64,000 nucleotides of DNA, from IMG/VR virus record IMGVR_UViG_3300009159_000033. The stretch is one strand, 5' to 3'. Source of the DNA: a virus. The notes beneath the pieces were generated by a model that did no database searches, had not been told where the DNA came from, and saw nothing but the letters and a program-made list of their open reading frames with translations. Shown in pieces: positions 1-64,000 of the stretch (positions within the stretch are counted from its first letter, which is position 1; every line of letters starts with the position of its first letter). The translations under genes were made by a program, and so were the position numbers.

Positions 1-10
1 AAGTAAGTAA

Positions 11-844
11 ATGATTATTGACGCATGGGGGCAAGAGTTCGCCACAAAGTATGGTAATACTTTACCTAAAAGCTATTTGTGTTTCGACACGGAGTTTACA
101 GGTAGTAGCGAACAAACTGATCTGATTATGGAAATTGGGCACACAATGGTTGAGGATGGCAGAGTTGTTGATCAACTTAGTCTTGTCCTTAACTGGTATG
201 ATCATCCTTCTATTACAGAGGATTGGTTAGACTACAAGCTGAACACCATGCGATCTATCGTAGGTGAAGGCTGGCAATTGCTCCCAGCCCATGTGAAGAA
301 AACTGGTATCAATCCTATACAAGCCTTACAATTCTATTACAAGTTGTTTGATGCGTGGAACAATAGAAATCTTCCATTTGTGGCTCAGAATGGGCAGAAC
401 GCAGATGAAAGGTTGCTGCGTGGTAACTTTAATAGGTTCTTAAATAAAGGGTTTGAATTACCTTCTGATAATTACTTTGATATAGGTGGCATTTATAAGG
501 CTACGCAGATATGGGAATCATCAAGCCCTAACTGTGCTAACTTACGAATGGCTGTATTACCTTATAGGTCAGACGACTTAAAAAGTTATTTCAAACGAGT
601 AATTGGAATAAAAGTAGCTGGAATCAAATGGTCATTACCACTAATACTAGAACAGTATGGGTTGATAGCTAAGCATAGTGTTTCTCCGGAGCAGATGCAT
701 AGTGCTGGTTTTGACTCATTATGTTTACATTGGATTATGGAAGAATTTAGAACACAGACAAAGAATCAGAAGGAGCTAAGGCCCAAGTCTTCGCAATCTG
801 ATATGGGGCAGCGTAACTCAACACGGCGACAACGCTTAATATGA
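11..844 (+). CDS. DEDDh 3'-5' exonuclease (DnaQ/DNA pol III epsilon-like)
   Basis: ExoI CFDTEFTG, ExoII-like AQNGQNAD, ExoIII HSAGFD motifs. Confidence 0.7.
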   Translation: MIIDAWGQEFATKYGNTLPKSYLCFDTEFTGSSEQTDLIMEIGHTMVEDGRVVDQLSLVLNWYDHPSITEDWLDYKLNTMRSIVGEGWQLLPAHVKKTGINPIQALQFYYKLFDAWNNRNLPFVAQNGQNADERLLRGNFNRFLNKGFELPSDNYFDIGGIYKATQIWESSSPNCANLRMAVLPYRSDDLKSYFKRVIGIKVAGIKWSLPLILEQYGLIAKHSVSPEQMHSAGFDSLCLHWIMEEFRTQTKNQKELRPKSSQSDMGQRNSTRRQRLI

Positions 845-858
845 AAGGAAATATAGAT

Positions 859-1257
859 ATGGCAAAACGGAAAAATTCTCGCAACAAAGGGGCGGTAGGA
901 GAACGAGAATTAGCAGCAGAACTAAATAAGTTATTTGGAGCAAAGGCCCGAAGAGGGCAGCAATATAGCGGATTAGAGGGAGAAGATGTTGTTGGGCTAG
1001 ACGGTATACATGTAGAGTGCAAACGAGTTGAGAAATTAAATATTTATGAAGCAGTAGAACAAGCTGTTACTGACTCAAAGTCTGTTAAAATTCCTGCAGT
1101 GTTTCACCGTAGGAATCACAAGCCTTGGTTGGTGACAGTTCGCTTAGATGATATTGAAGCTTTCTCTATCGCACTACAAAAAGTGCTGTCTCAACAAAAA
1201 CCCGCAATTAATTTATTTGAAGCTAATGTAGCAGAGCTGATGAAACAAATGTTGTAA
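859..1257 (+). CDS. Holliday junction resolvase-like PD-(D/E)XK nuclease
   Basis: SRNKGAVGERE...DVVG...IHVECKR; start moved to ATG 859 after SD aaagga. Confidence 0.7.
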   Translation: MAKRKNSRNKGAVGERELAAELNKLFGAKARRGQQYSGLEGEDVVGLDGIHVECKRVEKLNIYEAVEQAVTDSKSVKIPAVFHRRNHKPWLVTVRLDDIEAFSIALQKVLSQQKPAINLFEANVAELMKQML

Positions 1258-1278
1258 ATGATGTTAGTTAATTTATTT

Positions 1279-1294
1279 TAAAATCCGGATTTTA
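1279..1294. promoter_or_regulatory. 16-bp palindromic site, perfect copy TAAAATCCGGATTTTA
   Basis: Intergenic, 12 nt before ATG 1307; member of the TAAAWTCYRGAWTTDA family. Confidence 0.75.
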
Positions 1295-1306
1295 GAAAGG
1301 ATTAGA

Positions 1307-2431
1307 ATGTCAGAAGAAATCAAACCTACAGAACCAGAGGCTAACCCAGTTGCTGAAGCAATTGACCCACAGCTGGTTACCGACATAGAATTAGTTGCAG
1401 CTGTTGCTAATAAATTAGTAGGTAGCCATCCTGGTTTCACCCAGCTCATTGCAAGTATGCTGGCGTCTAGACAATTATATGCCATGTGCCTTTATGAGCT
1501 AGATTGGCTTTGTCGAGATACTGATTTTAGTGCGGTAGACACGGCCCTTGCTGACATGACGGATCAGCAGAGAATTATGTTTAAAGAAGTGCTAATTAAT
1601 GCAGCTGCGGTACAAGCCCAGCAGCCTTTTGATGAACAAGTGCTTTTTGCTGGAATGACTCAAACTGTATTCCCTTGGATGCAGACTGTAGTTAAAAAAC
1701 ACAGTGAGCATCAAGCTGCAGAGAAGAAGAAGGGGAACGAACAAAGAGAAGAGTTGCGTGTTTCTACTCCCATCAACCTTGGATTTCAATTTTATGCCGA
1801 AACCGAAGCAATTGAAACACATGCGATCAATCGGCATAAACCTGTTTTGTTGGTTGGCAAACAAGATGCAGTCCGTTGGCTATTGCATCGAATTACTGAA
1901 AGTGTTTTAACTCCTGCAAGTGGTGCAACGCAACTGACTAGGCTGCTAGAAGGTGCACCTAAAATTACGGACTCGCATCTAGTTAACATTCCCAAAGATG
2001 TGTGGGAGAACTGTGCAAGCAGTAATACAGGCTTTCAAAAGATATATGACTTTTTTGTTTATCCCAAGCTTAATGAACCGGTAGATCTACTGATAGTGGA
2101 TAACTTGTTGCAAACTTGCAAAGGTATGACTTCTATACCTATTACAAGTATCGCTAACGAGGCACAGCGTAGATTTAAAAACTGGGGAGAAAAAGCTGGA
2201 GCTTTAGTTCTTGGCTGCATTCCTTTAGACAGAGAGCTACGAGCAAATGAGCTAAATGGCACAGAGTACGAAACTCTAAGAGTTCATAATATTATTCGAG
2301 GAGTGGTAGCAGAACCTTGCGTAATCAATGATGCTCCTCATTTTAAAATATGTGTAGGTCAGCACGAAGTTGCACAAATTCCAGCTGCAGAGCTAGAAGC
2401 TTTTCACTTTAGTAAAATTATTACAGCTTAG
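1307..2431 (+). CDS. Hypothetical protein, possibly with a degenerate RecA/DnaB-like C-terminal domain
   Basis: Long ORF with SD; PVLLVGK strand without a GKT motif and Walker-B-like DLLIVDNL. Confidence 0.35.
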   Translation: MSEEIKPTEPEANPVAEAIDPQLVTDIELVAAVANKLVGSHPGFTQLIASMLASRQLYAMCLYELDWLCRDTDFSAVDTALADMTDQQRIMFKEVLINAAAVQAQQPFDEQVLFAGMTQTVFPWMQTVVKKHSEHQAAEKKKGNEQREELRVSTPINLGFQFYAETEAIETHAINRHKPVLLVGKQDAVRWLLHRITESVLTPASGATQLTRLLEGAPKITDSHLVNIPKDVWENCASSNTGFQKIYDFFVYPKLNEPVDLLIVDNLLQTCKGMTSIPITSIANEAQRRFKNWGEKAGALVLGCIPLDRELRANELNGTEYETLRVHNIIRGVVAEPCVINDAPHFKICVGQHEVAQIPAAELEAFHFSKIITA

Positions 2432-2439
2432 GAGGGTTT

Positions 2440-3126
2440 ATGCGTGTATTTGTTAGCTGGGCAGATGTGTCAACTGCTGAAGAAGCAGAAACGGCACGAT
2501 TGGATTGGGTAGAAAAAGCTAAGAAATCTAAAGCTGTAGAAGACAAACAATTTGTAGCTACACTTTCCCCTACTTTATGCTTACCCGAGTACCATGAATA
2601 CCTACAGACGATAAAGCAACAAGAAGGAGCATTTGCACAATTAGACCCGCTTAACCGCAATATTCTCGCAATTCGATTTGTTGTCCCTGCCTTGGAAAAA
2701 GTAGTAACATATCAACTTGCTAAGCGAGTGCCCGGAGATAACAAGTTATCGGTCAGTTTGGCTGCTCGTGCTTTCCTACTAAATACATTTCCAGGGGAAT
2801 GGGTAGGCGAAGCAAATCCTAAGCATGTTGTGTTTGTAGGAATGCAGGGTTTAAAACATTTTATGCAAAGATTTGCATATGCATGTGGGGCACTCGGTCA
2901 AGCACTTCCTTCAAGTTTATGGTTTAACAGCCCACAAATAGAATTGGCAGATGCTATTTCCGCTCGAGAGCTGATAGATGCTTGTGCTTTTGTACAGTCA
3001 ACCATTGAAACCAAGCAGCCATACTTATCATTGACACAAGGTTGGATGGGCATAGGGGCTAGCGCAGACCGTGATAGCTCCTTACTATTAGCCACAGCTT
3101 TTAAGCTAGGGCTTGGTGGTGTTTAA
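2440..3126 (+). CDS. Hypothetical protein
   Basis: 228-aa ORF, SD ggaggg, packed in operon. Confidence 0.6.
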   Translation: MRVFVSWADVSTAEEAETARLDWVEKAKKSKAVEDKQFVATLSPTLCLPEYHEYLQTIKQQEGAFAQLDPLNRNILAIRFVVPALEKVVTYQLAKRVPGDNKLSVSLAARAFLLNTFPGEWVGEANPKHVVFVGMQGLKHFMQRFAYACGALGQALPSSLWFNSPQIELADAISARELIDACAFVQSTIETKQPYLSLTQGWMGIGASADRDSSLLLATAFKLGLGGV

Positions 3127-3129
3127 ACT

Positions 3130-3831
3130 ATGGACTCACCGGCTAAACCACAAGATGATAAGTTTTATGAGTTTAAAGCATTTCGTGTGCCAAAGTATCG
3201 AATAGAATTTCAACGAGCAGGGAAGCTCGAAGATATTCCCGGATATGTTTGGTACACGCCTGCTGCCTTATATCTGTATGGCAGATATACAGATACAAAT
3301 TTGGCAGATTTAGTGCAGCTGCATAATTTAAAAATCTTTTGGTACAAGTTTGAAAAACCAATCTTTAATGGGTTCAAGTTTAATGAAGATCCCAGCTGGA
3401 ATCATGTATTATGGGCTGCGAGCACTGAACAATGGAGTAAGTTAGTGGACGGCATTTTAGAATCTGTCCAATTTGATCTTAAAAATTCAAAGCTTTATCA
3501 ATATGCTTTGCAGCAGTTAACCATATATGATCCTTTGTCTGTAGATAACAAGCGTATTGTGTCAGAACTTACTCCTACAATAAAAGTACATGCTTTTGCA
3601 GTGTTGAGCAATGAAAAGCAATATGCTTTTGATGTTCGAAATAAAGATGTGCGATTGCTTCCGGCTATGTCTAGTTTTAAGCCAGATCCTTTGCATGTAA
3701 TGGCAGCACAGCGTCTTTTTTCTTCTCCGAATATGACTCAAGATAAAGCTTTTAATCGTTACAAAGAAATCTTAGTTAGCGAGCAAGATGCTGAGTTTCG
3801 TAAAAAGAATATGAAGAAAGGAACATCATGA
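3130..3831 (+). CDS. Hypothetical protein
   Basis: 233-aa ORF, packed in operon. Confidence 0.6.
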   Translation: MDSPAKPQDDKFYEFKAFRVPKYRIEFQRAGKLEDIPGYVWYTPAALYLYGRYTDTNLADLVQLHNLKIFWYKFEKPIFNGFKFNEDPSWNHVLWAASTEQWSKLVDGILESVQFDLKNSKLYQYALQQLTIYDPLSVDNKRIVSELTPTIKVHAFAVLSNEKQYAFDVRNKDVRLLPAMSSFKPDPLHVMAAQRLFSSPNMTQDKAFNRYKEILVSEQDAEFRKKNMKKGTS

Positions 3832-4067
3832 GTAAGTCTGTAGATTTTCCATTACAATCTTTGCGACAGTTTATGCTGCCGGATCAAACTGTGCAGTTAA
3901 AGACTTTTCAAGCAAAAGACATACAACAGTTAGATATTCAAATTAATGCTTGGGTGCAAAAGACCAAAAGCATTATTGCAGTGCCTGGACCTTTGGTAAC
4001 TAATGCAGAAGGCGTAGCGTTAAGCTTAACATTTGTAGACGCAGCAGAAGGGATATCCAATGGCTAA
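3828..4067 (+). CDS. Small hypothetical protein
   Basis: ATGA overlap with upstream stop, SD aaagga. Confidence 0.55.
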   Translation: MSKSVDFPLQSLRQFMLPDQTVQLKTFQAKDIQQLDIQINAWVQKTKSIIAVPGPLVTNAEGVALSLTFVDAAEGISNG

Positions 4068-4653
4068 GGTTAACAACGAAAAGTGGGAAGCTTATAAAGT
4101 TTCTATTCCCGGCCTAGAATCTCTGTTAAAGCCAGCACTTACAGCCCCATCTGACTCAGACATAGAATATAACTCTTTAACAGAGAAACTGCCTTCAGAT
4201 GTACTTGCACAGATGCAAGACACAAAACAGGGAGCTAACGAACAAGTGTGGGGGGCTAGCATAGCACATCACTGGTGCTTATGTGATATGCAAGAAGGGG
4301 ATTTTCCCAGAGTACATATCTACCCAAACTTGCAAAGCTTAACCGAAGCTATAGCTAAACGAGAAGGAAAAGAAACTGCTGTTTGGGCAATGTATGGTAT
4401 ACCTTTACAGTTGACTAAGCCAATCCTCAAACCTAATGGGGATAAGCAGCGTTATTTGTTGTTACCTAATCAAATGGCGGTTACTGTGGGAAGTAAAGAA
4501 GATTATAGAATGATGGAGCAATCATTATTGCCCGCTACGACTTTGGAAGAAACTGGATGGCTTGGCAATCCTTTGTACTTAGAATCACAACAGTTTTACA
4601 CGCCTGGCTTTGTGGATGATGACCAGTTTTCAGAAGAGCCAGACGAAGACTAA
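4060..4653 (+). CDS. Hypothetical protein with acidic C-terminus
   Basis: 197-aa ORF overlapping the previous stop. Confidence 0.6.
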   Translation: MAKVNNEKWEAYKVSIPGLESLLKPALTAPSDSDIEYNSLTEKLPSDVLAQMQDTKQGANEQVWGASIAHHWCLCDMQEGDFPRVHIYPNLQSLTEAIAKREGKETAVWAMYGIPLQLTKPILKPNGDKQRYLLLPNQMAVTVGSKEDYRMMEQSLLPATTLEETGWLGNPLYLESQQFYTPGFVDDDQFSEEPDED

Positions 4654-4682
4654 CTCTTTTTTTTAGCTATTGGACAACAATT

Positions 4683-5669
4683 ATGGCGGATAACTCAGTC
4701 AGATCTAATACCCCAGACCCTACACGCTACCACGCTAACCAGTCTGGTATGACTGGTACTATGATACCGAGGTCGGGGATGGATGGCCAATCTTTAGGAT
4801 TTGATCCTAATCAGCCTCAAACTGTAATAGTAGATCCTGGGGTAGAAGGTGGTGGTTTTGTTTTAGATTTAAAAGCTGCATCTTCTTCCCGACCTCAGTT
4901 TAATGCCGAGGCAAGGCGTAGCAATGTAATTAACGATGTGCATTCGTTTTACAAAGGGCTGAGCCAGCAGGTGGCGGTAGACGAAAAGATAACCCATAAT
5001 GAAAAGGAACTGCTTGTGGACGAACCTCTTAAACCTTTAAACTTTTCTGCACCAAGCAACGATTTTGAAGAAACTTCTCAACCTCAAATTGAAAACAATC
5101 CAACTGTTAAGCTTGCTGAAGAAATTCAAAACTTGCTGCAAGCTGAGTTACCTAGAGTGCAAGACACACGAACAAAAGTACAAAATCGTAGAATGGAAGT
5201 AGAAGCGTCGATTGCGGCTATATCTTCAAAATCTACTCCGCAGCAATTATCTGACCAAACCAATCTATTAAATGCACTCGTGGGCAGAGTAAATAGGTTA
5301 AGTGCTGCTTCTGCTGAAAACAAAGAAATGCCAGATTCGATTCAAACAGCATTTTCTAAGTTACAAATTCCATTCTTTTCTGGGGTCAAACCAGAAAGAC
5401 CACAATATGAAGTCTATTTTGAAATGGCAAAGTTGGGTACAATATCTGCAAGGTATCACGCAGTGATTGCCGGTGATGCTTGTGTTGCGCTGGTTTATGA
5501 CACTAGATTTGAAGATGGTTTTCAATATTTACCGCCCAATCTAGGTGAAGAGCAGATTATGGTTTCTGTCCCAAAGACAAAAGAAACTTATTCATGTTCA
5601 TCACTTGGGTTACACTGGTCGCTTGGTTGTTTAGATGTAGTTATTTTAATTAGATATAAGGAGGATTAG
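4683..5669 (+). CDS. Hypothetical protein upstream of the portal
   Basis: 328-aa ORF; disordered N-half, beta-rich C-terminal domain. Confidence 0.6.
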   Translation: MADNSVRSNTPDPTRYHANQSGMTGTMIPRSGMDGQSLGFDPNQPQTVIVDPGVEGGGFVLDLKAASSSRPQFNAEARRSNVINDVHSFYKGLSQQVAVDEKITHNEKELLVDEPLKPLNFSAPSNDFEETSQPQIENNPTVKLAEEIQNLLQAELPRVQDTRTKVQNRRMEVEASIAAISSKSTPQQLSDQTNLLNALVGRVNRLSAASAENKEMPDSIQTAFSKLQIPFFSGVKPERPQYEVYFEMAKLGTISARYHAVIAGDACVALVYDTRFEDGFQYLPPNLGEEQIMVSVPKTKETYSCSSLGLHWSLGCLDVVILIRYKED

Positions 5670-5673
5670 TACA

Positions 5674-5883
5674 ATGGAAAAGAATGGAGCTATTAACGCA
5701 AACACACCTAGGTGTGGCGGTGGCTGTAGTTGCGGTGGCAACTGTAGCTGCAAAGCTAAAACAGCTAGTGCAAAACAACTTTTGTTATTTCCAGAGACTA
5801 ACGAAGTTGCAGACAACCTAGATCAAGATTTGATTAAACAAGCAGTAGAAATAGTTAAAGTGAATAGTAATCCAGCTCATTGA
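5674..5883 (+). CDS. Small Cys-cluster protein
   Basis: RCGGGCSCGGNCSC cluster; SD gagga. Confidence 0.5.
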   Translation: MEKNGAINANTPRCGGGCSCGGNCSCKAKTASAKQLLLFPETNEVADNLDQDLIKQAVEIVKVNSNPAH

Positions 5884-5916
5884 TTAGCTGTGCATAATTG
5901 CTAGGGGGAAACAGTA

Positions 5917-7812
5917 ATGTCAATGATGTCTTCGGGCAGCCCATTCTTTAATCGTAGCACCACTAACACTGGTTTTGCTGACCCTTTCAATGACATAGCC
6001 ACTACGCAGATGCCGACTACTATGAAGTCGGCACTGTGGTGGTCTGAATACATTTGGACGGTGCAAGGTACCTACCGCATGGCAATGGAACGCATTGTCA
6101 GCTATTTCATCACAGATATTGAGATAGGTGGCGATGTAAGCGATGACGAGAAAACTAAATATTCTGATTTTTTAAATAAACAATTAAATGTATTAGCTTT
6201 TCTTGGTCAGCTTATGCGAGACCGTCTTTGTTATGGTAATTCCTTTGCTAGCGTAGTTGTTCCATTTCGTAGATTTCTGCGTAATCCAAAAACTGGGGAT
6301 ATCTACCCACTCAAGTATGTATTTGATAACTTTGATTTTAAGTTTACAGAAGACTTTAAGTTTGAAGCCACTTGCCCAAAAACTAAATGGCGTGGTGCTT
6401 GGATCGTAGAAGACAAGGCAAGAGAAGAATCTAAACATGTGATTCTAAAGCGATGGAGTCCTCATGAGATAGAAATTTTACATGATCCATATACGGATGA
6501 AGTTGCCTACTTGTGGCGTATCCCCGAGTACTATAAGAAAATGGTAAAAGATGGAAATCTGTTTCATTTAGAACGAGCGAGTAAACAAGTCCTTGAAGCT
6601 ATTCGCACAGACAAATTGTTTAGGTTCAACCCAGATGCTGTCTTTCACATGAAAGAGCCAACTTTGGCAGGTATCCGCAACCTTGGCTGGGGTCTTCCCC
6701 GCAGTTTAACCAACTATCGTCAAATATGGTATGTACAGGTTCTTCGTAGATACAACGAAGCAATTGCCTTGGACTATGTTATTCCATTCCGTCTAATCAC
6801 TCCCGCTGCACGCAGTGGTGGTTCTAATGCAGGTAGCGTAGCCACACAAGACCCGATGTCTATTTACTCAGCGGGGGACTTCCGCTCTCAAGTTAGACAA
6901 ATGATCAATAGACGCAGACGGGATCCAGCAGCTTGGCAGCTTCTGCCTTTCCCAGTCAATTATCAGATCCTTGGTGGTGACGCTAAACAGCTAGCTCCTA
7001 CAGAGTTGATACAGCAAGGCACTGAAGAACTATTAAATGAGTGTGGTACTCCTGTAGAGTTCTATCAAGGTTCTTTGTCGCTACAAGCTGCACCTGTGGC
7101 TCTTCGCCTTTTTGAAAGCACCCATCGTCAGTTAGTTACAGATGCAAACACTTTCTTGCAGTGGATGGTTACTACCCTTAGTCAAATTATGTCTTGGGAA
7201 TCTGTAGAGTGTAGCTTACAGAGAGTTACCACTGCAGATGATATGCAGAAACAAATGGCTGCGTTGCAGTTAATGATGGGTCAGCAGTTGTCTGGCACAA
7301 CAGGGCTTCGTGCTATGGGTTATAGTTGGGATTCCGAACAGAAGCTACTCGCAGAAGAAGCAAGCAAACAGCAAAAGATGCAAGCTCGACAAGCTGAAGA
7401 AGCAGAGCAAGCTGGATTCGCTGCACAAGTATCTAAAGGTGTTAATCCAGAAGCTGGGGCGGGTGCTCCTCCCGCTGGTGGTGCTCCTCCAGCCGGTGGC
7501 GGTCCTGCCCCAGCGGGTGCTGGTGGTGCGCTTGGTGGTGGTGTTCCAACGCCTGTTACCACTTATTTGCAATCAATGGGTCCAAATGCAGCTATTACCC
7601 CTAATGACTTACAATCAACCGCAGAACAGCTAGCTCAAGAGTTGTTAGGCATTCCTGAATCAATCAAAGATTCAGAACTGCGTAAACTTAAGCAAAATAA
7701 TGCTACGCTGCATTCGATTACGCGCACCAAGCTAGACGAAGCTCGCCAGAAGATGAAAGCACAGGGCGGAGCTATGTTGCAGCAACAGCTGCAGCAAGGT
7801 GGCGGAGGTTAA
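5917..7812 (+). CDS. Probable portal protein with a Gly/Pro/Gln-rich C-terminal tail
   Basis: Portal-like segments LMRDRLCYGNSF, RWSPHEI, VFHMK...GWGLP; size 631 aa. Confidence 0.6.
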   Translation: MSMMSSGSPFFNRSTTNTGFADPFNDIATTQMPTTMKSALWWSEYIWTVQGTYRMAMERIVSYFITDIEIGGDVSDDEKTKYSDFLNKQLNVLAFLGQLMRDRLCYGNSFASVVVPFRRFLRNPKTGDIYPLKYVFDNFDFKFTEDFKFEATCPKTKWRGAWIVEDKAREESKHVILKRWSPHEIEILHDPYTDEVAYLWRIPEYYKKMVKDGNLFHLERASKQVLEAIRTDKLFRFNPDAVFHMKEPTLAGIRNLGWGLPRSLTNYRQIWYVQVLRRYNEAIALDYVIPFRLITPAARSGGSNAGSVATQDPMSIYSAGDFRSQVRQMINRRRRDPAAWQLLPFPVNYQILGGDAKQLAPTELIQQGTEELLNECGTPVEFYQGSLSLQAAPVALRLFESTHRQLVTDANTFLQWMVTTLSQIMSWESVECSLQRVTTADDMQKQMAALQLMMGQQLSGTTGLRAMGYSWDSEQKLLAEEASKQQKMQARQAEEAEQAGFAAQVSKGVNPEAGAGAPPAGGAPPAGGGPAPAGAGGALGGGVPTPVTTYLQSMGPNAAITPNDLQSTAEQLAQELLGIPESIKDSELRKLKQNNATLHSITRTKLDEARQKMKAQGGAMLQQQLQQGGGG

Positions 7813-7823
7813 AAAGAAAGATC

Positions 7824-8621
7824 GTGCCAAAAATTGGGTTTATTTGCCCTGTGTACAATGCTACGGTTTTTGCAAATTATACGCAAAAAGCTTTAAAATC
7901 TTTTTTTGATACTACTCCAGATGGTGTAGCTATCGTTGTAAACGATGGTTCAGCCGGGTGGAGTGATGCTTATGAGCAATCTTTATTAAAGCTAGCAGAT
8001 AGTTATCCTATTGTTTCTTTATACATTTTAAAATTTTACACATCTGGTGGCCTAACCCGAAGCTGGAATGCGGGGTTGGCTAAAGCTGCGGAACTCAACT
8101 TAGACTATGCCATTGCTGGTAATAATGACATAATTTTCTCAGATGGTTGGCATAAAGGAATGATACATGCGTTAGCCAATGGTTATTCGTTAGTAGGCCC
8201 AACTTCTAACGCACCTGGAGTTACAGCGAAAGGCAAGCAAAATATAGAGTTATATGTGCCTAATTACCAGCTCACCGATAATTTGATAGAGGTAAATAAG
8301 GTCGCAGCCCAATTGCAGCAATTGCATTTTAACGAAGTTTTAGAACGCAGTGTTAATGGGTTTTTCCTAATGGCAACTGTAGAATCATGGAATAATGGAA
8401 AATTTGACGAACATCATTTTTTCAGACCTAAAAACAAATATACATCTAAAGGAAAAGTTATCCCAACTCCCACGATGGTCGGGAATGAAGATGAACTGCA
8501 AGGAAGATGGGCTAAAAAAGGTATGAAATCTGGAATTGCTTTGAGCACTTTTATTTTTCATTATCGGTCTGTCTCTAGAGGAGACAAATATAAGAAAGGA
8601 AAATGGTATCGACAAGCATGA
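7824..8621 (+). CDS. Glycosyltransferase family 2 (GT-A)
   Basis: FICPVYN, VVNDGS, SWNAG, NNDIIF motifs. Confidence 0.75.
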   Translation: MPKIGFICPVYNATVFANYTQKALKSFFDTTPDGVAIVVNDGSAGWSDAYEQSLLKLADSYPIVSLYILKFYTSGGLTRSWNAGLAKAAELNLDYAIAGNNDIIFSDGWHKGMIHALANGYSLVGPTSNAPGVTAKGKQNIELYVPNYQLTDNLIEVNKVAAQLQQLHFNEVLERSVNGFFLMATVESWNNGKFDEHHFFRPKNKYTSKGKVIPTPTMVGNEDELQGRWAKKGMKSGIALSTFIFHYRSVSRGDKYKKGKWYRQA

Positions 8622-9346
8622 CTAAAACATTAATTTACAGCTGTATTGCAGGTGACTTCGAAGACGCTACAAAAGGCGTATTGTCTTCAATGGCTCCAAT
8701 GGAAAAAGATGCAGTATATGTATTATACACCGATCAAATAATTAAAAATGCTGTAAAAACAAATCAAAATTGTTTGCAATATCAGGTTCCAAATGGAAAT
8801 ATTCTTTGGCAAATTAAACCTTTAGTTTGGGAACATCCTTTTTGTAAAAGACGCACAGCTCGTTTTTGCAAAATTAACCCTCACATTTTTTGCGAAGATG
8901 AAATAACACACACTATATGGATGGATGGTACTCAAGTTATCAAAGAAAATATGGAACTAGCTAAAAATATGTTGCCATTATTAGGTGACAATTTCGTGGC
9001 TGCGTTTAAACATTATGAGCGTAATTGTATTTATCAAGAATTAAACATGTGCATAAAGTTAAAAAAAGATAACAAAACATTAATGCAGCAACAGATTGCA
9101 AAATATCAAAAAGAGAATTATCCCGCTTACAATGGTCTAGTTGAAACAGGTTGTTTGATACGCAAACAAGGAAAGGAAGCAGCTGAGTTTAATAACCATT
9201 GGTGGAATGAAATTACGCAGAACAGCTATAGAGATCAGTTAAGTTTTAATTATGTGATGTGGAAATATAATCAAAATTATAGTCTAATCCCAGAGCAACC
9301 TCGTAAATGTAAATTTTTCCATCATGTGTCGCACTCAAACAGATAA
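8618..9346 (+). CDS. DUF616-type glycosyltransferase-like protein
   Basis: KINPH, IWMDG, FKHYERNCIYQE, RDQLSFNYV motifs; ATGA overlap. Confidence 0.65.
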   Translation: MTKTLIYSCIAGDFEDATKGVLSSMAPMEKDAVYVLYTDQIIKNAVKTNQNCLQYQVPNGNILWQIKPLVWEHPFCKRRTARFCKINPHIFCEDEITHTIWMDGTQVIKENMELAKNMLPLLGDNFVAAFKHYERNCIYQELNMCIKLKKDNKTLMQQQIAKYQKENYPAYNGLVETGCLIRKQGKEAAEFNNHWWNEITQNSYRDQLSFNYVMWKYNQNYSLIPEQPRKCKFFHHVSHSNR

Positions 9347-9365
9347 TTCAAGCCTAGGAGTTATC

Positions 9366-10430
9366 ATGCTTAAAGTTGGAATTTTTGCACCTTATGTTCG
9401 CAATGAAACCACTTTAGCAGCTGTGCAGATAGCAGATTGGTTAATACGTTGTGGCATTGAAGTAGAGTTCCTAGCTGATGGCAAAGTCTCAAAAGGTATT
9501 CACCCAGTATGGGATAACAAGGTTAAGCGAGCAAATGAAGACTCAATTCACCATTGGGCTTTTCAAGCAACACATCTATGCTGGTTCAGTCCTAACCTAT
9601 GGGCATTACAAGAAGCTAAGTTGGTAAGTTCATTCAGCCCAAAGTATCAGACTCTTCATTACTATTTTCCTTATTGGGGTATGTGGAATGAATATAACTC
9701 AATATTCTTGAAAATGGCGGATCGAGTCATTTGTTTAAGTCATGACTTATCTAACTGGTTAGACAAGCATCAAGGTAAAGTGTTGCCTAACCGCACTTGG
9801 GCTAACTTAGTGGTTTCAGATAAGTTGTTGTCTCCGAAGAGTGGTTGGGTACAGCCTGGCATACAAAAATTCTTAATTGTCGTATCTAAATCAGTAAAAT
9901 TAGATTTAGGGCCAGAGCTACTCGACATATTTTATTCACTTTTAGACAATTACAGTGGGACTAGATTTACTTTTTTGTTAGAACATTCCATGCCCCGCAG
10001 ATATCGTACAGATATCAAAAACTTGCAGCAGGCTTACCCTAATCGAGTTGCTTGTGTGACTAGCCCGCCTTACTATGATTACAGTAATCTAGCACGGCAG
10101 CATGACTGGGTTTACATGGCTAGCACTCGTTATACTTATGGATCTGTGATGGCAGCCTTGGTTAGTAGTTCTTCAGTTTTGGCTTGTCATGACATTCCCC
10201 CAGTAGGAGCCCATGTAATAGATGATTCAAATGGTAAGTTAATTGTGTGTGGGCTAGATGAGCAGCCCGCTCCTATTGCTGAAGTGTCTTTAGATGATGT
10301 GGAAATCGCCTTATCAGAGTTAGCTGAGGTGCCCACAGAGCTGCTGGAGTCTATGCAATTAGTTACAGCAGAGTACATACGCAAGAAACAGAAAGCTTTT
10401 GAATGGTTCATTTGCAACGAGTTTGTGTGA
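9366..10430 (+). CDS. Possible GT-B-fold glycosyltransferase-like protein
   Basis: ADRVICLSHDL and LACHDIPPVG segments resemble GT4; operon context. Confidence 0.4.
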   Translation: MLKVGIFAPYVRNETTLAAVQIADWLIRCGIEVEFLADGKVSKGIHPVWDNKVKRANEDSIHHWAFQATHLCWFSPNLWALQEAKLVSSFSPKYQTLHYYFPYWGMWNEYNSIFLKMADRVICLSHDLSNWLDKHQGKVLPNRTWANLVVSDKLLSPKSGWVQPGIQKFLIVVSKSVKLDLGPELLDIFYSLLDNYSGTRFTFLLEHSMPRRYRTDIKNLQQAYPNRVACVTSPPYYDYSNLARQHDWVYMASTRYTYGSVMAALVSSSSVLACHDIPPVGAHVIDDSNGKLIVCGLDEQPAPIAEVSLDDVEIALSELAEVPTELLESMQLVTAEYIRKKQKAFEWFICNEFV

Positions 10431-10993
10431 CCAAGCATGTGTTAGTAGCAGGTACTCCCGGAGCTTGGACTAATCATGTGGCTAAACGCTTGCACAATTT
10501 TGGCTGGGCTGTGCTCTGGCCCAACCAAGACATAGAAATGCCACATATTCGTTTCTACTATGACCATGACTTCCAAAATTACGAAGCACAGAAGATTCAT
10601 GAAAGTATTTGTGAGAAACATGGGGTTAGTTGTTTAAGTGATAAGCTTCCTACTTATTACGATCCACCATTTCCGGGCCCATCTGAGTTTATTGCAAAGT
10701 TTGATAGCCCTGCTGTTATTTCCGCAACAACGATAGCCCCATTTTTAGATTTGTGGGCTAATACAACTAATGTTGTAATAGATATACAAGCAACAGAGGC
10801 AGAAGATAAAGCCATGATTGAACGTTGGACAAAGAGTTCATTTACCTCCGACTATATAAAATCTATCTGTAATTGTTATCATAATAGGTATAATGCTCAC
10901 TTGAAATTGTTTAGTAAAGTTTTCACAATGACAAACGCAGAAGTTAAGGACAGGCATTTTAATAAGTTAGATAAGTTTCTAACCTCTATTTAA
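10427..10993 (+). CDS. Sulfotransferase/P-loop-fold-like protein (degenerate)
   Basis: VLVAGTPGAWTNHVAKRL resembles the sulfotransferase 5'-PSB strand-loop-helix; GTGA overlap. Confidence 0.35.
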   Translation: MTKHVLVAGTPGAWTNHVAKRLHNFGWAVLWPNQDIEMPHIRFYYDHDFQNYEAQKIHESICEKHGVSCLSDKLPTYYDPPFPGPSEFIAKFDSPAVISATTIAPFLDLWANTTNVVIDIQATEAEDKAMIERWTKSSFTSDYIKSICNCYHNRYNAHLKLFSKVFTMTNAEVKDRHFNKLDKFLTSI

Positions 10994-11018
10994 TGTTTTT
11001 AAAACAAGGATAAACGCA

Positions 11019-12314
11019 ATGAGTAATTCAGATGGGTCGATTGAACAGCAAATGAAGGCATCGTTGAGCAAGGCATCGGGTGTGCCAATTGCCACTCCTC
11101 CAGTTGCTCCCCCGGTTGCCCCTATTGTCACACCTTCAATCGCACCCCCAGTTGCAGCCCCCGGTGTTGTGCACATAGGTAACATCGCTGCAGCATTGAA
11201 TCCTGCTGCCCATAAGCAAGCAGCAACCCAAGTAGTGGTAAACGATGCCTTTCCTTATGATGTCGCATTTAACATGGCATTTCTGGGGTCTGGGCAGGGC
11301 GGTGCTCGCTTAGCCTCCAGCTTCTGGTCCTTAGGCTATAGACGAGTGGCCTTATTCAATACCGCAGAAAGCGACTTCCAAGGTTTACCCGATGAGATTC
11401 AGCGACACACGCTGCAATTGGGTGGGGCTGCAAAAGATGCAAGGTTTGCTGAACAAGCCATAAATGGGCACGAAGAGGAAATCTGGGATCTGTTGCAACG
11501 TTCATGGGGCAACGATGTGGACTATGGCTTAATCTGTGTTGGCCTAGGTGGTGGTACTGGCTCTGGTACTAGCGGTAAGCTGGTACAAGTGGCTAGAGAG
11601 TACTTAGAGTCAAAAGGCAAGCCACCCCGAGTTGGAGTGATAGCTTCAATTCCGGCTTTTACGGAAGGTCAGCAAGTATGTCGCAATGCAGTTACATCCT
11701 TCCAAAGATTAATGGAGCTCAAAGTAAGCCCATTAATCTTGATTGACAATGCACGCATTAACCAACTGTATCGCCCAGGCATGGCACAGCTGTACAATGT
11801 GGCTAATAGCACAGTCAGTCAGCTATTCCATTTGTTTAATCAATTGGCTGCGGTACATAGCCCTTTAATCACCTTTGATCGCAGTGAGCTAGCTCAGTTA
11901 CTGGATCATGGTATCTGTGTGATGGGTGCAGCCAGCTTACAAAACATCACTAGCCCTGCAGACATCTCTGCAGCGATTAGGGATCAGCTCACTAACAATG
12001 TGTTAGCTGAGGTGGATTTAAAGCAAGGCACCAAGGGTGCTTGTCTGTTCGTAGGTGATCAGCATCACTTGGACAGCCTCGGTTTAGAGTACTTTGATGC
12101 AGGGTTCACGCAAATGAATCGTACATTGAAGGGTGGTACTAGTGTGGTGCATAGGGGTGTGTACATTGGCTCGTCGCCTGGGTTACAAGCTTATGCTATG
12201 ATTAGTGATCTTAAGCCACCCTTGCCTACCTTGGCAAAGTTGGCAAAAGAAGCTAATATTTCCAAAAGTCAGCTGACCAGTGGGTTAGCTCAGTTCCTCG
12301 GTGTGAATGATTAG
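11019..12314 (+). CDS. Tubulin/FtsZ-family GTPase (PhuZ/TubZ-like) with a Pro-rich N-terminal extension
   Basis: GSGQGGARLA (T1), FNTAESD, signature GLGGGTGSG, LIDN, T7-like ITFDRSEL. Confidence 0.85.
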   Translation: MSNSDGSIEQQMKASLSKASGVPIATPPVAPPVAPIVTPSIAPPVAAPGVVHIGNIAAALNPAAHKQAATQVVVNDAFPYDVAFNMAFLGSGQGGARLASSFWSLGYRRVALFNTAESDFQGLPDEIQRHTLQLGGAAKDARFAEQAINGHEEEIWDLLQRSWGNDVDYGLICVGLGGGTGSGTSGKLVQVAREYLESKGKPPRVGVIASIPAFTEGQQVCRNAVTSFQRLMELKVSPLILIDNARINQLYRPGMAQLYNVANSTVSQLFHLFNQLAAVHSPLITFDRSELAQLLDHGICVMGAASLQNITSPADISAAIRDQLTNNVLAEVDLKQGTKGACLFVGDQHHLDSLGLEYFDAGFTQMNRTLKGGTSVVHRGVYIGSSPGLQAYAMISDLKPPLPTLAKLAKEANISKSQLTSGLAQFLGVND

Positions 12315-12326
12315 GAAAGGATTGAT

Positions 12327-12632
12327 ATGAATAGTGTTATAAACGGAAAATCTGGAGAGCTTCCCGATTTGATTGCTTTCTTGACTACGGCATATCGTAA
12401 AGAAATCAAGATTCCCGAAGGTGTTCAAGATTCTTCAGATGCTTTTGTTAGCTGGGCAAAGAGCTATCTAGCCAAATATCGCCCTAGCGAAGTATTTGCT
12501 GTAGATAACAACTATGGGGTACAATTAAACAATGGGCAGCGTCTTCAAATCAGTCCTAGTGCCTCTGTAGATGGGGCTGTAGCTGGTAAGATGGCGAGCC
12601 AAGATTCATCGATTGCAATCTTTAATAGTTAG
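12327..12632 (+). CDS. Hypothetical protein
   Basis: 101-aa ORF with SD after the tubulin gene. Confidence 0.55.
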   Translation: MNSVINGKSGELPDLIAFLTTAYRKEIKIPEGVQDSSDAFVSWAKSYLAKYRPSEVFAVDNNYGVQLNNGQRLQISPSASVDGAVAGKMASQDSSIAIFNS

Positions 12633-12649
12633 TGTTTTGCCTTATTAGC

Positions 12650-12682
12650 AGCGGGATTGAACGAATTCAACCCGCTATTTTG
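12650..12682 (+). terminator. Intrinsic terminator-like hairpin
   Basis: AGCGGG-A-TTGAA/CGAA/TTCAA-CCCGCT followed by ATTTTGTTT. Confidence 0.6.
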
Positions 12683-12715
12683 TTTCGTTACCATGTATAG
12701 AAAAAGAGGTATAAA

Positions 12716-13279
12716 ATGGACTCTGCACAGAAATTGCCTAGGTTGAGACGAGGTAGGAAGGGTTTAGGACTTAAAGAACTAATAGATTATATCAACAAAA
12801 TAGCTCCAACTAAGGAAATGACATTAGTAGAGATAGGAGCTTATGCAGGGGAATCTACATCTGTCTTTTGTGAGAATTTTAAAAGCGTAATCACAATTGA
12901 TCCTTATCTTAATGGATATGACCCCAGCAATAAAATTAGTTATATAGTTCCCATGTCTAGGGTGTATGAAGTATTTTGTCAAAATATGCAAAAATACGAT
13001 AACTATAGGCTAATACAAAAAAAATCTGATGAAGCTATTCTTGAGCTAGCTGATCAGCAATTTGATGTTATTTACATAGATGGTGCGCATCAGTATGAGC
13101 AAGCAAACAATGATATTATTAATTACAGCAAAATTGTAAAAGTAGGCGGGTTTATAACTGGTCATGATTATAACAAACGCTGGACTGGTGTTGTCCAAGC
13201 TGTATCTGAAAACTTTAACAAACCTGAAGTAAGATTTAGAGACTCAAGCTGGTTAGTAAGAAAAACTGAAAAGGTATAA
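12716..13279 (+). CDS. Class I SAM-dependent methyltransferase (Methyltransf_24-like)
   Basis: VEIGAYAGES, DVIYIDGAHQYE, GGFITGHDY. Confidence 0.8.
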   Translation: MDSAQKLPRLRRGRKGLGLKELIDYINKIAPTKEMTLVEIGAYAGESTSVFCENFKSVITIDPYLNGYDPSNKISYIVPMSRVYEVFCQNMQKYDNYRLIQKKSDEAILELADQQFDVIYIDGAHQYEQANNDIINYSKIVKVGGFITGHDYNKRWTGVVQAVSENFNKPEVRFRDSSWLVRKTEKV

Positions 13280-13283
13280 TAGT

Positions 13284-13853
13284 ATGAGCACATCTCAAAT
13301 CTTTCAAATGAGAGGTGAAGAGTTAGAGCAAGGTTTGCTAGATATGATAGCTTATATCAACAGAAGATCTCCGACTAAAAACATGAGACTGTTAGAGATA
13401 GGTGCTTATACTGGGGAATCAACAGCCATCTTTTGTCAGCACTTTAAACATGTAACTACTATTGATCCGTATAAGGGTAGTTATGACCCACAAGACTATG
13501 TTTGTTACTTTTCTCCCATGTCTACAGTCTATGAAGCATTTTGCGCAAGGATGAGCAAGTACACCAACTACACACTAATAATTAAAACATCTGACGAGGC
13601 TATTAAGGATATAGCAGATCAGCCGGTAGTGCACTGCTTTGATGTAGTGTATATAGATGGCATGCACCAGTATGAACAAGTGAAACGAGACATATTGAAT
13701 TATAGGGTTGTGGTGAACCGAGGTGGGTTTGTCACTGGGCATGATTATGGGGGTGGTTGGGTAGGTTATGTGGATAAGGCTGTAGATGAGATCTATGGAG
13801 CACCAGATGTTGTTTTCAATGATACTAGCTGGTTAGTTAGAAAAGGCACTTGA
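13284..13853 (+). CDS. Class I SAM-dependent methyltransferase, tandem paralog of the previous gene
   Basis: LEIGAYTGES, DVVYIDGMHQYE, GGFVTGHDY; colinear with 12716 ORF. Confidence 0.8.
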   Translation: MSTSQIFQMRGEELEQGLLDMIAYINRRSPTKNMRLLEIGAYTGESTAIFCQHFKHVTTIDPYKGSYDPQDYVCYFSPMSTVYEAFCARMSKYTNYTLIIKTSDEAIKDIADQPVVHCFDVVYIDGMHQYEQVKRDILNYRVVVNRGGFVTGHDYGGGWVGYVDKAVDEIYGAPDVVFNDTSWLVRKGT

Positions 13854-13902
13854 CAGAAAGTGCGATATCGAACACCCTTATTTGGCCAATGCCTTAGGAA
13901 AA

Positions 13903-14448
13903 ATGAATATGAAAATTAGGCCATTTGACGGCAAAGTATTAGATGAGATTATATGTATGTTTAATAACGATGTAGTTATTTGCGGAAGCTTATTAGATTA
14001 CCTTTACATAGACTATGCAACTGTACATGATTTTGATTTCATTACTGATAAATTTGTTTTTCTTAAAAGTTTTAATCTATCTGAGTTAAACAACGAAATA
14101 AACTTAAATGGTTTTTCTCTTAAAAAGAAAACAGTAACAACTTACAAACATGTATCATATTTTGGAAGATACAAAGAAAATACAACAGTAGACTTTTTTA
14201 TAAAGGACCAAGTTGTAGACGATGTTAATGTACAAATAACTTCAAGTTTATTTCTTGATAACAGCAGATATGAAACCTATACAGTTAACAATGTGGCAAC
14301 GCGAAAGAAAAGACTAAATGAATTACTTGTAATTGCTAGTAGCACTGATGATGCTAATGAGAACTGGATCTTAGAGTGGAGAAAGAAAAAGTTACAACAA
14401 GTAAATGAAAAGTTACCCTTGTATAACAACAAATTTCCCAATGACTAA
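13903..14448 (+). CDS. Possible nucleotidyltransferase-fold protein, AT-rich gene
   Basis: VICGSL followed by HDFDFI (GS + DxD). Confidence 0.4.
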   Translation: MNMKIRPFDGKVLDEIICMFNNDVVICGSLLDYLYIDYATVHDFDFITDKFVFLKSFNLSELNNEINLNGFSLKKKTVTTYKHVSYFGRYKENTTVDFFIKDQVVDDVNVQITSSLFLDNSRYETYTVNNVATRKKRLNELLVIASSTDDANENWILEWRKKKLQQVNEKLPLYNNKFPND

Positions 14449-14515
14449 CTAGAATACCGCTAAACAGGCCCATATTGTGATAGATTTCAGAGCATACTGC
14501 AGAAAGGATTAGATA

Positions 14516-14785
14516 ATGGCTAACTTATACGGCAATTTAGTGGACATTGTGGCGGACCATTTGGAGATCGAAGCGGATCGCATTCGATCCACTGACACCT
14601 TTCATTCCCTAGGAATAGACAGTCTTAGCTCTATGGAGCTATGGTTCGTGATTGAAGATCGCTGGGGCATAGACAAGGACTTAGTAGACAACGGCATGCA
14701 CCAGACCTTGGGAGATCTAGCACACCAGCTAGAGCAACAAGTCCATAAACAAGGCATGCCTGACAAGCCAGTTTTCATCAAGTGA
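14516..14785 (+). CDS. acpP: Acyl carrier protein
   Basis: LGIDSLSSMEL phosphopantetheinylation motif; small acidic protein. Confidence 0.8.
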   Translation: MANLYGNLVDIVADHLEIEADRIRSTDTFHSLGIDSLSSMELWFVIEDRWGIDKDLVDNGMHQTLGDLAHQLEQQVHKQGMPDKPVFIK

Positions 14786-14797
14786 TGGAATTTAGTT

Positions 14798-14813
14798 TCA
14801 AATCCGGATTTTA
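14798..14813. promoter_or_regulatory. 16-bp palindromic site (1 mismatch) TCAAATCCGGATTTTA
   Basis: Intergenic, upstream of ATG 14832. Confidence 0.65.
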
Positions 14814-14831
14814 ACTTGCAAGGATGCATGT

Positions 14832-15182
14832 ATGTGGTTCGCACTATCGGATGGTGGTGAATTAAACAAATCTGAATTTCTAAATGAACTTCGCAACAAT
14901 CGTGTATGTCCTCTGCTGGTGTACCAGAAGGAAGATCAAGCAATTGTCCCTACATTTGCGAGCCAAGAGCTTGCTGCCCGATTCGCTAGACGAAACACTT
15001 CCAAGGAATGCTCGGTTGGAGCAATGGAAGCTATAGAGGAAGATATGGAAAAGCTTCGCAAGGAAGGCTTTGTCTTCGAGAAGCTGGAATGGCCCAATCT
15101 TCGTAGTGTTACTGTGCATGTCCTATGGATAGATCGAGAGGTGGAACCAATAACCAAAGGCTTTAGAAAAGACATTAGTTGA
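14832..15182 (+). CDS. Hypothetical protein
   Basis: 116-aa ORF with SD agga. Confidence 0.55.
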   Translation: MWFALSDGGELNKSEFLNELRNNRVCPLLVYQKEDQAIVPTFASQELAARFARRNTSKECSVGAMEAIEEDMEKLRKEGFVFEKLEWPNLRSVTVHVLWIDREVEPITKGFRKDIS

Positions 15183-15196
15183 TGTTATAAACTCTC

Positions 15197-15904
15197 TTGA
15201 AAGGAATTCTCATGTTTAATTGCGTTTTTGTTTTAATTGCACTGCCCCTACAGGGAGCAGTTTCTTTCCCCAATGCAGGCCAAGATCAATACTTACCTTT
15301 AGCGGAACAACAAAGGATCCATAAGATGTGGCCCAAGGGATTAGCATTCCCCGATAGGCTGCACTTCTACAACCGATCTAACTACAGCCAGCGACTCACT
15401 ATCACCAATGGACTGGATCACCATGTATGGGTGCCTACCAGCCAAGACGACAGCATTGCAAGGGAAACTAACCCCAACCGCAAGTTTCCTTGGGCAACCT
15501 CGGGTGGTACAGACGATCTAGCCGACTTTGTATCCTATGTGGGAGTATCCTTCCCCAAAGATGCGGAAGTAAACCTCTACATTGAGAATGTGGATGCAGG
15601 AGCAAGAAGGGCATTACCCATGCACAAGTGGGGCTGGCCCAAAGGTTCTATCTTCATTGACATGCTAACGCACAAAAAACAAACCTTTGAGGTGCGTAAG
15701 CGTGAGAAGGTGAGCGAAGATGAATGGACATCTAAAGTGGTATTCACTGACGCTGACTGTGCCCCTAATGGTTTCACTGGGGCTGGGCAGTCGTGTATGT
15801 CCTGTCATGGTAAGACTGGTAGCCAAGATGGCTATGGGATTAGGATCCGTGGTGGTGATACCGTGTTCTCCTTAACCCCAGTCAGTCTGATACCTAAAAA
15901 ATAG
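15197..15904 (+). CDS. Secreted c-type heme protein, cytochrome P460-like fold
   Basis: N-terminal hydrophobic signal; C-terminal SCMSCHG (CxxCH); WPKGSIFIDML...FEVRKRE..W pattern. Confidence 0.55.
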   Translation: MKGILMFNCVFVLIALPLQGAVSFPNAGQDQYLPLAEQQRIHKMWPKGLAFPDRLHFYNRSNYSQRLTITNGLDHHVWVPTSQDDSIARETNPNRKFPWATSGGTDDLADFVSYVGVSFPKDAEVNLYIENVDAGARRALPMHKWGWPKGSIFIDMLTHKKQTFEVRKREKVSEDEWTSKVVFTDADCAPNGFTGAGQSCMSCHGKTGSQDGYGIRIRGGDTVFSLTPVSLIPKK

Positions 15905-15905
15905 C

Positions 15906-15966
15906 TCCATATCTCTGCTAGGCTGAGATATGGAAGCATCGCCAGTCTATATTATAGGCTGGCGAT
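15906..15966. terminator. Two adjacent strong hairpins
   Basis: TCCATATCTC/GAGATATGGA (10 bp) and ATCGCCAGTCTAT/ATAGGCTGGCGAT (13 bp, one G-U). Confidence 0.5.
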
Positions 15967-16002
15967 AATATCAATAACTTTGATCATATTTGCAATGCTG
16001 CT

Positions 16003-16482
16003 GTGTACTATTTAGGCATGTCTTGGGTAGACTCATATCTTATGAGACGCACTATGAAAACAGCCAAAGCCCTCCCCGATATTGCTTCAGCACCGCATCT
16101 GACAGCATGGCCTGTCGCAATGCAGATAAGTCGCTGTAGGCAGAAGGCTACACTTCAAGACATGAGCTCTAAGGGGCTATCTGACCTAGTGTGTAATGGT
16201 TGGCACTGTGACTTAAATCCGGAATTTAACTGCTTATCTTTGAACCTAGTAGCTGGGCAAAGAAAGTCGTTATGTCACTGGGTTAAGAAGTTCAGCATGC
16301 TGGGGCATGAGCACTGCATACTAATACAATTGCCAAAGACTGAAGTGTTGCTGTACCGCCCTGTGTGTACGCAATCTAGTGACGATTATCTCTGCTTTCA
16401 TTACTTAAACCGAATATACCGACCTTGGAAACAATTCACCTTTGACAAGGAGTCTTACCATGGCCAGCAAGAAGAAACCTAA
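16003..16482 (+). CDS. Hypothetical protein, start uncertain
   Basis: Fills the gap before phoH; GTG start without a clear SD. Confidence 0.4.
   Translation: MYYLGMSWVDSYLMRRTMKTAKALPDIASAPHLTAWPVAMQISRCRQKATLQDMSSKGLSDLVCNGWHCDLNPEFNCLSLNLVAGQRKSLCHWVKKFSMLGHEHCILIQLPKTEVLLYRPVCTQSSDDYLCFHYLNRIYRPWKQFTFDKESYHGQQEET
16213..16228. promoter_or_regulatory. 16-bp palindromic site (1 mismatch) TTAAATCCGGAATTTA
   Basis: Within the 16003 ORF, about 230 nt upstream of phoH. Confidence 0.5.
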
Positions 16483-17122
16483 TACACCTACATCATTGCA
16501 AGAGACTGTGTTTCACTTTAAGCCCGCTAACCCTACTCAGATCAAAGTTGCTAAAGATTACCCGACTCATGACCTTATCTTTTTGACCGGACCCGCTGGG
16601 ACAGGCAAAACTCATTGTGCCCTCGCTTGTGCACTACAAGAGCTATTAGCTGGTGAGAAGAAACAAATCTTAGTGGTTAGGCCCATTGTAGAGGTGGGTG
16701 ATACCCTAGGATTCTTACCAGGCACTGTAGAGGAGAAGATATCTCCTTACTTTGATCCTATCCGAAGATTGATCAAACGCTTGACCTATAAGCTGCCCGA
16801 GGAAGCTGTATTGTTTCAGCCCTTAGCCTATATGCGGGGCGATACCTTCGAGGACACTGTCTTGTTCCTTGATGAGGCCCAAAACGCAACCTATAGCCAA
16901 CTTAAGATGTTTTTGACTAGGGTGGGCAACAACTCTAAGGTACTCATCTCCTGCGATCCCGAGCAAACAGATGTTAGACCACACAACCCTGACAACACAC
17001 CTTGTGATATACTCTCTGTAATGCAGCGGTTGTCCCCTATGCCTACCGCATGCACGCATACTTTTACTGAAGGTGAGTCGCTTCGCCATCCGTTGGTGCG
17101 TGAAGTGCTAAAGAGACTGTAA
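16460..17122 (+). CDS. phoH: PhoH-family ATPase
   Basis: GPAGTGKT, LGFLPG, PLAYMRGDTF, LDEAQN, FLTRVG, RHPLV; SD aaggag. Confidence 0.92.
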   Translation: MASKKKPNTPTSLQETVFHFKPANPTQIKVAKDYPTHDLIFLTGPAGTGKTHCALACALQELLAGEKKQILVVRPIVEVGDTLGFLPGTVEEKISPYFDPIRRLIKRLTYKLPEEAVLFQPLAYMRGDTFEDTVLFLDEAQNATYSQLKMFLTRVGNNSKVLISCDPEQTDVRPHNPDNTPCDILSVMQRLSPMPTACTHTFTEGESLRHPLVREVLKRL

Positions 17123-17138
17123 ACTAATAAGGTTAATC

Positions 17139-18287
17139 ATGGCTAACATTCCTAAACTGCGATTGATGCTTGCTCGGCTGGAGAAAGAAGCTGCAGTAAC
17201 CAAGGCAGAGCTACCATGGCGAGACAGAGTTGAGGTCTACACTCAAAACCCCAAGGGCAAGATCTATGGTGGCATTTGGGACAATGACAAGTCCTTTGCC
17301 CTCCCTGGCGGTGGTATTGACGAAGGTGAGGATCCTTTAGTAGCTGCTTTGAGAGAGCTTAAGGAAGAGACAGGCATTACTGCCAAGAATCCTAGGTTGC
17401 TCCCTATTGATCCCGTAGACAGTCCTTGGAGTGATGCTCATAGAGCTAAGATTAAACGCAACTTCGCTGGTTCTAGAACGCACTTTGTTTTAGCGGACGC
17501 TATGGGTAGACGAGGTAACAAGAACTTAGATGTCTGGAATGCTTCTAATAGGGGTTATTATACACCAGCCAAAGCCATTGATATCATGAACAGCAACACT
17601 AATTACATGGCTCCTACAGCTGCTGCTGCTCGGCTCAAAGCTTTGCAGCATATCCAGTCCCTAGCCATGGCAGCAGCTAAAGAAAAGTCAGCCGCTCCAA
17701 TGAACCTATACTCTTACATTCCAAGTAGTTCTATCGAGCATGTAAAAAAGCATGGACTGTTATCGGGAAACGAATTAGCAAAGCCCGAAAATAGGCACTT
17801 GTTAGACATAGCTAGACCAGATGGAGATGCAGACAGATGGCTCAAAGAAAGGGATGCAAGATTAGCTAAGTCTCCATGGACAAACTCTTATAACGGCCCC
17901 TCTGCTTTCTTTGGGGACATAGACGCTGGGAAAATCCACGATAAGCACCCAATCAAGAAGTTTGATACAACTAGGGCTGTAATTAAATTACGAGAACTAT
18001 TGAGGGACTACCCCGCTACAAAGATGGAAGGTAGCGAATTGATTCCATTCTCAGACACTACTTACGATGCCTTAGATGAAAAAGGTCAAAATGAATTTGT
18101 GAATAAACGGCATCATACGCTATCATTGGACGAGATTAAGGCATTGCTGACGAGGGGTCAAAACCCGAAAGATATGTGGAAAGACTTCAAGGACACAGAA
18201 GGTAAGTACTACGCATCAGACGTGCCACATGCACAAGTTGTTACACCTATGGGAAAGATACCTTCTAAATACATTGAGTTTAAATAA
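17139..18287 (+). CDS. Nudix hydrolase fused to a second, possibly ADP-ribosyltransferase-like, domain
   Basis: Nudix box GGGIDEGEDPLVAALRELKEETG; linker KEKSAA; then LYSY...IEHVKKHGLLS and GKIPSKYI. Confidence 0.7.
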   Translation: MANIPKLRLMLARLEKEAAVTKAELPWRDRVEVYTQNPKGKIYGGIWDNDKSFALPGGGIDEGEDPLVAALRELKEETGITAKNPRLLPIDPVDSPWSDAHRAKIKRNFAGSRTHFVLADAMGRRGNKNLDVWNASNRGYYTPAKAIDIMNSNTNYMAPTAAAARLKALQHIQSLAMAAAKEKSAAPMNLYSYIPSSSIEHVKKHGLLSGNELAKPENRHLLDIARPDGDADRWLKERDARLAKSPWTNSYNGPSAFFGDIDAGKIHDKHPIKKFDTTRAVIKLRELLRDYPATKMEGSELIPFSDTTYDALDEKGQNEFVNKRHHTLSLDEIKALLTRGQNPKDMWKDFKDTEGKYYASDVPHAQVVTPMGKIPSKYIEFK

Positions 18288-18294
18288 GTAAGTA

Positions 18295-18879
18295 ATGAAA
18301 AAGTTAGAAATTGGACCATCTAGTCACCAGCGTACCCCCGATGGTGCACCTACAGCGACTTGGGATACATTAGATAGTAGCTATAAAGCGACCTTCAACG
18401 CTAAATGGTCTGGTGATGTAGCCTCACTCCCTATCCCAGAATCTACCTACGATTGGGTGCACGCTTCGCATGTATTAGAACATTTGCCATGGTGGCAGAC
18501 TATTGGTGCGTTGACCGCTGTACATAACATCTTGAAGTTTGGTGGTCGGTTTACAGTTTGGGTGCCCGATGCTTTAAAAATCATCAAGTTAGCAATGGAA
18601 GATCCTGCGCAATTGCAAGAGCTTGAGAAGATTTGGCGGTGCGGTGGTCTTAACCCTAGCAAAGATCCTTGGATTTACATGAATGCTCGTGTATTCTGGG
18701 GAGCTAGGCCGGGCGAGGTAGGACAGGAGCAGCACTTTCATCGTGCTATGTTTGGGGAAGAATCATTGAAAAGGTTGATGGAGAAGGCTGGGTTCACTAG
18801 CGTGGCTCGAATTGAGCGGGACACCGCTGTTGATGTGGGGCATGGTTGGATGGAAATTGGGATGGAAGGGTTTAAATGA
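18295..18879 (+). CDS. Class I SAM-dependent methyltransferase (Methyltransf_11-like)
   Basis: LEIGP, YDWVHASHVLEHL, ILKFGGRF. Confidence 0.75.
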   Translation: MKKLEIGPSSHQRTPDGAPTATWDTLDSSYKATFNAKWSGDVASLPIPESTYDWVHASHVLEHLPWWQTIGALTAVHNILKFGGRFTVWVPDALKIIKLAMEDPAQLQELEKIWRCGGLNPSKDPWIYMNARVFWGARPGEVGQEQHFHRAMFGEESLKRLMEKAGFTSVARIERDTAVDVGHGWMEIGMEGFK

Positions 18880-19589
18880 GCAAGATAACCTTTGTCCTTT
18901 TGAACTATAAGCGACCCGATAACTTAATTAAACATATCATCCCAAGCTTATTAAAGAACGAGCTAACCGCTAAAGTGATCGTGTCTCACGCACTGAGAGA
19001 GACTTGCTTTGATACCTATGTACATGACGATAGGTTACTACAGTTAAAAAGCTTTGACGAGCAGAAGCGGGTAGGGATGTATTGTAGGTTCTTAGCCACG
19101 GAAAGAGCCACCACTGAGTGTATTGCCTTTCAAGACGATGACTTCTTAGTAGATAATGCTTCTATTAAGTTTTGTTATGAGCAGTGGGCAGAAGACAAGC
19201 ATTCCATTCATGGGGTTACAGGTAGGGTTATAACAGAAGACACCTACATTCCTAAAGATACACCCTCTGCCCGTGTTCCAGTGATATTGCCCCACTTTGC
19301 CATGACCTCTAGCCTTACGATAAAGAAAGTGATGGAGCTGGCACCTACAGTTGCACCCTATGTTCAAGACTGTACACCGATATGGAATGGGGAAGACATC
19401 TTTCTAAGCATTGTTGCGATGTTGCAAACAAAGAAGTTCAACCGAAGGCATGATTTGAAGCTCCAAGCATTACCATGCCCCGCTGCTATTTGTGAAATCG
19501 AAGGACACTATGACCATAGAACTTACCTAGTTACAAAATTATTTAAACTATTTCCAGAGCTCAAAGAAATATTTAAATCAAATAATTGA
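18876..19589 (+). CDS. GT-A glycosyltransferase (GT64/EXTL2-like)
   Basis: LLNYKRP, IAFQDDD, NGEDIF motifs. Confidence 0.65.
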   Translation: MSKITFVLLNYKRPDNLIKHIIPSLLKNELTAKVIVSHALRETCFDTYVHDDRLLQLKSFDEQKRVGMYCRFLATERATTECIAFQDDDFLVDNASIKFCYEQWAEDKHSIHGVTGRVITEDTYIPKDTPSARVPVILPHFAMTSSLTIKKVMELAPTVAPYVQDCTPIWNGEDIFLSIVAMLQTKKFNRRHDLKLQALPCPAAICEIEGHYDHRTYLVTKLFKLFPELKEIFKSNN

Positions 19590-19590
19590 G

Positions 19591-19676
19591 TGGCAAGGAG
19601 CAGCAAGGAATGGCAAGGAGCAGCAAAGAGGTTCATAGAAGTTCATTTTAAGATTGAACAAGATTGAACGTTCAAT
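19591..19676. repeat. Short intergenic repeat cluster
   Basis: TGGCAAGGAGCAGCAA x2 (20-nt period), GTTCAT x2, AAGATTGAAC x2, palindrome ATTGAACGTTCAAT at 19663-19676. Confidence 0.8.
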
Positions 19677-19695
19677 TTTGTTTAAAAGATTTAAC

Positions 19696-19723
19696 TAGAC
19701 AACCCCCCAAAGGGGGCTAAAAT
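19696..19723 (+). promoter_or_regulatory. Sigma70-like promoter for the HNH gene
   Basis: TAGACA-16 nt-TAAAAT; spacer contains CCCCC/GGGGG inverted repeat. Confidence 0.45.
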
Positions 19724-19766
19724 GGTCTGCAGTTATTAGATCCTTATACATAGAAAGTAGGGTAAC

Positions 19767-20588
19767 ATGCTTGAGGAAGCAAAATACTGTGTAGATAATG
19801 CGGATACTATTAAAGCTATAAAAACTGCTCAACGGAAAAAACGTAAAGTACTTCAGCAGAAAGAACGTAGAGCGTTTGGAAAAGAGTATGTGGTAATATC
19901 TGGTAAACAGAAAAGAGTAAAATACCCAGATAAGATAATAGATGTATTGAGTGAGCGTTTTACAGTTTCTGGTTGTTCTGAAACTGGGTTAAAGTGGTCT
20001 GACTCTGCTATTAATAAGTCTTGGCTTAGAGGTCAAGAAGCAGGTTATCCCTCCTCTGATGGATATTTTTTCGTTACTATTGTTATAGATTTGGTTACTT
20101 ATGCAATACAAGTAGCAAACGTTGTGTGGATGTTGACTCATAAACAACAAATTAAAGATGGCGAAATAATAGACCACATTAATCATAATCGTCGTGATAA
20201 TAGAATAGAAAACTTAAAAAGTGGTGACTATTTACACAATGCAATCAATTGTTCACATAAAAAATCATATGGGTATCCCAACATAAGTATTAAAAAGTTT
20301 GCCAATTTTAAAAAAATATATTTCGTGGCTAGATTTAGCTGTTCGGGCTCAAACTGGTCTTCTAAATATGTACAATCACAGGACCATGCTTTTGTATTAG
20401 GGTGGGAAATACTAACATCAGGACAAATTCCTTTGAATTATATAAAAAGCAAATCTTTAGAGTTTTTAGACGGCACTTATTTAAAAGAAGCCCTAGCCGA
20501 GTGCGCAAAGCAAGGCATAACCATCGCATCTCTTAAATTCAAAACGCTGTACGAATACATAGCTTCTGTTGAGAACAACGCTAACTAA
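19767..20588 (+). mobile_element. Free-standing HNH homing endonuclease
   Basis: IIDHINHNRRDNRIENLK (HNH_3-type); AT-rich, basic; interrupts the glycan gene run. Confidence 0.75.
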
Positions 20589-20618
20589 GTAACCAATAGT
20601 AGAATAGGAAATTAGATT

Positions 20619-21941
20619 ATGACTACTGATGAAGCTTTGGATCAGCTTATAACTCAACTTCAAGGAAAAACAGCTAAAGTGATGGTGGTAGGTCTCGGCT
20701 ACGCTGGCCTACCTCTTGCTGAGTGTATTGCCAGTGCTGGGTTTGATGTCATTGGTTACGACATAGACCCAAACAAGGTTGAAATCCTACAACAAGGGAA
20801 AAGCTACTTAGAAACCATTCCTGCAGCTAGGGTGCAAAGCTTATTAAACACAGGTAAGTTTAAAGCAACCTCAGACATTGCTACTGCAGAACCTTGTGCC
20901 GTCTATTGGATTTGTGTCCCCACTCCTTTGGTAAATGGTGCCCCTACTCTAGATATCTTATATAATGCGATCAATGCAGTAAGCACAGTAGCTAAAACAC
21001 CTTTCTTGGTTGTGGTCTCTAGTACATCCTTCCCCGGAACCACTCGGTCTATGGGCTTGAGCATTCTAGAAGAAGATAGGAAAGAGGATCGCAACTTCTT
21101 TCTTGCCTTTAGCCAAGAAAGAGAAGATCCAGGCAATACCAAATTTACCACGAGAACGCTTCCTAGAGTCTTTGGAGCACTCAATGACTCTTCGGAAAAA
21201 GTGACTTCAGTTTTGTTTAATCAGCTGTTTGATGAGGTGCATCAAGCAAGCTCCATGGAAGCAGCAGAAGCCTCTAAAATGATGGAGAATGTCTATCGTG
21301 CGGTAAACATCGCACTTGCAAACGAATGGGCTGATATTTGTAATAAATTGGGTTTGGATGTGTGGGAGGTGATTAAACTCGCAGCAACCAAGCCTTTTGG
21401 CTTTCAAGCGTTTTATCCTGGTCCGGGTGTTGGTGGTCATTGCATCCCTGTGGACCCTTATTACCTTCTTCAAAAGCTGCAGAGCATGGGTTCAGACGCT
21501 GAGCTTATTAGTCTTGCGTGTGAACTGAACAAAAAGAGGCCAAGCGTAATCGTAGGCAAGCTAGTGGAGTTCTTAGGACTTTACACCCACCGCTTTGATG
21601 AAAGCTTTCCTATATTATTGATTGGGATAAGCTACAAAAAAAATGTAGGAGATCTTCGAGGTTCGCCAGCGCTTGAAATCCTTGATTTGCTCTGCAGAGA
21701 AGGTTTTGATGTAACATGGTATGATCCTTTAGTAGATAAGACAGACTTGGCTCTAGAATTATTGAGAGAAACTACTCTCAGCTCAATACTATTAAAGGAG
21801 CAAGCTGTCTGCATTATCCTTTCGGACCATGACATAATTGACTGGGATATGGTGTTAGCCCACTCCAACTTTATATTTGATACTAAGAACAAATATGCAA
21901 AGTGTGATGGGGTAAACCCGTTCAAGCTGATAAGACTTTAG
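20619..21941 (+). CDS. Nucleotide-sugar dehydrogenase (UDP-GlcNAc/ManNAc 6-dehydrogenase family)
   Basis: VVGLGYAGLP, ICVPTP, STSFPGTT, KMMENVYRAVNIA, GPGVGGHCIPVDP, YKKNVGDLRGSP. Confidence 0.92.
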   Translation: MTTDEALDQLITQLQGKTAKVMVVGLGYAGLPLAECIASAGFDVIGYDIDPNKVEILQQGKSYLETIPAARVQSLLNTGKFKATSDIATAEPCAVYWICVPTPLVNGAPTLDILYNAINAVSTVAKTPFLVVVSSTSFPGTTRSMGLSILEEDRKEDRNFFLAFSQEREDPGNTKFTTRTLPRVFGALNDSSEKVTSVLFNQLFDEVHQASSMEAAEASKMMENVYRAVNIALANEWADICNKLGLDVWEVIKLAATKPFGFQAFYPGPGVGGHCIPVDPYYLLQKLQSMGSDAELISLACELNKKRPSVIVGKLVEFLGLYTHRFDESFPILLIGISYKKNVGDLRGSPALEILDLLCREGFDVTWYDPLVDKTDLALELLRETTLSSILLKEQAVCIILSDHDIIDWDMVLAHSNFIFDTKNKYAKCDGVNPFKLIRL

Positions 21942-21947
21942 CTACCC

Positions 21948-21976
21948 TTGCGTTTAATCCCTATGCTATTTAAACT
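21948..21976 (+). promoter_or_regulatory. Sigma70-like promoter
   Basis: TTGCGT-17 nt-TAAACT before ORF 22016. Confidence 0.4.
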
Positions 21977-22015
21977 AAATTAGTGAAGTAGTTTAATAAC
22001 ATAGGGAAATGCATT

Positions 22016-22654
22016 ATGTACGCACAACGCACCAAACAAGCAAACATTGGTAAACTTTTGGCAAGCCTAGGGCTTGGCGGATTGATTGGAGGCGGTATTG
22101 GCCGTGTCTCTGGCTATAATTCTGGTAACCACGCAGGTTACGCAGAAGGCTCTGCAAATGCGAGCAAAGACACTTTAATAAATCTACTCAAAGGTATGAC
22201 TGGTGTTGTACAACAAGGCGCAGAAAGCAAGCTAGACTTAAAGAAGCTACTTGAATCTAAACCTGGTGTAATGCCATCTATTCCTATGGCTCCACTAAAT
22301 GCAGAATCAATTAAAACTGCAAAACTACGCAGAGTACTCCGCCGAGTAGAAAAGTCAGCTGCGGAGAAACGAGCCATTGCTGCGTTGTTAGCTGCGCTTA
22401 AGGGTGGTGGTGGTAAAGCGATGGGTGCAATTGAACGGCTGATGGGTAAAGCTGCACCTAAAACTCCTTTTGTTTCACAAGGTGCGCTCAATGCCGGACT
22501 TGAATCTTCTGCGGCGCGCCCCTTAAGCTTTGCGGAGTCTGCTCTGCCTGCCCTACCTAAAGGGTTTAGTGGTGTGCACCCCGCAGAACTTCCTGACACC
22601 GATATAATGCACAAATTATTTATGCTTAACCAAAAGTTTAAACACCAGAACTAG
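22016..22654 (+). CDS. KxA-motif protein with a glycine zipper, probable virion cargo
   Basis: TKQA leader, GLGGLIGGGIG zipper, VEKSAAEKRA. Confidence 0.55.
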   Translation: MYAQRTKQANIGKLLASLGLGGLIGGGIGRVSGYNSGNHAGYAEGSANASKDTLINLLKGMTGVVQQGAESKLDLKKLLESKPGVMPSIPMAPLNAESIKTAKLRRVLRRVEKSAAEKRAIAALLAALKGGGGKAMGAIERLMGKAAPKTPFVSQGALNAGLESSAARPLSFAESALPALPKGFSGVHPAELPDTDIMHKLFMLNQKFKHQN

Positions 22655-22664
22655 GAATTTAACT

Positions 22665-24437
22665 GTGCCATTTAAATCTGATGCTCAGCGTAAATTATGT
22701 TATGTCCTTAAAGGCAAAGGTCAGGCAGGTTCATGGGACTGCGCTGAATGGTCTGAAGCCACCGGCGATAAGAAGTTGCCAGAGCATGTAGAGGACCAAA
22801 CAGAGAAGAAGGCACTGGGAATCACCAACAAGCTGAAAGGCGGAGTTGGTGATAATAAAAATCCTGCGGAGTTAGACAGATCTGAATTAAATTCTGGAAT
22901 TAAAGAAGAAAAAGAACATACCAATGATACGGATGTAGCCACAGAGATTGCAGTGGATCATCTTACCGAAGAGCCTAAGTACTACTCAAAAATGAAAAAG
23001 GTTGAAAAGAGGAGTGCTATGCACATTATACAACCCTCAAAATTCGCTGAGTTGTTAGCTAAGGTGGCAGCAGCACGACCCGGCCTTTGGGCTAACATAC
23101 GAGCTAAAAAGAAGCGTGGCGAGACTGCTGCTACGCCTGGGGACGAGGACTATCCAGATTCTAAGAACTGGGACAAGGTAACGGCGATCTCTGAGAAGAA
23201 GGCTCAATGCTGGGAAGGCTATGAGCGTGTTCCGGGCACTAAGGCATTAACTTCTGGTTCTTGTCGGCCTAAAGGTAAAAAGAAAGAAGATAAAAGTGCA
23301 GCAGCTTGGGAAACCTCTGAAGGTAAGAATCCCGAAGGCGGTTTGAACGACAAGGGCAGAGCTAGCTTAAAGGCACAAGGACACGACATCAAACGACCTC
23401 AGCCTGAGGGCGGAGCTCGTAAAGATAGCTTCTGTGCACGCATGGGCGGGATGAAGGCTAAGCTCACCTCTAGCGAGACAGCTAACGATCCCGATAGCCG
23501 AATCAACAAAGCATTGCGTAAGTGGAAGTGCGGTAGTGACATGGTAGAGAAACAAGCTATCGCTGCATTATTTAAGACATTGGGTCAAGGTGCATTAAGA
23601 GCTATGTCTAAGGCTCCTATGACCACGGCTGCTGTGGGTATTGGTGGTGCGGGTGCGTATGAAGCTACTCGACCTACGAACAAGCTTATTCCTCAGATAC
23701 TTCCTAATGCAACTGGTGCAGCTCCGCCTACTCCTCCTCTTAATGAGAAAACTGGTTATGTTATTGCTGCTTTGGCCAAATTGGCAGTAGATCAAGCTGG
23801 TGGATCTTATTTAAATGCACAAAATACTATAAATGCACAACGAGTAGCACAAATAAAAGCAGATGCCGAGCGAGTGCGAATTGCTTCGGGTGCTCCTAAA
23901 CCATCTGGAAATGGAACTTATAGATACAGCGGCACTGTATTTCCCAACAGAGTTGAAAACGCACAGCACAGCTTTACTCCTCCCGCAGCCCAAGGCCAAG
24001 GAGAGTTTCTACGACAACCAGTTCAAGCTCCTAGCATGAAAGGTGACACTACACCTACTTTTAACAATCCTACTCCGCCTACCTCTAATAACACTTTTGC
24101 ACCGAGCACGGCAAAGCCTACTAATCCTCCTCCTGCTAATCGTTGGAAACCCATAGACATTAGTGGAGATCGAAGAAGAAAAGAGAAAGAGATGGGTTGG
24201 GCTCCTAATTCTATGGATCAAGGTGGGAGTCGCTATGGAGAGAATGGCCCACGTTCTGCGGAACTAGTAAAACAGTATGGTCCAACTGGTGCACCTTCTA
24301 AACCCGCTACACCTACTTCTTTAACGCAGGCTCCGGTGGCTAATGCTTCTAAAGCCCCATCTAATACTTATGCTACTTCTAGGTTCTCTTCCACACCCCC
24401 AAGTTGGGCGACACAAGGTTGGAACCCAAAACTTTAA
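22665..24437 (+). CDS. Multi-module KxA-punctuated polyprotein-like head protein
   Basis: Successive short modules (MPFKS..., EHT..IAVDHL..YY, GLWANI, CWEGY, EGKNPEGGLN..SFCARM) each ending in KxA-type sites. Confidence 0.65.
   Translation: MPFKSDAQRKLCYVLKGKGQAGSWDCAEWSEATGDKKLPEHVEDQTEKKALGITNKLKGGVGDNKNPAELDRSELNSGIKEEKEHTNDTDVATEIAVDHLTEEPKYYSKMKKVEKRSAMHIIQPSKFAELLAKVAAARPGLWANIRAKKKRGETAATPGDEDYPDSKNWDKVTAISEKKAQCWEGYERVPGTKALTSGSCRPKGKKKEDKSAAAWETSEGKNPEGGLNDKGRASLKAQGHDIKRPQPEGGARKDSFCARMGGMKAKLTSSETANDPDSRINKALRKWKCGSDMVEKQAIAALFKTLGQGALRAMSKAPMTTAAVGIGGAGAYEATRPTNKLIPQILPNATGAAPPTPPLNEKTGYVIAALAKLAVDQAGGSYLNAQNTINAQRVAQIKADAERVRIASGAPKPSGNGTYRYSGTVFPNRVENAQHSFTPPAAQGQGEFLRQPVQAPSMKGDTTPTFNNPTPPTSNNTFAPSTAKPTNPPPANRWKPIDISGDRRRKEKEMGWAPNSMDQGGSRYGENGPRSAELVKQYGPTGAPSKPATPTSLTQAPVANASKAPSNTYATSRFSSTPPSWATQGWNPKL
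22888..22903. promoter_or_regulatory. 16-bp palindromic site TAAATTCTGGAATTAA
   Basis: Exact consensus match inside CDS 22665. Confidence 0.55.
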
Positions 24438-24446
24438 GAGCTAAAT

Positions 24447-25970
24447 GTGTTCAAATGCTCCGGCAGTACCTTTGATGCAATTGCACACTTAGCTGCCCAT
24501 GCTGCTAATTTAAATCTTACAAAATACGCAGACTTAAATTCTGGAATTGAACTGCAGCCTCATCAAGCAAGAGTTGTACGCAATGTACAAAATCAACTAG
24601 CTACTGAAGACAAGGTTAGACTGTTGCTGTACCAAGGGCTGGGCTCTGGCAAGACCTTAGGTGGTCTTGCTGCTGCTGAAAGCTCTAAGCTACCTTACAC
24701 CGCAATCGTACCCGCTGCTCTCCGTACTAATCTTAGGAAAGAGCAAGAGAAGTTCATCGACCAAGATACGGCGGTGCCTAGCAGCATCATGAGCCATACT
24801 GGGTTAGGTAGAGGGCTTCCCATAGCAAATCCTGACTCGTTGCTCATTGACGAAACACACCGGTTTAGGAACGCACAATCTTCTCAAACGCAGAACTTGT
24901 TAGATGCAGCTAGAAAAGCAAAGCAAGTAGTGATGTTGAGTGGTACACCTATTGTGAACTCTCCTGCGGATTTTGCAGTACCTTATAGCGTGCTTACCGG
25001 CAAGGATACGACCCCAGAAGAGTTTAGTGCTAGGTATGTGGACAACGACCCACAACCTTCGCTGTATCGCCGTTTCTTTAATTTAAAGGCACCCGATCCC
25101 GGCTTAAAGAATGTAGAGGAGCTGAAGAGCAACTTAAAAGGTAAGGTAGATTACTTTGCACCAGCTAAGCCTCAAGCAGAGATTAATAGAGAAGATGTGA
25201 TCACGGAGATGACTAGGGATCAAACAGACCTAAACTCACAGATGTATGGTAAGCTCCCCGCCTTGCTCAAATGGAAGCTACAACTAAACTACCCACTGAG
25301 TGACGCAGAGTCTAAGAAGATGGTTAGCTTTCTGACTGGACCAAGACAGCTAGGGTTGTCTACGAGCACATTCACGCAGGATAAGTCTGACCCCATGGCT
25401 GCGTTTAACAGCTCACCTAAGCTAACAGAAGCATTTAAAAGGGTTAACGAAATGATCCAAAAGGATCCTAAAGGTAAAGCTCTCATCTTTTCTAACTTCA
25501 TTGAGTCGGGCTTGAACCCTTATCAAGCTGCGTTGGACAAAGCGGGCATCCCTGCAGCATCCTTCACAGGAGCACTCTCTGACAAACAGCGAAAGAAGCT
25601 GGTAGACGACTATAACTCAGATAAGCTGAAGGTGGCATTGCTGGGGCCATCTGGTACTGAGGGGCTCTCGTTCAAAGGTACAAAGCTTATGCAGCTATTG
25701 GATCCACATTGGAATAATGTTAGGTCTGAGCAGAGTGAAGGGAGAGGATTAAGGTATGACAGTCATGCCCATCTTCCGCTTGCCGATAGGAAAGTAAAGA
25801 TAGAGCGGTACATAGCTAGGACAGCCCCAAGCCGATTAAAATCATTACTCCGCTACATTGGGGTTAAAGTTAATCCCTTATCTGCTACTGATGATTACCT
25901 CATTGCAGCGGGTAATCGTAAGCAGCAGCTAAATGACAAGTTCTTAGACTTACTCAAAGGATTAGATTAG
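24447..25970 (+). CDS. Superfamily 2 DExH helicase/ATPase (SNF2-related, NPH-I/VETF-like)
   Basis: LQPHQ, LLYQGLGSGKT, LLIDETH, LSGTP, LIFSNF, GTEGL, QSEGRGLRYDSH. Confidence 0.85.
   Translation: MFKCSGSTFDAIAHLAAHAANLNLTKYADLNSGIELQPHQARVVRNVQNQLATEDKVRLLLYQGLGSGKTLGGLAAAESSKLPYTAIVPAALRTNLRKEQEKFIDQDTAVPSSIMSHTGLGRGLPIANPDSLLIDETHRFRNAQSSQTQNLLDAARKAKQVVMLSGTPIVNSPADFAVPYSVLTGKDTTPEEFSARYVDNDPQPSLYRRFFNLKAPDPGLKNVEELKSNLKGKVDYFAPAKPQAEINREDVITEMTRDQTDLNSQMYGKLPALLKWKLQLNYPLSDAESKKMVSFLTGPRQLGLSTSTFTQDKSDPMAAFNSSPKLTEAFKRVNEMIQKDPKGKALIFSNFIESGLNPYQAALDKAGIPAASFTGALSDKQRKKLVDDYNSDKLKVALLGPSGTEGLSFKGTKLMQLLDPHWNNVRSEQSEGRGLRYDSHAHLPLADRKVKIERYIARTAPSRLKSLLRYIGVKVNPLSATDDYLIAAGNRKQQLNDKFLDLLKGLD
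24535..24550. promoter_or_regulatory. 16-bp palindromic site TAAATTCTGGAATTGA
   Basis: Exact consensus match inside the helicase CDS. Confidence 0.55.
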
Positions 25971-25997
25971 TGCTTTCTAAGATTTAGAGGAATAGCT

Positions 25998-27014
25998 ATG
26001 AAATTGTTATGCGGAGTTATCGACAATCCAAAACATGATTTAAAAATTAGAGGGATAACTGAATTTCGCTCTTTGTATATGTTTGGAGAAGATCATTTAA
26101 TGAGCCCCAATGCCAACTTGTTGCTTAAGCAGGCTGAGCATCGTGGCGACTACATTGTAATGATTGATCCTGGATATCATTTCACACATAAAAAAGTTAT
26201 AGAGAGTTGGGCTTTAGCTTCCGATGTACTTTGTATGGGGCAAGAAGGAATTACGCTTATACATTTAAAAAAATGGGTACAACAAGATAAACCTTCTTGG
26301 GACCAGCTTTTATCAACTAAAATACATGTAGATATTTCGGATAAAGTTGTTTTGTTTAATAATTTAGATTGCATTGAATATGCAAACCATTACCGCAACC
26401 GCATTTGGCATATAAACACAGAGCAAATTCAACCGGCTCTACCTACAAATCGTAATATTAATTGTATAGTGATACCTACTGCTGGGCTAAAAGCCATTAC
26501 CGCAGCTCACTATTTTAAATGTCCTCCAAATTCTGAAATTGTCTTTTTTGACTATTCAAAACCTAGTTTGGAATTTAAGAAGAACTTAATTTTAAATTGG
26601 GATGGAATCGATTATCCTAAATATGTTCGGGCTAACCCGACAAATGATGTGTTAGAAGATATGGATAATTTACCTCAAGACTCATTATATGGCTACTGGC
26701 AAGCTGTGTTGAAATGGTTTAAAGGTTCAGCTGCTTTTGTTGAACATTGGAAACTTTTTTGTAGTTTTAAACATTCTTTTGTGCATTGCGATTTGCTAGA
26801 CGAATCAAACCAAGATACACTGTTTAAAACGATGGCTAATAAAAATGTCGCTGTTTTTACTAGTAACATTTTTTTTACTTCTTATGCCTACCACACTGCA
26901 CCGCCTCCTACTGTAAATCAATTAAGCGAAAGATGGTTTGCCTTGTTGAAATCGCATCCTTCTTTAATTGTAGAGCATAACTGTTATACTTCACGCCATG
27001 GGTACTTTATGTAG
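25998..27014 (+). CDS. Hypothetical protein, AT-rich gene
   Basis: 338-aa ORF with SD gagga. Confidence 0.6.
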   Translation: MKLLCGVIDNPKHDLKIRGITEFRSLYMFGEDHLMSPNANLLLKQAEHRGDYIVMIDPGYHFTHKKVIESWALASDVLCMGQEGITLIHLKKWVQQDKPSWDQLLSTKIHVDISDKVVLFNNLDCIEYANHYRNRIWHINTEQIQPALPTNRNINCIVIPTAGLKAITAAHYFKCPPNSEIVFFDYSKPSLEFKKNLILNWDGIDYPKYVRANPTNDVLEDMDNLPQDSLYGYWQAVLKWFKGSAAFVEHWKLFCSFKHSFVHCDLLDESNQDTLFKTMANKNVAVFTSNIFFTSYAYHTAPPPTVNQLSERWFALLKSHPSLIVEHNCYTSRHGYFM

Positions 27015-27125
27015 CTCTGTTTAAAGAATCAAATTAAAGTTAGCCCCAGCAATTGCTAAAGTTAACAAACAAAGTTAAAGTAATGACTAAGTTTGCGGTT
27101 TTGTTTCGATTTTATGGAGATAATC

Positions 27126-29930
27126 ATGTACGAAAAAAATGCTGATCTAATGGGTTCGTTTTCCAATGCAAGAAGTGCAGTGTCTAAAAGTGCATTAGGT
27201 CTATTAGACAAGATTAGAGGTACTTCCGTAAATGATGTAGTGGCGGATCGTGAAGCACAGGGCAAGCAGCTGCAAGACAGCATAACCGAAGCTATTCCTA
27301 AGTCTATTCGAGAAAATGTAGATTCCTTAAGCAGCCAACCTATAGGTGAATTAGCAGACAAAGCTACAAAAGCTTTGTCAAGCGTGGGAAATCATTCCAA
27401 ATTAGACACAAGTCCTTCCGCTTTATCCTACATTCCCGGCATTGGTGGATTTTTAGGTGGGTTAGCCAAACCGACACCAGGACGGGGCCGATTTGTTAGC
27501 TCCTTGGGTGAAGGTATTACCGGCAACGCTGGAGCTGGGTTAGGTGGTGCTTTAGGTTTTACAGGCGGTGCAGCACTAGGGGGTGTTGGTCACCTACTCA
27601 TGTCTTTGTTATCTAAGGGTAAATATCATAAGTTAACTGCTGGACTTGGAGCACAGCCTGCCATGATGGGTGGTGCAGCCCTTGGTGGCTTAACTGGTGG
27701 TTCCTTAGGTACGCACGCTGGTGCTGGTCTTTTCCGTGACATTGCTGCCAAACCAGAGAAAAGTGCTGAGCTTACCGGAAACCAAGAAGAAATTGATGTT
27801 AACAACAATGATAAAATTGAAGCAGCAGATTTAGCTAATTTGAGAAAAGGTAAAAATCTTTCTAAGGATAAGACTAAGTTTGCTGAATGGCCAGACAAGC
27901 CTACATTTACAGCAAATATGTCACTACCTGAAAAGCAACCTAATCGTTATGTGGTTGGTAAGAAATCTGCTCCAAAAGCAAATACAGCTGGGATAGAAGA
28001 GGCGCAGGCTAAACTTGCCTCACAAGACAATGCTTCTCCCTCTCGCTCAGCTGCAGGTGACAGTAAAGGAGTGAAGTACAAACAGCAGAACGAAGACCAT
28101 GCAACAGGCACAGCTGCGTTTGACTCTTTAGACAAGTATCTAAGAATGTCTAAGAAAGCCGGATTAAACGATTTCCAAACTAACTTCTTTGGTCGATTGA
28201 TCCAAGAAGGCAGAAATCAACAAGAGATTTACGCAGCGGTTAAACAAGCTAATGCTCAATTTGGAGCTGAAGTTGGTAAAGAATTAAAGCGTGGCTTTAA
28301 GAAGTTAGCAGGGGTTGGTAGCTTACTAGGACAAGGTCTTATGACCGCCGGTAGAGCTGCGATGGGTAATGCTGGCAATATTGCTAAGATTGGGGTTGGC
28401 GGTGGGGCACTAGCAGCGGGAGCAGGTGCGGGCTATGGTGCAGCTCAAATGCCCGAAGCAGTAAAAGGAGGAATCACTCAAGCAGCCCCCGCTATCGGTG
28501 CTGGTGTTGCAAATACTGCAATGGATCGCATGCAGAAGATGCCCGGACAAATTGCACAAAATCTACCTAGTCAGTTTGGTGACATGGCTGGTCAAGCTTT
28601 ACAAAGAATGCCAGCACAGTTTGGTGACATGGCTGGTCAAGCTTTACAAAGAATGCCATTTCAAATGGGCGGGGGACAATCTGGAATAGGACAATCAACC
28701 GGCGGCTTTGCTGGTCCTTACAAGCAAAGTAGGGATAAACAAGCAGGTGTGTGGGATAAGCTAGTAGGGTTAGGGCTTAAAGGTACAGGAGTTGCAACAA
28801 AAGCAGCACCTAGAATCATTGGTACTCCTACCGCAGGCACAGGCTTAGCTAATGTAGTAAATCAATCTACTAAGAGCACACTTGTACCTCGTATGGTAAC
28901 AGGTGCAACTACAGGTGCTATAAACCCATTCACTGGGGCTATGGCAGAAGGCCCTGAAGACGAAAGCGGTTGGGGTATGGCTGGAAGAATTGGAGCTAGT
29001 GCTTTAGCTGGTGCCGGCCTTGGTGGTGCTGGCAACATGAAAATGAATAACATGCTGAAGCGTATGAGTGGTGGTACTTTTGCCGGTGGTGCTGCGGACC
29101 AAGCTGCAGGGCTAGCAGGTTATGACACAGGTGGTTATGGCGCAAAAGGCGGTTTCCTTGGTGCAGCTGCTTTACCTAAACTCTACTCTAAAGGTGGCGT
29201 TACAGGAATTGGGGCCACTAAAATACCTGGCACACAGAAAACTATCTCAGATTTAGCGGGCTTTGCTGGTGGTACCGGCGGTAAATCCATACAGACTGCA
29301 GATTTACTAAGTTTAGCTGATCCATTTAATATGGGCATGAAAGGTATAGGTGCAGGTTACAAAGCATTAAAACCATTTGCCAAATCTAATCCTATAGCCA
29401 CTGCTGGTTTAGGGTTAGGAGCTGCAGGGGTTGGCACTGGAGCTTACATGGCTAATTCAGTTAAGGGTATGCGTGATGACATGGCCAAGCAAATGACTAG
29501 CTTCCGCAATGAAGCTAACAACCACTTGTCCGGTATTCGTCAAGATCTTGGCGGTGGCATGGGCGGAATTGGACAGTTCTTTAATGAGAATAAACATTGG
29601 TTGATGCCTGCGTTGTTGGCGGGCGGGGGTGCCCTTGCGGGCGGTGCACTAGGTGGTGGTACCGGTGCTGCACTAGGCGGTCTTAGCTTACCCGCTCTCT
29701 ACATGATGCACCAGAATGGTATGTTTGGTGGCGGTGGTGCTGCTAATCCTTTACAAGCACCAGAAGGTAAACCACGTCTCGATTACGCACAGCAAAATCA
29801 ACAACATGCAAGAGAGGAAGCAGACAAGCAAGTTGCTGCTCGTACTCAAGATCCAAGGTTGGCAAGCCCCACGAAAAAAAATAACTCCGTGGGTGGTGGT
29901 GGATTAATAAATCCTAATAACATGAAATAA
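27126..29930 (+). CDS. Large Gly/Ala-rich KxA-punctuated protein with glycine zippers, probable virion/ejection protein
   Basis: Start moved to ATG 27126 (SD ggaga); six KxA-type boundary sites; no Cys seen; several GxxxG runs. Confidence 0.6.
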   Translation: MYEKNADLMGSFSNARSAVSKSALGLLDKIRGTSVNDVVADREAQGKQLQDSITEAIPKSIRENVDSLSSQPIGELADKATKALSSVGNHSKLDTSPSALSYIPGIGGFLGGLAKPTPGRGRFVSSLGEGITGNAGAGLGGALGFTGGAALGGVGHLLMSLLSKGKYHKLTAGLGAQPAMMGGAALGGLTGGSLGTHAGAGLFRDIAAKPEKSAELTGNQEEIDVNNNDKIEAADLANLRKGKNLSKDKTKFAEWPDKPTFTANMSLPEKQPNRYVVGKKSAPKANTAGIEEAQAKLASQDNASPSRSAAGDSKGVKYKQQNEDHATGTAAFDSLDKYLRMSKKAGLNDFQTNFFGRLIQEGRNQQEIYAAVKQANAQFGAEVGKELKRGFKKLAGVGSLLGQGLMTAGRAAMGNAGNIAKIGVGGGALAAGAGAGYGAAQMPEAVKGGITQAAPAIGAGVANTAMDRMQKMPGQIAQNLPSQFGDMAGQALQRMPAQFGDMAGQALQRMPFQMGGGQSGIGQSTGGFAGPYKQSRDKQAGVWDKLVGLGLKGTGVATKAAPRIIGTPTAGTGLANVVNQSTKSTLVPRMVTGATTGAINPFTGAMAEGPEDESGWGMAGRIGASALAGAGLGGAGNMKMNNMLKRMSGGTFAGGAADQAAGLAGYDTGGYGAKGGFLGAAALPKLYSKGGVTGIGATKIPGTQKTISDLAGFAGGTGGKSIQTADLLSLADPFNMGMKGIGAGYKALKPFAKSNPIATAGLGLGAAGVGTGAYMANSVKGMRDDMAKQMTSFRNEANNHLSGIRQDLGGGMGGIGQFFNENKHWLMPALLAGGGALAGGALGGGTGAALGGLSLPALYMMHQNGMFGGGGAANPLQAPEGKPRLDYAQQNQQHAREEADKQVAARTQDPRLASPTKKNNSVGGGGLINPNNMK
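28572..28658 (+). repeat. In-frame tandem duplication (45-nt period, QFGDMAGQALQRMP x2)
   Basis: Two identical 42-nt copies. Confidence 0.9.
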
Positions 29931-29942
29931 ATGAAGCTGTGT

Positions 29943-30236
29943 GTCGAGTAAGTGGCTGTGTAGAGCGCAAGGCGGGTTGTATACTCCCCGTATCATCTCT
30001 AGCAGCTGGGTGCGTTTGTTTCTAGTAGATAAACGCACAGAACGCTGCTGGGGAAAATTCCTTGCGATCAGTGTTTCGGGCAGTTGGAATGGTGGCTGTT
30101 TTAAAGGGTCCACGATACCTCAGGTCTCCTTTCGCCCTACCACCATACAACTTGAGACCTCTGATACACCACAGGGTGTCACGTTTCGACGAGGAAAGGC
30201 GGAAACGCTAGACCGGGTGCGACTGCCCAGCTTGAC
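29943..30236 (+). ncRNA. Candidate structured, pseudoknotted ncRNA (about 295 nt), family unknown
   Basis: GC-richer intergenic block with at least 8 helices found by eye; G-U pairs favour the + strand. Confidence 0.55.
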
Positions 30237-30238
30237 TT

Positions 30239-30254
30239 TAAATTCTGGATTTTA
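30239..30254. promoter_or_regulatory. 16-bp palindromic site TAAATTCTGGATTTTA
   Basis: Intergenic, 16 nt before ATG 30271. Confidence 0.7.
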
Positions 30255-30270
30255 GAAAAGAAAGAATAAC

Positions 30271-31104
30271 ATGATTAGTAAGGAATTCTATTTTTTTGAT
30301 TGTTTAGGACTTTATCATAAACGAAATGTTTTTGCTCCAGAGCAAATAGCTGCAGCTAATCAAGTGGTGGACGAGTGTCAAGCAAACGCAAGATTTAAGC
30401 GTGGTACTTTGGCTAATGAGATCATCAAATACTTTGGCATATGGGAATCACACCCAATTTTCTTAGAGTTAGCAAACCACCCTGCCGTCCTTGAAGTGTG
30501 TAACCATTCCTTTGGAGGCCCAGATTCTTTTCGTTTGGATCATGCTCTCATCGTTGAATCTACTCCTAAAGATAAATTACAAGGTCTTTTGCATGGGCTT
30601 AGTTTTGGTAAGAACACTACGCACTATCACTTAACCCAAGGTCAGCCACATTTGAACAGCGTATGTTGGACTAGAATTGGGCAGCTTTCTGTTGCAATCA
30701 TATTACAGCCACAAAGTTCAAAGACGGGGGGCTTTTGTTTTATACCCGGATCGCATAAAACTTCTTATTTTGTTTCAGGGCAAGAACTGCACAAGCACAT
30801 ATTTAAAAAACAATCTTTAGACATAAATGAGGAACATCTTATTATTCCTGATTTAAACCCAGGAGATCTGATTGCATTTCCCGAGTCTTTAATTCATGGA
30901 CAAACAGGTATAGCGGGAGCAGAAGAAAATCGTAGGCTTATTTTTAATATGTTCTATCCCATGGGTATTAGGTTTATGGACTGGACTGAGCAATACAAAA
31001 AGATTAGAGAGCATACAAAAGACGAGAAAAAGTTAAAAATTATTAAAGAGTTACCTTCAGATTTAATAAAGTTAGACCCAAATTACGCTGGACCCTCTAA
31101 GTGA
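30271..31104 (+). CDS. Phytanoyl-CoA dioxygenase (PhyH)-family Fe(II)/2OG oxygenase
   Basis: FRLDH, LHG, FIPGSHK, PGDLIAFPESLIHG, RRLIF. Confidence 0.75.
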   Translation: MISKEFYFFDCLGLYHKRNVFAPEQIAAANQVVDECQANARFKRGTLANEIIKYFGIWESHPIFLELANHPAVLEVCNHSFGGPDSFRLDHALIVESTPKDKLQGLLHGLSFGKNTTHYHLTQGQPHLNSVCWTRIGQLSVAIILQPQSSKTGGFCFIPGSHKTSYFVSGQELHKHIFKKQSLDINEEHLIIPDLNPGDLIAFPESLIHGQTGIAGAEENRRLIFNMFYPMGIRFMDWTEQYKKIREHTKDEKKLKIIKELPSDLIKLDPNYAGPSK

Positions 31105-31904
31105 AAAACTACAAGTTTGCAATTGTGCGCATTTTGGGTAATGAAAATCCTCCCCGAGATGTGATTGGGGCAAGGTTAAAGTCATTAGAATTTACTTTAA
31201 AAAATGAACCTTCTTTTCCAGATACCATTAAACTTTTCTTGCTGAACCGTTTTTTAGATCCTATTTTTCGAAATCAAATAGAAGAGCTTCTGTTAGAGCG
31301 GCGTATGCGGTACATGGAGCTCCCATTAGACTGGGATAAGCTAAAAACGATGCAACAGAATAAAGCTACAAACGAAGCTTTAAATTTAGAAGTCATTGGT
31401 ATCAACTCTGCAAGAAATGTGGCGATAGACTATGGTCATGTGTTTGCTACAAATGCAATTGTGCTAGATGGAGATTGTATCTTTGATCAAGAAGGCTGGA
31501 ATCAGTTCAGGCAAATTACAGAAGAACAACCTAGTCAGTACTACAGCCTACCTATGGCACGCATACCTCTTGAGCATTACAGCCAAAGGCTAACTGCTCC
31601 TCTAGAAGAGAGTCAGTTAGCCTTTCGAGAGGATTCCTCATTACGCTTTGACTCGGCTAGATTATTTGGGGATAACGATAAATTGGATTTGTTGTTCCGG
31701 CTTGGGCATGACCGTACTCCTCTAACCGCTCATCTTAAAATAGAAGGAGATAAGACAAAATTAGCTGGATATGTTTTGCACCTACAGACTGGAAAAAATG
31801 TTACAGAAAGCTCAGTGCTTGTACGTTGTAAAGAGCGAAACGAATCGTTGCGTTGTTTGTTTGACAAAGTTCGAACAATGGCAGAGGAGCGGAATCGTTG
31901 TTAA
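31101..31904 (+). CDS. Possible GT-A glycosyltransferase-like protein
   Basis: INSARNVAI...IVLDGD pattern. Confidence 0.45.
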   Translation: MKNYKFAIVRILGNENPPRDVIGARLKSLEFTLKNEPSFPDTIKLFLLNRFLDPIFRNQIEELLLERRMRYMELPLDWDKLKTMQQNKATNEALNLEVIGINSARNVAIDYGHVFATNAIVLDGDCIFDQEGWNQFRQITEEQPSQYYSLPMARIPLEHYSQRLTAPLEESQLAFREDSSLRFDSARLFGDNDKLDLLFRLGHDRTPLTAHLKIEGDKTKLAGYVLHLQTGKNVTESSVLVRCKERNESLRCLFDKVRTMAEERNRC

Positions 31905-32422
31905 ATGCTCGTAAAATACTACATGTAGATTGGCCTCTCGAACTTCAGCTAATGAATACGCTTAGGGACAATTTACTCAAGTTAAATATAAATGCGTCTA
32001 ACACAGTTGTAGTCGCAGTATCCACAGACTATTCCTCTGTAGTCGCCCAGTACCTTAGGCACCAGTTATCTCACGATGGCGAAATATGTGAAGGGTTTGG
32101 CATTGATGTTCCCTATCCCGATGAAAAGTTTGATGACAAATTTGTTACCGCTATCTTGGCTTTGTTCTATTTAAACCTTGCAAACATCGGAAACAAGAAA
32201 ATCCTTCTTGTAGAAGCGGGTGTTATTCGAGGTGGTAACTACACCAAGGTTCATGAGATAATTAGGCAGCAACTTAAGCTAACTCAAGAGGTATACACCC
32301 TTACTTTGTTTGAGAATTTTGGAAGTAAATTCAAGTCTGACTTTGTAGGCAGGTATTACAATGATTTAAAAGAAGATTTAACTTTTTGGTGGGAAAAGCC
32401 AAACAAACATTGGCCACTTTAG
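31898..32422 (+). CDS. Type I phosphoribosyltransferase-fold protein
   Basis: KILLVEAGVIRGGNY variant PRPP loop; TTG start. Confidence 0.6.
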   Translation: MLNARKILHVDWPLELQLMNTLRDNLLKLNINASNTVVVAVSTDYSSVVAQYLRHQLSHDGEICEGFGIDVPYPDEKFDDKFVTAILALFYLNLANIGNKKILLVEAGVIRGGNYTKVHEIIRQQLKLTQEVYTLTLFENFGSKFKSDFVGRYYNDLKEDLTFWWEKPNKHWPL

Positions 32423-32440
32423 CAAATAACAAGGATTGCA

Positions 32441-33028
32441 ATGCGAGTCAGCAAAAAAGCTAAATTGGTCTACATTAACCCGCCTCGTACCGGCACCACA
32501 TTAATCGACCAAGTCATGCACGAGTTTTTTGATGATGTATGGCATCCTAAAAAATGCACACAGCATACTACTGTTTGGAACCCTAATTGGCATGATTACT
32601 TCATTTTTATCTCAGTAAGAAATCCTTACACTCGTGCAGTTAGTATTTGGCAACGCCAAGCCCAGTACTGGAATCGTAGAAAAGACAGTTGGAAAAAATG
32701 GCTCAATAATGGAAAGATATCTTTTGAAGATTTAATCTTACACCCTAGCGAAGAGGTGCAGAATTGGTGGCAATGGCAGGTATGCTCTTCTTTTACGAAA
32801 CTTATTCCCCGCATTGACCATGTAGTGCATTTGGAACAACTGCAAGAAGACTTAGAAAAAGTGCCTGGGTTAAAAAAAGAAAAGTATGATTGTGTTAATC
32901 CAAGCCATTATTCAAAAGCATGGCAAGCTAACTATCAAAGTGAACGATGTATTTCTGCGGTGAAAAGAATATTCCAGCCTGATTTTGAATCTTATGGGTA
33001 CAGCGACACATTTTCTCAATATCTTTAG
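32441..33028 (+). CDS. Sulfotransferase family 2 protein
   Basis: INPPRTGTT (5'-PSB), SVRNPYTRAVS (3'-PB), DFESYGY end. Confidence 0.75.
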   Translation: MRVSKKAKLVYINPPRTGTTLIDQVMHEFFDDVWHPKKCTQHTTVWNPNWHDYFIFISVRNPYTRAVSIWQRQAQYWNRRKDSWKKWLNNGKISFEDLILHPSEEVQNWWQWQVCSSFTKLIPRIDHVVHLEQLQEDLEKVPGLKKEKYDCVNPSHYSKAWQANYQSERCISAVKRIFQPDFESYGYSDTFSQYL

Positions 33029-33112
33029 CTGCTATAGCCTAGAATTATAATTGGAAGGTATAATGATTTTTTAGGATGGACTCGATTTGTATGTCAAATT
33101 GGGCTGAATCTG

Positions 33113-33142
33113 TTGACACAGATTACCAACATTAGGTATTAC
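33113..33142 (+). promoter_or_regulatory. Possible sigma70-like promoter
   Basis: TTGACA-18 nt-TATTAC (weak -10). Confidence 0.3.
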
Positions 33143-33183
33143 TAATAGTTGATGATACAAGATAAATAACAAGGAGCATTGCA

Positions 33184-34185
33184 ATGCGAAGAAGTTTAGC
33201 AAGTCAGTATCGAGTTAAAACCGCACATCACTTACTTAACATCGTTGCGTTGAAGCGAGAAATGGACACCTACAGTGTAGACGGTCTGTTGAAAGCTGCT
33301 TCTACTGGGCATAGCAAAGAAGCTTGTTTAAGATACGCTGGATTACACGCTGCTTTGTTGATTGAAAAGCGAGCGGTAGACAGCTATAATTTTGGACCAG
33401 ATACAGCTGCATTTAAAAACAATAGTCCAAAACCAGCTGCACCTACAGTAACACCGCCTACAGCAGCACCTGCAGCAAAAATACCAAATCGTGGCTTTGC
33501 TGGCTTATTTGGAGGCGGAAGCGCAGCTCCTAAACCCGCAGCTTCGAGTTCTAGTGGTTCTGGTTACACCGGTGGTAACTATATGATTAACACTCAAGCT
33601 ACAAAGCCTTCCACCGCACCTAGCAACCTTGATGCAAGTATGCTGGATGGACTTCTTGCCCACAGTAAAGCTAATGATGTGCAAGCCCCTGGTTTATCAG
33701 TTCTATCCCCAGCAAGCCCACCACCTGCAATGAATAATGCAGGCACAGCCTCAAGGAGACAAGCTCCGGCACCACTTACCGCAAATGTGATTCCTAAACC
33801 GCAAGGCACGGCTAATGCAACCAGTGGTTTAGGTTATGATCCTACTGGCTCCGGAAGTGCTGGAAGAGTTTCGGGTACTAAGCCTGCTCCAACCCCTCCC
33901 GAAAATGATATGAGCAGCAAAAAGTTTAAACCTACTGCAGACACCGTAGACCCTGTTGAAGAAGCTTACTCCAAGCAATTAAACGAAAGTGCTGCTGCTG
34001 CTGCAAAAACTGACAAAATGCCAAGCCTTTCAGAAAGTTCTGGGGCAGAAGGCGGTGTACCTGCAGCACAAGAAGCAATAGCTGCACAATCTCAAGGTAA
34101 TGGGCGTAGTGGTCGCTTCTTTAATGGACAAGGTATTGGGCAAGGTCTCCAAAACCGTGGTCGCCTATTTGGGCGAGGCCGTTAA
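33184..34185 (+). CDS. KxA-leader protein with a low-complexity Pro/Ala/Ser/Gly body
   Basis: N-terminal helical module ending IEKRA, then disordered region. Confidence 0.6.
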   Translation: MRRSLASQYRVKTAHHLLNIVALKREMDTYSVDGLLKAASTGHSKEACLRYAGLHAALLIEKRAVDSYNFGPDTAAFKNNSPKPAAPTVTPPTAAPAAKIPNRGFAGLFGGGSAAPKPAASSSSGSGYTGGNYMINTQATKPSTAPSNLDASMLDGLLAHSKANDVQAPGLSVLSPASPPPAMNNAGTASRRQAPAPLTANVIPKPQGTANATSGLGYDPTGSGSAGRVSGTKPAPTPPENDMSSKKFKPTADTVDPVEEAYSKQLNESAAAAAKTDKMPSLSESSGAEGGVPAAQEAIAAQSQGNGRSGRFFNGQGIGQGLQNRGRLFGRGR

Positions 34186-34190
34186 TTAGT

Positions 34191-34206
34191 TAAAATCTAG
34201 AATTGA
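34191..34206. promoter_or_regulatory. 16-bp palindromic site TAAAATCTAGAATTGA
   Basis: Intergenic, just after the stop of 33184. Confidence 0.7.
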
Positions 34207-34238
34207 ACCTAGGCACTTATTTGTAGCTTAGGTTCAAT
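34202..34238. terminator. Intergenic hairpin overlapping the palindrome
   Basis: ATTGAACCTA/TAGGTTCAAT stem followed by CTAGTTTCTTT. Confidence 0.5.
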
Positions 34239-34260
34239 CTAGTTTCTTTTGAGGGATAGC

Positions 34261-35493
34261 ATGGCAAATTATACGAATGAAAAGCTTGCTTGGGAGGCTT
34301 TAACCAACATGTTTGGGGGTTCAAAGCCTACTCCAAATCCAGCTCTTGCACGTATCAATTTACCAGCTCCTGCTCAACCTGATTACTCTGGCGGTTGGTT
34401 AGGTGGTATGCTTGGTATGTCTGGGCCTACTCCTAATACCTTAACTAAAGGTATGCAGGCAGATAGGGCTGCTGGAACAGATACTGCTTCTCGTCATGAA
34501 GCTATGCGCAAAGCTATGCCCGCAAATCTACCAGCTCCACCTCCTCCACCACCTGATCACTCAGGCGGTTGGTTAGGTAATATGCTTGGTATGTCTGGGC
34601 CTACCCCTAATACTACAACTGCAGGTTTTCGTGCAGATCAAGCTGCGGGGACAGATACAGCATCAAGACAAAACGCACAGATGCAAGCTGGAACAAATGT
34701 TGGGGGTGGTACCCCTATAGGCGTAGACGAAGTGGCGGGAACTAATGTTGGCGGTGGAATCCCTGAAGGAGTTAAACAATCCATGGACAAGCAAGCTATA
34801 GCTCTTAGAGCAAATCGTTTACATATTTTGAACACAGAGATTGCTCGATACAATCCTGCCAATTTGATTAAACAAGCTGCAGACTATCCCACTACAAGCA
34901 ATAAGCAAGCATGTGCTTATTACCTTGGGTTGAAGAAGCAAGCAGCGGTAGAGAAGAAAGCTTTTCTTAAAGCATTAGGTAAAATATTAGGTGGTGCTTA
35001 TGGTGTGGCCAAAGGTGCAGTTACTGGGGCAGCTCCTCATGTAGGTGACGCAATGCGTGGAGCAGCAACAGGAGTTAGAAATTACACTGTAGCTAATCCT
35101 CTTAAAGCCGTAGCAGGTGGTGGTGCCCTTGGGCTTACCGGCGAACACTATGTCTTACCATTCTTAGGTGATGTAGCTAACACCGTCAAAGATAGATACA
35201 ACGAGTCCGCAAAAGGATTTGATGAATTCATGCATAGGCTTGGTAGAGGCTACAAAGCAACTACTGCTGACCCGACTTCTGACTTTTCAAGCGATGGTAT
35301 AAACAAAGCCAAAAAAGTAATAGAAAGCGTTACTCCTAAAGCAATTACTTCTGGCATCATACCTTCCAAACCTTCTAGACTGCTTGAAGTAGAAGAAGGC
35401 TCTATTCCTGATGATTTTAAGTCTAGATCTTTGCCTAGGGATAACCCCCAGTGGAGAAGTGGAACACGTGGTCGAGACTACCCCAGATACTAG
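34261..35493 (+). CDS. KxA-punctuated protein with an internal duplication
   Basis: Start at ATG 34261 (SD gaggga); NEKLA, DKQA, IKQA, KKQAAVEKKA. Confidence 0.6.
   Translation: MANYTNEKLAWEALTNMFGGSKPTPNPALARINLPAPAQPDYSGGWLGGMLGMSGPTPNTLTKGMQADRAAGTDTASRHEAMRKAMPANLPAPPPPPPDHSGGWLGNMLGMSGPTPNTTTAGFRADQAAGTDTASRQNAQMQAGTNVGGGTPIGVDEVAGTNVGGGIPEGVKQSMDKQAIALRANRLHILNTEIARYNPANLIKQAADYPTTSNKQACAYYLGLKKQAAVEKKAFLKALGKILGGAYGVAKGAVTGAAPHVGDAMRGAATGVRNYTVANPLKAVAGGGALGLTGEHYVLPFLGDVANTVKDRYNESAKGFDEFMHRLGRGYKATTADPTSDFSSDGINKAKKVIESVTPKAITSGIIPSKPSRLLEVEEGSIPDDFKSRSLPRDNPQWRSGTRGRDYPRY
34381..34668 (+). repeat. In-frame duplication, 174-nt period (D.SGGWLG.MLGMSGPTPNT...AAGTDTASR)
   Basis: Two diverged copies visible in DNA and protein. 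Confidence 0.85.
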
Positions 35494-35547
35494 TTTGTAA
35501 GTTTTTTTGATGGAAATGTTGACAACCACTTTGTATGTTAGTTCTTC

Positions 35548-36225
35548 ATGTCAAAGCTTAAACTTATAATCACCGGCTGGTCTCGTGGTGGCTTAGGTTA
35601 TGTTGCTGAGCTATTACGGCTCAGCGGGGCAGAGGTTGGCCAGACATTTGATGAAAATATCTGTTATAAAAATGTCGAAGAGTGGTTACAGAATGCCAAG
35701 GAAATAGAAGTTTCCTCATTTTTTGTACCTTGGTTGGCTTACGAAAAGTTGAAAGGTATTCGTGTAGTTTTTATTACACGAGACCCAATGTGCGTTTTAA
35801 ACAGTTTGTATTTTCATGGGATGTTCCATGATGAAAAGATGTCTAAAATAAAAGAAAAAGCTTATTATGTATTTCATAATTTCAAAAAAACCTATGAAGG
35901 TAAACCTGCACAAGCAGCAGTAGCTTATATTATTGATTGGCATGGCTTAGCTAAACTTCTTTGTCCTACGCTAGTTGAATTGCCGGTAGAAGAAGGCCCT
36001 CATCATTTGTTAAAAATACTTTTATCTCAACAATTTAAAGACACTATCTTTTGTCCGCCTACCGTTAACAGTTCTAATTGTAGACAAGTTTTAGTTCCTT
36101 CTAAACTTCCAAAAAATGCAAAACAAAACATGTTAGAGCTTCTTATTCAGCTAGGTTACCGTGAAAGATTCTGGCTCCCTTGCGGTAACCATGTTTATTA
36201 TGCTAACGCAGATTGGCACTGTTAA
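35548..36225 (+). CDS. Sulfotransferase-fold-like protein
   Basis: IITGWSRGG and FITRDP motifs. Confidence 0.5.
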   Translation: MSKLKLIITGWSRGGLGYVAELLRLSGAEVGQTFDENICYKNVEEWLQNAKEIEVSSFFVPWLAYEKLKGIRVVFITRDPMCVLNSLYFHGMFHDEKMSKIKEKAYYVFHNFKKTYEGKPAQAAVAYIIDWHGLAKLLCPTLVELPVEEGPHHLLKILLSQQFKDTIFCPPTVNSSNCRQVLVPSKLPKNAKQNMLELLIQLGYRERFWLPCGNHVYYANADWHC

Positions 36226-37406
36226 TGAACACTATTGTTGTTAATCGATTTAAGCCATATCGTAAATTTAGGTGGATACGATCTAATTATTTATGGCAAG
36301 ATAGCAATCCTTATTTAGCTAAATATAATATTAAAGTAAAACACGAATCTGCGGGGCCTCACGATGTAATGGTCATACCTTGTCCGCACTTGCCCGGTAA
36401 AGAATCTTTTGCGCACCAAGACCATGTCATTGAAATTGAAAGGGGACATCGTGGAATTATGGATTTCCAAGATACCCCATTAATTTGTGACAGTTCTTTA
36501 GATTATGCTTATTTAGACCCTGTTATGCGTAGCTTAATAAGTCACCCTCAAGTTCGTGCATACTTGCCTAATGTTTCTTTTCGAGATCCTATTGTGCAGC
36601 AGCGTGGTTCTCTTAATGGGGAATATTATGGCACAGTTTATGCTGCTCGAGAACTGTATGCTAGTGGACCTTCTTCTCGCCAAAATAATCATCCAATGCC
36701 TGCAGAGCTGTTAGCTAAGATTCAGCCGGTTAGTCGTCCTCCTACTCCTCTTTTTTCAGATACTGTTTTTGAGTACATAGCTAAAAAAATTAAACCATTA
36801 AAAAATCGTAGCGTTGACGCTATGTTTAGTGGTCGAACTTTTTATGGGCAAACACAAAAAGCTACATATATTACAAAGCATCGAAAGCACCTCGAATATT
36901 TGTGGGACAGTTTGCCAGGCTGTAACATTATAAAAAGTTACGACAATTACGAAGGAGATATTAAAAATGGAAAGCCGACAAAGATTTATTCTTATCCTTA
37001 TGAGTATGTAGACGCTTTATTAGAAGCTAAAGTGGTTATCAGCCCTTGGGGTTGGTCTCCTTGGTGCATTAGAGATTTAGAGGCGCTGGCTTGTGGCTGT
37101 ATAGTGATTAAGCCGGAGTGTAGCAATATGTTAATCTACCCAGACATTTATGCCCCACATCGACAATTGATGGTTTGGTGCGACATCGTTTTTGATAGTT
37201 TAAAATCACAGTTATATTACATTTATCGAAGTCTGGATGAAATGCAGGATCGGGCGGACCGAGGTAGGCAATTTGTCACGGATGCCCTATACCCTAATGA
37301 TAAGATTTATGCGAGCTGGACCAAGGATATACGACGCATATTAGAGAATGCGTTAGAGCGTCCTGCTTACAGTGTTGCTGCACAAATGCTGGACTTTAAC
37401 TCTTAA
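36225..37406 (+). CDS. GT-B glycosyltransferase-like protein
   Basis: AMFSGR, KVVISPWG, RDLEALACGCIVIKP. Confidence 0.65.
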   Translation: MNTIVVNRFKPYRKFRWIRSNYLWQDSNPYLAKYNIKVKHESAGPHDVMVIPCPHLPGKESFAHQDHVIEIERGHRGIMDFQDTPLICDSSLDYAYLDPVMRSLISHPQVRAYLPNVSFRDPIVQQRGSLNGEYYGTVYAARELYASGPSSRQNNHPMPAELLAKIQPVSRPPTPLFSDTVFEYIAKKIKPLKNRSVDAMFSGRTFYGQTQKATYITKHRKHLEYLWDSLPGCNIIKSYDNYEGDIKNGKPTKIYSYPYEYVDALLEAKVVISPWGWSPWCIRDLEALACGCIVIKPECSNMLIYPDIYAPHRQLMVWCDIVFDSLKSQLYYIYRSLDEMQDRADRGRQFVTDALYPNDKIYASWTKDIRRILENALERPAYSVAAQMLDFNS

Positions 37407-37420
37407 ATCATTTACCGCTG

Positions 37421-37449
37421 TTGCATGATTAAACATATCTGCCCATAAT
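37421..37449 (+). promoter_or_regulatory. Sigma70-like promoter
   Basis: TTGCAT-17 nt-CATAAT before ORF 37515. Confidence 0.5.
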
Positions 37450-37514
37450 CAAAAAGTTGGAAAAGCTCTATTTGATCGATTTCACTAGCATCGCACCGTC
37501 ATGGAGGACTCTGT

Positions 37515-38873
37515 ATGCCAGTTAAGCCCAAGTATGATATTCCCATTCAAGTCATTTTTGATACGGCAATAAGTTGTGGTGGTAGCTTGGCTAAAACAGC
37601 TATAGCACTAGGCATACCTTATCGTTCCACTGTTGGTGCAAGGCTTAAAAAAGCTGGGCTGATGGCACGCATGCGTGCAATGACTAACACTAAGCAAAAG
37701 ACTGCAACAGCTGCTAAAGAAAAACTAACCATCAACGAACGTGGTCAATTTACTGAAGTTGATTATGTGGGAGACCAAATTAACACTGCGGAAGAACTCC
37801 TCTTAAAATCCGGAATTGACATGGAGTTGTACGAGGTAGAACGCATTACTGTCAACAACTGGGAAGTGGCAGGGGCTAAACCAACCAGTGGGATTTGGAA
37901 GACTGGATTAAAACAGATCAAAGTACAGCTAAGGCGCAAGCGAGACGAAAGAGTGGCGGTAGACCGTGTGCTTCAAAAGCTAGAAGATAACTCACCTATT
38001 AACTTGAAGATTAAATACCCTAAAGACAAGAAGCAGAAAGCTCGTCGTGCCCTCGAAGTGTCGATTATGGATCCTCACTATGGCATGCAATGCTACAAGG
38101 GCGAAAGCGATCACAATTGGAGTTTAGAAGAGTGTAGTCGCATGTGTCTGTGGGCAATTGACTCATTGCTAGCTCAAGCCCATTTGTATGGCAAGTTTGA
38201 AGAGATTGTCTTTCCTTTTGGCAACGACTTCCTTCATCATGATAATGCAATGCACACCACCACGAGGGGAACACTGCAGCCAGAAGGTCTGTCTTTCCAG
38301 CATGTGTATGAAAATGCAATTAAGCTTGCTGTAACTATGGTGGACAAGCTTACGGCACTGGCTCCTGTTCGAGTTATTCAAGTTTCTGGTAATCACGACC
38401 AGCAAGCTTCGTTTAGCTTAGGACAGGTGTTAAAAGCCTACTATCGCAACGATGATAATGTTACAGTAGATGTAACTCCAAGCCCTTATAAGTTTTACCG
38501 GTTTGGTACAAACTTGATTGGGTTTGATCATGGCCATCATATTAAGTCGATTCGGCTAGCTGCTTTGATGGCACACGAATGCCGTGAGCACTGGGCAGAC
38601 ACTAGCTTTAGAGAATGGCATTTAGGAGACCAGCATCGCAAGGGAACTGGAAGTCCTGTGGTAATGGAGGAGCAAGGGGTTGGCGTTGAGTATTTGCCCG
38701 CTTTAACCCCTCCTAATGCTTGGCATCGGTTAAAAGGGTTTAACTGGCAGCAACGTGGTGCTATGGCTTTTATATGGGATCACGACACTGGACCAGTGGC
38801 AAGATTGCAGGTAAACCTTAATAGTTACACGGGGAAGCCTACGGGTGTGGGTTTTCCCCAGAAGGGCAAGTAA
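37515..38873 (+). CDS. HTH plus calcineurin-like metallophosphoesterase
   Basis: N-terminal HTH-like LAKTAIALGIPYRSTVGARL; DPHYG, GNDFLH, GNHD, DHGH, GDQH. Confidence 0.75.
   Translation: MPVKPKYDIPIQVIFDTAISCGGSLAKTAIALGIPYRSTVGARLKKAGLMARMRAMTNTKQKTATAAKEKLTINERGQFTEVDYVGDQINTAEELLLKSGIDMELYEVERITVNNWEVAGAKPTSGIWKTGLKQIKVQLRRKRDERVAVDRVLQKLEDNSPINLKIKYPKDKKQKARRALEVSIMDPHYGMQCYKGESDHNWSLEECSRMCLWAIDSLLAQAHLYGKFEEIVFPFGNDFLHHDNAMHTTTRGTLQPEGLSFQHVYENAIKLAVTMVDKLTALAPVRVIQVSGNHDQQASFSLGQVLKAYYRNDDNVTVDVTPSPYKFYRFGTNLIGFDHGHHIKSIRLAALMAHECREHWADTSFREWHLGDQHRKGTGSPVVMEEQGVGVEYLPALTPPNAWHRLKGFNWQQRGAMAFIWDHDTGPVARLQVNLNSYTGKPTGVGFPQKGK
37804..37819. promoter_or_regulatory. 16-bp palindromic site TAAAATCCGGAATTGA
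   Basis: Exact consensus match inside CDS 37515. Confidence 0.55.
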
Positions 38874-39290
38874 ATGAAGTTCTTCTGGTTAGTATTTTTG
38901 TTGTTTTTTGGCTGTTTATTGGGGTGGGGGATTTTCCCCACCCTCTATGAACTGGAAATTCCGCTAGAGCCAGTTGAACAACAAGCTGAGATGGTATCGC
39001 ATGACCATGCGGTATTTGAGGGCCCTCGCTCGGGGAAGTGGCCTGCGGTGCGTCAGCGATTTATCAAGGCGCACCCTTGCTGTGAAGCTTGCGGCAGCTT
39101 GCAGAACCTAAATGTGCATCATATTTTTAGTTTTAAAAATAATCCCGAGTTGGAGTTGGATCCTGATAATTTAATTACCTTATGTCGCAAGCATCATTTT
39201 TTTCTAGGTCATTCGGGTAACTGGACAATCACTAACAAAAAGTGTCAGGAAGAGGTGAAGGCTTACCGCCAACTACATCCGTGGAAATAA
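38874..39290 (+). CDS. HNH endonuclease with an N-terminal hydrophobic segment
   Basis: CEACG...VHHI...DNLITLCRKHH; first ~20 aa hydrophobic. Confidence 0.75.
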   Translation: MKFFWLVFLLFFGCLLGWGIFPTLYELEIPLEPVEQQAEMVSHDHAVFEGPRSGKWPAVRQRFIKAHPCCEACGSLQNLNVHHIFSFKNNPELELDPDNLITLCRKHHFFLGHSGNWTITNKKCQEEVKAYRQLHPWK

Positions 39291-39326
39291 ACTGTTGTTT
39301 TCTGCCAAAGTGCCAAGGAGGGTGAC

Positions 39327-39677
39327 ATGGCTGAGCGAACAGATGGACAAGGTGCAAAGTTTCGTGCGGTCTTACGCATGTTACGCAAAGAGTGCAAAAT
39401 AGCCCGCCCTATCAAAGTAATTAGCAAAGATTTAAATAGAGAAAAGCTATGCGGTTGCTGCATTGCTTATTTAGATGATAATGGTCAAGTAACTCGTTTC
39501 GCTATTGAAGTAGATAGTAATCTAGCCCCAGTTACCGCTATTGATACTCTTTTACATGAGTGGGCACACGCACTAGATCAAGTGACTAATGGAGTGACCG
39601 GAGAGCCTCATCGTAGTAGCTGGGGTAAATGCTACGCTAGAGTATGGCGAGCTTATGTATCTAAAATAATTGATTAA
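39327..39677 (+). CDS. HExxH zinc metalloprotease-like protein (SprT/ImmA-like)
   Basis: TLLHEWAHAL and downstream HRSSWG. Confidence 0.6.
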   Translation: MAERTDGQGAKFRAVLRMLRKECKIARPIKVISKDLNREKLCGCCIAYLDDNGQVTRFAIEVDSNLAPVTAIDTLLHEWAHALDQVTNGVTGEPHRSSWGKCYARVWRAYVSKIID

Positions 39678-39683
39678 ATTTAG

Positions 39684-39712
39684 TTGACTATGTCCCCTTA
39701 AGTGGGTACAAA
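39684..39712 (+). promoter_or_regulatory. Sigma70-like promoter
   Basis: TTGACT-17 nt-TACAAA. Confidence 0.35.
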
Positions 39713-39755
39713 CCCATCTGCTTAGGATGATCAATGTAAAATCCACGGAGGGTTT

Positions 39756-40532
39756 ATGGCTTGGTACAACCGAGAAAATGCGGAAATTCTTAACTTTATG
39801 GTGATTGGAAATAGGCATTCGGGCTATGGTTTATTGCAGTCTTCGCTCGCAGCTCACCCAGATATAGTTTGTCATGGTGATCTTCTTCACGATGACGATA
39901 AAGTTAGAAAAGTCGAGCACTCCATGTATTTTGGGACTACCGGTAAAATAATCGATCACTTCGACCCAACTCATTTAAGTGTGGAACAATATTTCAATAA
40001 CAAGATATTTGACAACATATTGCACGGCGAAAAAGCTGTGGGTGTAAAAGTAACTTACGATCATCTGCGTCATTATGATTTATGGGATTACACAGACCAG
40101 CGGTGTCGCCGGGGTGACTTCTGTTTAGTACATGTTGTGCGTAACCCTATTGCTTGTTATGTTGCATGGAAACAGCAGCAGCAAAGGGAAGGTAATGCGG
40201 AAATTAGTAGTAGTGATCGCTTGCCTGCAATTTGCATTGAGCCCGCTGAACTAACTCAGTTTGTGAGGGACCATACCGCTGCCATGTCTAAAGTTAATAA
40301 ACTTTGCCCAGACCGAGCTGTTATTCCTTATCATGAGTTACTTTTAGACTTTCGAGGTGTCTTAGAAAATCTGTTAGAGTTTTTGGAGTTAAAGTTCAGC
40401 CCAGCATGTTTGCCCAACCAAAAACGAGTACAGCGTAGAGATGTTCGTAGCCGTGTCATGAATTGGACTGAATTAAAGAATGTAGTACCCCATGATGTTC
40501 TTGAGTACATGAATAGCACCACTTTGTTTTAA
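39756..40532 (+). CDS. Sulfotransferase-fold protein (Stf0/family 3-like)
   Basis: IGNRHSG..LL.S.L.AHPDI, VGVKV, VHVVRNP, IPYHEL. Confidence 0.65.
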   Translation: MAWYNRENAEILNFMVIGNRHSGYGLLQSSLAAHPDIVCHGDLLHDDDKVRKVEHSMYFGTTGKIIDHFDPTHLSVEQYFNNKIFDNILHGEKAVGVKVTYDHLRHYDLWDYTDQRCRRGDFCLVHVVRNPIACYVAWKQQQQREGNAEISSSDRLPAICIEPAELTQFVRDHTAAMSKVNKLCPDRAVIPYHELLLDFRGVLENLLEFLELKFSPACLPNQKRVQRRDVRSRVMNWTELKNVVPHDVLEYMNSTTLF

Positions 40533-40545
40533 TAACGAGGTAGCC

Positions 40546-40659
40546 ATGAGTTTTGAACTTCATTTAATGTGTTGGGGTAGTCTTATTCTTCTTGTGGGAA
40601 TTGTTTTAAATATATGGCTTATTAGTGTATCCGATGACCACGGCACTGATGATTTTTAA
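40546..40659 (+). CDS. 37-aa single-TM membrane peptide (not in the ORF track)
   Basis: SD gagg, MSFELHLMCWGSLILLVGIVLNIWLISVSDDHGTDDF. Confidence 0.55.
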   Translation: MSFELHLMCWGSLILLVGIVLNIWLISVSDDHGTDDF

Positions 40660-40680
40660 TTAGAATGGTAAAATAAAAAC

Positions 40681-40890
40681 ATGCAGCAAGATAAAGGATT
40701 GACGGCACGGGAACGAGAGATAGTCATACTAATCAGCAAAAACTTAAAGTATAAAGACATTGCGATAAAGCTTAATCTTGGCTATGAAACAATTAAGACT
40801 TATGTTAAACGTATTCGTAAAAAACTAAACCTTTCCTCCAAGCTAGAGGTAGGGTTGTGGGGTTACAAACAAGGGTGGACAGAAGGTTAA
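40681..40890 (+). CDS. Stand-alone LuxR/GerE-type HTH regulator
   Basis: LTAREREIV...YKDIA.KLNLGYETIKTYVKRI..KL. Confidence 0.85.
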   Translation: MQQDKGLTAREREIVILISKNLKYKDIAIKLNLGYETIKTYVKRIRKKLNLSSKLEVGLWGYKQGWTEG

Positions 40891-40908
40891 ACTAAAGAAA
40901 GGACCTAC

Positions 40909-41619
40909 ATGAGTAAGTTTAAGAAGGCGGTTATGTTGCATAACAAAGAGGAGTGGCAGCATTATCAGAAAGATATGATAACTGAATTAAATATGCTTTC
41001 TTATGGCCATTCGTTGTCAATACAGTTACCTAAAAGTCCAGAATCTTATCCCTGCCTAGTGTACACAACATTATTACCTTTAAGTCAAAACTCTGAAGCT
41101 ATAGATCACGCTGAAATCGCCTGTTGCTATGTGTATACAGACAATGCAGAAGAACTAGTAAAGTTAATAGGCCCAGAAAATCTGCTTGATTTCTTTTCTT
41201 CGTTGGAAAGCAAACTGGCTACAGATAACACATATACGGAGAAATATAAGGAGTGCCATAACTACGAAGGGCACAAAGGTAGGGAAGGGGTTGAAGGCAA
41301 GGACGAAGATGACGAAGAAGAAATTCTTTTTGATGACGATGCTTATCTTCCAGCTGCAGACTCTTTTGAAGCGGATGAGGATGAGGATGAGATAAAGATG
41401 AAAAAAGGTAAAACAGAAGACTATGTGCCAGCTTCTGCTGGTGTATTACTACTTACCTTGGTATCAGAGCTACGAAGCATAGGAGCTTTGCGGTTAGATC
41501 GAATGCTGGAAACTGCAAAGGAAATAGAAAAGTGGATGGTGGAAAACAAAGAAGAAAATCTACATTCGGATCTGTGGGAACTTTTAAAAAGATTGTGGGA
41601 TAAAAAAGATGCTAGCTAA
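40909..41619 (+). CDS. Hypothetical protein with an acidic tract
   Basis: 236-aa ORF with SD aaagga. Confidence 0.6.
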   Translation: MSKFKKAVMLHNKEEWQHYQKDMITELNMLSYGHSLSIQLPKSPESYPCLVYTTLLPLSQNSEAIDHAEIACCYVYTDNAEELVKLIGPENLLDFFSSLESKLATDNTYTEKYKECHNYEGHKGREGVEGKDEDDEEEILFDDDAYLPAADSFEADEDEDEIKMKKGKTEDYVPASAGVLLLTLVSELRSIGALRLDRMLETAKEIEKWMVENKEENLHSDLWELLKRLWDKKDAS

Positions 41620-42244
41620 CTTCATAAACCAGTGTTGGTGGTACATGGAGATTCCAAGAACAGGTTCATCTACCATTGATAGAGGCTTGCGTAGGTTTTT
41701 TCCTCATGCACAAGCAATATATCAGAAACATTGGCCAATCACGCCTGCTCCGTTTATGGATAAGGATACAAAAGAAGTTTTTGGTTTTACTTCTATTAGA
41801 AACCCTTACAGTCGGGCAGTAAGCTGTTGGCAGTTTTTTACTCAGCCTGGGAAAATCTCTTTTCTAGACTGGACAAAAGAGCGAAGAGACCAAGGTTTTA
41901 TGGATGTACATATTGAGGCGCGTCCGCAACATTTCTGGTTTAATCTTCATCAGTGGGAAGCTGTTATTCGGCAAGAGCATCTAGAATATGATTTTTGGCA
42001 AATAGCTCAAAAGCTTAACTCTCGTTTGTCTCCCATGCCATTAATTAAATACAATGATATAAATGGACCATGGGTAAACAGAGTGCATGCTAAAACTTCT
42101 CGGGATAAGCCTTGGCAAGACTACTACTGTACAGAAAGTAAGCAAAATGTTCTGCAACTGTACCAAGAAGACTTTAAATGCTTAGCCCCTTGGTATTCTG
42201 TCCAGTTTCCTACTATTGCTGTCACCTCTGCTCAAGAGGTATAA
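41609..42244 (+). CDS. Sulfotransferase family 2 protein
   Basis: EIPRTGSS, SIRNPYSRAVSCW, LYQEDF; paralog of 32441. Confidence 0.75.
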   Translation: MLANFINQCWWYMEIPRTGSSTIDRGLRRFFPHAQAIYQKHWPITPAPFMDKDTKEVFGFTSIRNPYSRAVSCWQFFTQPGKISFLDWTKERRDQGFMDVHIEARPQHFWFNLHQWEAVIRQEHLEYDFWQIAQKLNSRLSPMPLIKYNDINGPWVNRVHAKTSRDKPWQDYYCTESKQNVLQLYQEDFKCLAPWYSVQFPTIAVTSAQEV

Positions 42245-42246
42245 TC

Positions 42247-42441
42247 AGCCCAAGTGGCTTTATCGCAGGTGCCGATAGGTTAGGAAATGCAGTGCAGCTA
42301 GGATAGCCGCAATTTGTATTAGGATTGCTGGGCAAGTGAAAAACAGCCAGCTGGTGGAGTTTCAGTCGCACCTTATGACTGTTACCAGCGGAACGCTTCC
42401 GCACTGGACTTGAGGGAGGGGATCTCAAGGGGCCACTTAGC
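42247..42441 (+). ncRNA. Candidate structured ncRNA (about 195 nt), GGA-rich
   Basis: Closing stem AAGTGGC/GCCACTT and at least 5 internal hairpins. Confidence 0.45.
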
Positions 42442-42472
42442 TATTTCTCTTGCTTACAAGGATGTCACAAGC

Positions 42473-42814
42473 ATGACAACTACTCAATACCACGCTTTAG
42501 CCTTAACCCAAGAACGATTAATACAGCAAGTGGCATCGGTTGAGGCTAAGGTGGATCATATGAGCCATGATATTGGTATCTTGTGTAAGCTAGTGCGGGA
42601 TGGAAACGGCCAGCCATCTATTATGCAGCGGTTAGCCCAAGTAGAGACAGTGTTAGAAGCTCAAGTTAAAGATTTAGAACAAATTAGCCAATATGCCAAT
42701 TCTATGACTGCGTCCCGCATGCTTACTCGAACACAGTTAGTTGTAGGGTTATCGGGGATGATACTTACTGTGTTGCTTTCTTCATTTTCAGTTTATGCAG
42801 CAATTATGAAATAG
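42473..42814 (+). CDS. Coiled-coil protein with a C-terminal TM helix (XhlA/holin-accessory-like)
   Basis: Start moved to ATG 42473 (SD aagga); heptads then LVVGLSGMILTVLLSSFSVYA. Confidence 0.55.
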   Translation: MTTTQYHALALTQERLIQQVASVEAKVDHMSHDIGILCKLVRDGNGQPSIMQRLAQVETVLEAQVKDLEQISQYANSMTASRMLTRTQLVVGLSGMILTVLLSSFSVYAAIMK

Positions 42815-42829
42815 GTTAAGGGAGTTTTT

Positions 42830-43414
42830 ATGAGTTTGATTTCTACGGCTGATATTCCAGATTATCGGCATTTATTGCTTTATGATGTTTTACAAATGCC
42901 GGAGAAATGGGCTGAAGTTAAGATGACAGGTTTGTTACAACTCACTAATTCAAAATGTGCAGCTCCTAGCTATTTAATAGTAGGCATACCCACTGCTTTG
43001 GTTCGTGGTGTTTTTGATGCAATGCATGAACCTGGTATTTCTTTACCTGCATCTGTAGACGGAGGGGCTATGCGTGCCGGTATTGTGGTCATGACTCCGG
43101 AAGAACTAAAACAAATAGGTGGTTCTGAAAAGATTAGCGAGCGGGGTAAATCTTTTAGTTATTACCTTGATGGGCTAACAGAAACACCAGCTAAAGGGTG
43201 GCCCGGTGTCTCCACTTGCTGGCACATGAGAATTAAATCACCAGACCTTGGTAAGTTACGCCGTAGCTACGGGTTACCTACCAAAGTTGAAGGTGATTCT
43301 GACTTTTCCATAGTAGTGGCAGTGCGTAAAACTGGAGTACTTACTGCCAATGCTACGAGTAAATCTACGAAGCAGAAGGATTCTCAGGAGCTTCCAAGTT
43401 GGACTCTGCCTTAA
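42830..43414 (+). CDS. Possible 2H-phosphoesterase-fold protein lacking both catalytic His
   Basis: AGIVVM and FSIVVA at the positions of the two HxS/T motifs; SPDL..LR..YGL segment. Confidence 0.4.
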   Translation: MSLISTADIPDYRHLLLYDVLQMPEKWAEVKMTGLLQLTNSKCAAPSYLIVGIPTALVRGVFDAMHEPGISLPASVDGGAMRAGIVVMTPEELKQIGGSEKISERGKSFSYYLDGLTETPAKGWPGVSTCWHMRIKSPDLGKLRRSYGLPTKVEGDSDFSIVVAVRKTGVLTANATSKSTKQKDSQELPSWTLP

Positions 43415-43577
43415 GCTTATTCTCAATTAACTTTGCGATTTCGCTGCGGTGAACAGCAACTTCACGGGGAGCTGCTATCCCAATTTGAATTTTGTCACCA
43501 CGGATGTCAACAATGGTGATAGTGATGTTATCACTGATTTTAATGCTCTCGCCTTTTTTTCTACTTAATACTAGCAT
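43365..43577 (-). CDS. csrA: Carbon storage regulator CsrA/RsmA
   Basis: MLVLSRKKGESI.I.D.I.ITIV.IRGDKI.IGI.AP.EV.VHR.EI. Confidence 0.93.
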   Translation of the reverse strand: MLVLSRKKGESIKISDNITITIVDIRGDKIQIGIAAPREVAVHRSEIAKLIENKLKAESNLEAPENPSAS

Positions 43578-43620
43578 TTGAATCGTCCTTCCTTGAAGTT
43601 AAAATGCTTGGAATTCGACC

Positions 43621-43649
43621 ACCATACTTATTTTATACAAGCAAGTCAA
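43621..43649 (-). promoter_or_regulatory. Sigma70-like promoter for csrA
   Basis: On the - strand TTGACT-17 nt-TATGGT, then SD AAGGAAGGA. Confidence 0.55.
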
Positions 43650-43661
43650 TAAGGAGTTATC

Positions 43662-44096
43662 ATGGAAGCTTTTCTTCAACGTTTACCTGCAATATTTAAC
43701 AATAAAACGGCAGCTAACAGCAATGGCTGGTACATTGCGGAATCAAATATAAAAGGTAAAGGCATATTTGCTGACAAGGATTACAAGGAAGGGGAGATCA
43801 TTGGCAGTGGGGGTACAGCGGGCGGAGAAGATGAATTCGGTTCTAAAATCTGGAATTTAACAGAACTGGCTCGTTATTGTAACCATCAATGGAAATCGAA
43901 TGTTGACATAAAGAAAGATAATGATCAAATTGATTTAGTGGCAAAACGAGAAATTAGCAAGGATCAAGAAATTGTAGCGGATTACGCACAAGTTTCTCGA
44001 GAGCTTGGAGCTCGTTCACGCATGATGTGGAATGGCAAAGATGTACCATCTACCGACTTTTCTGACTATGTGGAAAAAAACAACGAAGATGAATAA
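43662..44096 (+). CDS. SET-domain protein lysine methyltransferase
   Basis: KGKGIFA, ARYCNH, EIVADY motifs; NKTAA leader. Confidence 0.8.
   Translation: MEAFLQRLPAIFNNKTAANSNGWYIAESNIKGKGIFADKDYKEGEIIGSGGTAGGEDEFGSKIWNLTELARYCNHQWKSNVDIKKDNDQIDLVAKREISKDQEIVADYAQVSRELGARSRMMWNGKDVPSTDFSDYVEKNNEDE
43844..43859. promoter_or_regulatory. 16-bp palindromic site TAAAATCTGGAATTTA
   Basis: Exact consensus match inside the SET gene. Confidence 0.55.
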
Positions 44097-44107
44097 GAAA
44101 GTTAAAA

Positions 44108-44968
44108 ATGAATTTTATCAGTTTAGCAGAGCTTTACCGAGATATAGCGGTATGGGAGAGACAGTTACCGCAATTCGACGCAGTGTGTGGTGTACCTCGC
44201 AGCGGATTGATTCCTTCCACTTACATTGCGCTGCGTCGTAATATTCGGTTAGTGGAGCTTTCCGACTTACTACGACAACCCGAAGGAGCAATTGATAGGG
44301 CGCACTTACGCCCTAATAATCCTGTTTGCCGTTATAACATACCTTATGGTAACAGACTTTTAATCGTAGACGATTCTTCTAGTTCGGACAGTGTCACTTT
44401 TACCGGTTTGCGTGAGCAACTAGAAACACAAACTAGCTTACAGATTGCCTATGGGGCGGTGTATCGAAGCTCAGAAAAAAGCAAAGTTAATTACTACTAT
44501 CGAGAAGTCACACAACCTCGCATGTTTGAATGGAACTGGTGGCGTAACTGGTGGACACAATTCGCACTATGTGATCTAGATGGTGTGTTGTGTGAAGATT
44601 GGAAAGGTAAAAGTGAAGTAACTGACGATCTTGAGTTTGCTAGACATGTGAGAGAAGTTGCTCCTTTGTACATTCCTCAGATGCCAATTAAAGCTGTGGT
44701 GACTAGCCGGATTGAAAAATACCGTAAAGAGACAGAGAAGTGGCTGGCTAAGCACAATGTTATGTATTCTAAATTGATCATGCACCCAGCCTCTACGCCA
44801 GAGCTGCGAAGGCAAATGAACGACCACGCAATTCGAAAAGCCGAAGCTTACATGCAGATTCCAGAAGGTAATCTTTTTATTGAAAGTGATGTGAAACAAG
44901 CTGCTCAAATTTTTAAGTTGACGCAACGTCCTGTGCTGTGTATCGATAGTATGACTATGTTTAAATAA
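44108..44968 (+). CDS. Phosphoribosyltransferase-HAD phosphatase fusion
   Basis: CGVPRSG and LIVDDS (PRT); CDLDGVL, VTSR, RKA, FIESD (HAD). Confidence 0.8.
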   Translation: MNFISLAELYRDIAVWERQLPQFDAVCGVPRSGLIPSTYIALRRNIRLVELSDLLRQPEGAIDRAHLRPNNPVCRYNIPYGNRLLIVDDSSSSDSVTFTGLREQLETQTSLQIAYGAVYRSSEKSKVNYYYREVTQPRMFEWNWWRNWWTQFALCDLDGVLCEDWKGKSEVTDDLEFARHVREVAPLYIPQMPIKAVVTSRIEKYRKETEKWLAKHNVMYSKLIMHPASTPELRRQMNDHAIRKAEAYMQIPEGNLFIESDVKQAAQIFKLTQRPVLCIDSMTMFK

Positions 44969-44979
44969 AGGAGCAAACC

Positions 44980-45543
44980 ATGTTATCCGATTATATTGAA
45001 GAAGATTTTAGGTTTGCTACTTCGCTGCAGATTAGGCATTATACTCCCACAGAATTGGTATTTAAACCACATTGTAATGGGTATGCACTCTCGCAGCTAA
45101 TAGATCAGATTGATGGGCAAGTCTTAAGGCATTGCCCTCAGTCAACCATATTCTATTTACGGGCTCCTGGAGGTACGGCATTGTGGTTAGCTCGTCACTT
45201 ACATGTATTTGCGAGTAAATTTGAACTTTTTTTATCTATTGAACCTCAGCATTGTACGGAGCAGGTACTCATCGAATTACAAAGCATACCTAATGTAAGA
45301 CAAGCGATAGCAGAATCAGCGCCCTCTAATAATAACGATTTACAGGAAATAGACTGTGTAATATTAGCAAATAGTGTGGATTTGTTAGCGTGGGTAAATT
45401 GGGTGCAGACACGCACAGATTTACGAAGGGCAACTATGTTAGGTTATGATCCTCAGCGACAGTTACAGCCGACTAAAGCTGGGTATTATTTCATGAACTC
45501 TTCCATTTGGGTGGACAATAGACAGCGGTCTAAAAGTGTTTGA
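44980..45543 (+). CDS. Hypothetical protein
   Basis: 187-aa ORF, SD aaggag. Confidence 0.55.
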   Translation: MLSDYIEEDFRFATSLQIRHYTPTELVFKPHCNGYALSQLIDQIDGQVLRHCPQSTIFYLRAPGGTALWLARHLHVFASKFELFLSIEPQHCTEQVLIELQSIPNVRQAIAESAPSNNNDLQEIDCVILANSVDLLAWVNWVQTRTDLRRATMLGYDPQRQLQPTKAGYYFMNSSIWVDNRQRSKSV

Positions 45544-45584
45544 ATTGTAGGTTTGTAACAGTTTTAATTTACTAGGAGATAGGT

Positions 45585-47864
45585 GTGCAAATTACTTCTT
45601 TTAAAAAAGATGCTTCAGCTCGTAGTCATGTAGATTTAACGGTCAAGAAGCGAAGTGGCAAAGTGGTGAACTTCGATCAAGCTCGTATTTACACTGCTTT
45701 ACATCGTTGTTTGGTAAGTGAGCTGAAATACGATGAAGCCGAGGCAGCTCGCATCAGCAAACTAGTTGGTGAGCAGGTATACAACATTGTATGCAGCAGC
45801 AACAAAGTAGTAGATGTGGAAGAGATTCAGAATCTGGTGGAAACTCAATTGATGGCTAATGGGTTATACCTTGTGGCCAAGCAGTACATTCTCTTTCGAG
45901 AAGTAAAAAGACAGCAACGAGAAAACGCACCACTGCCAGAAGAAGTAATTGTCGCATTCCAAGAAAACGACACTTATTTTGATAATGAGTTACAGAAGTT
46001 TCAAGCATTAGACAAATTCGCACGCTTTGTCCCCGAGCTGGGTCGCAGAGAGACTTGGCCTGAAACAGTGGATCGGGTTATCGGATTTTTTCAAACACAT
46101 TGCAAGCGTGAAAACCACAATGTAACTGAAGAAGAATGGGGTAATCTTAAGCAAAGTCTTTTGCGGTTAGAGTCTGCTCCTTCCATGCGTTGTGTGCAAA
46201 TGGCTGGACCTGCTTTAGAACGATGTCATGTCGGAGTATACAACTGTTCTTTTCAAATGCTGCAGAATACTACAGATTTGGCAGAGGAACTCTATGTACT
46301 TATGCAGGGCACGGGTGTTGGATTTTCAGTGGAAAAAGAGTTTAGCGTAGAAGAGTTTCCTCGAGTTAAACGACAAAAGAAGCATAGTGAGCCTACTACC
46401 TATGTAATTGAAGACAGTACAGAAGGCTGGTGTGATGCATACAAGGCAGGGTTAGATGCATGGTGGGCGGGTGAAGATATTCATTTCGATTATAGTCATA
46501 TCCGAGAATCAGGTGCTCCACTTAAAATCAAAGGTGGAAGAGCTTCTGGCCCAGGCCCATTAAAAGACTTGTTAGAGTTTTCTAAAGCTCGAATCTTAGC
46601 AAGACAAGGACGGTATCTGTCTAGCTTGGATCTTCATGACATTAATTGTTTTGCTCATCGAATTGTGCGTATGGGTGGGGTGCGTAGGGCTAGTGGTATC
46701 TCTCTATCGGATCTGCATGATCGTGAAATGCGAGATTGCAAGCAACAAGATTTTTGGACTACTAATGAACAACGCAATCAAGCTAATAACTCTGCTGTTT
46801 ATAATGAAAAACCTGATCAATTGATTTGGATGGAAGAATGGCTATCGATGGCCAAGTCAAACTCGGGTGAGCGGGGTATTTTCAATCGAGGCGGGTTGAA
46901 AAGTCAATTCCCTAAACGTCGCAAACACCATGGTCACCTTTTTGGGACTAATCCTTGTGGTGAAATTATTCTGAGACACAAGCAGTTCTGCAACCTATCC
47001 ATTGCAGTTATTCGTGTCACAGACACTTATGAAGAGATTGCTCGTAAAGTGGAGTTAGCTACAATTTGGGGCACGCTTCAGTCTACGATGACTCGCTTTA
47101 AGTACATTGGAGAAGAGTGGAAAAAGAATAGTGAAGAAGAGAGGTTACTAGGCGTAGACTTGCTTGGTTTTCTTGATCATCCGCTATTCCAAGACAACGC
47201 AAAAGCTGGTGGAACCTTGGATAAGCTATTAAGCTTAGTCAACGAAGTTAATGCTAAATGGGCAGCACGATTTGGTATCAATGTATCTGCTGCTACAACT
47301 TGTATTAAGCCTTCGGGAGACAGCAGCGTGTTCTTCAATACGCCTGCTGGGTTCAAAGGACATCATGGGGAATGGTATGTTAGACGAGTTAGGGCAAACT
47401 CTACTAATCCAGTAGCGCAGATGTTGAAAGATGAAGGTGTACCTTGCCTTACGGATTACGATGGCAGTGGCTTGGTATTAGAGTTTCCTATGAAGGCTCC
47501 TAAAGGTGGCGTGTTGTTAGAAACTCAAACAGCGCTTAGCCAGTTGGAAAAATGGAAAACTTTTAAAGTACACTGGACTGAGCATAACCCTAGCGTGACG
47601 ATCTATATTCGACCCACTGAATGGCTGGAAGTTGGTAAGTGGGTTTATGACAACTGGGATATTGTCGGAGGGTTAAGCTTCTTACCTTTTGATGGGGGTA
47701 TGTATCACTTAGCACCTTATGAAGCGATTTCTCAAGAAGAGTTCGACCGTAGAACTGCAGCTATGCCTAAGATCAACTGGGCTAAACTGGTTCGTTATGA
47801 ACGCTCTGACATGACAGATCTACACCAGCAGACTGCGTGTGCCGGTGGTGCTTGTGCTTTGTAA
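45585..47864 (+). CDS. nrdJ: Class II (adenosylcobalamin-dependent) ribonucleotide reductase with an ATP cone
   Basis: VKKRSG cone; RETW.E.V.R, YNCSF, GTGVGFS, GGVRR, GTNPCGEI, CNLS, IKPSG, C-terminal CAGGAC. Confidence 0.88.
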   Translation: MQITSFKKDASARSHVDLTVKKRSGKVVNFDQARIYTALHRCLVSELKYDEAEAARISKLVGEQVYNIVCSSNKVVDVEEIQNLVETQLMANGLYLVAKQYILFREVKRQQRENAPLPEEVIVAFQENDTYFDNELQKFQALDKFARFVPELGRRETWPETVDRVIGFFQTHCKRENHNVTEEEWGNLKQSLLRLESAPSMRCVQMAGPALERCHVGVYNCSFQMLQNTTDLAEELYVLMQGTGVGFSVEKEFSVEEFPRVKRQKKHSEPTTYVIEDSTEGWCDAYKAGLDAWWAGEDIHFDYSHIRESGAPLKIKGGRASGPGPLKDLLEFSKARILARQGRYLSSLDLHDINCFAHRIVRMGGVRRASGISLSDLHDREMRDCKQQDFWTTNEQRNQANNSAVYNEKPDQLIWMEEWLSMAKSNSGERGIFNRGGLKSQFPKRRKHHGHLFGTNPCGEIILRHKQFCNLSIAVIRVTDTYEEIARKVELATIWGTLQSTMTRFKYIGEEWKKNSEEERLLGVDLLGFLDHPLFQDNAKAGGTLDKLLSLVNEVNAKWAARFGINVSAATTCIKPSGDSSVFFNTPAGFKGHHGEWYVRRVRANSTNPVAQMLKDEGVPCLTDYDGSGLVLEFPMKAPKGGVLLETQTALSQLEKWKTFKVHWTEHNPSVTIYIRPTEWLEVGKWVYDNWDIVGGLSFLPFDGGMYHLAPYEAISQEEFDRRTAAMPKINWAKLVRYERSDMTDLHQQTACAGGACAL

Positions 47865-47910
47865 ACCTAGCTTAGTCTAGCTATGCAGGGTATAAATGGA
47901 GTAAGATAGT

Positions 47911-47943
47911 AAGCCATGTGTCGTTTTTGGCACATGGCTTTGT
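47911..47943 (+). terminator. Intrinsic terminator-like hairpin after nrdJ
   Basis: AAGCCATGTG/CACATGGCTT perfect 10-bp stem. Confidence 0.65.
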
Positions 47944-47955
47944 GATTGTAACTCA

Positions 47956-49071
47956 ATGGATAAGCATGTGGCATACGATAGCGAGTTACCTAATTTAAAT
48001 GTTGAACAGACTCTAGATTTAGGGCTCTACGCTGATTTTCCCGGCACTATTGATTACTTGGCCGAGAAGTGTGCTGCCCCTGCTCAAATCATAAGACGGA
48101 TAGTTTCTCCTTTATACACAAAAACAGATATAGGTATTTACTGGAATCCAGCACTTGAAAAGGCTGGCATGTATGTGAGACCAGTATTAAATCAAGAAGA
48201 GTTTGATTGGGGACTGCAGCTTTTAACGGAGAAGCTTGGTGCAGACCGAGTGCATTCCGAACCTTTGACACCTTACGATTTACATGACTGGTGGGTAAAG
48301 GTAGCTTACTCTCCAACTATACGACGATTAGGAGAACTAGCTCAATTCTTTCCAAGCAAGGACATTCCCGGCTATGGTGGACGACCTATTGCAGCTATGG
48401 TTGCCAGCGGGCTCATAGGTACAGGTCTTGGCTATGGCGCAGGTTGGTTAGGAGAAAAGGTATTGCCAGAGTGGGCACAGACCAAAGGCACACTGCGTAA
48501 GCGTTTAGCGTTGCTTGGTGGTGTAGGCGGAGCTTTAGTAGGTTCAATGCCTGGGTTAGTAAATTTGCATGAAGGTCGAGAATTTAACGATCCAACTCTT
48601 TTTAAAGGTTTTCCCGAAGATGGGTTTGAGGATAAGTTACCTACCTCTGTAAGGTATAAAGAAGCAGTGGCCAACTTTATATCAAAGCAAGCTGATACTG
48701 CTTTTGGAAGCATCGGCGGGCCATCTTTTGCAGAGATGCCTCTAATTCGTACAAATGAGCTTGGACAAGTGCTTTGGGGGACTAACGCAAGCCCTCAAAC
48801 CACCGCTATGACAATGGGTGCAGTATATGGGGCAGGGCAGATGCAAGATCCCAATTCAAGACCCGGAATAGTAACTCCGCACCAAGTTGGGTTGTTTGGT
48901 ATGGCCATGGGGGCCGCAGGTGGCGGGCTCCAAGGCTATTTAACAGGACGTACAGTTGGCTATGGGCTTGGACTGCTAACTGGAATGCCTGGCGGAACGC
49001 AAGCTACATTAGGGCAAACTGGGGCTACCCTAGGTGTAATTAATAGTATAGTGCCTCGACTTTTTAACTAA
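47956..49071 (+). CDS. KxA-motif protein with glycine zippers, probable virion protein
   Basis: EKCA, VKVA, SKQA; GLIGTGLGYGAG and GAAGGGLQGYLTG...GYGLG. Confidence 0.55.
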   Translation: MDKHVAYDSELPNLNVEQTLDLGLYADFPGTIDYLAEKCAAPAQIIRRIVSPLYTKTDIGIYWNPALEKAGMYVRPVLNQEEFDWGLQLLTEKLGADRVHSEPLTPYDLHDWWVKVAYSPTIRRLGELAQFFPSKDIPGYGGRPIAAMVASGLIGTGLGYGAGWLGEKVLPEWAQTKGTLRKRLALLGGVGGALVGSMPGLVNLHEGREFNDPTLFKGFPEDGFEDKLPTSVRYKEAVANFISKQADTAFGSIGGPSFAEMPLIRTNELGQVLWGTNASPQTTAMTMGAVYGAGQMQDPNSRPGIVTPHQVGLFGMAMGAAGGGLQGYLTGRTVGYGLGLLTGMPGGTQATLGQTGATLGVINSIVPRLFN

Positions 49072-49087
49072 GTATAAGGAGATAGTT

Positions 49088-49519
49088 ATGGCTACAGTAC
49101 AAGAACAATTGGAACAAACAATCCTTGCAATGATTGATCGTTACAAAGAATACACAGCAGACGGAAAAATAACTTATTCAGAAGTGCTTGGGTTGTTGTA
49201 CAACGGGGCAGCAACCCTTGTGCGACTTGTAGAAATAGCTGGGCAGGGCAGCCGTGCAGAAAAAAAGCAGCTAGTGTTAGCAGGGCTTGATAAGTTTTAC
49301 GATACCGTAATTGCTCCAATCGACATCATTGGTGTTCCTAATATGCTTGAGCCCATGGTTGATTCCACTATAAAGTCATTGTTACTTTCTACAGTTGATG
49401 GGGCTACTGATTCTATATTTAATGTGTTTGAAAAGATGGGCTGGATAGCTGAAGATAGCGGTAATGAGCCTCATGCTGTTAAAATGGCAGCAAGGGCTAA
49501 GCCTGTTATGATTTTTTAA
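49088..49519 (+). CDS. Hypothetical helical protein
   Basis: 143-aa ORF, SD aaggag. Confidence 0.6.
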   Translation: MATVQEQLEQTILAMIDRYKEYTADGKITYSEVLGLLYNGAATLVRLVEIAGQGSRAEKKQLVLAGLDKFYDTVIAPIDIIGVPNMLEPMVDSTIKSLLLSTVDGATDSIFNVFEKMGWIAEDSGNEPHAVKMAARAKPVMIF

Positions 49520-49532
49520 ATTCTAGATTTTA
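49517..49532. promoter_or_regulatory. 16-bp palindromic site TAAATTCTAGATTTTA
   Basis: Starts on the stop codon of 49088, 9 nt before ATG 49542. Confidence 0.7.
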
Positions 49533-49541
49533 AGGTGTGAT

Positions 49542-49940
49542 ATGACTGTATTGCTTGGAATGAGTGGCGGAGTTGTTTTCTTTGGTCCTCGGACTAATCC
49601 AAAAGCGGTTCGTTGGTGGGCTGAACGAGGACAACTCCACTGGGAAGATTCTCGAGACAACAACTATGGAGTGGTGTCTATTCGAGAATTTCTTCTGCGG
49701 TTGCAAGGCATTAACGATATGATGTCTAATGGACGCAGTAAGGATAATGAAGGTTTTATGCACCAAGATGAGTTGGAACGGCATATGCGTTTCATCGAAC
49801 AAGCATTAGACTTAGTACATAAAGCAAGGGAGCAAGGTGCTCCTGATGATCCTACGGCGCAGAGACACAAGGCAATGAGTTTGCCTGTTACTGTAGTCAT
49901 GCCGTCTTGTTTAACTAGTGGCAAAAGTGTTGCGTTCTAG
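49542..49940 (+). CDS. Hypothetical protein
   Basis: 132-aa ORF, SD aaggtg. Confidence 0.6.
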   Translation: MTVLLGMSGGVVFFGPRTNPKAVRWWAERGQLHWEDSRDNNYGVVSIREFLLRLQGINDMMSNGRSKDNEGFMHQDELERHMRFIEQALDLVHKAREQGAPDDPTAQRHKAMSLPVTVVMPSCLTSGKSVAF

Positions 49941-49951
49941 GAGATTATTTA

Positions 49952-50332
49952 ATGCAAGTACATGAAGCATTTAAACTTGGGTTTTTATCTAGGTGTGTCG
50001 AAGAGGGAATGAATCCCGAGCAGACACATGGTTTGTCTAAAATGGCTGCAAGCTTATTTAGCCCAATGGGTGAAGTGCGTAACGCTGTTGGAACTCTTGG
50101 GGACATGGCCCCGTATTTAGCGGCAGGATTGGCAATTCCGCCTGCCCTTGGCGGTCTTGCTGCCTACTTTGCTAACCAAGCTACAGACACAGAAAGCAGT
50201 CAAGGCGTAGATAATATTAAGCGGCAGGAATTGCAAGAAACTTATGAAAGAATGGCTGGGCAGCTGCAAAGGCAGAAAGAACGACAAGATTATAAAGCAA
50301 AGCGTAAGAGTACTGGGCGTATTTTCCTGTAA
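49952..50332 (+). CDS. KxA-leader protein with a hydrophobic segment and coiled coil
   Basis: Leader FKLGFLSRCVEEGMN...SKMA; LAAGLAIPPALGGLAAYF. Confidence 0.55.
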   Translation: MQVHEAFKLGFLSRCVEEGMNPEQTHGLSKMAASLFSPMGEVRNAVGTLGDMAPYLAAGLAIPPALGGLAAYFANQATDTESSQGVDNIKRQELQETYERMAGQLQRQKERQDYKAKRKSTGRIFL

Positions 50333-50347
50333 CCGGAAGAGGCTAAG

Positions 50348-50722
50348 ATGGCTAATAGTTTAGTGAAGTTTACCAACCGAAAAGAAGGTAACGAGCGAGG
50401 CCAATTGTTTTGGGATCGTGCGGATGTAGATGGTCTGCCTTTCCGAGGACATCAAGCACCCCTATACCGCAACGAAGAGTATGAAGACAGACTAGTACGA
50501 GTAGCTGACCCAAAAAACGCTACTTTCTACACTGGGGATAACGAACAGAACTTGGCCTATTTAAAAGTCATGGATGGTGTGGCAAATTCTTGGTATCAGT
50601 TGGTGTTTATCGAAAGATGGCGAGAAGAGAAAGATAAGCATCATTACATCTACGCAGAGTGGCTCGAATATTTCTTAGAAGATGGTAATCCCTGCTTGAT
50701 GCCTTCTTCCTCTACCCCATAA
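50348..50722 (+). CDS. Hypothetical protein
   Basis: 124-aa ORF, SD gagg. Confidence 0.6.
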   Translation: MANSLVKFTNRKEGNERGQLFWDRADVDGLPFRGHQAPLYRNEEYEDRLVRVADPKNATFYTGDNEQNLAYLKVMDGVANSWYQLVFIERWREEKDKHHYIYAEWLEYFLEDGNPCLMPSSSTP

Positions 50723-50726
50723 GGAT

Positions 50727-51509
50727 ATGGACATGAATAAGACAAGCGCAAAAAAGTTATTGAAACAAATTAAAGTTGAAAAATCTGCAGCAACACCAAT
50801 TGGTGCGCTCGGTGATGATCTTAGAACGCAAGTTAATCAACAAATGCAATCTGATGCAATTAAAACTATTCTTAAGGCAGTAGCATTTGCAGCAGGAACT
50901 GGAGCTGCAGTTAGAGGAGTTACCGGACTTTTTGAAGGGCCAAGAAACCCTAAAAAAGGCCCGCGCGTAATTGATATGCCGGTAGCATATCCAAAAGAAA
51001 AGAATGCAATAGATTCAAATTCTAGAGCGACTTCTCCTTATGGTTTAGACTACTTTTTACCTAGCCTTGTGGTAGGTGCTCCACTCGCTGCTTATGGTGG
51101 CTGGAAAGGTGTAGATCTTTTGCTAAACAAAGTAAAGGAACGAGAAAGCAAAGCAAAGCTTGAATCTTCAAAAAAGAAATACGAGGAAGCTTTACTTGGA
51201 GCATACAAGCAAGGAACTGATGATTGCTTAGACCAGGCATTTTCTGGATATAGTCAAAAAGCGGCATTAGATCCTATTGGTGCCATTTCTGACAAATTTA
51301 ATTCTACTTTTCCAAATGCTTCTGGGCTTGGTAAAGGACTAGCTTTAACTTGGTTGTTGTCTAGTGTTCCTGCTGGTTACTACTTGGTCAACAAAGCTAT
51401 GAAAAAGAATAGTAGGCGCGCCATATTGGAAGAGGCTGTCGAAGAAAGAGCACGTCGGCAAGCATTGACACAACCTCCTGAAATTTACGCTACTCCGCAT
51501 GCCGTATAA
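50727..51509 (+). CDS. KxA-punctuated protein with three hydrophobic segments
   Basis: VEKSAA and SQKAA sites; hydrophobic helices each followed by basic coiled segments. Confidence 0.55.
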   Translation: MDMNKTSAKKLLKQIKVEKSAATPIGALGDDLRTQVNQQMQSDAIKTILKAVAFAAGTGAAVRGVTGLFEGPRNPKKGPRVIDMPVAYPKEKNAIDSNSRATSPYGLDYFLPSLVVGAPLAAYGGWKGVDLLLNKVKERESKAKLESSKKKYEEALLGAYKQGTDDCLDQAFSGYSQKAALDPIGAISDKFNSTFPNASGLGKGLALTWLLSSVPAGYYLVNKAMKKNSRRAILEEAVEERARRQALTQPPEIYATPHAV

Positions 51510-51529
51510 TCTTATTTAGAGTTTTATGA

Positions 51530-54500
51530 ATGCTTCCACTTTCATCTAATTTGTTTGATTCTTCTAATCTCTCGTTGCTAGGGAATACACCTCCTTTAGC
51601 ACAGCCGATGCAGCCATTGCCACCCGCAACTCCATTGCCTAGCTTTCATGAATTTCATGACACTAAGAAGGTCAGATCTATTATCTACGATAGAGTGCTG
51701 CAAGCAGCTCAGCAGCTACAGCCTATGGCTAATGATCGGCATACGCTTAGTTTAACTGGAGTAAATTACCGTGATGGTGATACCGCTAGCAAACAGGAGC
51801 AGAAAGCTGCCATTCTTAATGGTAGATCCCAAGGACGTAGGCTAGAAGGTACTTGGGAGTTAATGGATAACGCAACACAACAAGTAATCGCTTCTAAGAA
51901 ATCAGTTCTTGCCACTGTGCCTCACTTGACGGATCGTGGCACCTTTATCAACAACGGCACTGAGTACATTCTAAGAAATCAACAGCGGTTATTGCCCGGA
52001 GTTTACACCCGCACACGGAACAATGGTGAAATTGAATCCCATGTTAATGTGATGCCTGGGAAAGGTGTATCACAGCGTTATTTCTTAGATCCCGAGAAAG
52101 GCAAATTTAAGCTTAAGGTTGGGCAAGCTTCAGTTGGATTAACTCCTTTGTTAAAAGCTATGGGAGTTACCTCGGAGCAGGCGCAGGAAGCTTGGGGTAA
52201 AGATCTATTCGCTTCTAATTACAATTCGGATGATGCATCCGAATACACACGGCTTAAAGGCATGTTTCTTTCTTCTAAAGAACTAGCTGAGCCAGAAGAA
52301 AAACAAAAACAAGCATTGCTTGCTAAGTTTTCTAAGATGGAAATGGATCCCGAGGTAAATCGTCGCACGCTGGGAAACCCACATTCAGGTGTCACACTAG
52401 ACACATTGATGGACATTACTAAAAAGCTGATAAAGGTTAATAGGAAAGAAGCGGATCCGGATGACAGAGATGCACTTCACTTTCAGCAATTTGTAGGTCC
52501 AGAAGATTTGTTTTCAGAGCGTATTGCCCGAGATAAAGGCGGGGTACGACGTAACCTACTTTGGAAGATGTCGGGCAAAGGTGATTTAAACTCAATGCCA
52601 TCTTCTGCTTTAGACAAACAGGTGAAAAGTGCTTTGCTTGGCAGCGGGCTGGGACAAGCTATTGAAGAAATTAATCCTACAGACATTTATGAAAAGACAA
52701 TGTCTGTTACTCGAGTAGGTGAGGGTGGTATTGGTTCTATGGATGCAATTCCCATGGAATCCAGAAATGTACAGTCAAGTATGCTGGGTTATGTCGATCC
52801 TGTGCGTACTCCCGAGTCGGGTCGTGTTGGGGTGGACACTTATCTGGCTAGGGGATCTCGTAAGGGAAGTGATGGTAAGCTCTATGCTCAGTTTAAGGAT
52901 ATGCGTAACGGGGAAATGACTTTTAAAACTCCTCAAGATGTAGCAGACCTAACTGTCGGTTTTCCCGGAAGCCAAGAAGGCGAAGATGGCCGTGTAGTGG
53001 CGATGCGTGGCGGTAAGATGTTACATGTACCTAAATCAAGCATTGATTTAGAGCTTCCTGACATGGAAGAAGCATTTAATCCTCTTTCCAATGTTATCCC
53101 TATGAAGAGTCAGGTAAAGGGTCAGCGATTAGTTATGGCATCTCGTATGACTACACAAGCATTACCTTTAGCTTCTCCCGAAGCTCCTTTAGTACAGTCA
53201 GCGGTTCCCCGCACAGGTGGCAAACAAAGTTATGAAGAGCTATACTCGGCTGGGATGGGAGCTTTAAGAGCTTCCCAAGGGGGCACAGTTACCTCCGTGA
53301 CAGATGAAGAGATTAAAGTGCGGAATGAAGATGGAACCGAGGAAACGCACGAACTTTATCACAACTTTCCTTTTAATCGTAAAACCTTTTTTCATCAAAC
53401 CGCTGCAGTTCAACCTGGCGACACATTTAAGCCAAACCAGTTGTTAGCAAGTTCTAACTTTACAAACAAGACAGGAACAATGGCTTTAGGTACAAATGCA
53501 CGTACCGCTTATATCCCATGGCAGGGTAAGAACTTTGAAGATGCAATTGTCATCTCAGAAAGTTTTGCAAAGAAGACAGCCTCTTCTCATATGTATCAGC
53601 ATGAGCTGGAAGTGGATGACAAAACACAAGTTGGTAAAAGACAATTTATTCAAGCATTTCCAGCTACATTCAAGAAAGACATATTAGCGAACATAGATGA
53701 TCAAGGAGTGATCAAACCAGGCACAGTAGTTAATTTTGGAGATCCTTTGGTACTAGGGATTACACAAAAGGAAAATGCATACAACAAGGTACATAAGAAG
53801 GGTCAAGCCGGGTTCAACGATGCAGCCGTACTTTGGCAGCATCACGATACTGGTGTTGTTACTGATGTGGTGATGGGTAAGAAGGGTCCGGTCGTTGTAG
53901 TTAAAGCAGAATCTCCAACGCAAGTTGGTGATAAGTTATCTGGTCGTTATGGGGACAAAGGTGTTATTGCGGACATTATTCCAGATAGCGAAATGCCACA
54001 CGATTCAAATAAGTTACCTTTTGAAGTGCTGCTTAACCCTCTTGGTATTATTAGTCGAACTAACCCTGCTCAAATGTCTGAATTGTTTCTAGGTAAAATA
54101 GCGGCTAAGCGTGGTATGCCGATTAAAGTAGATGATTTTGATACTAAAAAAGATATGACTCAATGGGTCATGCAAGAACTGGCTAAAGAAGGTTTGTCGG
54201 ACTTAGAAGACATTATAGACCCATCTAAAGAACAAAAAATTAAAAATATAGCAACTGGTAGTCGTTTCTTTATGAAGCTACATCATACTTCTGAGTCTAA
54301 AGGACAAGGTAGGAGCGGTGGTGCTTACACGATGGAAGATGCCCCAGCCAAAGGTGGCATTGAAGGTTCTAAGCGTATTGGGCTAATGGATGCTAATGCC
54401 TTGCTATCTCACGGAGCCACGGACACACTGCAAGATATCTTCACAGTTAGAAGGCAGAAGAATGATCAGTATTGGATGCAGTACATGTCGGGGTATAACC

Positions 54501-55996
54501 CTAAAGTTACTAAGGTTCCTTTTGCTTATCAGAAGTTTGTAGCCCAGTTACAATCTGCTGGTGTTAATGTAGTCAAGCAGGGAACGCAGACTCAGATTAT
54601 GGCATTAACGGACAAGGATATCGATAACTTAGCTGGGGATCGTGAGCTTAGCAGTGCCGATGGAGTGGAGTGGGGCAACCAGCTTAAAGAGATTAATGGT
54701 GGCTTGTTTGACAAGGCTAAGACCGGCGGGCATGGTGGCACTCGATGGTCGTTTATGCGTTTGCACGAACCTTTACCTAACCCAGTAATGGAAGAACCTA
54801 TCCGTCATATGCTTGGGCTAACACAGAAAAAGTTTGAAGGTATTGTGGCTGGCACAGAATTTTTAGAGAAATATGGAACCGGTACGAAAGCGTTACAAAA
54901 AGCATTAGCAGATCTTAATCCTGCTGCAGAAATTCCTAAAGCTCGGGCTATTATTGCGGCGGGTAGAGGGGCTCAGCGGGATGAGGCAATTCGTAAACTT
55001 GGTTATTTTAAATCGGCACAGAAACTTAATTTGCAGCCTGCAGACTACATGCTGACCAAAGTTCCAGTTCTTCCCCCAATGTTTCGTCCAGTTAGCTTGA
55101 TGAGCAACGGCATGCCATTGGTTAACGATGCTAATCACCTTTACAAAGAACTGTTTGAGGCTAATCAGAATTTTAGCAAAATGCAGCAAGAAGTAGGGGA
55201 AGAGGCTTCGGGATCGGAGCGTCTTTCCACCTATCAAGCATTTAAAGCGGTGACTGGTCTAGGAGATCCGATTAGTGCAAAAAGCCAAGAGAAGAATGTT
55301 CGTGGGGCTTTAAAAAATGTGTTTGGTGCAAGTCCTAAGTTTGGGATTGTGCAACGTAAACTGATTTCTTCTACAGTAGACAATGTGGGCCGAGCGGTAA
55401 TTACTCCAAATCCGGAATTGGACATGGACTCGGTAGGGCTACCCGAAGACAAGGCATTTAAGGTCTATGAGAAATTTGTTACTAGAAGATTGGTGCGACA
55501 AGGCATGTCTATGCTACAGGCTCGTACTCAATTAGAAGATAAGACTCCAGTAGCACGCAAGTTCTTGCTTGAAGAGATGGAGCATCGTCCTGTATATATT
55601 AGTCGTGCTCCTGTTTTGCATAAGTTTGGGATTATGGCAATGAGACCAAGATTGACTAAAGGAAATACCTTACAAGTGAGCCCTTTAATTGTAAAAGGGT
55701 TTGGTGCTGACTTTGATGGCGACACCATGAACTATCATGTGCCAAGTACGGAAAAAGCTAGGCAAGAGGCTTTTGATCGTTTGTTACCTAGTCGTAATCT
55801 TTTTAGCATAGGGGATATGAAATCTGTTATGCATGCCCCTGCTAATGAATACATTGGGGGTTTGTTTATGGGTACAGATCCTTCTCGTAAATCTGATCGA
55901 CCAGTACGGATTTTTCAGAACATACAAGATGTAAGGCGAGCACATGCGCGCGGAGATATTTCAATCAACGATCCGGTACGAATTTTAAATGGGTAG
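51530..55996 (+). CDS. rpoBC: Multi-subunit RNA polymerase beta subunit fused to the N-terminal half of beta'
   Basis: beta motifs GTFINNGTE, DPVRTPESG, NFEDAIVIS, GDKLSGRYGDKG, LNPLG, MKLHH; beta' motifs VPVLPPMFRP, GRAVI, SRAPVLH, catalytic GADFDGD at 55703-55723. Confidence 0.95.
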   Translation: MLPLSSNLFDSSNLSLLGNTPPLAQPMQPLPPATPLPSFHEFHDTKKVRSIIYDRVLQAAQQLQPMANDRHTLSLTGVNYRDGDTASKQEQKAAILNGRSQGRRLEGTWELMDNATQQVIASKKSVLATVPHLTDRGTFINNGTEYILRNQQRLLPGVYTRTRNNGEIESHVNVMPGKGVSQRYFLDPEKGKFKLKVGQASVGLTPLLKAMGVTSEQAQEAWGKDLFASNYNSDDASEYTRLKGMFLSSKELAEPEEKQKQALLAKFSKMEMDPEVNRRTLGNPHSGVTLDTLMDITKKLIKVNRKEADPDDRDALHFQQFVGPEDLFSERIARDKGGVRRNLLWKMSGKGDLNSMPSSALDKQVKSALLGSGLGQAIEEINPTDIYEKTMSVTRVGEGGIGSMDAIPMESRNVQSSMLGYVDPVRTPESGRVGVDTYLARGSRKGSDGKLYAQFKDMRNGEMTFKTPQDVADLTVGFPGSQEGEDGRVVAMRGGKMLHVPKSSIDLELPDMEEAFNPLSNVIPMKSQVKGQRLVMASRMTTQALPLASPEAPLVQSAVPRTGGKQSYEELYSAGMGALRASQGGTVTSVTDEEIKVRNEDGTEETHELYHNFPFNRKTFFHQTAAVQPGDTFKPNQLLASSNFTNKTGTMALGTNARTAYIPWQGKNFEDAIVISESFAKKTASSHMYQHELEVDDKTQVGKRQFIQAFPATFKKDILANIDDQGVIKPGTVVNFGDPLVLGITQKENAYNKVHKKGQAGFNDAAVLWQHHDTGVVTDVVMGKKGPVVVVKAESPTQVGDKLSGRYGDKGVIADIIPDSEMPHDSNKLPFEVLLNPLGIISRTNPAQMSELFLGKIAAKRGMPIKVDDFDTKKDMTQWVMQELAKEGLSDLEDIIDPSKEQKIKNIATGSRFFMKLHHTSESKGQGRSGGAYTMEDAPAKGGIEGSKRIGLMDANALLSHGATDTLQDIFTVRRQKNDQYWMQYMSGYNPKVTKVPFAYQKFVAQLQSAGVNVVKQGTQTQIMALTDKDIDNLAGDRELSSADGVEWGNQLKEINGGLFDKAKTGGHGGTRWSFMRLHEPLPNPVMEEPIRHMLGLTQKKFEGIVAGTEFLEKYGTGTKALQKALADLNPAAEIPKARAIIAAGRGAQRDEAIRKLGYFKSAQKLNLQPADYMLTKVPVLPPMFRPVSLMSNGMPLVNDANHLYKELFEANQNFSKMQQEVGEEASGSERLSTYQAFKAVTGLGDPISAKSQEKNVRGALKNVFGASPKFGIVQRKLISSTVDNVGRAVITPNPELDMDSVGLPEDKAFKVYEKFVTRRLVRQGMSMLQARTQLEDKTPVARKFLLEEMEHRPVYISRAPVLHKFGIMAMRPRLTKGNTLQVSPLIVKGFGADFDGDTMNYHVPSTEKARQEAFDRLLPSRNLFSIGDMKSVMHAPANEYIGGLFMGTDPSRKSDRPVRIFQNIQDVRRAHARGDISINDPVRILNG

Positions 55997-56068
55997 GCAA
56001 TATATCTCTATCCTAGATTTTGATTAGAACTTAGAATCATAAGATGAGATCACACAAGGAGTATGTTT

Positions 56069-56791
56069 ATGGCAGTTAATTTGGAATTGTTAAAGATGGC
56101 CCGACAACATGTAGGAAAACGCCATCTATCTAAATATGCATTTGTTGCAGCAGGTGACCCAGCTATGGGTGCTCCTATGCCTTCTGGCGGTGCTCCTCCT
56201 ATGGATCCTTCCATGGGTGGCGGTGCTCCACCTCCTGACCCTTCAATGGGTGGTGCTCCTCCTATGGATCCTTCTATGGGCGGTGGTGCTCCTCCTATGG
56301 ATCCTTCTATGGGTGGTGGTGCTCCACCTCCTCCCCCTATGGACCCAATGGCAGCAATTATGCCAATGGTTCAACAGGCAGTACAACAAGCAATGTCGGC
56401 TAATGGTGGTGGGCAACCGCAAGGTGCGGGCCCTGGGCTTAAACCTAAAATTGACATAAATGTTGAAATTGTACAAATTAAAAAGATGCTTGCTAAAATT
56501 ATTGATGCTCTTGGTATCCATGTGCCTGTGTCTGATATGGTGGTAACACCCGAAGATTTAAACCAGATTGCACAAGGTGGACCAGGCTTGGCAGCAGCTA
56601 CTCCCGATGGTAAGTCGGGTGGCGGTCTTGGGCAGATTGCCCCTATTTCTCCGATCAAGGCTGCTGAAGCGTGGGAAAGTGGCACAGCTTTTAGTTTATC
56701 AGCTGACTACTATCCTCAGCAGCCTTCTAATAAAAATGGCAGTGTAGCTGCAATGGCTACTGCTCTTTTAATGCGTAATAATAACAAGTAA
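56069..56791 (+). CDS. Pro/Gly/Met-rich repeat protein between the RNAP genes
   Basis: KMA/KYA leader, (GGAPPMDPSMG)n, then a short helical region. Confidence 0.6.
   Translation: MAVNLELLKMARQHVGKRHLSKYAFVAAGDPAMGAPMPSGGAPPMDPSMGGGAPPPDPSMGGAPPMDPSMGGGAPPMDPSMGGGAPPPPPMDPMAAIMPMVQQAVQQAMSANGGGQPQGAGPGLKPKIDINVEIVQIKKMLAKIIDALGIHVPVSDMVVTPEDLNQIAQGGPGLAAATPDGKSGGGLGQIAPISPIKAAEAWESGTAFSLSADYYPQQPSNKNGSVAAMATALLMRNNNK
56186..56349 (+). repeat. In-frame tandem repeat, 30-33-nt unit, about 4.5 copies
   Basis: GGTGCTCCTCCTATGGATCCTTCTATGGG units. Confidence 0.9.
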
Positions 56792-56804
56792 AGGGGTTCA
56801 GCGT

Positions 56805-57029
56805 ATGTTCATCGTGGAGGTTATTGAAAGTATTGGTAAGCCTCCACTTAGGATACCTGCTTCGCAGGTTGTAGTTCGAATGCAAGATGGTACTCCAGTA
56901 AGTGTAGCTGCACTTTTTGGAAGTGCTACTAGTGTGATGGTATCTCATTGTGAAGATGCTAATTTCAATGATAATTTGCGTAAACTAGGTATCAACGAAA
57001 CCGTTATTTCTACTAAAGTACAGGTGTAA
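56805..57029 (+). CDS. Small hypothetical protein
   Basis: 74-aa ORF, SD agggg. Confidence 0.55.
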   Translation: MFIVEVIESIGKPPLRIPASQVVVRMQDGTPVSVAALFGSATSVMVSHCEDANFNDNLRKLGINETVISTKVQV

Positions 57030-57030
57030 T

Positions 57031-57603
57031 ATGGACTCTTCTTTACGATCTTCTGACTACTACTACCGAGACCGAAAACCAGAGGTTATTCCCGAGATTG
57101 TTCCTACTCCTACTTATCAACAATCCTCTAGTATAAACTCTTCTAACAATAAGTATTATGCCGAGATGGGACCACTTGTTGCAGAAGATGTCCCTCTTAT
57201 TGCTAAGCTTCAGATGCCTCCGAAAGAAGTAGAATTGGAGATACTTGATGGTTGCTATGGCCTAGCTACCATACAAGCTGCATTTGAAGACGGAGCCACC
57301 CGCATCATAGTTAAAGCCTATGACTATGTAGTGACTCAACTGCAAGTTGCTGTAGACATGTCAGTGGGTCGTGGAGAATTAACACGAGAGCAAACAGACT
57401 CTATAGTTTTTGTTGTCTTAGCCCCAGAAGCTATTCTTAGCCCAGAAGAAGTAGCTCTACCTATTGTAGATATGCCAGAGGCGACTGCTGTTTTAAACGA
57501 GGCTCCTAAGCCATCTCGTAAAAAAGCAAAGCGTGGCAAGAGTGAGGAAATTACTCTTAAAGATATCGAAGCTGCCTTTGGTGGTGACGATAGTGACGAC
57601 TAA
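57031..57603 (+). CDS. Hypothetical protein
   Basis: 190-aa ORF abutting the previous stop. Confidence 0.55.
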   Translation: MDSSLRSSDYYYRDRKPEVIPEIVPTPTYQQSSSINSSNNKYYAEMGPLVAEDVPLIAKLQMPPKEVELEILDGCYGLATIQAAFEDGATRIIVKAYDYVVTQLQVAVDMSVGRGELTREQTDSIVFVVLAPEAILSPEEVALPIVDMPEATAVLNEAPKPSRKKAKRGKSEEITLKDIEAAFGGDDSDD

Positions 57604-57616
57604 AATCCAGATTTTA
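57601..57616. promoter_or_regulatory. 16-bp palindromic site TAAAATCCAGATTTTA
   Basis: Starts on the stop of 57031, 28 nt before the beta'-C ATG. Confidence 0.7.
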
Positions 57617-57644
57617 AATAATTTGCACACTCTGAGAACTATCC

Positions 57645-60600
57645 ATGTTGAATACGACCGTTGGACAACTGTTAATTAATGATGTCCTTCCGGAAGAGTT
57701 GAGAGACTCCCATCGTGTGCTAGACAAAAAAGGGTTGCAATCTTTACTACAGCAAGTGGCGCGGCAGCACCCAGAGAATTACCGAGATATATCTTTTAAG
57801 CTAAGTAATCTTGGTCAAAGTATAGCACAAGAGCAGGGTGGTATGTCGTTTGGGCTTCGTCACATGCAAGTAAGTAAATCTGCAATAGCTTCCCGCCAGA
57901 AGGTTAGAGCTTCTCTTACTAATATCCTAGCTGACGATTCTTTGACAGACCAAGAGCGAAACGAGCAGATTATTCGTGCAGTTGGCAAGGAAAGTCCAGA
58001 ACAGCAAAAACAAATACTTGCAGAAGCGTTAAAAGACAAGAACCCTCTCGGTATGCAGGTTATGTCGGGTACCCGTGGTAAGTCTATGAATCTAACTAGT
58101 TTGTTAGGTTCAGACATGCTGTATTCGGACCAGCGTGACGATGTAATTCCAATTCCTGTGCTGCGAAGTTACAGCGAGGGGCTGTCTCCTGCCGAGTACT
58201 GGGCTGGAACCTACGGAGCACGCAAAGGCATTATGGCAACTAAGTTTGCCACACAAGATGCTGGATTCTTTAACAAACAACTTAATCAAACTAGTCATAG
58301 ATTGGTAGTCACCGGAGAAGATGCCGAAGAGGCAGACGACGCACCTATCCGTGGATTAGTGGTGGATACTGATGATCCAGACAATGAAGGGGCATTGCTA
58401 GCTCGTAATGTTGGTCCTTACGCTAGAAATACTCCACTTACTCCAAAAATACTGAATCATTTAAAACGGCTTGGTACACCTAAAATCTTAGTGAGATCTG
58501 CCCTAGTGGGCGGGTCTCCCGATGGCGGTGTTTATTCTAGAGATGTAGGTATTAGAGAAACTGGAAAGCTGCCTGGGCTTGGCGAGCAAGTTGGGTTACA
58601 GGCTGCCCACGCTTTAAGTGAACCGATTAGCCAAGGTCAGTTATCTGCAAAGCATTCGGGGGGCGTGGCCGGACAAGAAAAAGCTGTTAGCGGTTTTCAG
58701 TATTTAAACCAATTAGTACAAGTTCCTAAGAAAATGCAAGGAGGGGCAGCCCACTCGTTAATGGATGGAGTGGTGCAGCGTATTGAAGAAGCCCCTGCGG
58801 GCGGGAGCTATGTCACCATTGGGGATAAACAACATTATGTAGGGGCTGGGTTTGAGCTTAAAGTAAAAAAAGGAGATGAGGTAGAGGCTGGTGATGTAAT
58901 TAGTTCAGGAATTCCTAACCCAGCAACTATTACCGAACATAAAGGAATTGGAGAGGGTAGGCGGTATTTTGTTAATGAGTTCCGCAAGGCGATGGGTGAC
59001 AGCGGAATGTTTGGGCACAGACGTAATATTGAGGTGTTAGCCCGAGGTCTTATCAACCATGTAAGGCTGACAGAAGAAACAGATGACCATGTGCCTGACG
59101 ATGTTGTTCCTTACTCTACGCTTGAACACACATACAAGCCACGAGAAGACCACCAGCGGTTAACTCCTAAGCGTGCATTAGGACAGTATCTAGAGCGCCC
59201 TGTACTGCACTACACTATTGGGACCAAGATTCGACCTTCTATGCTTAAGAATTTTGAAGATTTTGAAATTAATGAAATTCCAGTGCATAAGAACCCACCG
59301 CCATTTGAACCAAACATGGTTCGTGGGTTGTATCAAATGCAACATGATCCCGATTGGATGACACAAATGTATGGGTCTGGTCTAAAGAAAAGCTTCTTAG
59401 ACTCTGTGACTCATGGGGCTATCAGCGAAGAACGAGGTACAAGCTTTGTTCCAAGCTTAGCAATGGGTCTTGATTTTGGAGAAGGTAAAAACCATGCGGT
59501 AATAAAACCTCAGCCTAGTTATGAGCTACCGGCATTACCTCCACTTCCTCCCCCTATTCCTTCTACTCCTGCTGCGGCAAAGCCTACAGCTCCTAGCAGT
59601 GCTCCTTTTTTTGGCGGGCGTTTTACCCCTGGGCAAACTAAGCTAGGATTAGATAGCACACCTTCTGTGTCTAAGCCACCTTCTGTCTCTAAGCCACCTG
59701 CTGTAACCAGTATGTCACCAGTTTCTAAGCCTCTTAATACAAACATTATGCCTTCTCCTACTCCAGCCCCCAAAACTGCACCGACTACCCCAAGTTCAAA
59801 CCAATTTAGTAACTTGATGCAAAACGATACTTTTGCACAGCAAACTGGTCAGATGTTAAACGGAGCAGATCCTACAAGTGCACTTATGATGCTAGGAGGC
59901 ATGGCAGGGGGTAGTAATAACATGTCTCAGTTATTTAACTCTGGGCCTTCGCAGCGATTAGCCACAAGCGGTAGTGGCGGTGGAATGTTTGGTAATTTGT
60001 TTAATATGTTTGGGAATAACAATCAAAATGGGCAATCAATTATGCCCAGTGGAGATTACAACTCAGCTACAAATCAAGGCGGGATGTTGAGTAGTAACAC
60101 ATCTGCGGAATCTGCACCCGCATCTTCAGCAGAAGCAGTTCCTGCAGAGGCTACATCAAAAGCTGGTCCAGATATATTTACAGCTGTAGATCATGCACCG
60201 GCGGCCTATACCGCTATAAAAAATACAATCGTACCGCCTAAGGCATTACCTACTCCCCCTGCGCCTACTGCACTAGTGCCTAAAGCACCGCTACCTACAG
60301 CTCCAGCACCTATTACCCCTACTCCACCGATACCCAAAGCACCAATACCCAAAGCACCAATGCCAGCTGCACCAATACCAGCTGCACCCGGAGGTTTACT
60401 TAGTAAAGTAATGCCAGCAGTTTCCACGACTTACAAAACATTGGCTAAAGCAGCCCCTGGTATTGGAATAGCTTTAGAAACTGGGAGTGTCGGTTACGAT
60501 GTTTACAATAAGGGTTGGGATAACACAACTAACGACGCAGCACAAAATATAAGAAACATTGCTTCAGGTAAAGATGGGTTGCACACATTGTGGCAAGCTC

Positions 60601-61364
60601 CTGTTCAAATTTTAAACCCAGTGGCTAACGCACAGCTAATAGCAGGCGGTACAACTCAGACTGCACAGATGATTGGGGAGCAAGCTGGGATAGGTGCTGA
60701 AGCTATTCGAGATAAAGTAACTGGAACTGATGCTATTTCTCGTGCATCGGTTGTGGACAAATCAAAAGTTAACGCAATGGAAGTAGCAAAGCAAAAAGAT
60801 TTAGAAGCACAAAAAGCTAAGCTTCAGCAAGAGTCGCAAAATACAAATATCATGGCTCCCTCCATGATAGAACAAAATAAACAAGAGCAAGCTGGCATCG
60901 ATGCACAAATAGGAGACGCTAAAACTAGACAAGAAAATACGGCAGACGAAACAGCTAAGTGGAGATTAGGTCAGCAGAATTGGTTTGGGAGTGGCGGACA
61001 CAAATTCCGAGATGCCATGCAAAATTCGGTTGCAGCTACGGACACAGAGCTAGCAGATTTAAAAGCTAAAGGTGAATTAGATGCAGTAGGTCAAGCACGG
61101 CAGGAGCAGTTATTAAATAGACAGGCGCAGCGTAAGGCAATGCTGGGTACTTATGACCGAGAAAGCGGTTCCTCGGGTAAGGGATTATTCAGCAAGGATA
61201 TACGCAATCGGGTTAGCGGTCTTAAAGAAAACATTGTGGCAGTTACTGCACAGCTTCGAGATACTTCTCTTCCTCCTGAACAAAGGGCAAAGCTAGAAGC
61301 CCAATTGAAAACTAATAACGAGGACCTTGCTGAGTACCGAGGATGGGCAGAAAGTTCTAAATAA
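57645..61364 (+). CDS. rpoC: RNA polymerase beta' C-terminal half plus a ~620-aa low-complexity/coiled-coil extension
   Basis: TTVGQ, SGTRG, EGLSP, bridge helix GARKG...AGF, trigger loop GEQVGLQAAHALSEP...KH.GG, HRRNIEVL. Confidence 0.92.
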   Translation: MLNTTVGQLLINDVLPEELRDSHRVLDKKGLQSLLQQVARQHPENYRDISFKLSNLGQSIAQEQGGMSFGLRHMQVSKSAIASRQKVRASLTNILADDSLTDQERNEQIIRAVGKESPEQQKQILAEALKDKNPLGMQVMSGTRGKSMNLTSLLGSDMLYSDQRDDVIPIPVLRSYSEGLSPAEYWAGTYGARKGIMATKFATQDAGFFNKQLNQTSHRLVVTGEDAEEADDAPIRGLVVDTDDPDNEGALLARNVGPYARNTPLTPKILNHLKRLGTPKILVRSALVGGSPDGGVYSRDVGIRETGKLPGLGEQVGLQAAHALSEPISQGQLSAKHSGGVAGQEKAVSGFQYLNQLVQVPKKMQGGAAHSLMDGVVQRIEEAPAGGSYVTIGDKQHYVGAGFELKVKKGDEVEAGDVISSGIPNPATITEHKGIGEGRRYFVNEFRKAMGDSGMFGHRRNIEVLARGLINHVRLTEETDDHVPDDVVPYSTLEHTYKPREDHQRLTPKRALGQYLERPVLHYTIGTKIRPSMLKNFEDFEINEIPVHKNPPPFEPNMVRGLYQMQHDPDWMTQMYGSGLKKSFLDSVTHGAISEERGTSFVPSLAMGLDFGEGKNHAVIKPQPSYELPALPPLPPPIPSTPAAAKPTAPSSAPFFGGRFTPGQTKLGLDSTPSVSKPPSVSKPPAVTSMSPVSKPLNTNIMPSPTPAPKTAPTTPSSNQFSNLMQNDTFAQQTGQMLNGADPTSALMMLGGMAGGSNNMSQLFNSGPSQRLATSGSGGGMFGNLFNMFGNNNQNGQSIMPSGDYNSATNQGGMLSSNTSAESAPASSAEAVPAEATSKAGPDIFTAVDHAPAAYTAIKNTIVPPKALPTPPAPTALVPKAPLPTAPAPITPTPPIPKAPIPKAPMPAAPIPAAPGGLLSKVMPAVSTTYKTLAKAAPGIGIALETGSVGYDVYNKGWDNTTNDAAQNIRNIASGKDGLHTLWQAPVQILNPVANAQLIAGGTTQTAQMIGEQAGIGAEAIRDKVTGTDAISRASVVDKSKVNAMEVAKQKDLEAQKAKLQQESQNTNIMAPSMIEQNKQEQAGIDAQIGDAKTRQENTADETAKWRLGQQNWFGSGGHKFRDAMQNSVAATDTELADLKAKGELDAVGQARQEQLLNRQAQRKAMLGTYDRESGSSGKGLFSKDIRNRVSGLKENIVAVTAQLRDTSLPPEQRAKLEAQLKTNNEDLAEYRGWAESSK

Positions 61365-61383
61365 TATTAGTTGTGTGCTTGTA

Positions 61384-61413
61384 TTGCGGTATAGGCCCCT
61401 ATATGGCTAAACT
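61384..61413 (+). promoter_or_regulatory. Sigma70-like promoter with a palindromic spacer
   Basis: TTGCGG-18 nt (TATAGG-CC-CCTATA)-TAAACT. Confidence 0.35.
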
Positions 61414-61451
61414 GGTCTAATAATTTCAAGTTTTAAACTTAGGTGAATATT

Positions 61452-61661
61452 ATGTGGAATAAACCGCTGCTTGGTGGGCTTGACATAAAATATGCTGCAG
61501 CATACTTGTTGCCTCCGACTACCATGAAGAAAAAGAAAAAGAAAACGCCACTAGAGGAAGAAGAAACGGATGTGGAAAAGGTGGCAGCTGCCTTGGGTGA
61601 TGCTATTGTAAATGCCCGCCTTTCTTTACTTAGACAGCAGATGCGCTCTAATAATCGGTAA
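61452..61661 (+). CDS. Small KxA-motif protein
   Basis: IKYAAA and VEKVAAA; SD aggtg. Confidence 0.5.
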   Translation: MWNKPLLGGLDIKYAAAYLLPPTTMKKKKKKTPLEEEETDVEKVAAALGDAIVNARLSLLRQQMRSNNR

Positions 61662-61686
61662 GTAATACAATCGAGGAATGTTGCTC

Positions 61687-64000
61687 ATGGAAATGCCTAG
61701 ACAAAATAATTTATTGAAGAATGCTAGTATCGGCGGTAAGGGAGGAGAAACTGAATTTGAACAAGCTTTCTCTAGCTTGGCTTATGCTTATTTAAAAGAT
61801 AAGGCACCCCGCCTCCTTGATTACATGTTAGGCTTCCAGCTAATTGATCGAAATGAAGATAACACTAAAGCTATTGGTGTCTTTGGTTTTCAAGTCGGCA
61901 AGCAATGGTTGTACGCTCCTGTATTTTTCTTAAATGGTGATTTAAAAGGACACGAGTTACTCTACATAAAAAATAATGATTCGTTTGTTCCTATGAAGGA
62001 AAACTGGATCAACTATCTTATGAGTCGAAAACCTCATATTTTAGGGGAGTCTTCCGTAGGTAAATTACAAGAGTTAGGAGGAATCGCTCCTGATATCAAT
62101 TCTTTATCTATTTCTCCCCAAGGCCACAAGCACGCAAGTGATTCCCAGTGGTTACAGCCCGTTCTACCTATGCTAGCGGCCTTCAAAGTAAAACTTGCGG
62201 GCTCTTTGTACCGTGGTGCCGGCAGCCGTAAGCTGGATCAAAAGGCAGTTGTTCGAGTGCCATTCACAGCAGCATTAACCAAGACAGCTTCAAATCTGGA
62301 TTTTAACCAAGTGCTGCCTAAAAGCTTGGCATTACTTGAAGCAGCTTACGACTTAGCAGAACGCTATCCCACCATTAAAAAAGCTACTAGTGACTTCTAT
62401 GGTGTGGATTGTTTTTCACGCTGGGCTAAAGAACTTCGAAGTAACACAATCAAGCAGGCTAGCAGCATTCTTCCTACGCCTACTACTGTCACACTTGTGC
62501 CCAACACCTTGCTAAGCTCACTATCCCAGCCACTTCCTATTACCGACCACATTAAGGAAGGTAAGTTAGAAGTCTATATGTCAGCTTCTGTGGTAACTAA
62601 TAAAGATGAGCTAAACACCCTAGATCGAGAAAGGTTATTACAAGGCAAAGTAGTCATCAAAGATCGTAGAGAAGATACAGAAGTAAGTAAGCTTTACACC
62701 ACTGAAAATGATATTAGCCTCACCAACCCCTCTGAAACTGAATTGTATTCTGTTTTAGAGAGCTCTGGTGAATTTAGTAAAATGTTGGTGGTCTTGAATG
62801 GTATCAGCAGTCGTGGAGCAGAGTCCATGACCACAGTTGTACGGATAGATAAAAAGGATGGGGCTAACAAAAGCTGGTTAAATGCCGACAGCACGTCAGT
62901 TTTTGCTACACAAGTTTCTGACAAAGACGAGTGGAAAGATTGGTTTGATGGCTTATCCTCTGATACAGACTTGGACGAGGATGCAGAATATATTGCTATA
63001 AACTACAGTCGTTCAGCTACTGCTCCTTTCCGTGTAACTACGGACATGGGTGATGGTGAGTACAAAGTAGATTTTCGCACGAATAAAGATTATTCAGCTT
63101 CACGTAGCGAGCTGATGCCTAAGATACAAGATCGGTATGCTCCTTCTAGGCGGGGCATGGCAGCAGGTGCTAATCTAATAAGTTCTTTCAATAGTAATAG
63201 TAATTATGGGGCTACTCTAATCATTGGCAAAGAAGATAAGAGCGGCCTTAGACTTAGACCTGTCTCCGGACAACTTCGTGTGCCAGCTTCTTTCAAGTTC
63301 ATCAAATTGTCGGATGGTTCTTCTTCCAGCATCTTTGGCGGGTGTGGCTGTTCACCTTTTGACGATGAATCAAATCCTATTAAGTTAGGTGGCTTAGCTG
63401 ACATCAAACGCTTATTAGTTGAAAAGACAGCTAGGCTCAAGATATTTAATAACGGAACTGATGTGTACCTAGACTCTGTAATCGGTGCCGTTCAATTAAG
63501 CAAAAAAGCAGCACTATGCCGCTTGGTAGACACACATGGACTTCGTGAAAAAGTTGCCGTGGATATGCTGCAACAAGCAGAGAAAAAAGGTCATGCAATT
63601 TATCGTGTGCTTTATGCTGCTGGTTATGGGACCGAGAAACAAGCTGAGCCTAATACCAGCGTGTTAGCTGGAGGCCCATCCTTCCCCCTTGATACGGATA
63701 CTTCTGGGGATCGTGGCAGTGAAACCTATGGCCCAAGCACCTCTGCCCTAACTCGATATTCTACCGAGAAAAACTCGCCTATCCCTTCAATGAGCGGTAA
63801 GAACACAAATAGGTCTAAGTGGGACAACTGGCAGAACTTTGAAGCTAAAGATTTTCAACAAAATCTGCAATCTGCTCAAACTGCTGGCAAAGATGGGCAG
63901 AAAGAAGTATTTGATGTTTCAATGATGGCAGGTATGTTAAAAACAGTAAGACAAGATTCACTAGTAGATCGCCACTTGGGCGACTTAATGGCAGCCTTGG
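61687..64000 (+). CDS. Large KxA-punctuated protein, 3' end outside the window (not in the ORF track)
   Basis: Open frame from ATG 61687 (MEMPRQNNLLKNASIGG...FEQAFSSLAYAYLKDKAP) to the window end, at least 771 codons by my translation. Confidence 0.8.
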   Translation, partial: MEMPRQNNLLKNASIGGKGGETEFEQAFSSLAYAYLKDKAPRLLDYMLGFQLIDRNEDNTKAIGVFGFQVGKQWLYAPVFFLNGDLKGHELLYIKNNDSFVPMKENWINYLMSRKPHILGESSVGKLQELGGIAPDINSLSISPQGHKHASDSQWLQPVLPMLAAFKVKLAGSLYRGAGSRKLDQKAVVRVPFTAALTKTASNLDFNQVLPKSLALLEAAYDLAERYPTIKKATSDFYGVDCFSRWAKELRSNTIKQASSILPTPTTVTLVPNTLLSSLSQPLPITDHIKEGKLEVYMSASVVTNKDELNTLDRERLLQGKVVIKDRREDTEVSKLYTTENDISLTNPSETELYSVLESSGEFSKMLVVLNGISSRGAESMTTVVRIDKKDGANKSWLNADSTSVFATQVSDKDEWKDWFDGLSSDTDLDEDAEYIAINYSRSATAPFRVTTDMGDGEYKVDFRTNKDYSASRSELMPKIQDRYAPSRRGMAAGANLISSFNSNSNYGATLIIGKEDKSGLRLRPVSGQLRVPASFKFIKLSDGSSSSIFGGCGCSPFDDESNPIKLGGLADIKRLLVEKTARLKIFNNGTDVYLDSVIGAVQLSKKAALCRLVDTHGLREKVAVDMLQQAEKKGHAIYRVLYAAGYGTEKQAEPNTSVLAGGPSFPLDTDTSGDRGSETYGPSTSALTRYSTEKNSPIPSMSGKNTNRSKWDNWQNFEAKDFQQNLQSAQTAGKDGQKEVFDVSMMAGMLKTVRQDSLVDRHLGDLMAAL
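62290..62305. promoter_or_regulatory. 16-bp palindromic site (1 mismatch) TCAAATCTGGATTTTA
   Basis: Inside CDS 61687. Confidence 0.45.

Follow-up and report, generated by a model that had tools for sequence, protein, structure and literature searches.

We describe the RNA polymerase genes of an uncultured freshwater phage (IMG/VR record IMGVR_UViG_3300009159_000033), which lie in a stretch of 64,000 nucleotides (hereafter the window) of a 172.7-kb record that is 84% complete. The first gene (51530..55996, + strand; 1488 aa) encodes the whole of RNAP beta fused to the N-terminal, catalytic half of beta', and the second (57645..61364, + strand; 1239 aa) encodes the C-half of beta' and a long low-complexity tail. 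The two genes are separated by two ORFs of unknown function, one of 242 aa (56063..56791, + strand) that has no Cys, is Met-rich and carries GGAPPMDPSM-type repeats, and one of 190 aa (57031..57603, + strand) with 1 Cys; the 242-aa ORF had no PHROG hit and only a sub-threshold Pfam hit. A portal protein with 4 Cys (5917..7812, + strand), the orthologue of gp204 of Salmonella phage Arash (BLASTP, E 4e-49), shows that the window lies in a virion-gene region.

The beta::beta'N chain was identified by Pfam (Rpb2_6, 1.4e-50; Rpb2_3; Rpb1_1 and Rpb1_2, 1.2e-23), and a phmmer search of the PDB placed residues about 100-1036 on bacterial beta and 1110-1486 on beta'/cyanobacterial gamma. The catalytic Mg-binding motif is retained as GADFDGD (55703..55723, + strand; NADFDGD in E. 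coli). The 600-aa core of beta'C (57645..59444, + strand) comprises the bridge helix, the trigger loop and Rpb1_5 (Pfam, 1.2e-18); its AF2 model has a pLDDT of 87.2 and a pTM of 0.79, and the top Foldseek hits of the model are bacterial beta' (TMq 0.70-0.74, prob 1.0). The core is followed by a C-terminal extension of 639 aa (59445..61364, + strand) that is rich in Ala, Pro, Gly, Ser and Thr, is absent from Arash and Vibrio phage D69, and evolves fast, with at most 33% identity to the tail of relatives whose core is 72-74% identical; an Atlas feature search of this tail gave uninformative scores of 0.84 or less. The record holds only one Rpb2_6 and one Rpb1_5 gene and no match to alpha (PF01000) or omega (PF01192), although the use of host subunits, or a second polymerase in the missing part of the genome, cannot be excluded.

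Absence of cysteine and of both Cys4 sites

The original prediction that both chains lack Cys, that the N-terminal zinc-binding domain of beta' is deleted and that the second zinc site is substituted was confirmed in every factual element, including the Cys-rich NrdJ nearby and the absence of Cys from the N4 virion RNAP. Both chains have 0 Cys, against 1.08% over the + strand ORFs of the window and 1.33% over 198 ORFs of the whole record, which gives a probability of 1.4e-16 for 0 Cys in 2727 aa. The triplets TGT and TGC occur 0 times in the reading frame but 37-83 times in each of the other five frames of each gene, so the depletion is at the protein level and is not a nucleotide bias. The NrdJ-type reductase in the window (45852-47864), by contrast, has 13 Cys in 670 aa. 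Met is not depleted (3.83% against 2.62% for the genome), and the pressure is therefore on thiols and not on oxidisable residues in general.

A MAFFT alignment with E. coli RpoC (from NC_000913.3), Arash gp206 and D69_0261 showed a gap of about 32 residues in all three phage proteins where E. coli has C70/C72/C85/C88 (zinc-binding domain, about 62-100), and the junction in the present protein reads GGLFDKAKTGGHGGTRWSFMRLH (54698..54766, + strand). At the second site, E. coli C814 aligns with Ala227 inside EDAEE (58317..58331, + strand), and C888, C895 and C898 align with G290, Y297 and D300 inside RSALVGGSPDGGVYSRDVG (58494..58550, + strand). None of the four former ligand columns holds His. 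In 64 members of the clade, R284, S285, G295, D300 and G302 are invariant and G289, G290, G294, Y297 and R299 are at least 90% conserved; this is a conserved, presumably metal-free replacement motif, and the model is confident through this region (pLDDT 84-95 over residues 221-310).

The Cys-free state is conserved among homologues. Of 104 intein-free beta::beta'N homologues at 53-96% identity, 94 have 0 Cys and the maximum is 3, and 63 intein-free beta'C homologues have 2 Cys in 37,870 core residues. None of 150 clade representatives has Cys at any ligand column of the second site, and Asp at the C898 column is invariant. Loss of the second site defines a large, monophyletic uncultured clade, of which no cultured member was found in 50,697 phage records: a nucleotide search with 24 kb of the window gave no match, and tblastn of both chains returned only Arash and D69 at 27-30% identity, plus bacterial rpoB/C in contaminated 'phage' records.

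Comparison with other RNA polymerases

The closest known enzymes are those of Arash (gp206 and gp216, with sigma gp10 and helicase gp217; OQ632216.1, PMC10585845) and of Vibrio phages D69/D148/D181, which share the beta::beta'N fusion, the split point in beta', the deletion of the zinc-binding domain at the same place and the location of the genes among portal and head genes; sigma, helicase, MCP, portal and TerL are orthologous. Cys is nearly absent from these enzymes too. Their beta'C, however, is about 606 aa long without a tail, and Arash and D69 keep the four Cys of the second zinc site (C232/284/291/294). These ligands are kept in all 120 clusters of the Arash group and are the only Cys in the chain in 113 of them (Cys has been purged wherever it was dispensable), whereas the present protein and the 150 clade representatives lack them and most carry a long tail. 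Because Arash and D69 share the deletion of the N-terminal domain, this loss predates the Cys-free state. Neither Cys nor the zinc sites are discussed in the published Arash paper. A tree of beta'C, built with a quick method only, did not resolve whether the clade and the Arash group are sisters (support 75), and the deep order of these two groups and of the bacterial and phiKZ sequences is unresolved, with long branches meeting.

The N4 virion RNAP gp50 is carried in the capsid and ejected into the host, and it has 0 Cys in 3500 aa; Cys suppression is conserved in the ejection proteins of Schitoviridae such as DEV gp71-73 (PMC11445570). It is, however, a single-subunit T7-like polymerase that is unrelated in fold, and Pfam, PHROG and PDB searches with the present chains returned only multisubunit beta/beta' families. 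The cellular relatives of the present enzyme need two Cys4 zinc sites, so becoming Cys-free required deleting one site and rebuilding the other.

The multisubunit RNAPs of phiKZ and AR9 also have no alpha or omega, and the phiKZ virion set (gp80, gp149, gp178, gp180) is packaged. The N-terminal zinc-binding domain is described as shared by all msRNAPs (Lane and Darst 2010, as cited in PMC7618050), but it is reported absent from the AR9 nvRNAP (PMC7618050), and gp180 of the phiKZ vRNAP has no CxC...CxxC pattern, so its loss is not unique to the present enzyme. The phiKZ enzymes are split into 4-5 very divergent chains and use no sigma; the vRNAP has 16 Cys in 2614 aa, including a pattern like the second zinc site in gp80, and the nvRNAP has 33 Cys and both site patterns. 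The present enzyme is much closer to bacterial beta/beta' (E. coli RpoB/RpoC, the cyanobacterial split beta', the Helicobacter beta-beta' fusion), with which it shares domain order, catalytic motif, bridge helix, trigger loop and fold, and the split of beta' lies near the cyanobacterial gamma/beta' boundary. E. coli has 7 + 15 Cys, and beta' of Rhizobium phage RHph_Y65 keeps 16 Cys and both zinc patterns.

Inferred packaging and alternative explanations

The explanation that we consider most likely is that this enzyme, probably the only RNA polymerase of the phage, is packed into the capsid, stored in the free virion and delivered into the host with the DNA to start early transcription, probably with a phage sigma-like factor and an SNF2 helicase, and that newly made copies carry on later transcription. 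Selection on a protein that is stored outside cells, and probably passes unfolded through the tail and the cell envelope, would have removed every thiol. In this view, the N-terminal zinc-binding domain was deleted in an ancestor shared with Arash and D69, and the second zinc site was later rebuilt, once, at the base of the clade, into a conserved motif inferred to be metal-free (VGGSPDGGVY-x-RDVG plus a variable residue at the first ligand). Packaging and ejection are inferred from orthology and Cys content, without virion proteome, expression or metal data for any member of the clade. The original prediction's reference to passage through an oxidising periplasm is one of several thiol-related explanations, and it is not established that a periplasm exists, as the host is unknown; a search through NrdJ found only a 90%-identical copy on a 79-kb contig binned in a Gemmataceae MAG, which could equally be a binning artefact.

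Support comes from mass spectrometry of Arash virions (PMC10585845), in which gp206 is the top protein (128 unique peptides, 3516 spectra) and gp216, helicase gp217 and sigma gp10 have 40, 38 and 24 unique peptides, although the list of 116 proteins clearly includes carry-over. Abundant Arash virion proteins are Cys-poor (gp206 1/1525, gp217 0/472, gp10 0/234, gp4 0/1097, MCP 0/307), whereas its undetected or barely detected enzymes are not (TerL 13/532, primase 12/965, helicase gp197 9/537, second sigma gp196 3/345). The present genome has Cys-free orthologues of gp217 (24789..25970, + strand; 393 aa; Pfam Helicase_C and SNF2-rel; 33% identity, E 2e-57), of gp10 (L005:17718-18455:-, on another piece of the record) and of the MCP. 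Pfam Sigma70_r2 did not hit the record, and the gp10 orthologue was found only through TIGR02937 below cut-off, Sigma70_r3 just above cut-off and BLASTP; a second, Cys-rich sigma-like ORF (L008:2661-3575:-; 14 Cys in 304 aa) has only a weak BLASTP match to gp10 (E 8e-5) and no Pfam hit. As the phiKZ virion RNAP keeps 16 Cys, packaging does not by itself demand a Cys-free enzyme.

It is unlikely, but possible, that the polymerase is not packaged and that the lack of Cys and zinc sites is an intracellular or environmental adaptation, for instance to zinc or sulphur scarcity in freshwater hosts, or to a host defence or phage-induced redox change that attacks thiols and zinc fingers. The habitat is freshwater metagenomes, and the AR9 nvRNAP indicates that loss of the N-terminal domain does not require packaging. 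However, other enzymes of the genome are Cys-rich (the reductase, and several ORFs at 2-5%), so a proteome-wide sulphur or zinc economy is not seen, and the Cys-free set coincides with orthologues of proteins detected abundantly in Arash virions (polymerase, sigma, helicase and MCP) and the genes sit among head genes.

It is similarly doubtful that a new site built from His, Asp or Glu replaces the lost Cys4 sites, a reading that is compatible with packaging. The beta'C core has 3.2% His against a genome mean of 2.0%, H218, H337, H522 and H548 are invariant and H370, H397 and H472 nearly so, and a non-Cys metal site elsewhere cannot be excluded. Judged from the alignments and without measured distances in the model, three of the four former ligand columns hold residues that do not bind metal (variable/Ala, Gly, Tyr/Phe/Leu/Trp) in all 150 representatives, H337 is the ordinary trigger-loop His, H218 lies at the end of the bridge helix, and no His cluster lies near the deletion junction. 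Loss of Cys by drift is very unlikely despite the long stem branch of the clade (2.22 changes per site), given the low probability for this genome alone, the maintenance of the state across more than 100 clusters down to about 50% identity, the conserved replacement motif, the retention of the four ligand Cys and no others in 113 of 120 clusters of the Arash group and the presence of Cys in inteins inserted in relatives, which shows that Cys codons are freely available in these genomes.

A broader reading, which we regard as about as likely as not, is that a widespread clade of uncultured freshwater phages packages and injects a complete bacterial-type transcription kit (beta::beta'N, beta'C, a sigma factor and an SNF2 helicase) that is entirely thiol-free and needs no structural zinc. 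This would show that neither of the two zinc sites, which are treated as universal in multisubunit RNA polymerases, is needed for folding, assembly or catalysis, with the Arash group representing the intermediate state, and would extend the avoidance of Cys in ejected phage proteins from single-subunit N4-type enzymes to a multisubunit holoenzyme. Such an enzyme would also be a ready-made Cys-free multisubunit RNAP for site-specific labelling and biophysics. Absence of Cys may serve as a sequence-only marker for packaged and ejected proteins in uncultured phages. PHROG and Pfam scans of neighbouring and other Cys-free ORFs were mostly blank. In this genome the marker flags, besides the sigma factor and the helicase, two giant proteins and a NUDIX-domain protein of 382 aa (17139..18287, + strand; Pfam NUDIX, 2.7e-12), which from its lack of Cys alone is possibly a further packaged enzyme.

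Structure of the RNA polymerase genes

The window corresponds to the minus strand of positions 50152-114151 of a single IMG/VR virus record of 172,719 bp, which is linear and 84% complete by CheckV. The first polymerase ORF (51530-55996, 1488 aa) carries Pfam Rpb2 domains 3 and 6, followed by Rpb1 domains 1 and 2. Against PDB sequences, residues about 100-1036 match bacterial beta and residues 1110-1486 match the N-half of beta', or cyanobacterial gamma; the protein is therefore all of beta fused to the catalytic half of beta'. The second ORF (57645-61364, 1239 aa) carries Rpb1 domain 5 in its first 600 residues, and an AlphaFold2 model of this core (pLDDT 87.2, pTM 0.79) superposes on bacterial beta' with TMq 0.70-0.74. 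The catalytic GADFDGD motif, the bridge helix and the trigger loop with its His are present. Only one Rpb2_6 gene and one Rpb1_5 gene, and no alpha or omega, were found in this incomplete record.

The remaining 639 aa of beta'C (59445-61364) form a tail that is rich in Ala, Pro, Gly, Ser and Thr, is absent from Salmonella phage Arash and Vibrio phage D69, and evolves fast. It is poorly conserved even between relatives whose core is 72-74% identical, and its length in relatives varies widely (whole proteins range from 643 to 2577 aa). A role of the tail in packaging or ejection, by analogy with the terminal domains of N4 gp50, is a guess only. Between the two polymerase genes, a 242-aa ORF (56063-56791) with tandem GGAPPMDPSM-like repeats contains 8.7% Met and no Cys, and has no family assignment.

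Absence of cysteine and of both zinc sites

Both polymerase chains have zero Cys. With a Cys content of 1.33% over 198 ORFs of the genome, the probability of this result for 2727 residues is P = 1.4e-16. The triplets TGT and TGC are absent from the reading frame but occur 37-83 times in each of the other five frames of each gene, and the depletion therefore acts on the protein. By comparison, the reductase encoded in the window has 13 Cys in 670 aa. In an alignment with E. coli RpoC (from NC_000913.3), the stretch holding C70/72/85/88 is replaced by a gap of about 32 residues, with the junction at 54698-54766. C814 aligns with Ala227 in EDAEE, and C888, C895 and C898 align with G290, Y297 and D300 in RSALVGGSPDGGVYSRDVG at 58494-58550; no His stands at any of the four columns. 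The original prediction, which had described a polymerase without Cys in which the N-terminal zinc-binding domain of beta' is deleted and the second zinc site is substituted, was thus confirmed, and its coordinates and motifs are all correct.

A word-indexed search with beta::beta'N listed 120 clusters at 53-96% identity. Of the 104 without inteins, 94 have no Cys and none has more than three, whereas the long, Cys-containing ones carry LAGLIDADG or intein domains. Many relatives carry such inserts inside the polymerase genes, in beta'C at about residues 187-210 and 323-334, and these hold nearly all the Cys seen in the family, so the spliced polymerase would still be Cys-free. An exhaustive HMMER search with the beta'C core gave 1072 proteins at E below 1e-30. 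In all 150 best representatives (47-74% identity), none of the four former ligand columns is Cys; the pattern is x-G-[Y/F/L/W]-D, and the Asp is invariant. In 63 intein-free members there are 2 Cys in 37,870 core residues and 9 in 36,936 tail residues. The surrounding motif is itself strongly conserved, with R284, S285, G295, D300 and G302 invariant, and the model is confident across this region (pLDDT 84-95). This is a rebuilt element under constraint, not a decaying one, although a new non-Cys metal site cannot be excluded. On a quick maximum-likelihood tree the clade is monophyletic (SH-aLRT 100) on a long stem, but deeper relations are unresolved.

Comparison with other phage RNA polymerases

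The nearest cultured phages are Salmonella phage Arash and Vibrio phages D69, D148 and D181, at 27-30% identity. They share the same fusion, the same split and the same deletion of the zinc-binding domain, but their beta'C keeps four Cys at spacings that match the second zinc site, and no others. Across 120 clusters of that group, 113 have exactly these four Cys and 7 have five. The beta::beta'N chains of Arash and D69 have 1 and 2 Cys, respectively.

Other phage enzymes differ. The beta' of Rhizobium phage RHph_Y65 keeps 16 Cys, including both zinc patterns. The phiKZ non-virion RNAP has 33 Cys in 2850 aa (1.16%) with both patterns, whereas the phiKZ virion RNAP has 16 Cys in 2614 aa (0.61%), with a pattern like the second site in gp80. 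By Cys positions alone, the virion beta'N of phiKZ (gp180; phiKZ locus L014:22787-24259:-) lacks the CxC...CxxC zinc-binding pattern that its non-virion paralogue keeps (gp55, C58/60/73/76; phiKZ locus L012:7924-9186:+). The N-terminal zinc-binding domain has been reported in the structure of the phiKZ nvRNAP and to be absent from the AR9 nvRNAP (PMC7618050). Loss of the N-terminal domain therefore has precedents, but complete loss of the second site and of all Cys in an enzyme this close to bacterial beta' was not described in any paper that we could find.

Inferred packaging of the polymerase

In Arash virions, the orthologue gp206 is the most abundant protein by MS, with 128 unique peptides and 3516 spectra, followed among the enzymes by gp216 (40 peptides), helicase gp217 (38) and sigma gp10 (24); likely carry-over enzymes have 2-3 peptides (PMC10585845). 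The abundant virion proteins of Arash are nearly Cys-free (gp206, 1/1525; gp217, 0/472; gp10, 0/234; gp4, 0/1097; MCP, 0/307; gp229, 2/2548), whereas its undetected or barely detected enzymes are not (TerL, 13/532; primase, 12/965; helicase gp197, 9/537; second sigma gp196, 3/345). The present genome has orthologues of the virion helicase (24789-25970 in the window; 33% identity, E 2e-57), the virion sigma (L005:17718-18455:-, a locus about 32 kb downstream of the window's end in window orientation; E 1e-17) and the MCP, and all three have zero Cys. It also has orthologues of the portal (5917-7812 in the window, 4 Cys) and TerL (13 Cys).

Cys suppression in ejected proteins is documented for N4 gp50, for which we verified 0 Cys in 3500 aa, and for Schitoviridae in general, where the proposed cause is passage through the periplasm with its disulphide-forming enzymes (PMC11445570). 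In the present enzyme, Met is enriched rather than depleted, which points to thiol chemistry (disulphides, metal sites) rather than oxidation in general. These results indirectly support the original interpretation, which took the Cys-free N4 enzyme as the precedent for passage through the oxidising periplasm, although packaging, ejection and metal content are inferred for this phage, whose host is unknown, passage through the periplasm is one of several thiol-related explanations, and the phiKZ vRNAP shows that a packaged multisubunit RNAP can keep some Cys. The DNA occurs in freshwater metagenomes. A contig encoding a 90%-identical NrdJ (L021; JBDNHI010000047.1, 79,124 bp), which has the same length as the longest contig carrying the RNAP homologue P0003, is filed in a Gemmataceae (Planctomycetota) MAG; this is either a host hint or a binning artefact.

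The sigma-like protein homologous to Arash gp10 comprises 245 aa, with a Sigma70_r3 match above cut-off (26.7 bits) and a weak region 4. A 304-aa ORF with 14 Cys (locus L008:2661-3575:-) shows weak similarity to gp10 (E 8e-5) and could be a second, non-packaged sigma, but has no Pfam support, and a 72-aa open frame (40696-40830 in the window) has a sub-threshold match to sigma-70 region 4 (TIGR02937, 23.9 bits). Further large Cys-free ORFs encode a NUDIX protein of 382 aa (17139-18287 in the window) and unknown proteins of 938 aa (27114-29930 in the window), 2044 aa (locus L006:1830-7964:-), 382 aa (locus L007:5273-6421:-) and 399 aa (locus L007:2541-3740:-), which are candidates for capsid-internal or ejected proteins if absence of Cys marks packaged proteins.

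Follow-up and report, generated by a model that had tools for sequence, protein, structure and literature searches.

In the genome of an uncultured freshwater phage a bacterial-type RNA polymerase is encoded as two chains, both of which start within the stretch of 64,000 nucleotides analysed here (the window). The first gene (P0001, 51530–55996, plus strand), identified by Pfam and PDB matches, has a reading frame of 1488 amino acids made up of a complete beta subunit (residues 1 to about 1016), a linker of four amino acids, and the N-terminal part of beta' (residues from about 1021 to 1488). The second gene (P0002, 57645–61364, plus strand) codes for 1239 amino acids and contains the remainder of beta' plus a non-polymerase tail of about 590 residues. 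Its residues 1–650 (57645–59594, plus strand) represent the beta' C-terminal core, which has the TTVG motif at its start. Pfam domains were Rpb2_3 and Rpb2_6 (E=1.4e-50) in the beta part, Rpb1_1 and Rpb1_2 (E=1.2e-23) in the beta' part of the fusion, and Rpb1_5 (E=1.2e-18) in the second chain, and the PDB matches of the fusion protein had E values of 1.5e-67 for beta and 8.4e-45 for cyanobacterial gamma. A preliminary description of this DNA had put forward the fused and split layout, the nearly linkerless junction, the start of the second gene at the TTVG motif, and three genes between the polymerase genes. All of this is borne out by the two reading frames, by the four-residue linker, and by genes at 56063–56791, 56805–57029, and 57031–57603, the first of which starts at 56063 and not at 56069 as had been given.

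The beta/beta' junction (54536–54622, plus strand), located by its motif coordinates and kept across relatives, extends from the C-terminal motif of beta (residues 1003–1016, nucleotides 54536–54577) to the first beta' motif (residues 1021–1031, nucleotides 54590–54622). Further downstream in the fusion protein lie the clamp helices as well as the double-psi beta-barrel that bears the magnesium-binding aspartate triad, and both catalytic barrels are covalently linked in this chain. The second chain begins at the TTVG motif, includes the bridge helix (58179–58289) and the trigger loop (58581–58673), and extends to the C-terminal part of the clamp. The catalytic elements, i.e., the ED and GDK..KG motifs of beta, the aspartate triad, the bridge helix, and the trigger-loop histidine, are intact and conserved. 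As had been noticed before, the trigger loop reads QGQLSAKH (residues 330–337, nucleotides 58632–58655); relative to E. coli beta', it has lost the arginine and methionine by which bacterial polymerases contact the NTP substrate. The loop carrying the aspartate triad reads GADFDGD (55703–55723, plus strand, residues 1392–1398). Throughout the clade the triad is unchanged and the first position of the loop varies between N, G, and A, with NADFDGD in 75 and GADFDGD in 36 of the 120 closest clusters and AADYDGD in two cultured relatives, Salmonella phage Arash and Vibrio phage D69. The earlier reading of GADFDGD for NADFDGD thus holds for this phage but not as a clade character, and the loop is a sublineage variant. 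Loss of the arginine and methionine together with glycine for asparagine before the triad means that kinetics and sugar discrimination of the enzyme may differ.

Beta' is also divided in cyanobacteria and plastids, where the cut separating RpoC1 (gamma) from RpoC2 likewise falls between the catalytic double-psi barrel and the bridge helix, and cyanobacterial gamma is the best solved beta' match of the beta' N-terminal part. Among the solved structures, residues 1114–1480 of the fusion protein matched residues 184–552 of the 624 residues of gamma, and residues 23–366 of the second chain matched residues 5–365 of RpoC2. The corresponding matches to Streptomyces beta' were residues 1117–1481 to 256–623 and residues 2–491 to 659–1167. 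These mappings place the phage split about 20–65 residues upstream of the cyanobacterial one, with roughly 16–40 residues lost at the break, in agreement with the view that the two splits are near but not identical. The cyanobacterial enzyme further differs from that of the phage in having an unfused beta subunit, alpha and omega subunits, and retained zinc sites. The rpoB-rpoC fusions of Helicobacter and Wolbachia join the C-terminus of beta head-to-tail with the N-terminus of beta' as in the phage. They carry the entire beta' on the same chain, however, and retain alpha, omega, and the zinc sites, so the distinction drawn earlier from whole rpoBC fusions is justified by the separate beta' C-terminal chain.

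The multisubunit RNA polymerases of phiKZ and AR9 also lack alpha and omega and have beta' cut after the double-psi barrel, and one of their enzymes is packaged in the virion (PMC7598289). They differ from the present enzyme, as had been proposed, in that beta is split as well, no beta-beta'N fusion occurs, and two enzyme sets of four to five chains exist; no recognisable sigma homologue is encoded in jumbo-phage genomes (PMC7598289). In sequence they diverge much further, the PHROG matches having E values of 1e-25 or weaker to the jumbo-phage families and of 3e-73 to the bacterial-like one. Uncultured tailed phages that carry beta and beta' genes of bacterial type have been described as the mReC lineage (Weinheimer and Aylward 2020, PMC7481178), to which the polymerase had been provisionally assigned. 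This assignment is not supported, since beta and beta' are tabulated there as separate reading frames, mostly adjacent and of about 1000 and 900 or about 1365 and 1005 amino acids, since the screen demanded a beta' of at least 800 amino acids bearing NADxDGD, which neither chain described here provides as a separate beta', and since a fusion is never mentioned (PMC7481178). One row of that table, Ga0115224_1000088 with genes 80 and 83 of 1487 and 1303 amino acids, might represent the same architecture.

The closest counterparts are found in cultured phages. Salmonella Arash (gp206 and gp216; OQ632216) and Vibrio D69, D148, and D181 show the beta-beta'N fusion at an identical junction, their first chain ends at the same point, and beta' C is separate as here. 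The Arash genes were annotated just as beta and beta', with fusion and split unmentioned (PMC10585845). In this group the zinc-binding domain is likewise swapped for a short loop, and the sigma-like factor, SNF2 helicase, portal, capsid protein, and terminase are homologous. With Arash in particular the terminase, portal, capsid protein, and gp217 helicase are shared, and homologues of gp222, gp233, gp236, gp10, and gp14 occur in addition. The fusion proteins of Arash and D69 are 29–30% identical to P0001 (27–30% for the system overall), the beta' C chains of the group have four cysteines and no C-terminal extension, unlike P0002, and the intervening genes differ, with nine in Arash and two small reading frames in D69.

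The architecture, which had been considered possibly unique, proved common to hundreds of metagenomic phages in addition to these cultured phages with public genomes. Conservation of the junction extends over 15 clade members as well as Arash and D69. In all of the 120 closest 90%-identity clusters the beta and beta' domains reside on one protein of about 1450–1500 amino acids, which in some is longer and contains inteins. The best 150 representatives at 50% identity (E<1e-199) all cross the junction, and wherever the match extends that far their end coincides with that of the query. Relatives occur in at least 525 IMG/VR loci. When 80 of these were surveyed, each had the fusion reading frame, and in 63 beta' C was found downstream on the same strand at a distance of 874–6373 bp. 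No published description or study of the fused-and-split layout was found in the literature. It is a real, widespread, and uncharacterised variant of the phage multisubunit RNA polymerase.

Several features of the bacterial core are missing. At 54698–54754 (plus strand) the clade alignment shows a short TGGHGG-type loop at the site of the beta' N-terminal zinc-binding domain, a deletion judged by comparison with E. coli beta'. The second beta' zinc site is absent from P0002, where all four cysteines are substituted in the alignment to Streptomyces beta' 659–1167. Neither the 1488 nor the 1239 residues of the two chains include a single cysteine; about 30 would be expected in both from a proteome frequency of 1.42% (Poisson P~7e-14), and 94 of 104 fusion proteins in the clade are cysteine-free. 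Other proteins of the phage with no or few cysteines include its major capsid protein, helicase homologue, and sigma-like factor. The flap-tip region of beta (53759–53815, plus strand) is remodelled and about eight residues shorter in HMMER alignments to cyanobacterial and clostridial beta, with the conserved flap-tip helix sequence missing. As the flap tip is the docking site of sigma region 4 in bacteria, canonical docking of this region is doubtful. The preliminary statement that alpha and omega are lacking can be extended to the whole 172.7-kb record (84% complete), in which neither was detected, with controls matched in 14 of 14 genomes. This record, at the same completeness, holds only one RNA polymerase set.

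A sigma factor had also been reported missing, which is correct for the window but not for the genome, as a sigma-70-like reading frame of 245 amino acids is encoded outside it. Sigma70_r3 was matched with 26.7 bits (Pfam cut-off 25.3) and region 4 weakly; the similarity to Arash gp10 has E=1e-17, and some of the 192 homologues share long contigs with fusion genes. Complex prediction of this factor with residues 1040–1488 of the fusion protein yielded a score of 0.56 (best control 0.00), with at least 41% of contacts agreeing between runs and a partner pLDDT of at least 66. Of 80 solved complexes 58 attain the mark applied, as do 2 of 110 mismatched pairs; among those attaining it, seven of the complexes and both mismatches score 0.60 or under. 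Since sigma-beta' complexes have already been solved, this result may reflect structures memorised by the predictor, and it gives a weak indication of docking at this site.

A clade-conserved cassette lying between the polymerase genes, composed of a proline/methionine/glycine-rich protein and a protein of about 75 residues adjoining beta' C, is new here. Its first member (56063–56791, plus strand, 242 amino acids) is of low complexity and lacks cysteine. The family directly follows the fusion gene in many relatives, with orthologues in loci L009 and L016–L020, and most of 69 loci have a reading frame of 209–261 amino acids at this position (27 BLAST-similar, 50 cysteine-free). The second (56805–57029, plus strand, 74 amino acids) belongs to a conserved small-protein family without a match to Pfam or PDB families. 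It is 57–91% identical in close relatives, its family was found by profile in 69 of the 80 IMG/VR loci, and in at least 44 of these 69 its stop lies -17 to +9 nucleotides from the beta' C start. By this linkage alone it is a candidate for an additional polymerase partner. Neither family was detected in Arash or D69. The third gene (57031–57603, plus strand, 190 amino acids), located between the small gene and beta' C, is a lineage-specific insertion present in 7 of the 80 loci; it is predicted to have a compact alpha/beta core (AF2, residues 62–130, pLDDT >90) and an acidic C-terminal tail, and no fold match of the core was obtained at E<=0.001.

The favoured reading, with a probability of roughly 0.7, is that this gene pair specifies the core of a phage bacterial-type multisubunit RNA polymerase, catalytic but with moved chain boundaries, that works as follows. 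The covalent beta-beta'N link would replace the alpha dimer as assembly platform, and the phage's own sigma-70-like factor would provide promoter recognition on the remodelled core. By homology to Arash, core, sigma, and helicase would be packaged into the capsid and injected, and early genes would be transcribed independently of the host. A protein that has to survive outside the cell, and perhaps to refold after passage through the tail, would benefit from being free of cysteine and zinc. The intergenic cassette, especially the protein of about 75 residues, may provide further partners.

Packaging is predicted by homology with Arash, a relative at only 27–30% identity, and a non-virion polymerase is an alternative which we regard as improbable but of some weight. 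Like the nvRNAP of phiKZ it would be made after infection and serve middle or late transcription only, with the host enzyme reading the early genes. The genes upstream of the polymerase, ribonucleotide reductase, polynucleotide kinase, and exonuclease, belong to replication and nucleotide metabolism and are not head genes, and host independence of the phiKZ type needs two polymerase sets (PMC7598289), not the single one seen here. The authors of the Arash study also allowed that non-structural proteins present in large amounts might be carried along into purified particles (PMC10585845). In these virions, however, gp206 had the most spectra of all (3516, 100% coverage), with 1210 for gp216, 467 for gp10, and 1148 for gp217, so that both chains, the sigma homologue, and the SNF2-type helicase rank among the most abundant virion proteins (PMC10585845). 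The lack of cysteine, shared by both chains with the capsid protein and the sigma-like factor, also argues for the packaged enzyme, as enzymes such as RNR have 15–16 cysteines, and so does the gene directly after beta' C, which resembles the Arash structural protein gp218 and is followed by the head module.

Rejoining of the chains by intron splicing or split-intein trans-splicing, which would give one continuous beta-beta' polypeptide of the Helicobacter type, is very unlikely. Mobile elements do often enter these genes: the fusion gene of Vibrio phage D181 is interrupted by a group I intron carrying a homing endonuclease (Rfam, 100.7 bits), and inteins are found in many homologues, one of them within the trigger loop of a relative with 71% identity. 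Between the present genes, however, no Rfam intron was detected at any threshold, the interval contains clade-conserved protein-coding genes, the end of the first and the start of the second chain are both polymerase sequence without split-intein halves, and gp206 and gp216 are two separate virion proteins in Arash (PMC10585845). An artefact in which a chimeric contig or a frameshift produced the apparent fusion and split can practically be dismissed even for a single metagenomic record classed as linear and 84% complete, as the suspected assembly error was not seen when identical contigs from independent freshwater samples were found to span the junction (54178–54622 in sample X2, 54350–54740 in sample X3), the stop codon, and the start of the second gene without any alternative joint, and as the layout recurs in the genomes of four cultured phages and, independently, in hundreds of other assemblies.

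The C-terminal extension of beta' C (59595–61364, plus strand, about 590 amino acids) is absent from most relatives, which stop at about residue 650, with orthologues of 617–657 amino acids in 44 of 46 complete cases. It had only three database matches and gave no Pfam, PHROG, or Atlas lead. Proline/alanine/serine-rich and glycine/asparagine/methionine-rich low-complexity linkers lead to a conserved helical module (residues from about 950 to 1239, nucleotides 60492–61361). The extension is present in the subclade of loci L016, L017, L019, and partly L020, with 33% identity of the C-terminal module in L016.

The window is taken from a 172,719-bp IMG/VR virus record, of which it represents positions 50152-114151 on the minus strand; the record is of the linear class with a CheckV completeness estimate of 84%, and 190 of its 205 ORFs lie on one strand. 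DNA near-identical to the window occurs in freshwater and lake metagenomes. The two polymerase ORFs of the preliminary description were recovered at 51530-55996 (1488 amino acids, P0001, beta fused to the N-terminal part of beta') and 57645-61364 (1239 amino acids, P0002, the C-terminal part of beta', termed beta'-C). An assembly error, against which that description had advised a check, could mimic fusion as well as split. Independent samples and studies supplied Logan contigs that are identical to the window across the fusion junction (54178-54622 in sample X2, 54350-54740 in X3), the stop codon of P0001 (55875-56083 in X2, 55847-56044 in X3) and the start of P0002 (57315-57803 in X3, 57520-57901 in X4), and at these three places no alternative joint was found among the matching contigs, which upholds fusion and split alike. 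The fused and split layout is a genuine, conserved and very widespread variant of the phage-encoded bacterial-type RNA polymerase.

Together the two chains make up a catalytic core of the bacterial type, beta plus beta', for which DNA-templated RNA synthesis is predicted from the sequence. P0001 contains the Pfam Rpb2 domains 3 and 6 and Rpb1 domains 1 and 2, and P0002 contains Rpb1 domain 5. The beta catalytic domain (Rpb2 domain 6, PF00562, E=1.4e-50) and the beta' double-psi barrel with the D-x-D-G-D Mg-binding triad (PF00623, E=1.2e-23) are both present; neither the triad nor the ED and GDK..KG motifs of beta vary across the clade alignment. Residues ~100-1036 of P0001 match solved bacterial beta with E=1.5e-67, and alignment to solved structures places its residues 1114-1480 on residues 184-552 of the 624 amino acids cyanobacterial gamma subunit and residues 23-366 of P0002 on residues 5-365 of cyanobacterial RpoC2. 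Residues 2-491 of P0002 correspond to 659-1167 of Streptomyces beta', and P0001 ends at about Streptomyces residue 630. A linker of four residues separates the C-terminal motif of beta, whose last residue is 1016, from the first beta' motif, which begins with residue 1021. The fusion ORF ends about 90 amino acids past the Asp triad, and in this it aligns with gp206 of the cultured Salmonella phage Arash, with the cultured Vibrio phage D69 and with 15 metagenomic members. The catalytic loop of P0001 indeed reads GADFDGD, but this is not a trait of the architecture as a whole, the residue before the triad being N, G or A across relatives. Of the 120 closest clusters, 75 have N at this position, 36 have G and a few have another residue, and Arash and D69 have A; with N commoner than G, GADFDGD is a trait of the sublineage. 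Bridge helix and trigger loop of P0002 align to Streptomyces beta'. The trigger loop reads QGQLSAKH with its histidine kept, as first described; this histidine is retained across the clade, Arash and D69, and the loop sequence is conserved within the metagenomic clade, where the positions of the Arg and Met carried by the bacterial trigger-loop motif are replaced.

PF00562 and PF00623 occur together in one protein in each of the 120 nearest clusters at the 90%-identity level (53-96% identity); most of these proteins have ~1450-1500 amino acids, and the longer ones contain intein or LAGLIDADG domains. An exhaustive search of 50%-identity cluster representatives with the junction-spanning residues 700-1488 of P0001 yielded a match across the junction in 150 of the 150 best representatives (E<1e-199), and where the match reached the end of the query the protein also terminated there. 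Relatives are encoded in at least 525 IMG/VR loci. In the best 80 of these (38-96% identity) the fusion ORF was present without exception, and in 63 of the 80 the beta'-C gene lay downstream on the same strand, never adjacent, at a gap of 874-6373 bp (median 980 bp); 44 of 46 complete beta'-C proteins were 617-657 amino acids long. The same fusion occurs at 29-30% identity in cultured Arash and the cultured Vibrio phages D69, D148 and D181. In Arash (gp206, 1525 amino acids; gp216, 606 amino acids) and D69 a separate beta'-C gene again lies downstream on the same strand and non-adjacent, and both the junction and the C-terminal end of the first chain fall in the same alignment columns as here, so the rearrangement is older than the divergence of these very distant phages. 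The full phage record and Arash both encode terminase, portal, major capsid protein, an SNF2-type helicase and several structural proteins.

The break had been described as near to but distinct from the cyanobacterial rpoC1/rpoC2 split, and the solved-structure alignments agree: it is not at the gamma/beta' boundary but about 20-65 residues further upstream, P0001 ending at about residue 558-560 of the 624 of gamma and residues 1-22 of P0002 preceding RpoC2 residue 5. Compared with unsplit bacterial beta', about 16-40 residues are absent at the break. The difference from the phiKZ enzymes was likewise confirmed. Enzymes of the phiKZ/AR9 type have beta in an N- and a C-terminal piece, four to five chains and two enzyme sets, whereas here beta is whole and fused and the record holds one RNAP set; their beta' is split after the barrel at a point which coincides with the cyanobacterial site, and the review of these enzymes describes no fusion (PMC7598289).

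Membership in the multisubunit-RNAP-encoding Caudovirales, which had been suggested, found no support when the supplementary table of the respective paper was checked. That group was defined by two distinct ORFs, one for beta and one for beta', each 800 amino acids long or more and the latter with NADxDGD, and the paper lists beta and beta' as separate ORFs and never mentions a fusion (PMC7481178). Membership was rejected, the Asp triad being located here on the beta-containing chain, in the form GADFDGD, and beta'-C having none. Supplementary Data 2 of that paper gives for Ga0115224_1000088 a gene 80 (1487 amino acids) as beta and a gene 83 (1303 amino acids) as beta' (PMC7481178), an entry that might represent the architecture described here, listed as if it were a pair of normal subunits. 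The Arash genes were annotated as beta and beta' without comment (PMC10585845), and a full-text literature search found no description of this layout. The chain architecture is distinctive, and the record shares with the Arash-like fused and split family the junction-spanning ORF, the separate beta'-C, a gp10-type sigma-like factor and common head genes. Two families considered as unfused phage relatives, phrog_24349 (1191 positions) and phrog_25354 (1216 positions), were rejected because their lengths equal those of Firmicute beta and beta' and because the matching 'phage' records, unannotated Listeria, Staphylococcus and Enterococcus contigs, resemble host contamination, which we infer them to be.

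An intron between the two polymerase genes was dismissed, as an Rfam search of the interval yielded no intron at gathering threshold or at E<=1, only a chance miRNA match; the ends of P0001 and P0002 lack split-intein halves. Mobile elements are frequent elsewhere in the family. Many members have one to five inteins at conserved motifs. A LAGLIDADG intein of ~380 amino acids sits in the beta'-C trigger loop of one related locus (L009:16176-19286), between the positions of P0002 residues 333 and 334, and the fusion gene of Vibrio phage D181 is interrupted by a group I intron that carries a homing endonuclease (L021:1689-1969; Rfam 100.7 bits). For phiKZ-type enzymes it has been proposed that mobile elements drive the rearrangement of phage polymerase genes (PMC7598289). 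The intein and intron load fits this idea, which is not to say that it shows the origin of the present split, and such heavy colonisation offers a live view of how these genes get rearranged.

The polymerase has also lost parts. P0001 and P0002 contain no cysteine in 2727 residues as compared to 1.42% in the rest of the phage proteome; at that frequency the 2138 polymerase-homologous amino acids should include about 30 (Poisson P~7e-14). In the clade, cysteine is likewise missing from 94 of 104 intein-free fusion proteins and from 40 of the 46 complete beta'-C proteins. Both zinc-binding sites of beta', of four cysteines each, are gone: a short Gly/His loop, kept even in Arash and D69, takes the place of the N-terminal zinc-binding domain, and in the second site all four cysteines are substituted in the alignment to Streptomyces beta'. 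The tip of the beta flap is shortened by about 8 residues, and its conserved helix sequence is lost. Alpha and omega (PF01000, PF01193, PF01192) were not detected in the 172.7-kb record, 84% complete, by searches which were positive in 14 of 14 control genomes. The cysteine-free or cysteine-poor set of this phage comprises both polymerase chains, a sigma-like factor, the major capsid protein, a 2044 amino acids protein and a homologue of Arash helicase gp217, while its metabolic enzymes have 10-20 cysteines each.

In the virion proteome of Arash the fusion protein gp206 ranks first in spectra (3516, 100% coverage), with 1210 spectra for the beta'-C protein gp216, 467 for the sigma factor gp10 and 1148 for gp217, and its authors allow for early-transcription cargo as well as carry-over (PMC10585845). 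From the Arash virions, and from the cysteine depletion common to polymerase and capsid protein, it appears that the polymerase of the present phage is probably virion-borne. Beta'-C is followed first by a gene whose product resembles structural protein gp218 of Arash and then by the head module; the small flanking genes at 47956-51509 and 61443 matched no Pfam or PHROG family. In Arash, gp217 adjoins beta'-C and is abundant in the virions. The homologue here, an SNF2-related helicase of 507 amino acids with one cysteine and 32% identity to gp217, is encoded at 24447-25970 and may be part of a packaged transcription apparatus. The 2044 amino acids ORF (G000:C1:21830-27964, minus strand, outside the window) has no cysteine (P~2.5e-13) and is the only other large cysteine-free protein of the genome; a homologue was not detected in Arash, and a role as tape measure or ejected protein is possible. 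A further cysteine-free protein, of 382 amino acids with a NUDIX domain (17139-18287, E=2.7e-12), shows depletion like that of virion-type proteins.

All three genes noted earlier between the polymerase chains are present, and two of them belong to a newly found clade-wide cassette and are not random inserts. According to the locus counts this cassette consists of the fusion, a Pro/Met/Gly-rich protein, a small protein, beta'-C and a gp218-like protein. The small gene encodes 74 amino acids (56805-57029), and its family profile found a homologue of 71-95 amino acids in 69 of 80 loci, for example L028:10101-10346 and L033:10135-10371. In at least 44 of these 69 the distance between its stop codon and the start of beta'-C is -17 to +9 nt, frequently with overlap, which suggests co-translation and makes the protein a candidate extra polymerase partner. 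The profile matched nothing significant in Pfam or PDB sequences, the fold predicted from 7 sequences had a mean pLDDT of 49.6, and the family HMM detected no member in Arash or D69; D69 has a 65 amino acids ORF overlapping the beta'-C start. The gene directly after the fusion (56063-56791) encodes 242 cysteine-free amino acids with PMDP-type repeats, and most loci have at this place a Pro/Met/Gly-rich protein of the same design (209-261 amino acids), cysteine-free in 50 of 69 loci and BLAST-similar in 27. The third gene (57031-57603, 190 amino acids) occurs in 7 of 80 loci, is limited to this sublineage and is inserted between the small gene and beta'-C; its confidently predicted core gave in Foldseek only generic Rossmann-like fragments of PDB entries, the best at E=0.011. 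None of the three proteins could be assigned to a known family (Pfam, PHROG) or an informative fold.

Near residue 650, where most beta'-C proteins stop, P0002 continues, as do a few relatives (L016, L017, L019 and partly L020), with an extension that varies between 400 and 660 residues and is in P0002 a cysteine-free non-polymerase tail of about 590 amino acids (59595-61364). It is composed of low-complexity Pro/Ala/Ser and Gly/Asn/Met tracts followed by a conserved helical module at residues ~950-1239, which is 33% identical where the core is 74% identical. Pfam and PHROG searches with the tail gave no match, and its Atlas scores of 0.83 were at chance level. The composition of the 242 amino acids protein is like that of the low-complexity part of this tail.

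The observation that the window has no sigma gene held for the window itself, where only a stand-alone LuxR/GerE-type helix-turn-helix protein of 69 amino acids resembling sigma region 4 was found (40681-40890; Sigma70_r4_2, E=1.3e-8), but not for the genome, which encodes outside the window a cysteine-free sigma-70-like factor of 245 amino acids (G000:C1:17721-18455, minus strand). Its Sigma70_r3 score exceeds the Pfam cut-off and its region 4 score is weak; the factor matches the Arash virion protein gp10 with E=1e-17 and has 192 homologues, some of which share long contigs with fusion genes, and the polymerase is probably sigma-dependent. Complex prediction of the factor with P0001 residues 1040-1488 weakly suggests docking on the beta'-N part, with a score of 0.56 (best control 0.00), which may reflect likeness and not binding, since sigma-beta' complexes have already been solved; contact agreement between runs was at least 41% and partner pLDDT at least 66. 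Of 80 solved complexes 58 attained the mark used for such predictions, as did 2 of 110 mismatched pairs, and scores of 0.60 or below at that mark came from only 7 of those 80 and from both mismatches.

To our knowledge every cellular multisubunit RNA polymerase requires an alpha-like platform to join its two large subunits, and work on phiKZ and AR9 raised the question how a phage polymerase assembles without alpha. The present family offers a different and very common natural answer, with the two catalytic barrels together on a single chain, the mobile elements of the enzyme, bridge helix and trigger loop, on the other, and zinc and cysteine absent. Alpha-less assembly and the roles of the conserved cassette and of the beta'-C tail are what we infer. 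The covalent beta-beta'-N link and the ~75 amino acids protein encoded just ahead of beta'-C as a putative new subunit, perhaps also the Pro/Met/Gly-rich protein, would replace the alpha dimer and omega; the complete absence of cysteine and zinc would be an adaptation for storage in the capsid, passage through the tail and refolding in the host; and the ~590 amino acids tail of beta'-C in this sublineage would act as a packaging or ejection tether, comparable to phage P23-45, in which the RNA polymerase is fused to the tape measure. To this joint reading we give about one chance in four. The availability of cultured Arash (Salmonella) and D69 (Vibrio) makes the questions directly testable, namely the fusion in place of alpha, the action of a sigma-like factor on a core whose flap tip is remodelled, and independence from the host polymerase via virion delivery, and ~30% identity to bacterial RNA polymerase is close enough for residue-by-residue modelling and comparison.

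Scans for sigma-70 promoters and terminators around the genes gave no more than shuffled sequence would lead one to expect. When intergenic k-mers were searched for a motif of phage promoters, only a family of tandem small ORFs outside the window emerged. This array of about 15 short ORFs (G000:C1 ~142900-145900) has a spacing of ~150-230 bp; each ORF begins with the same ATGATAAGAA after a Shine-Dalgarno-like GGAG, and repeats of the hexamers TCTGGG/TCTTGG are interspersed.
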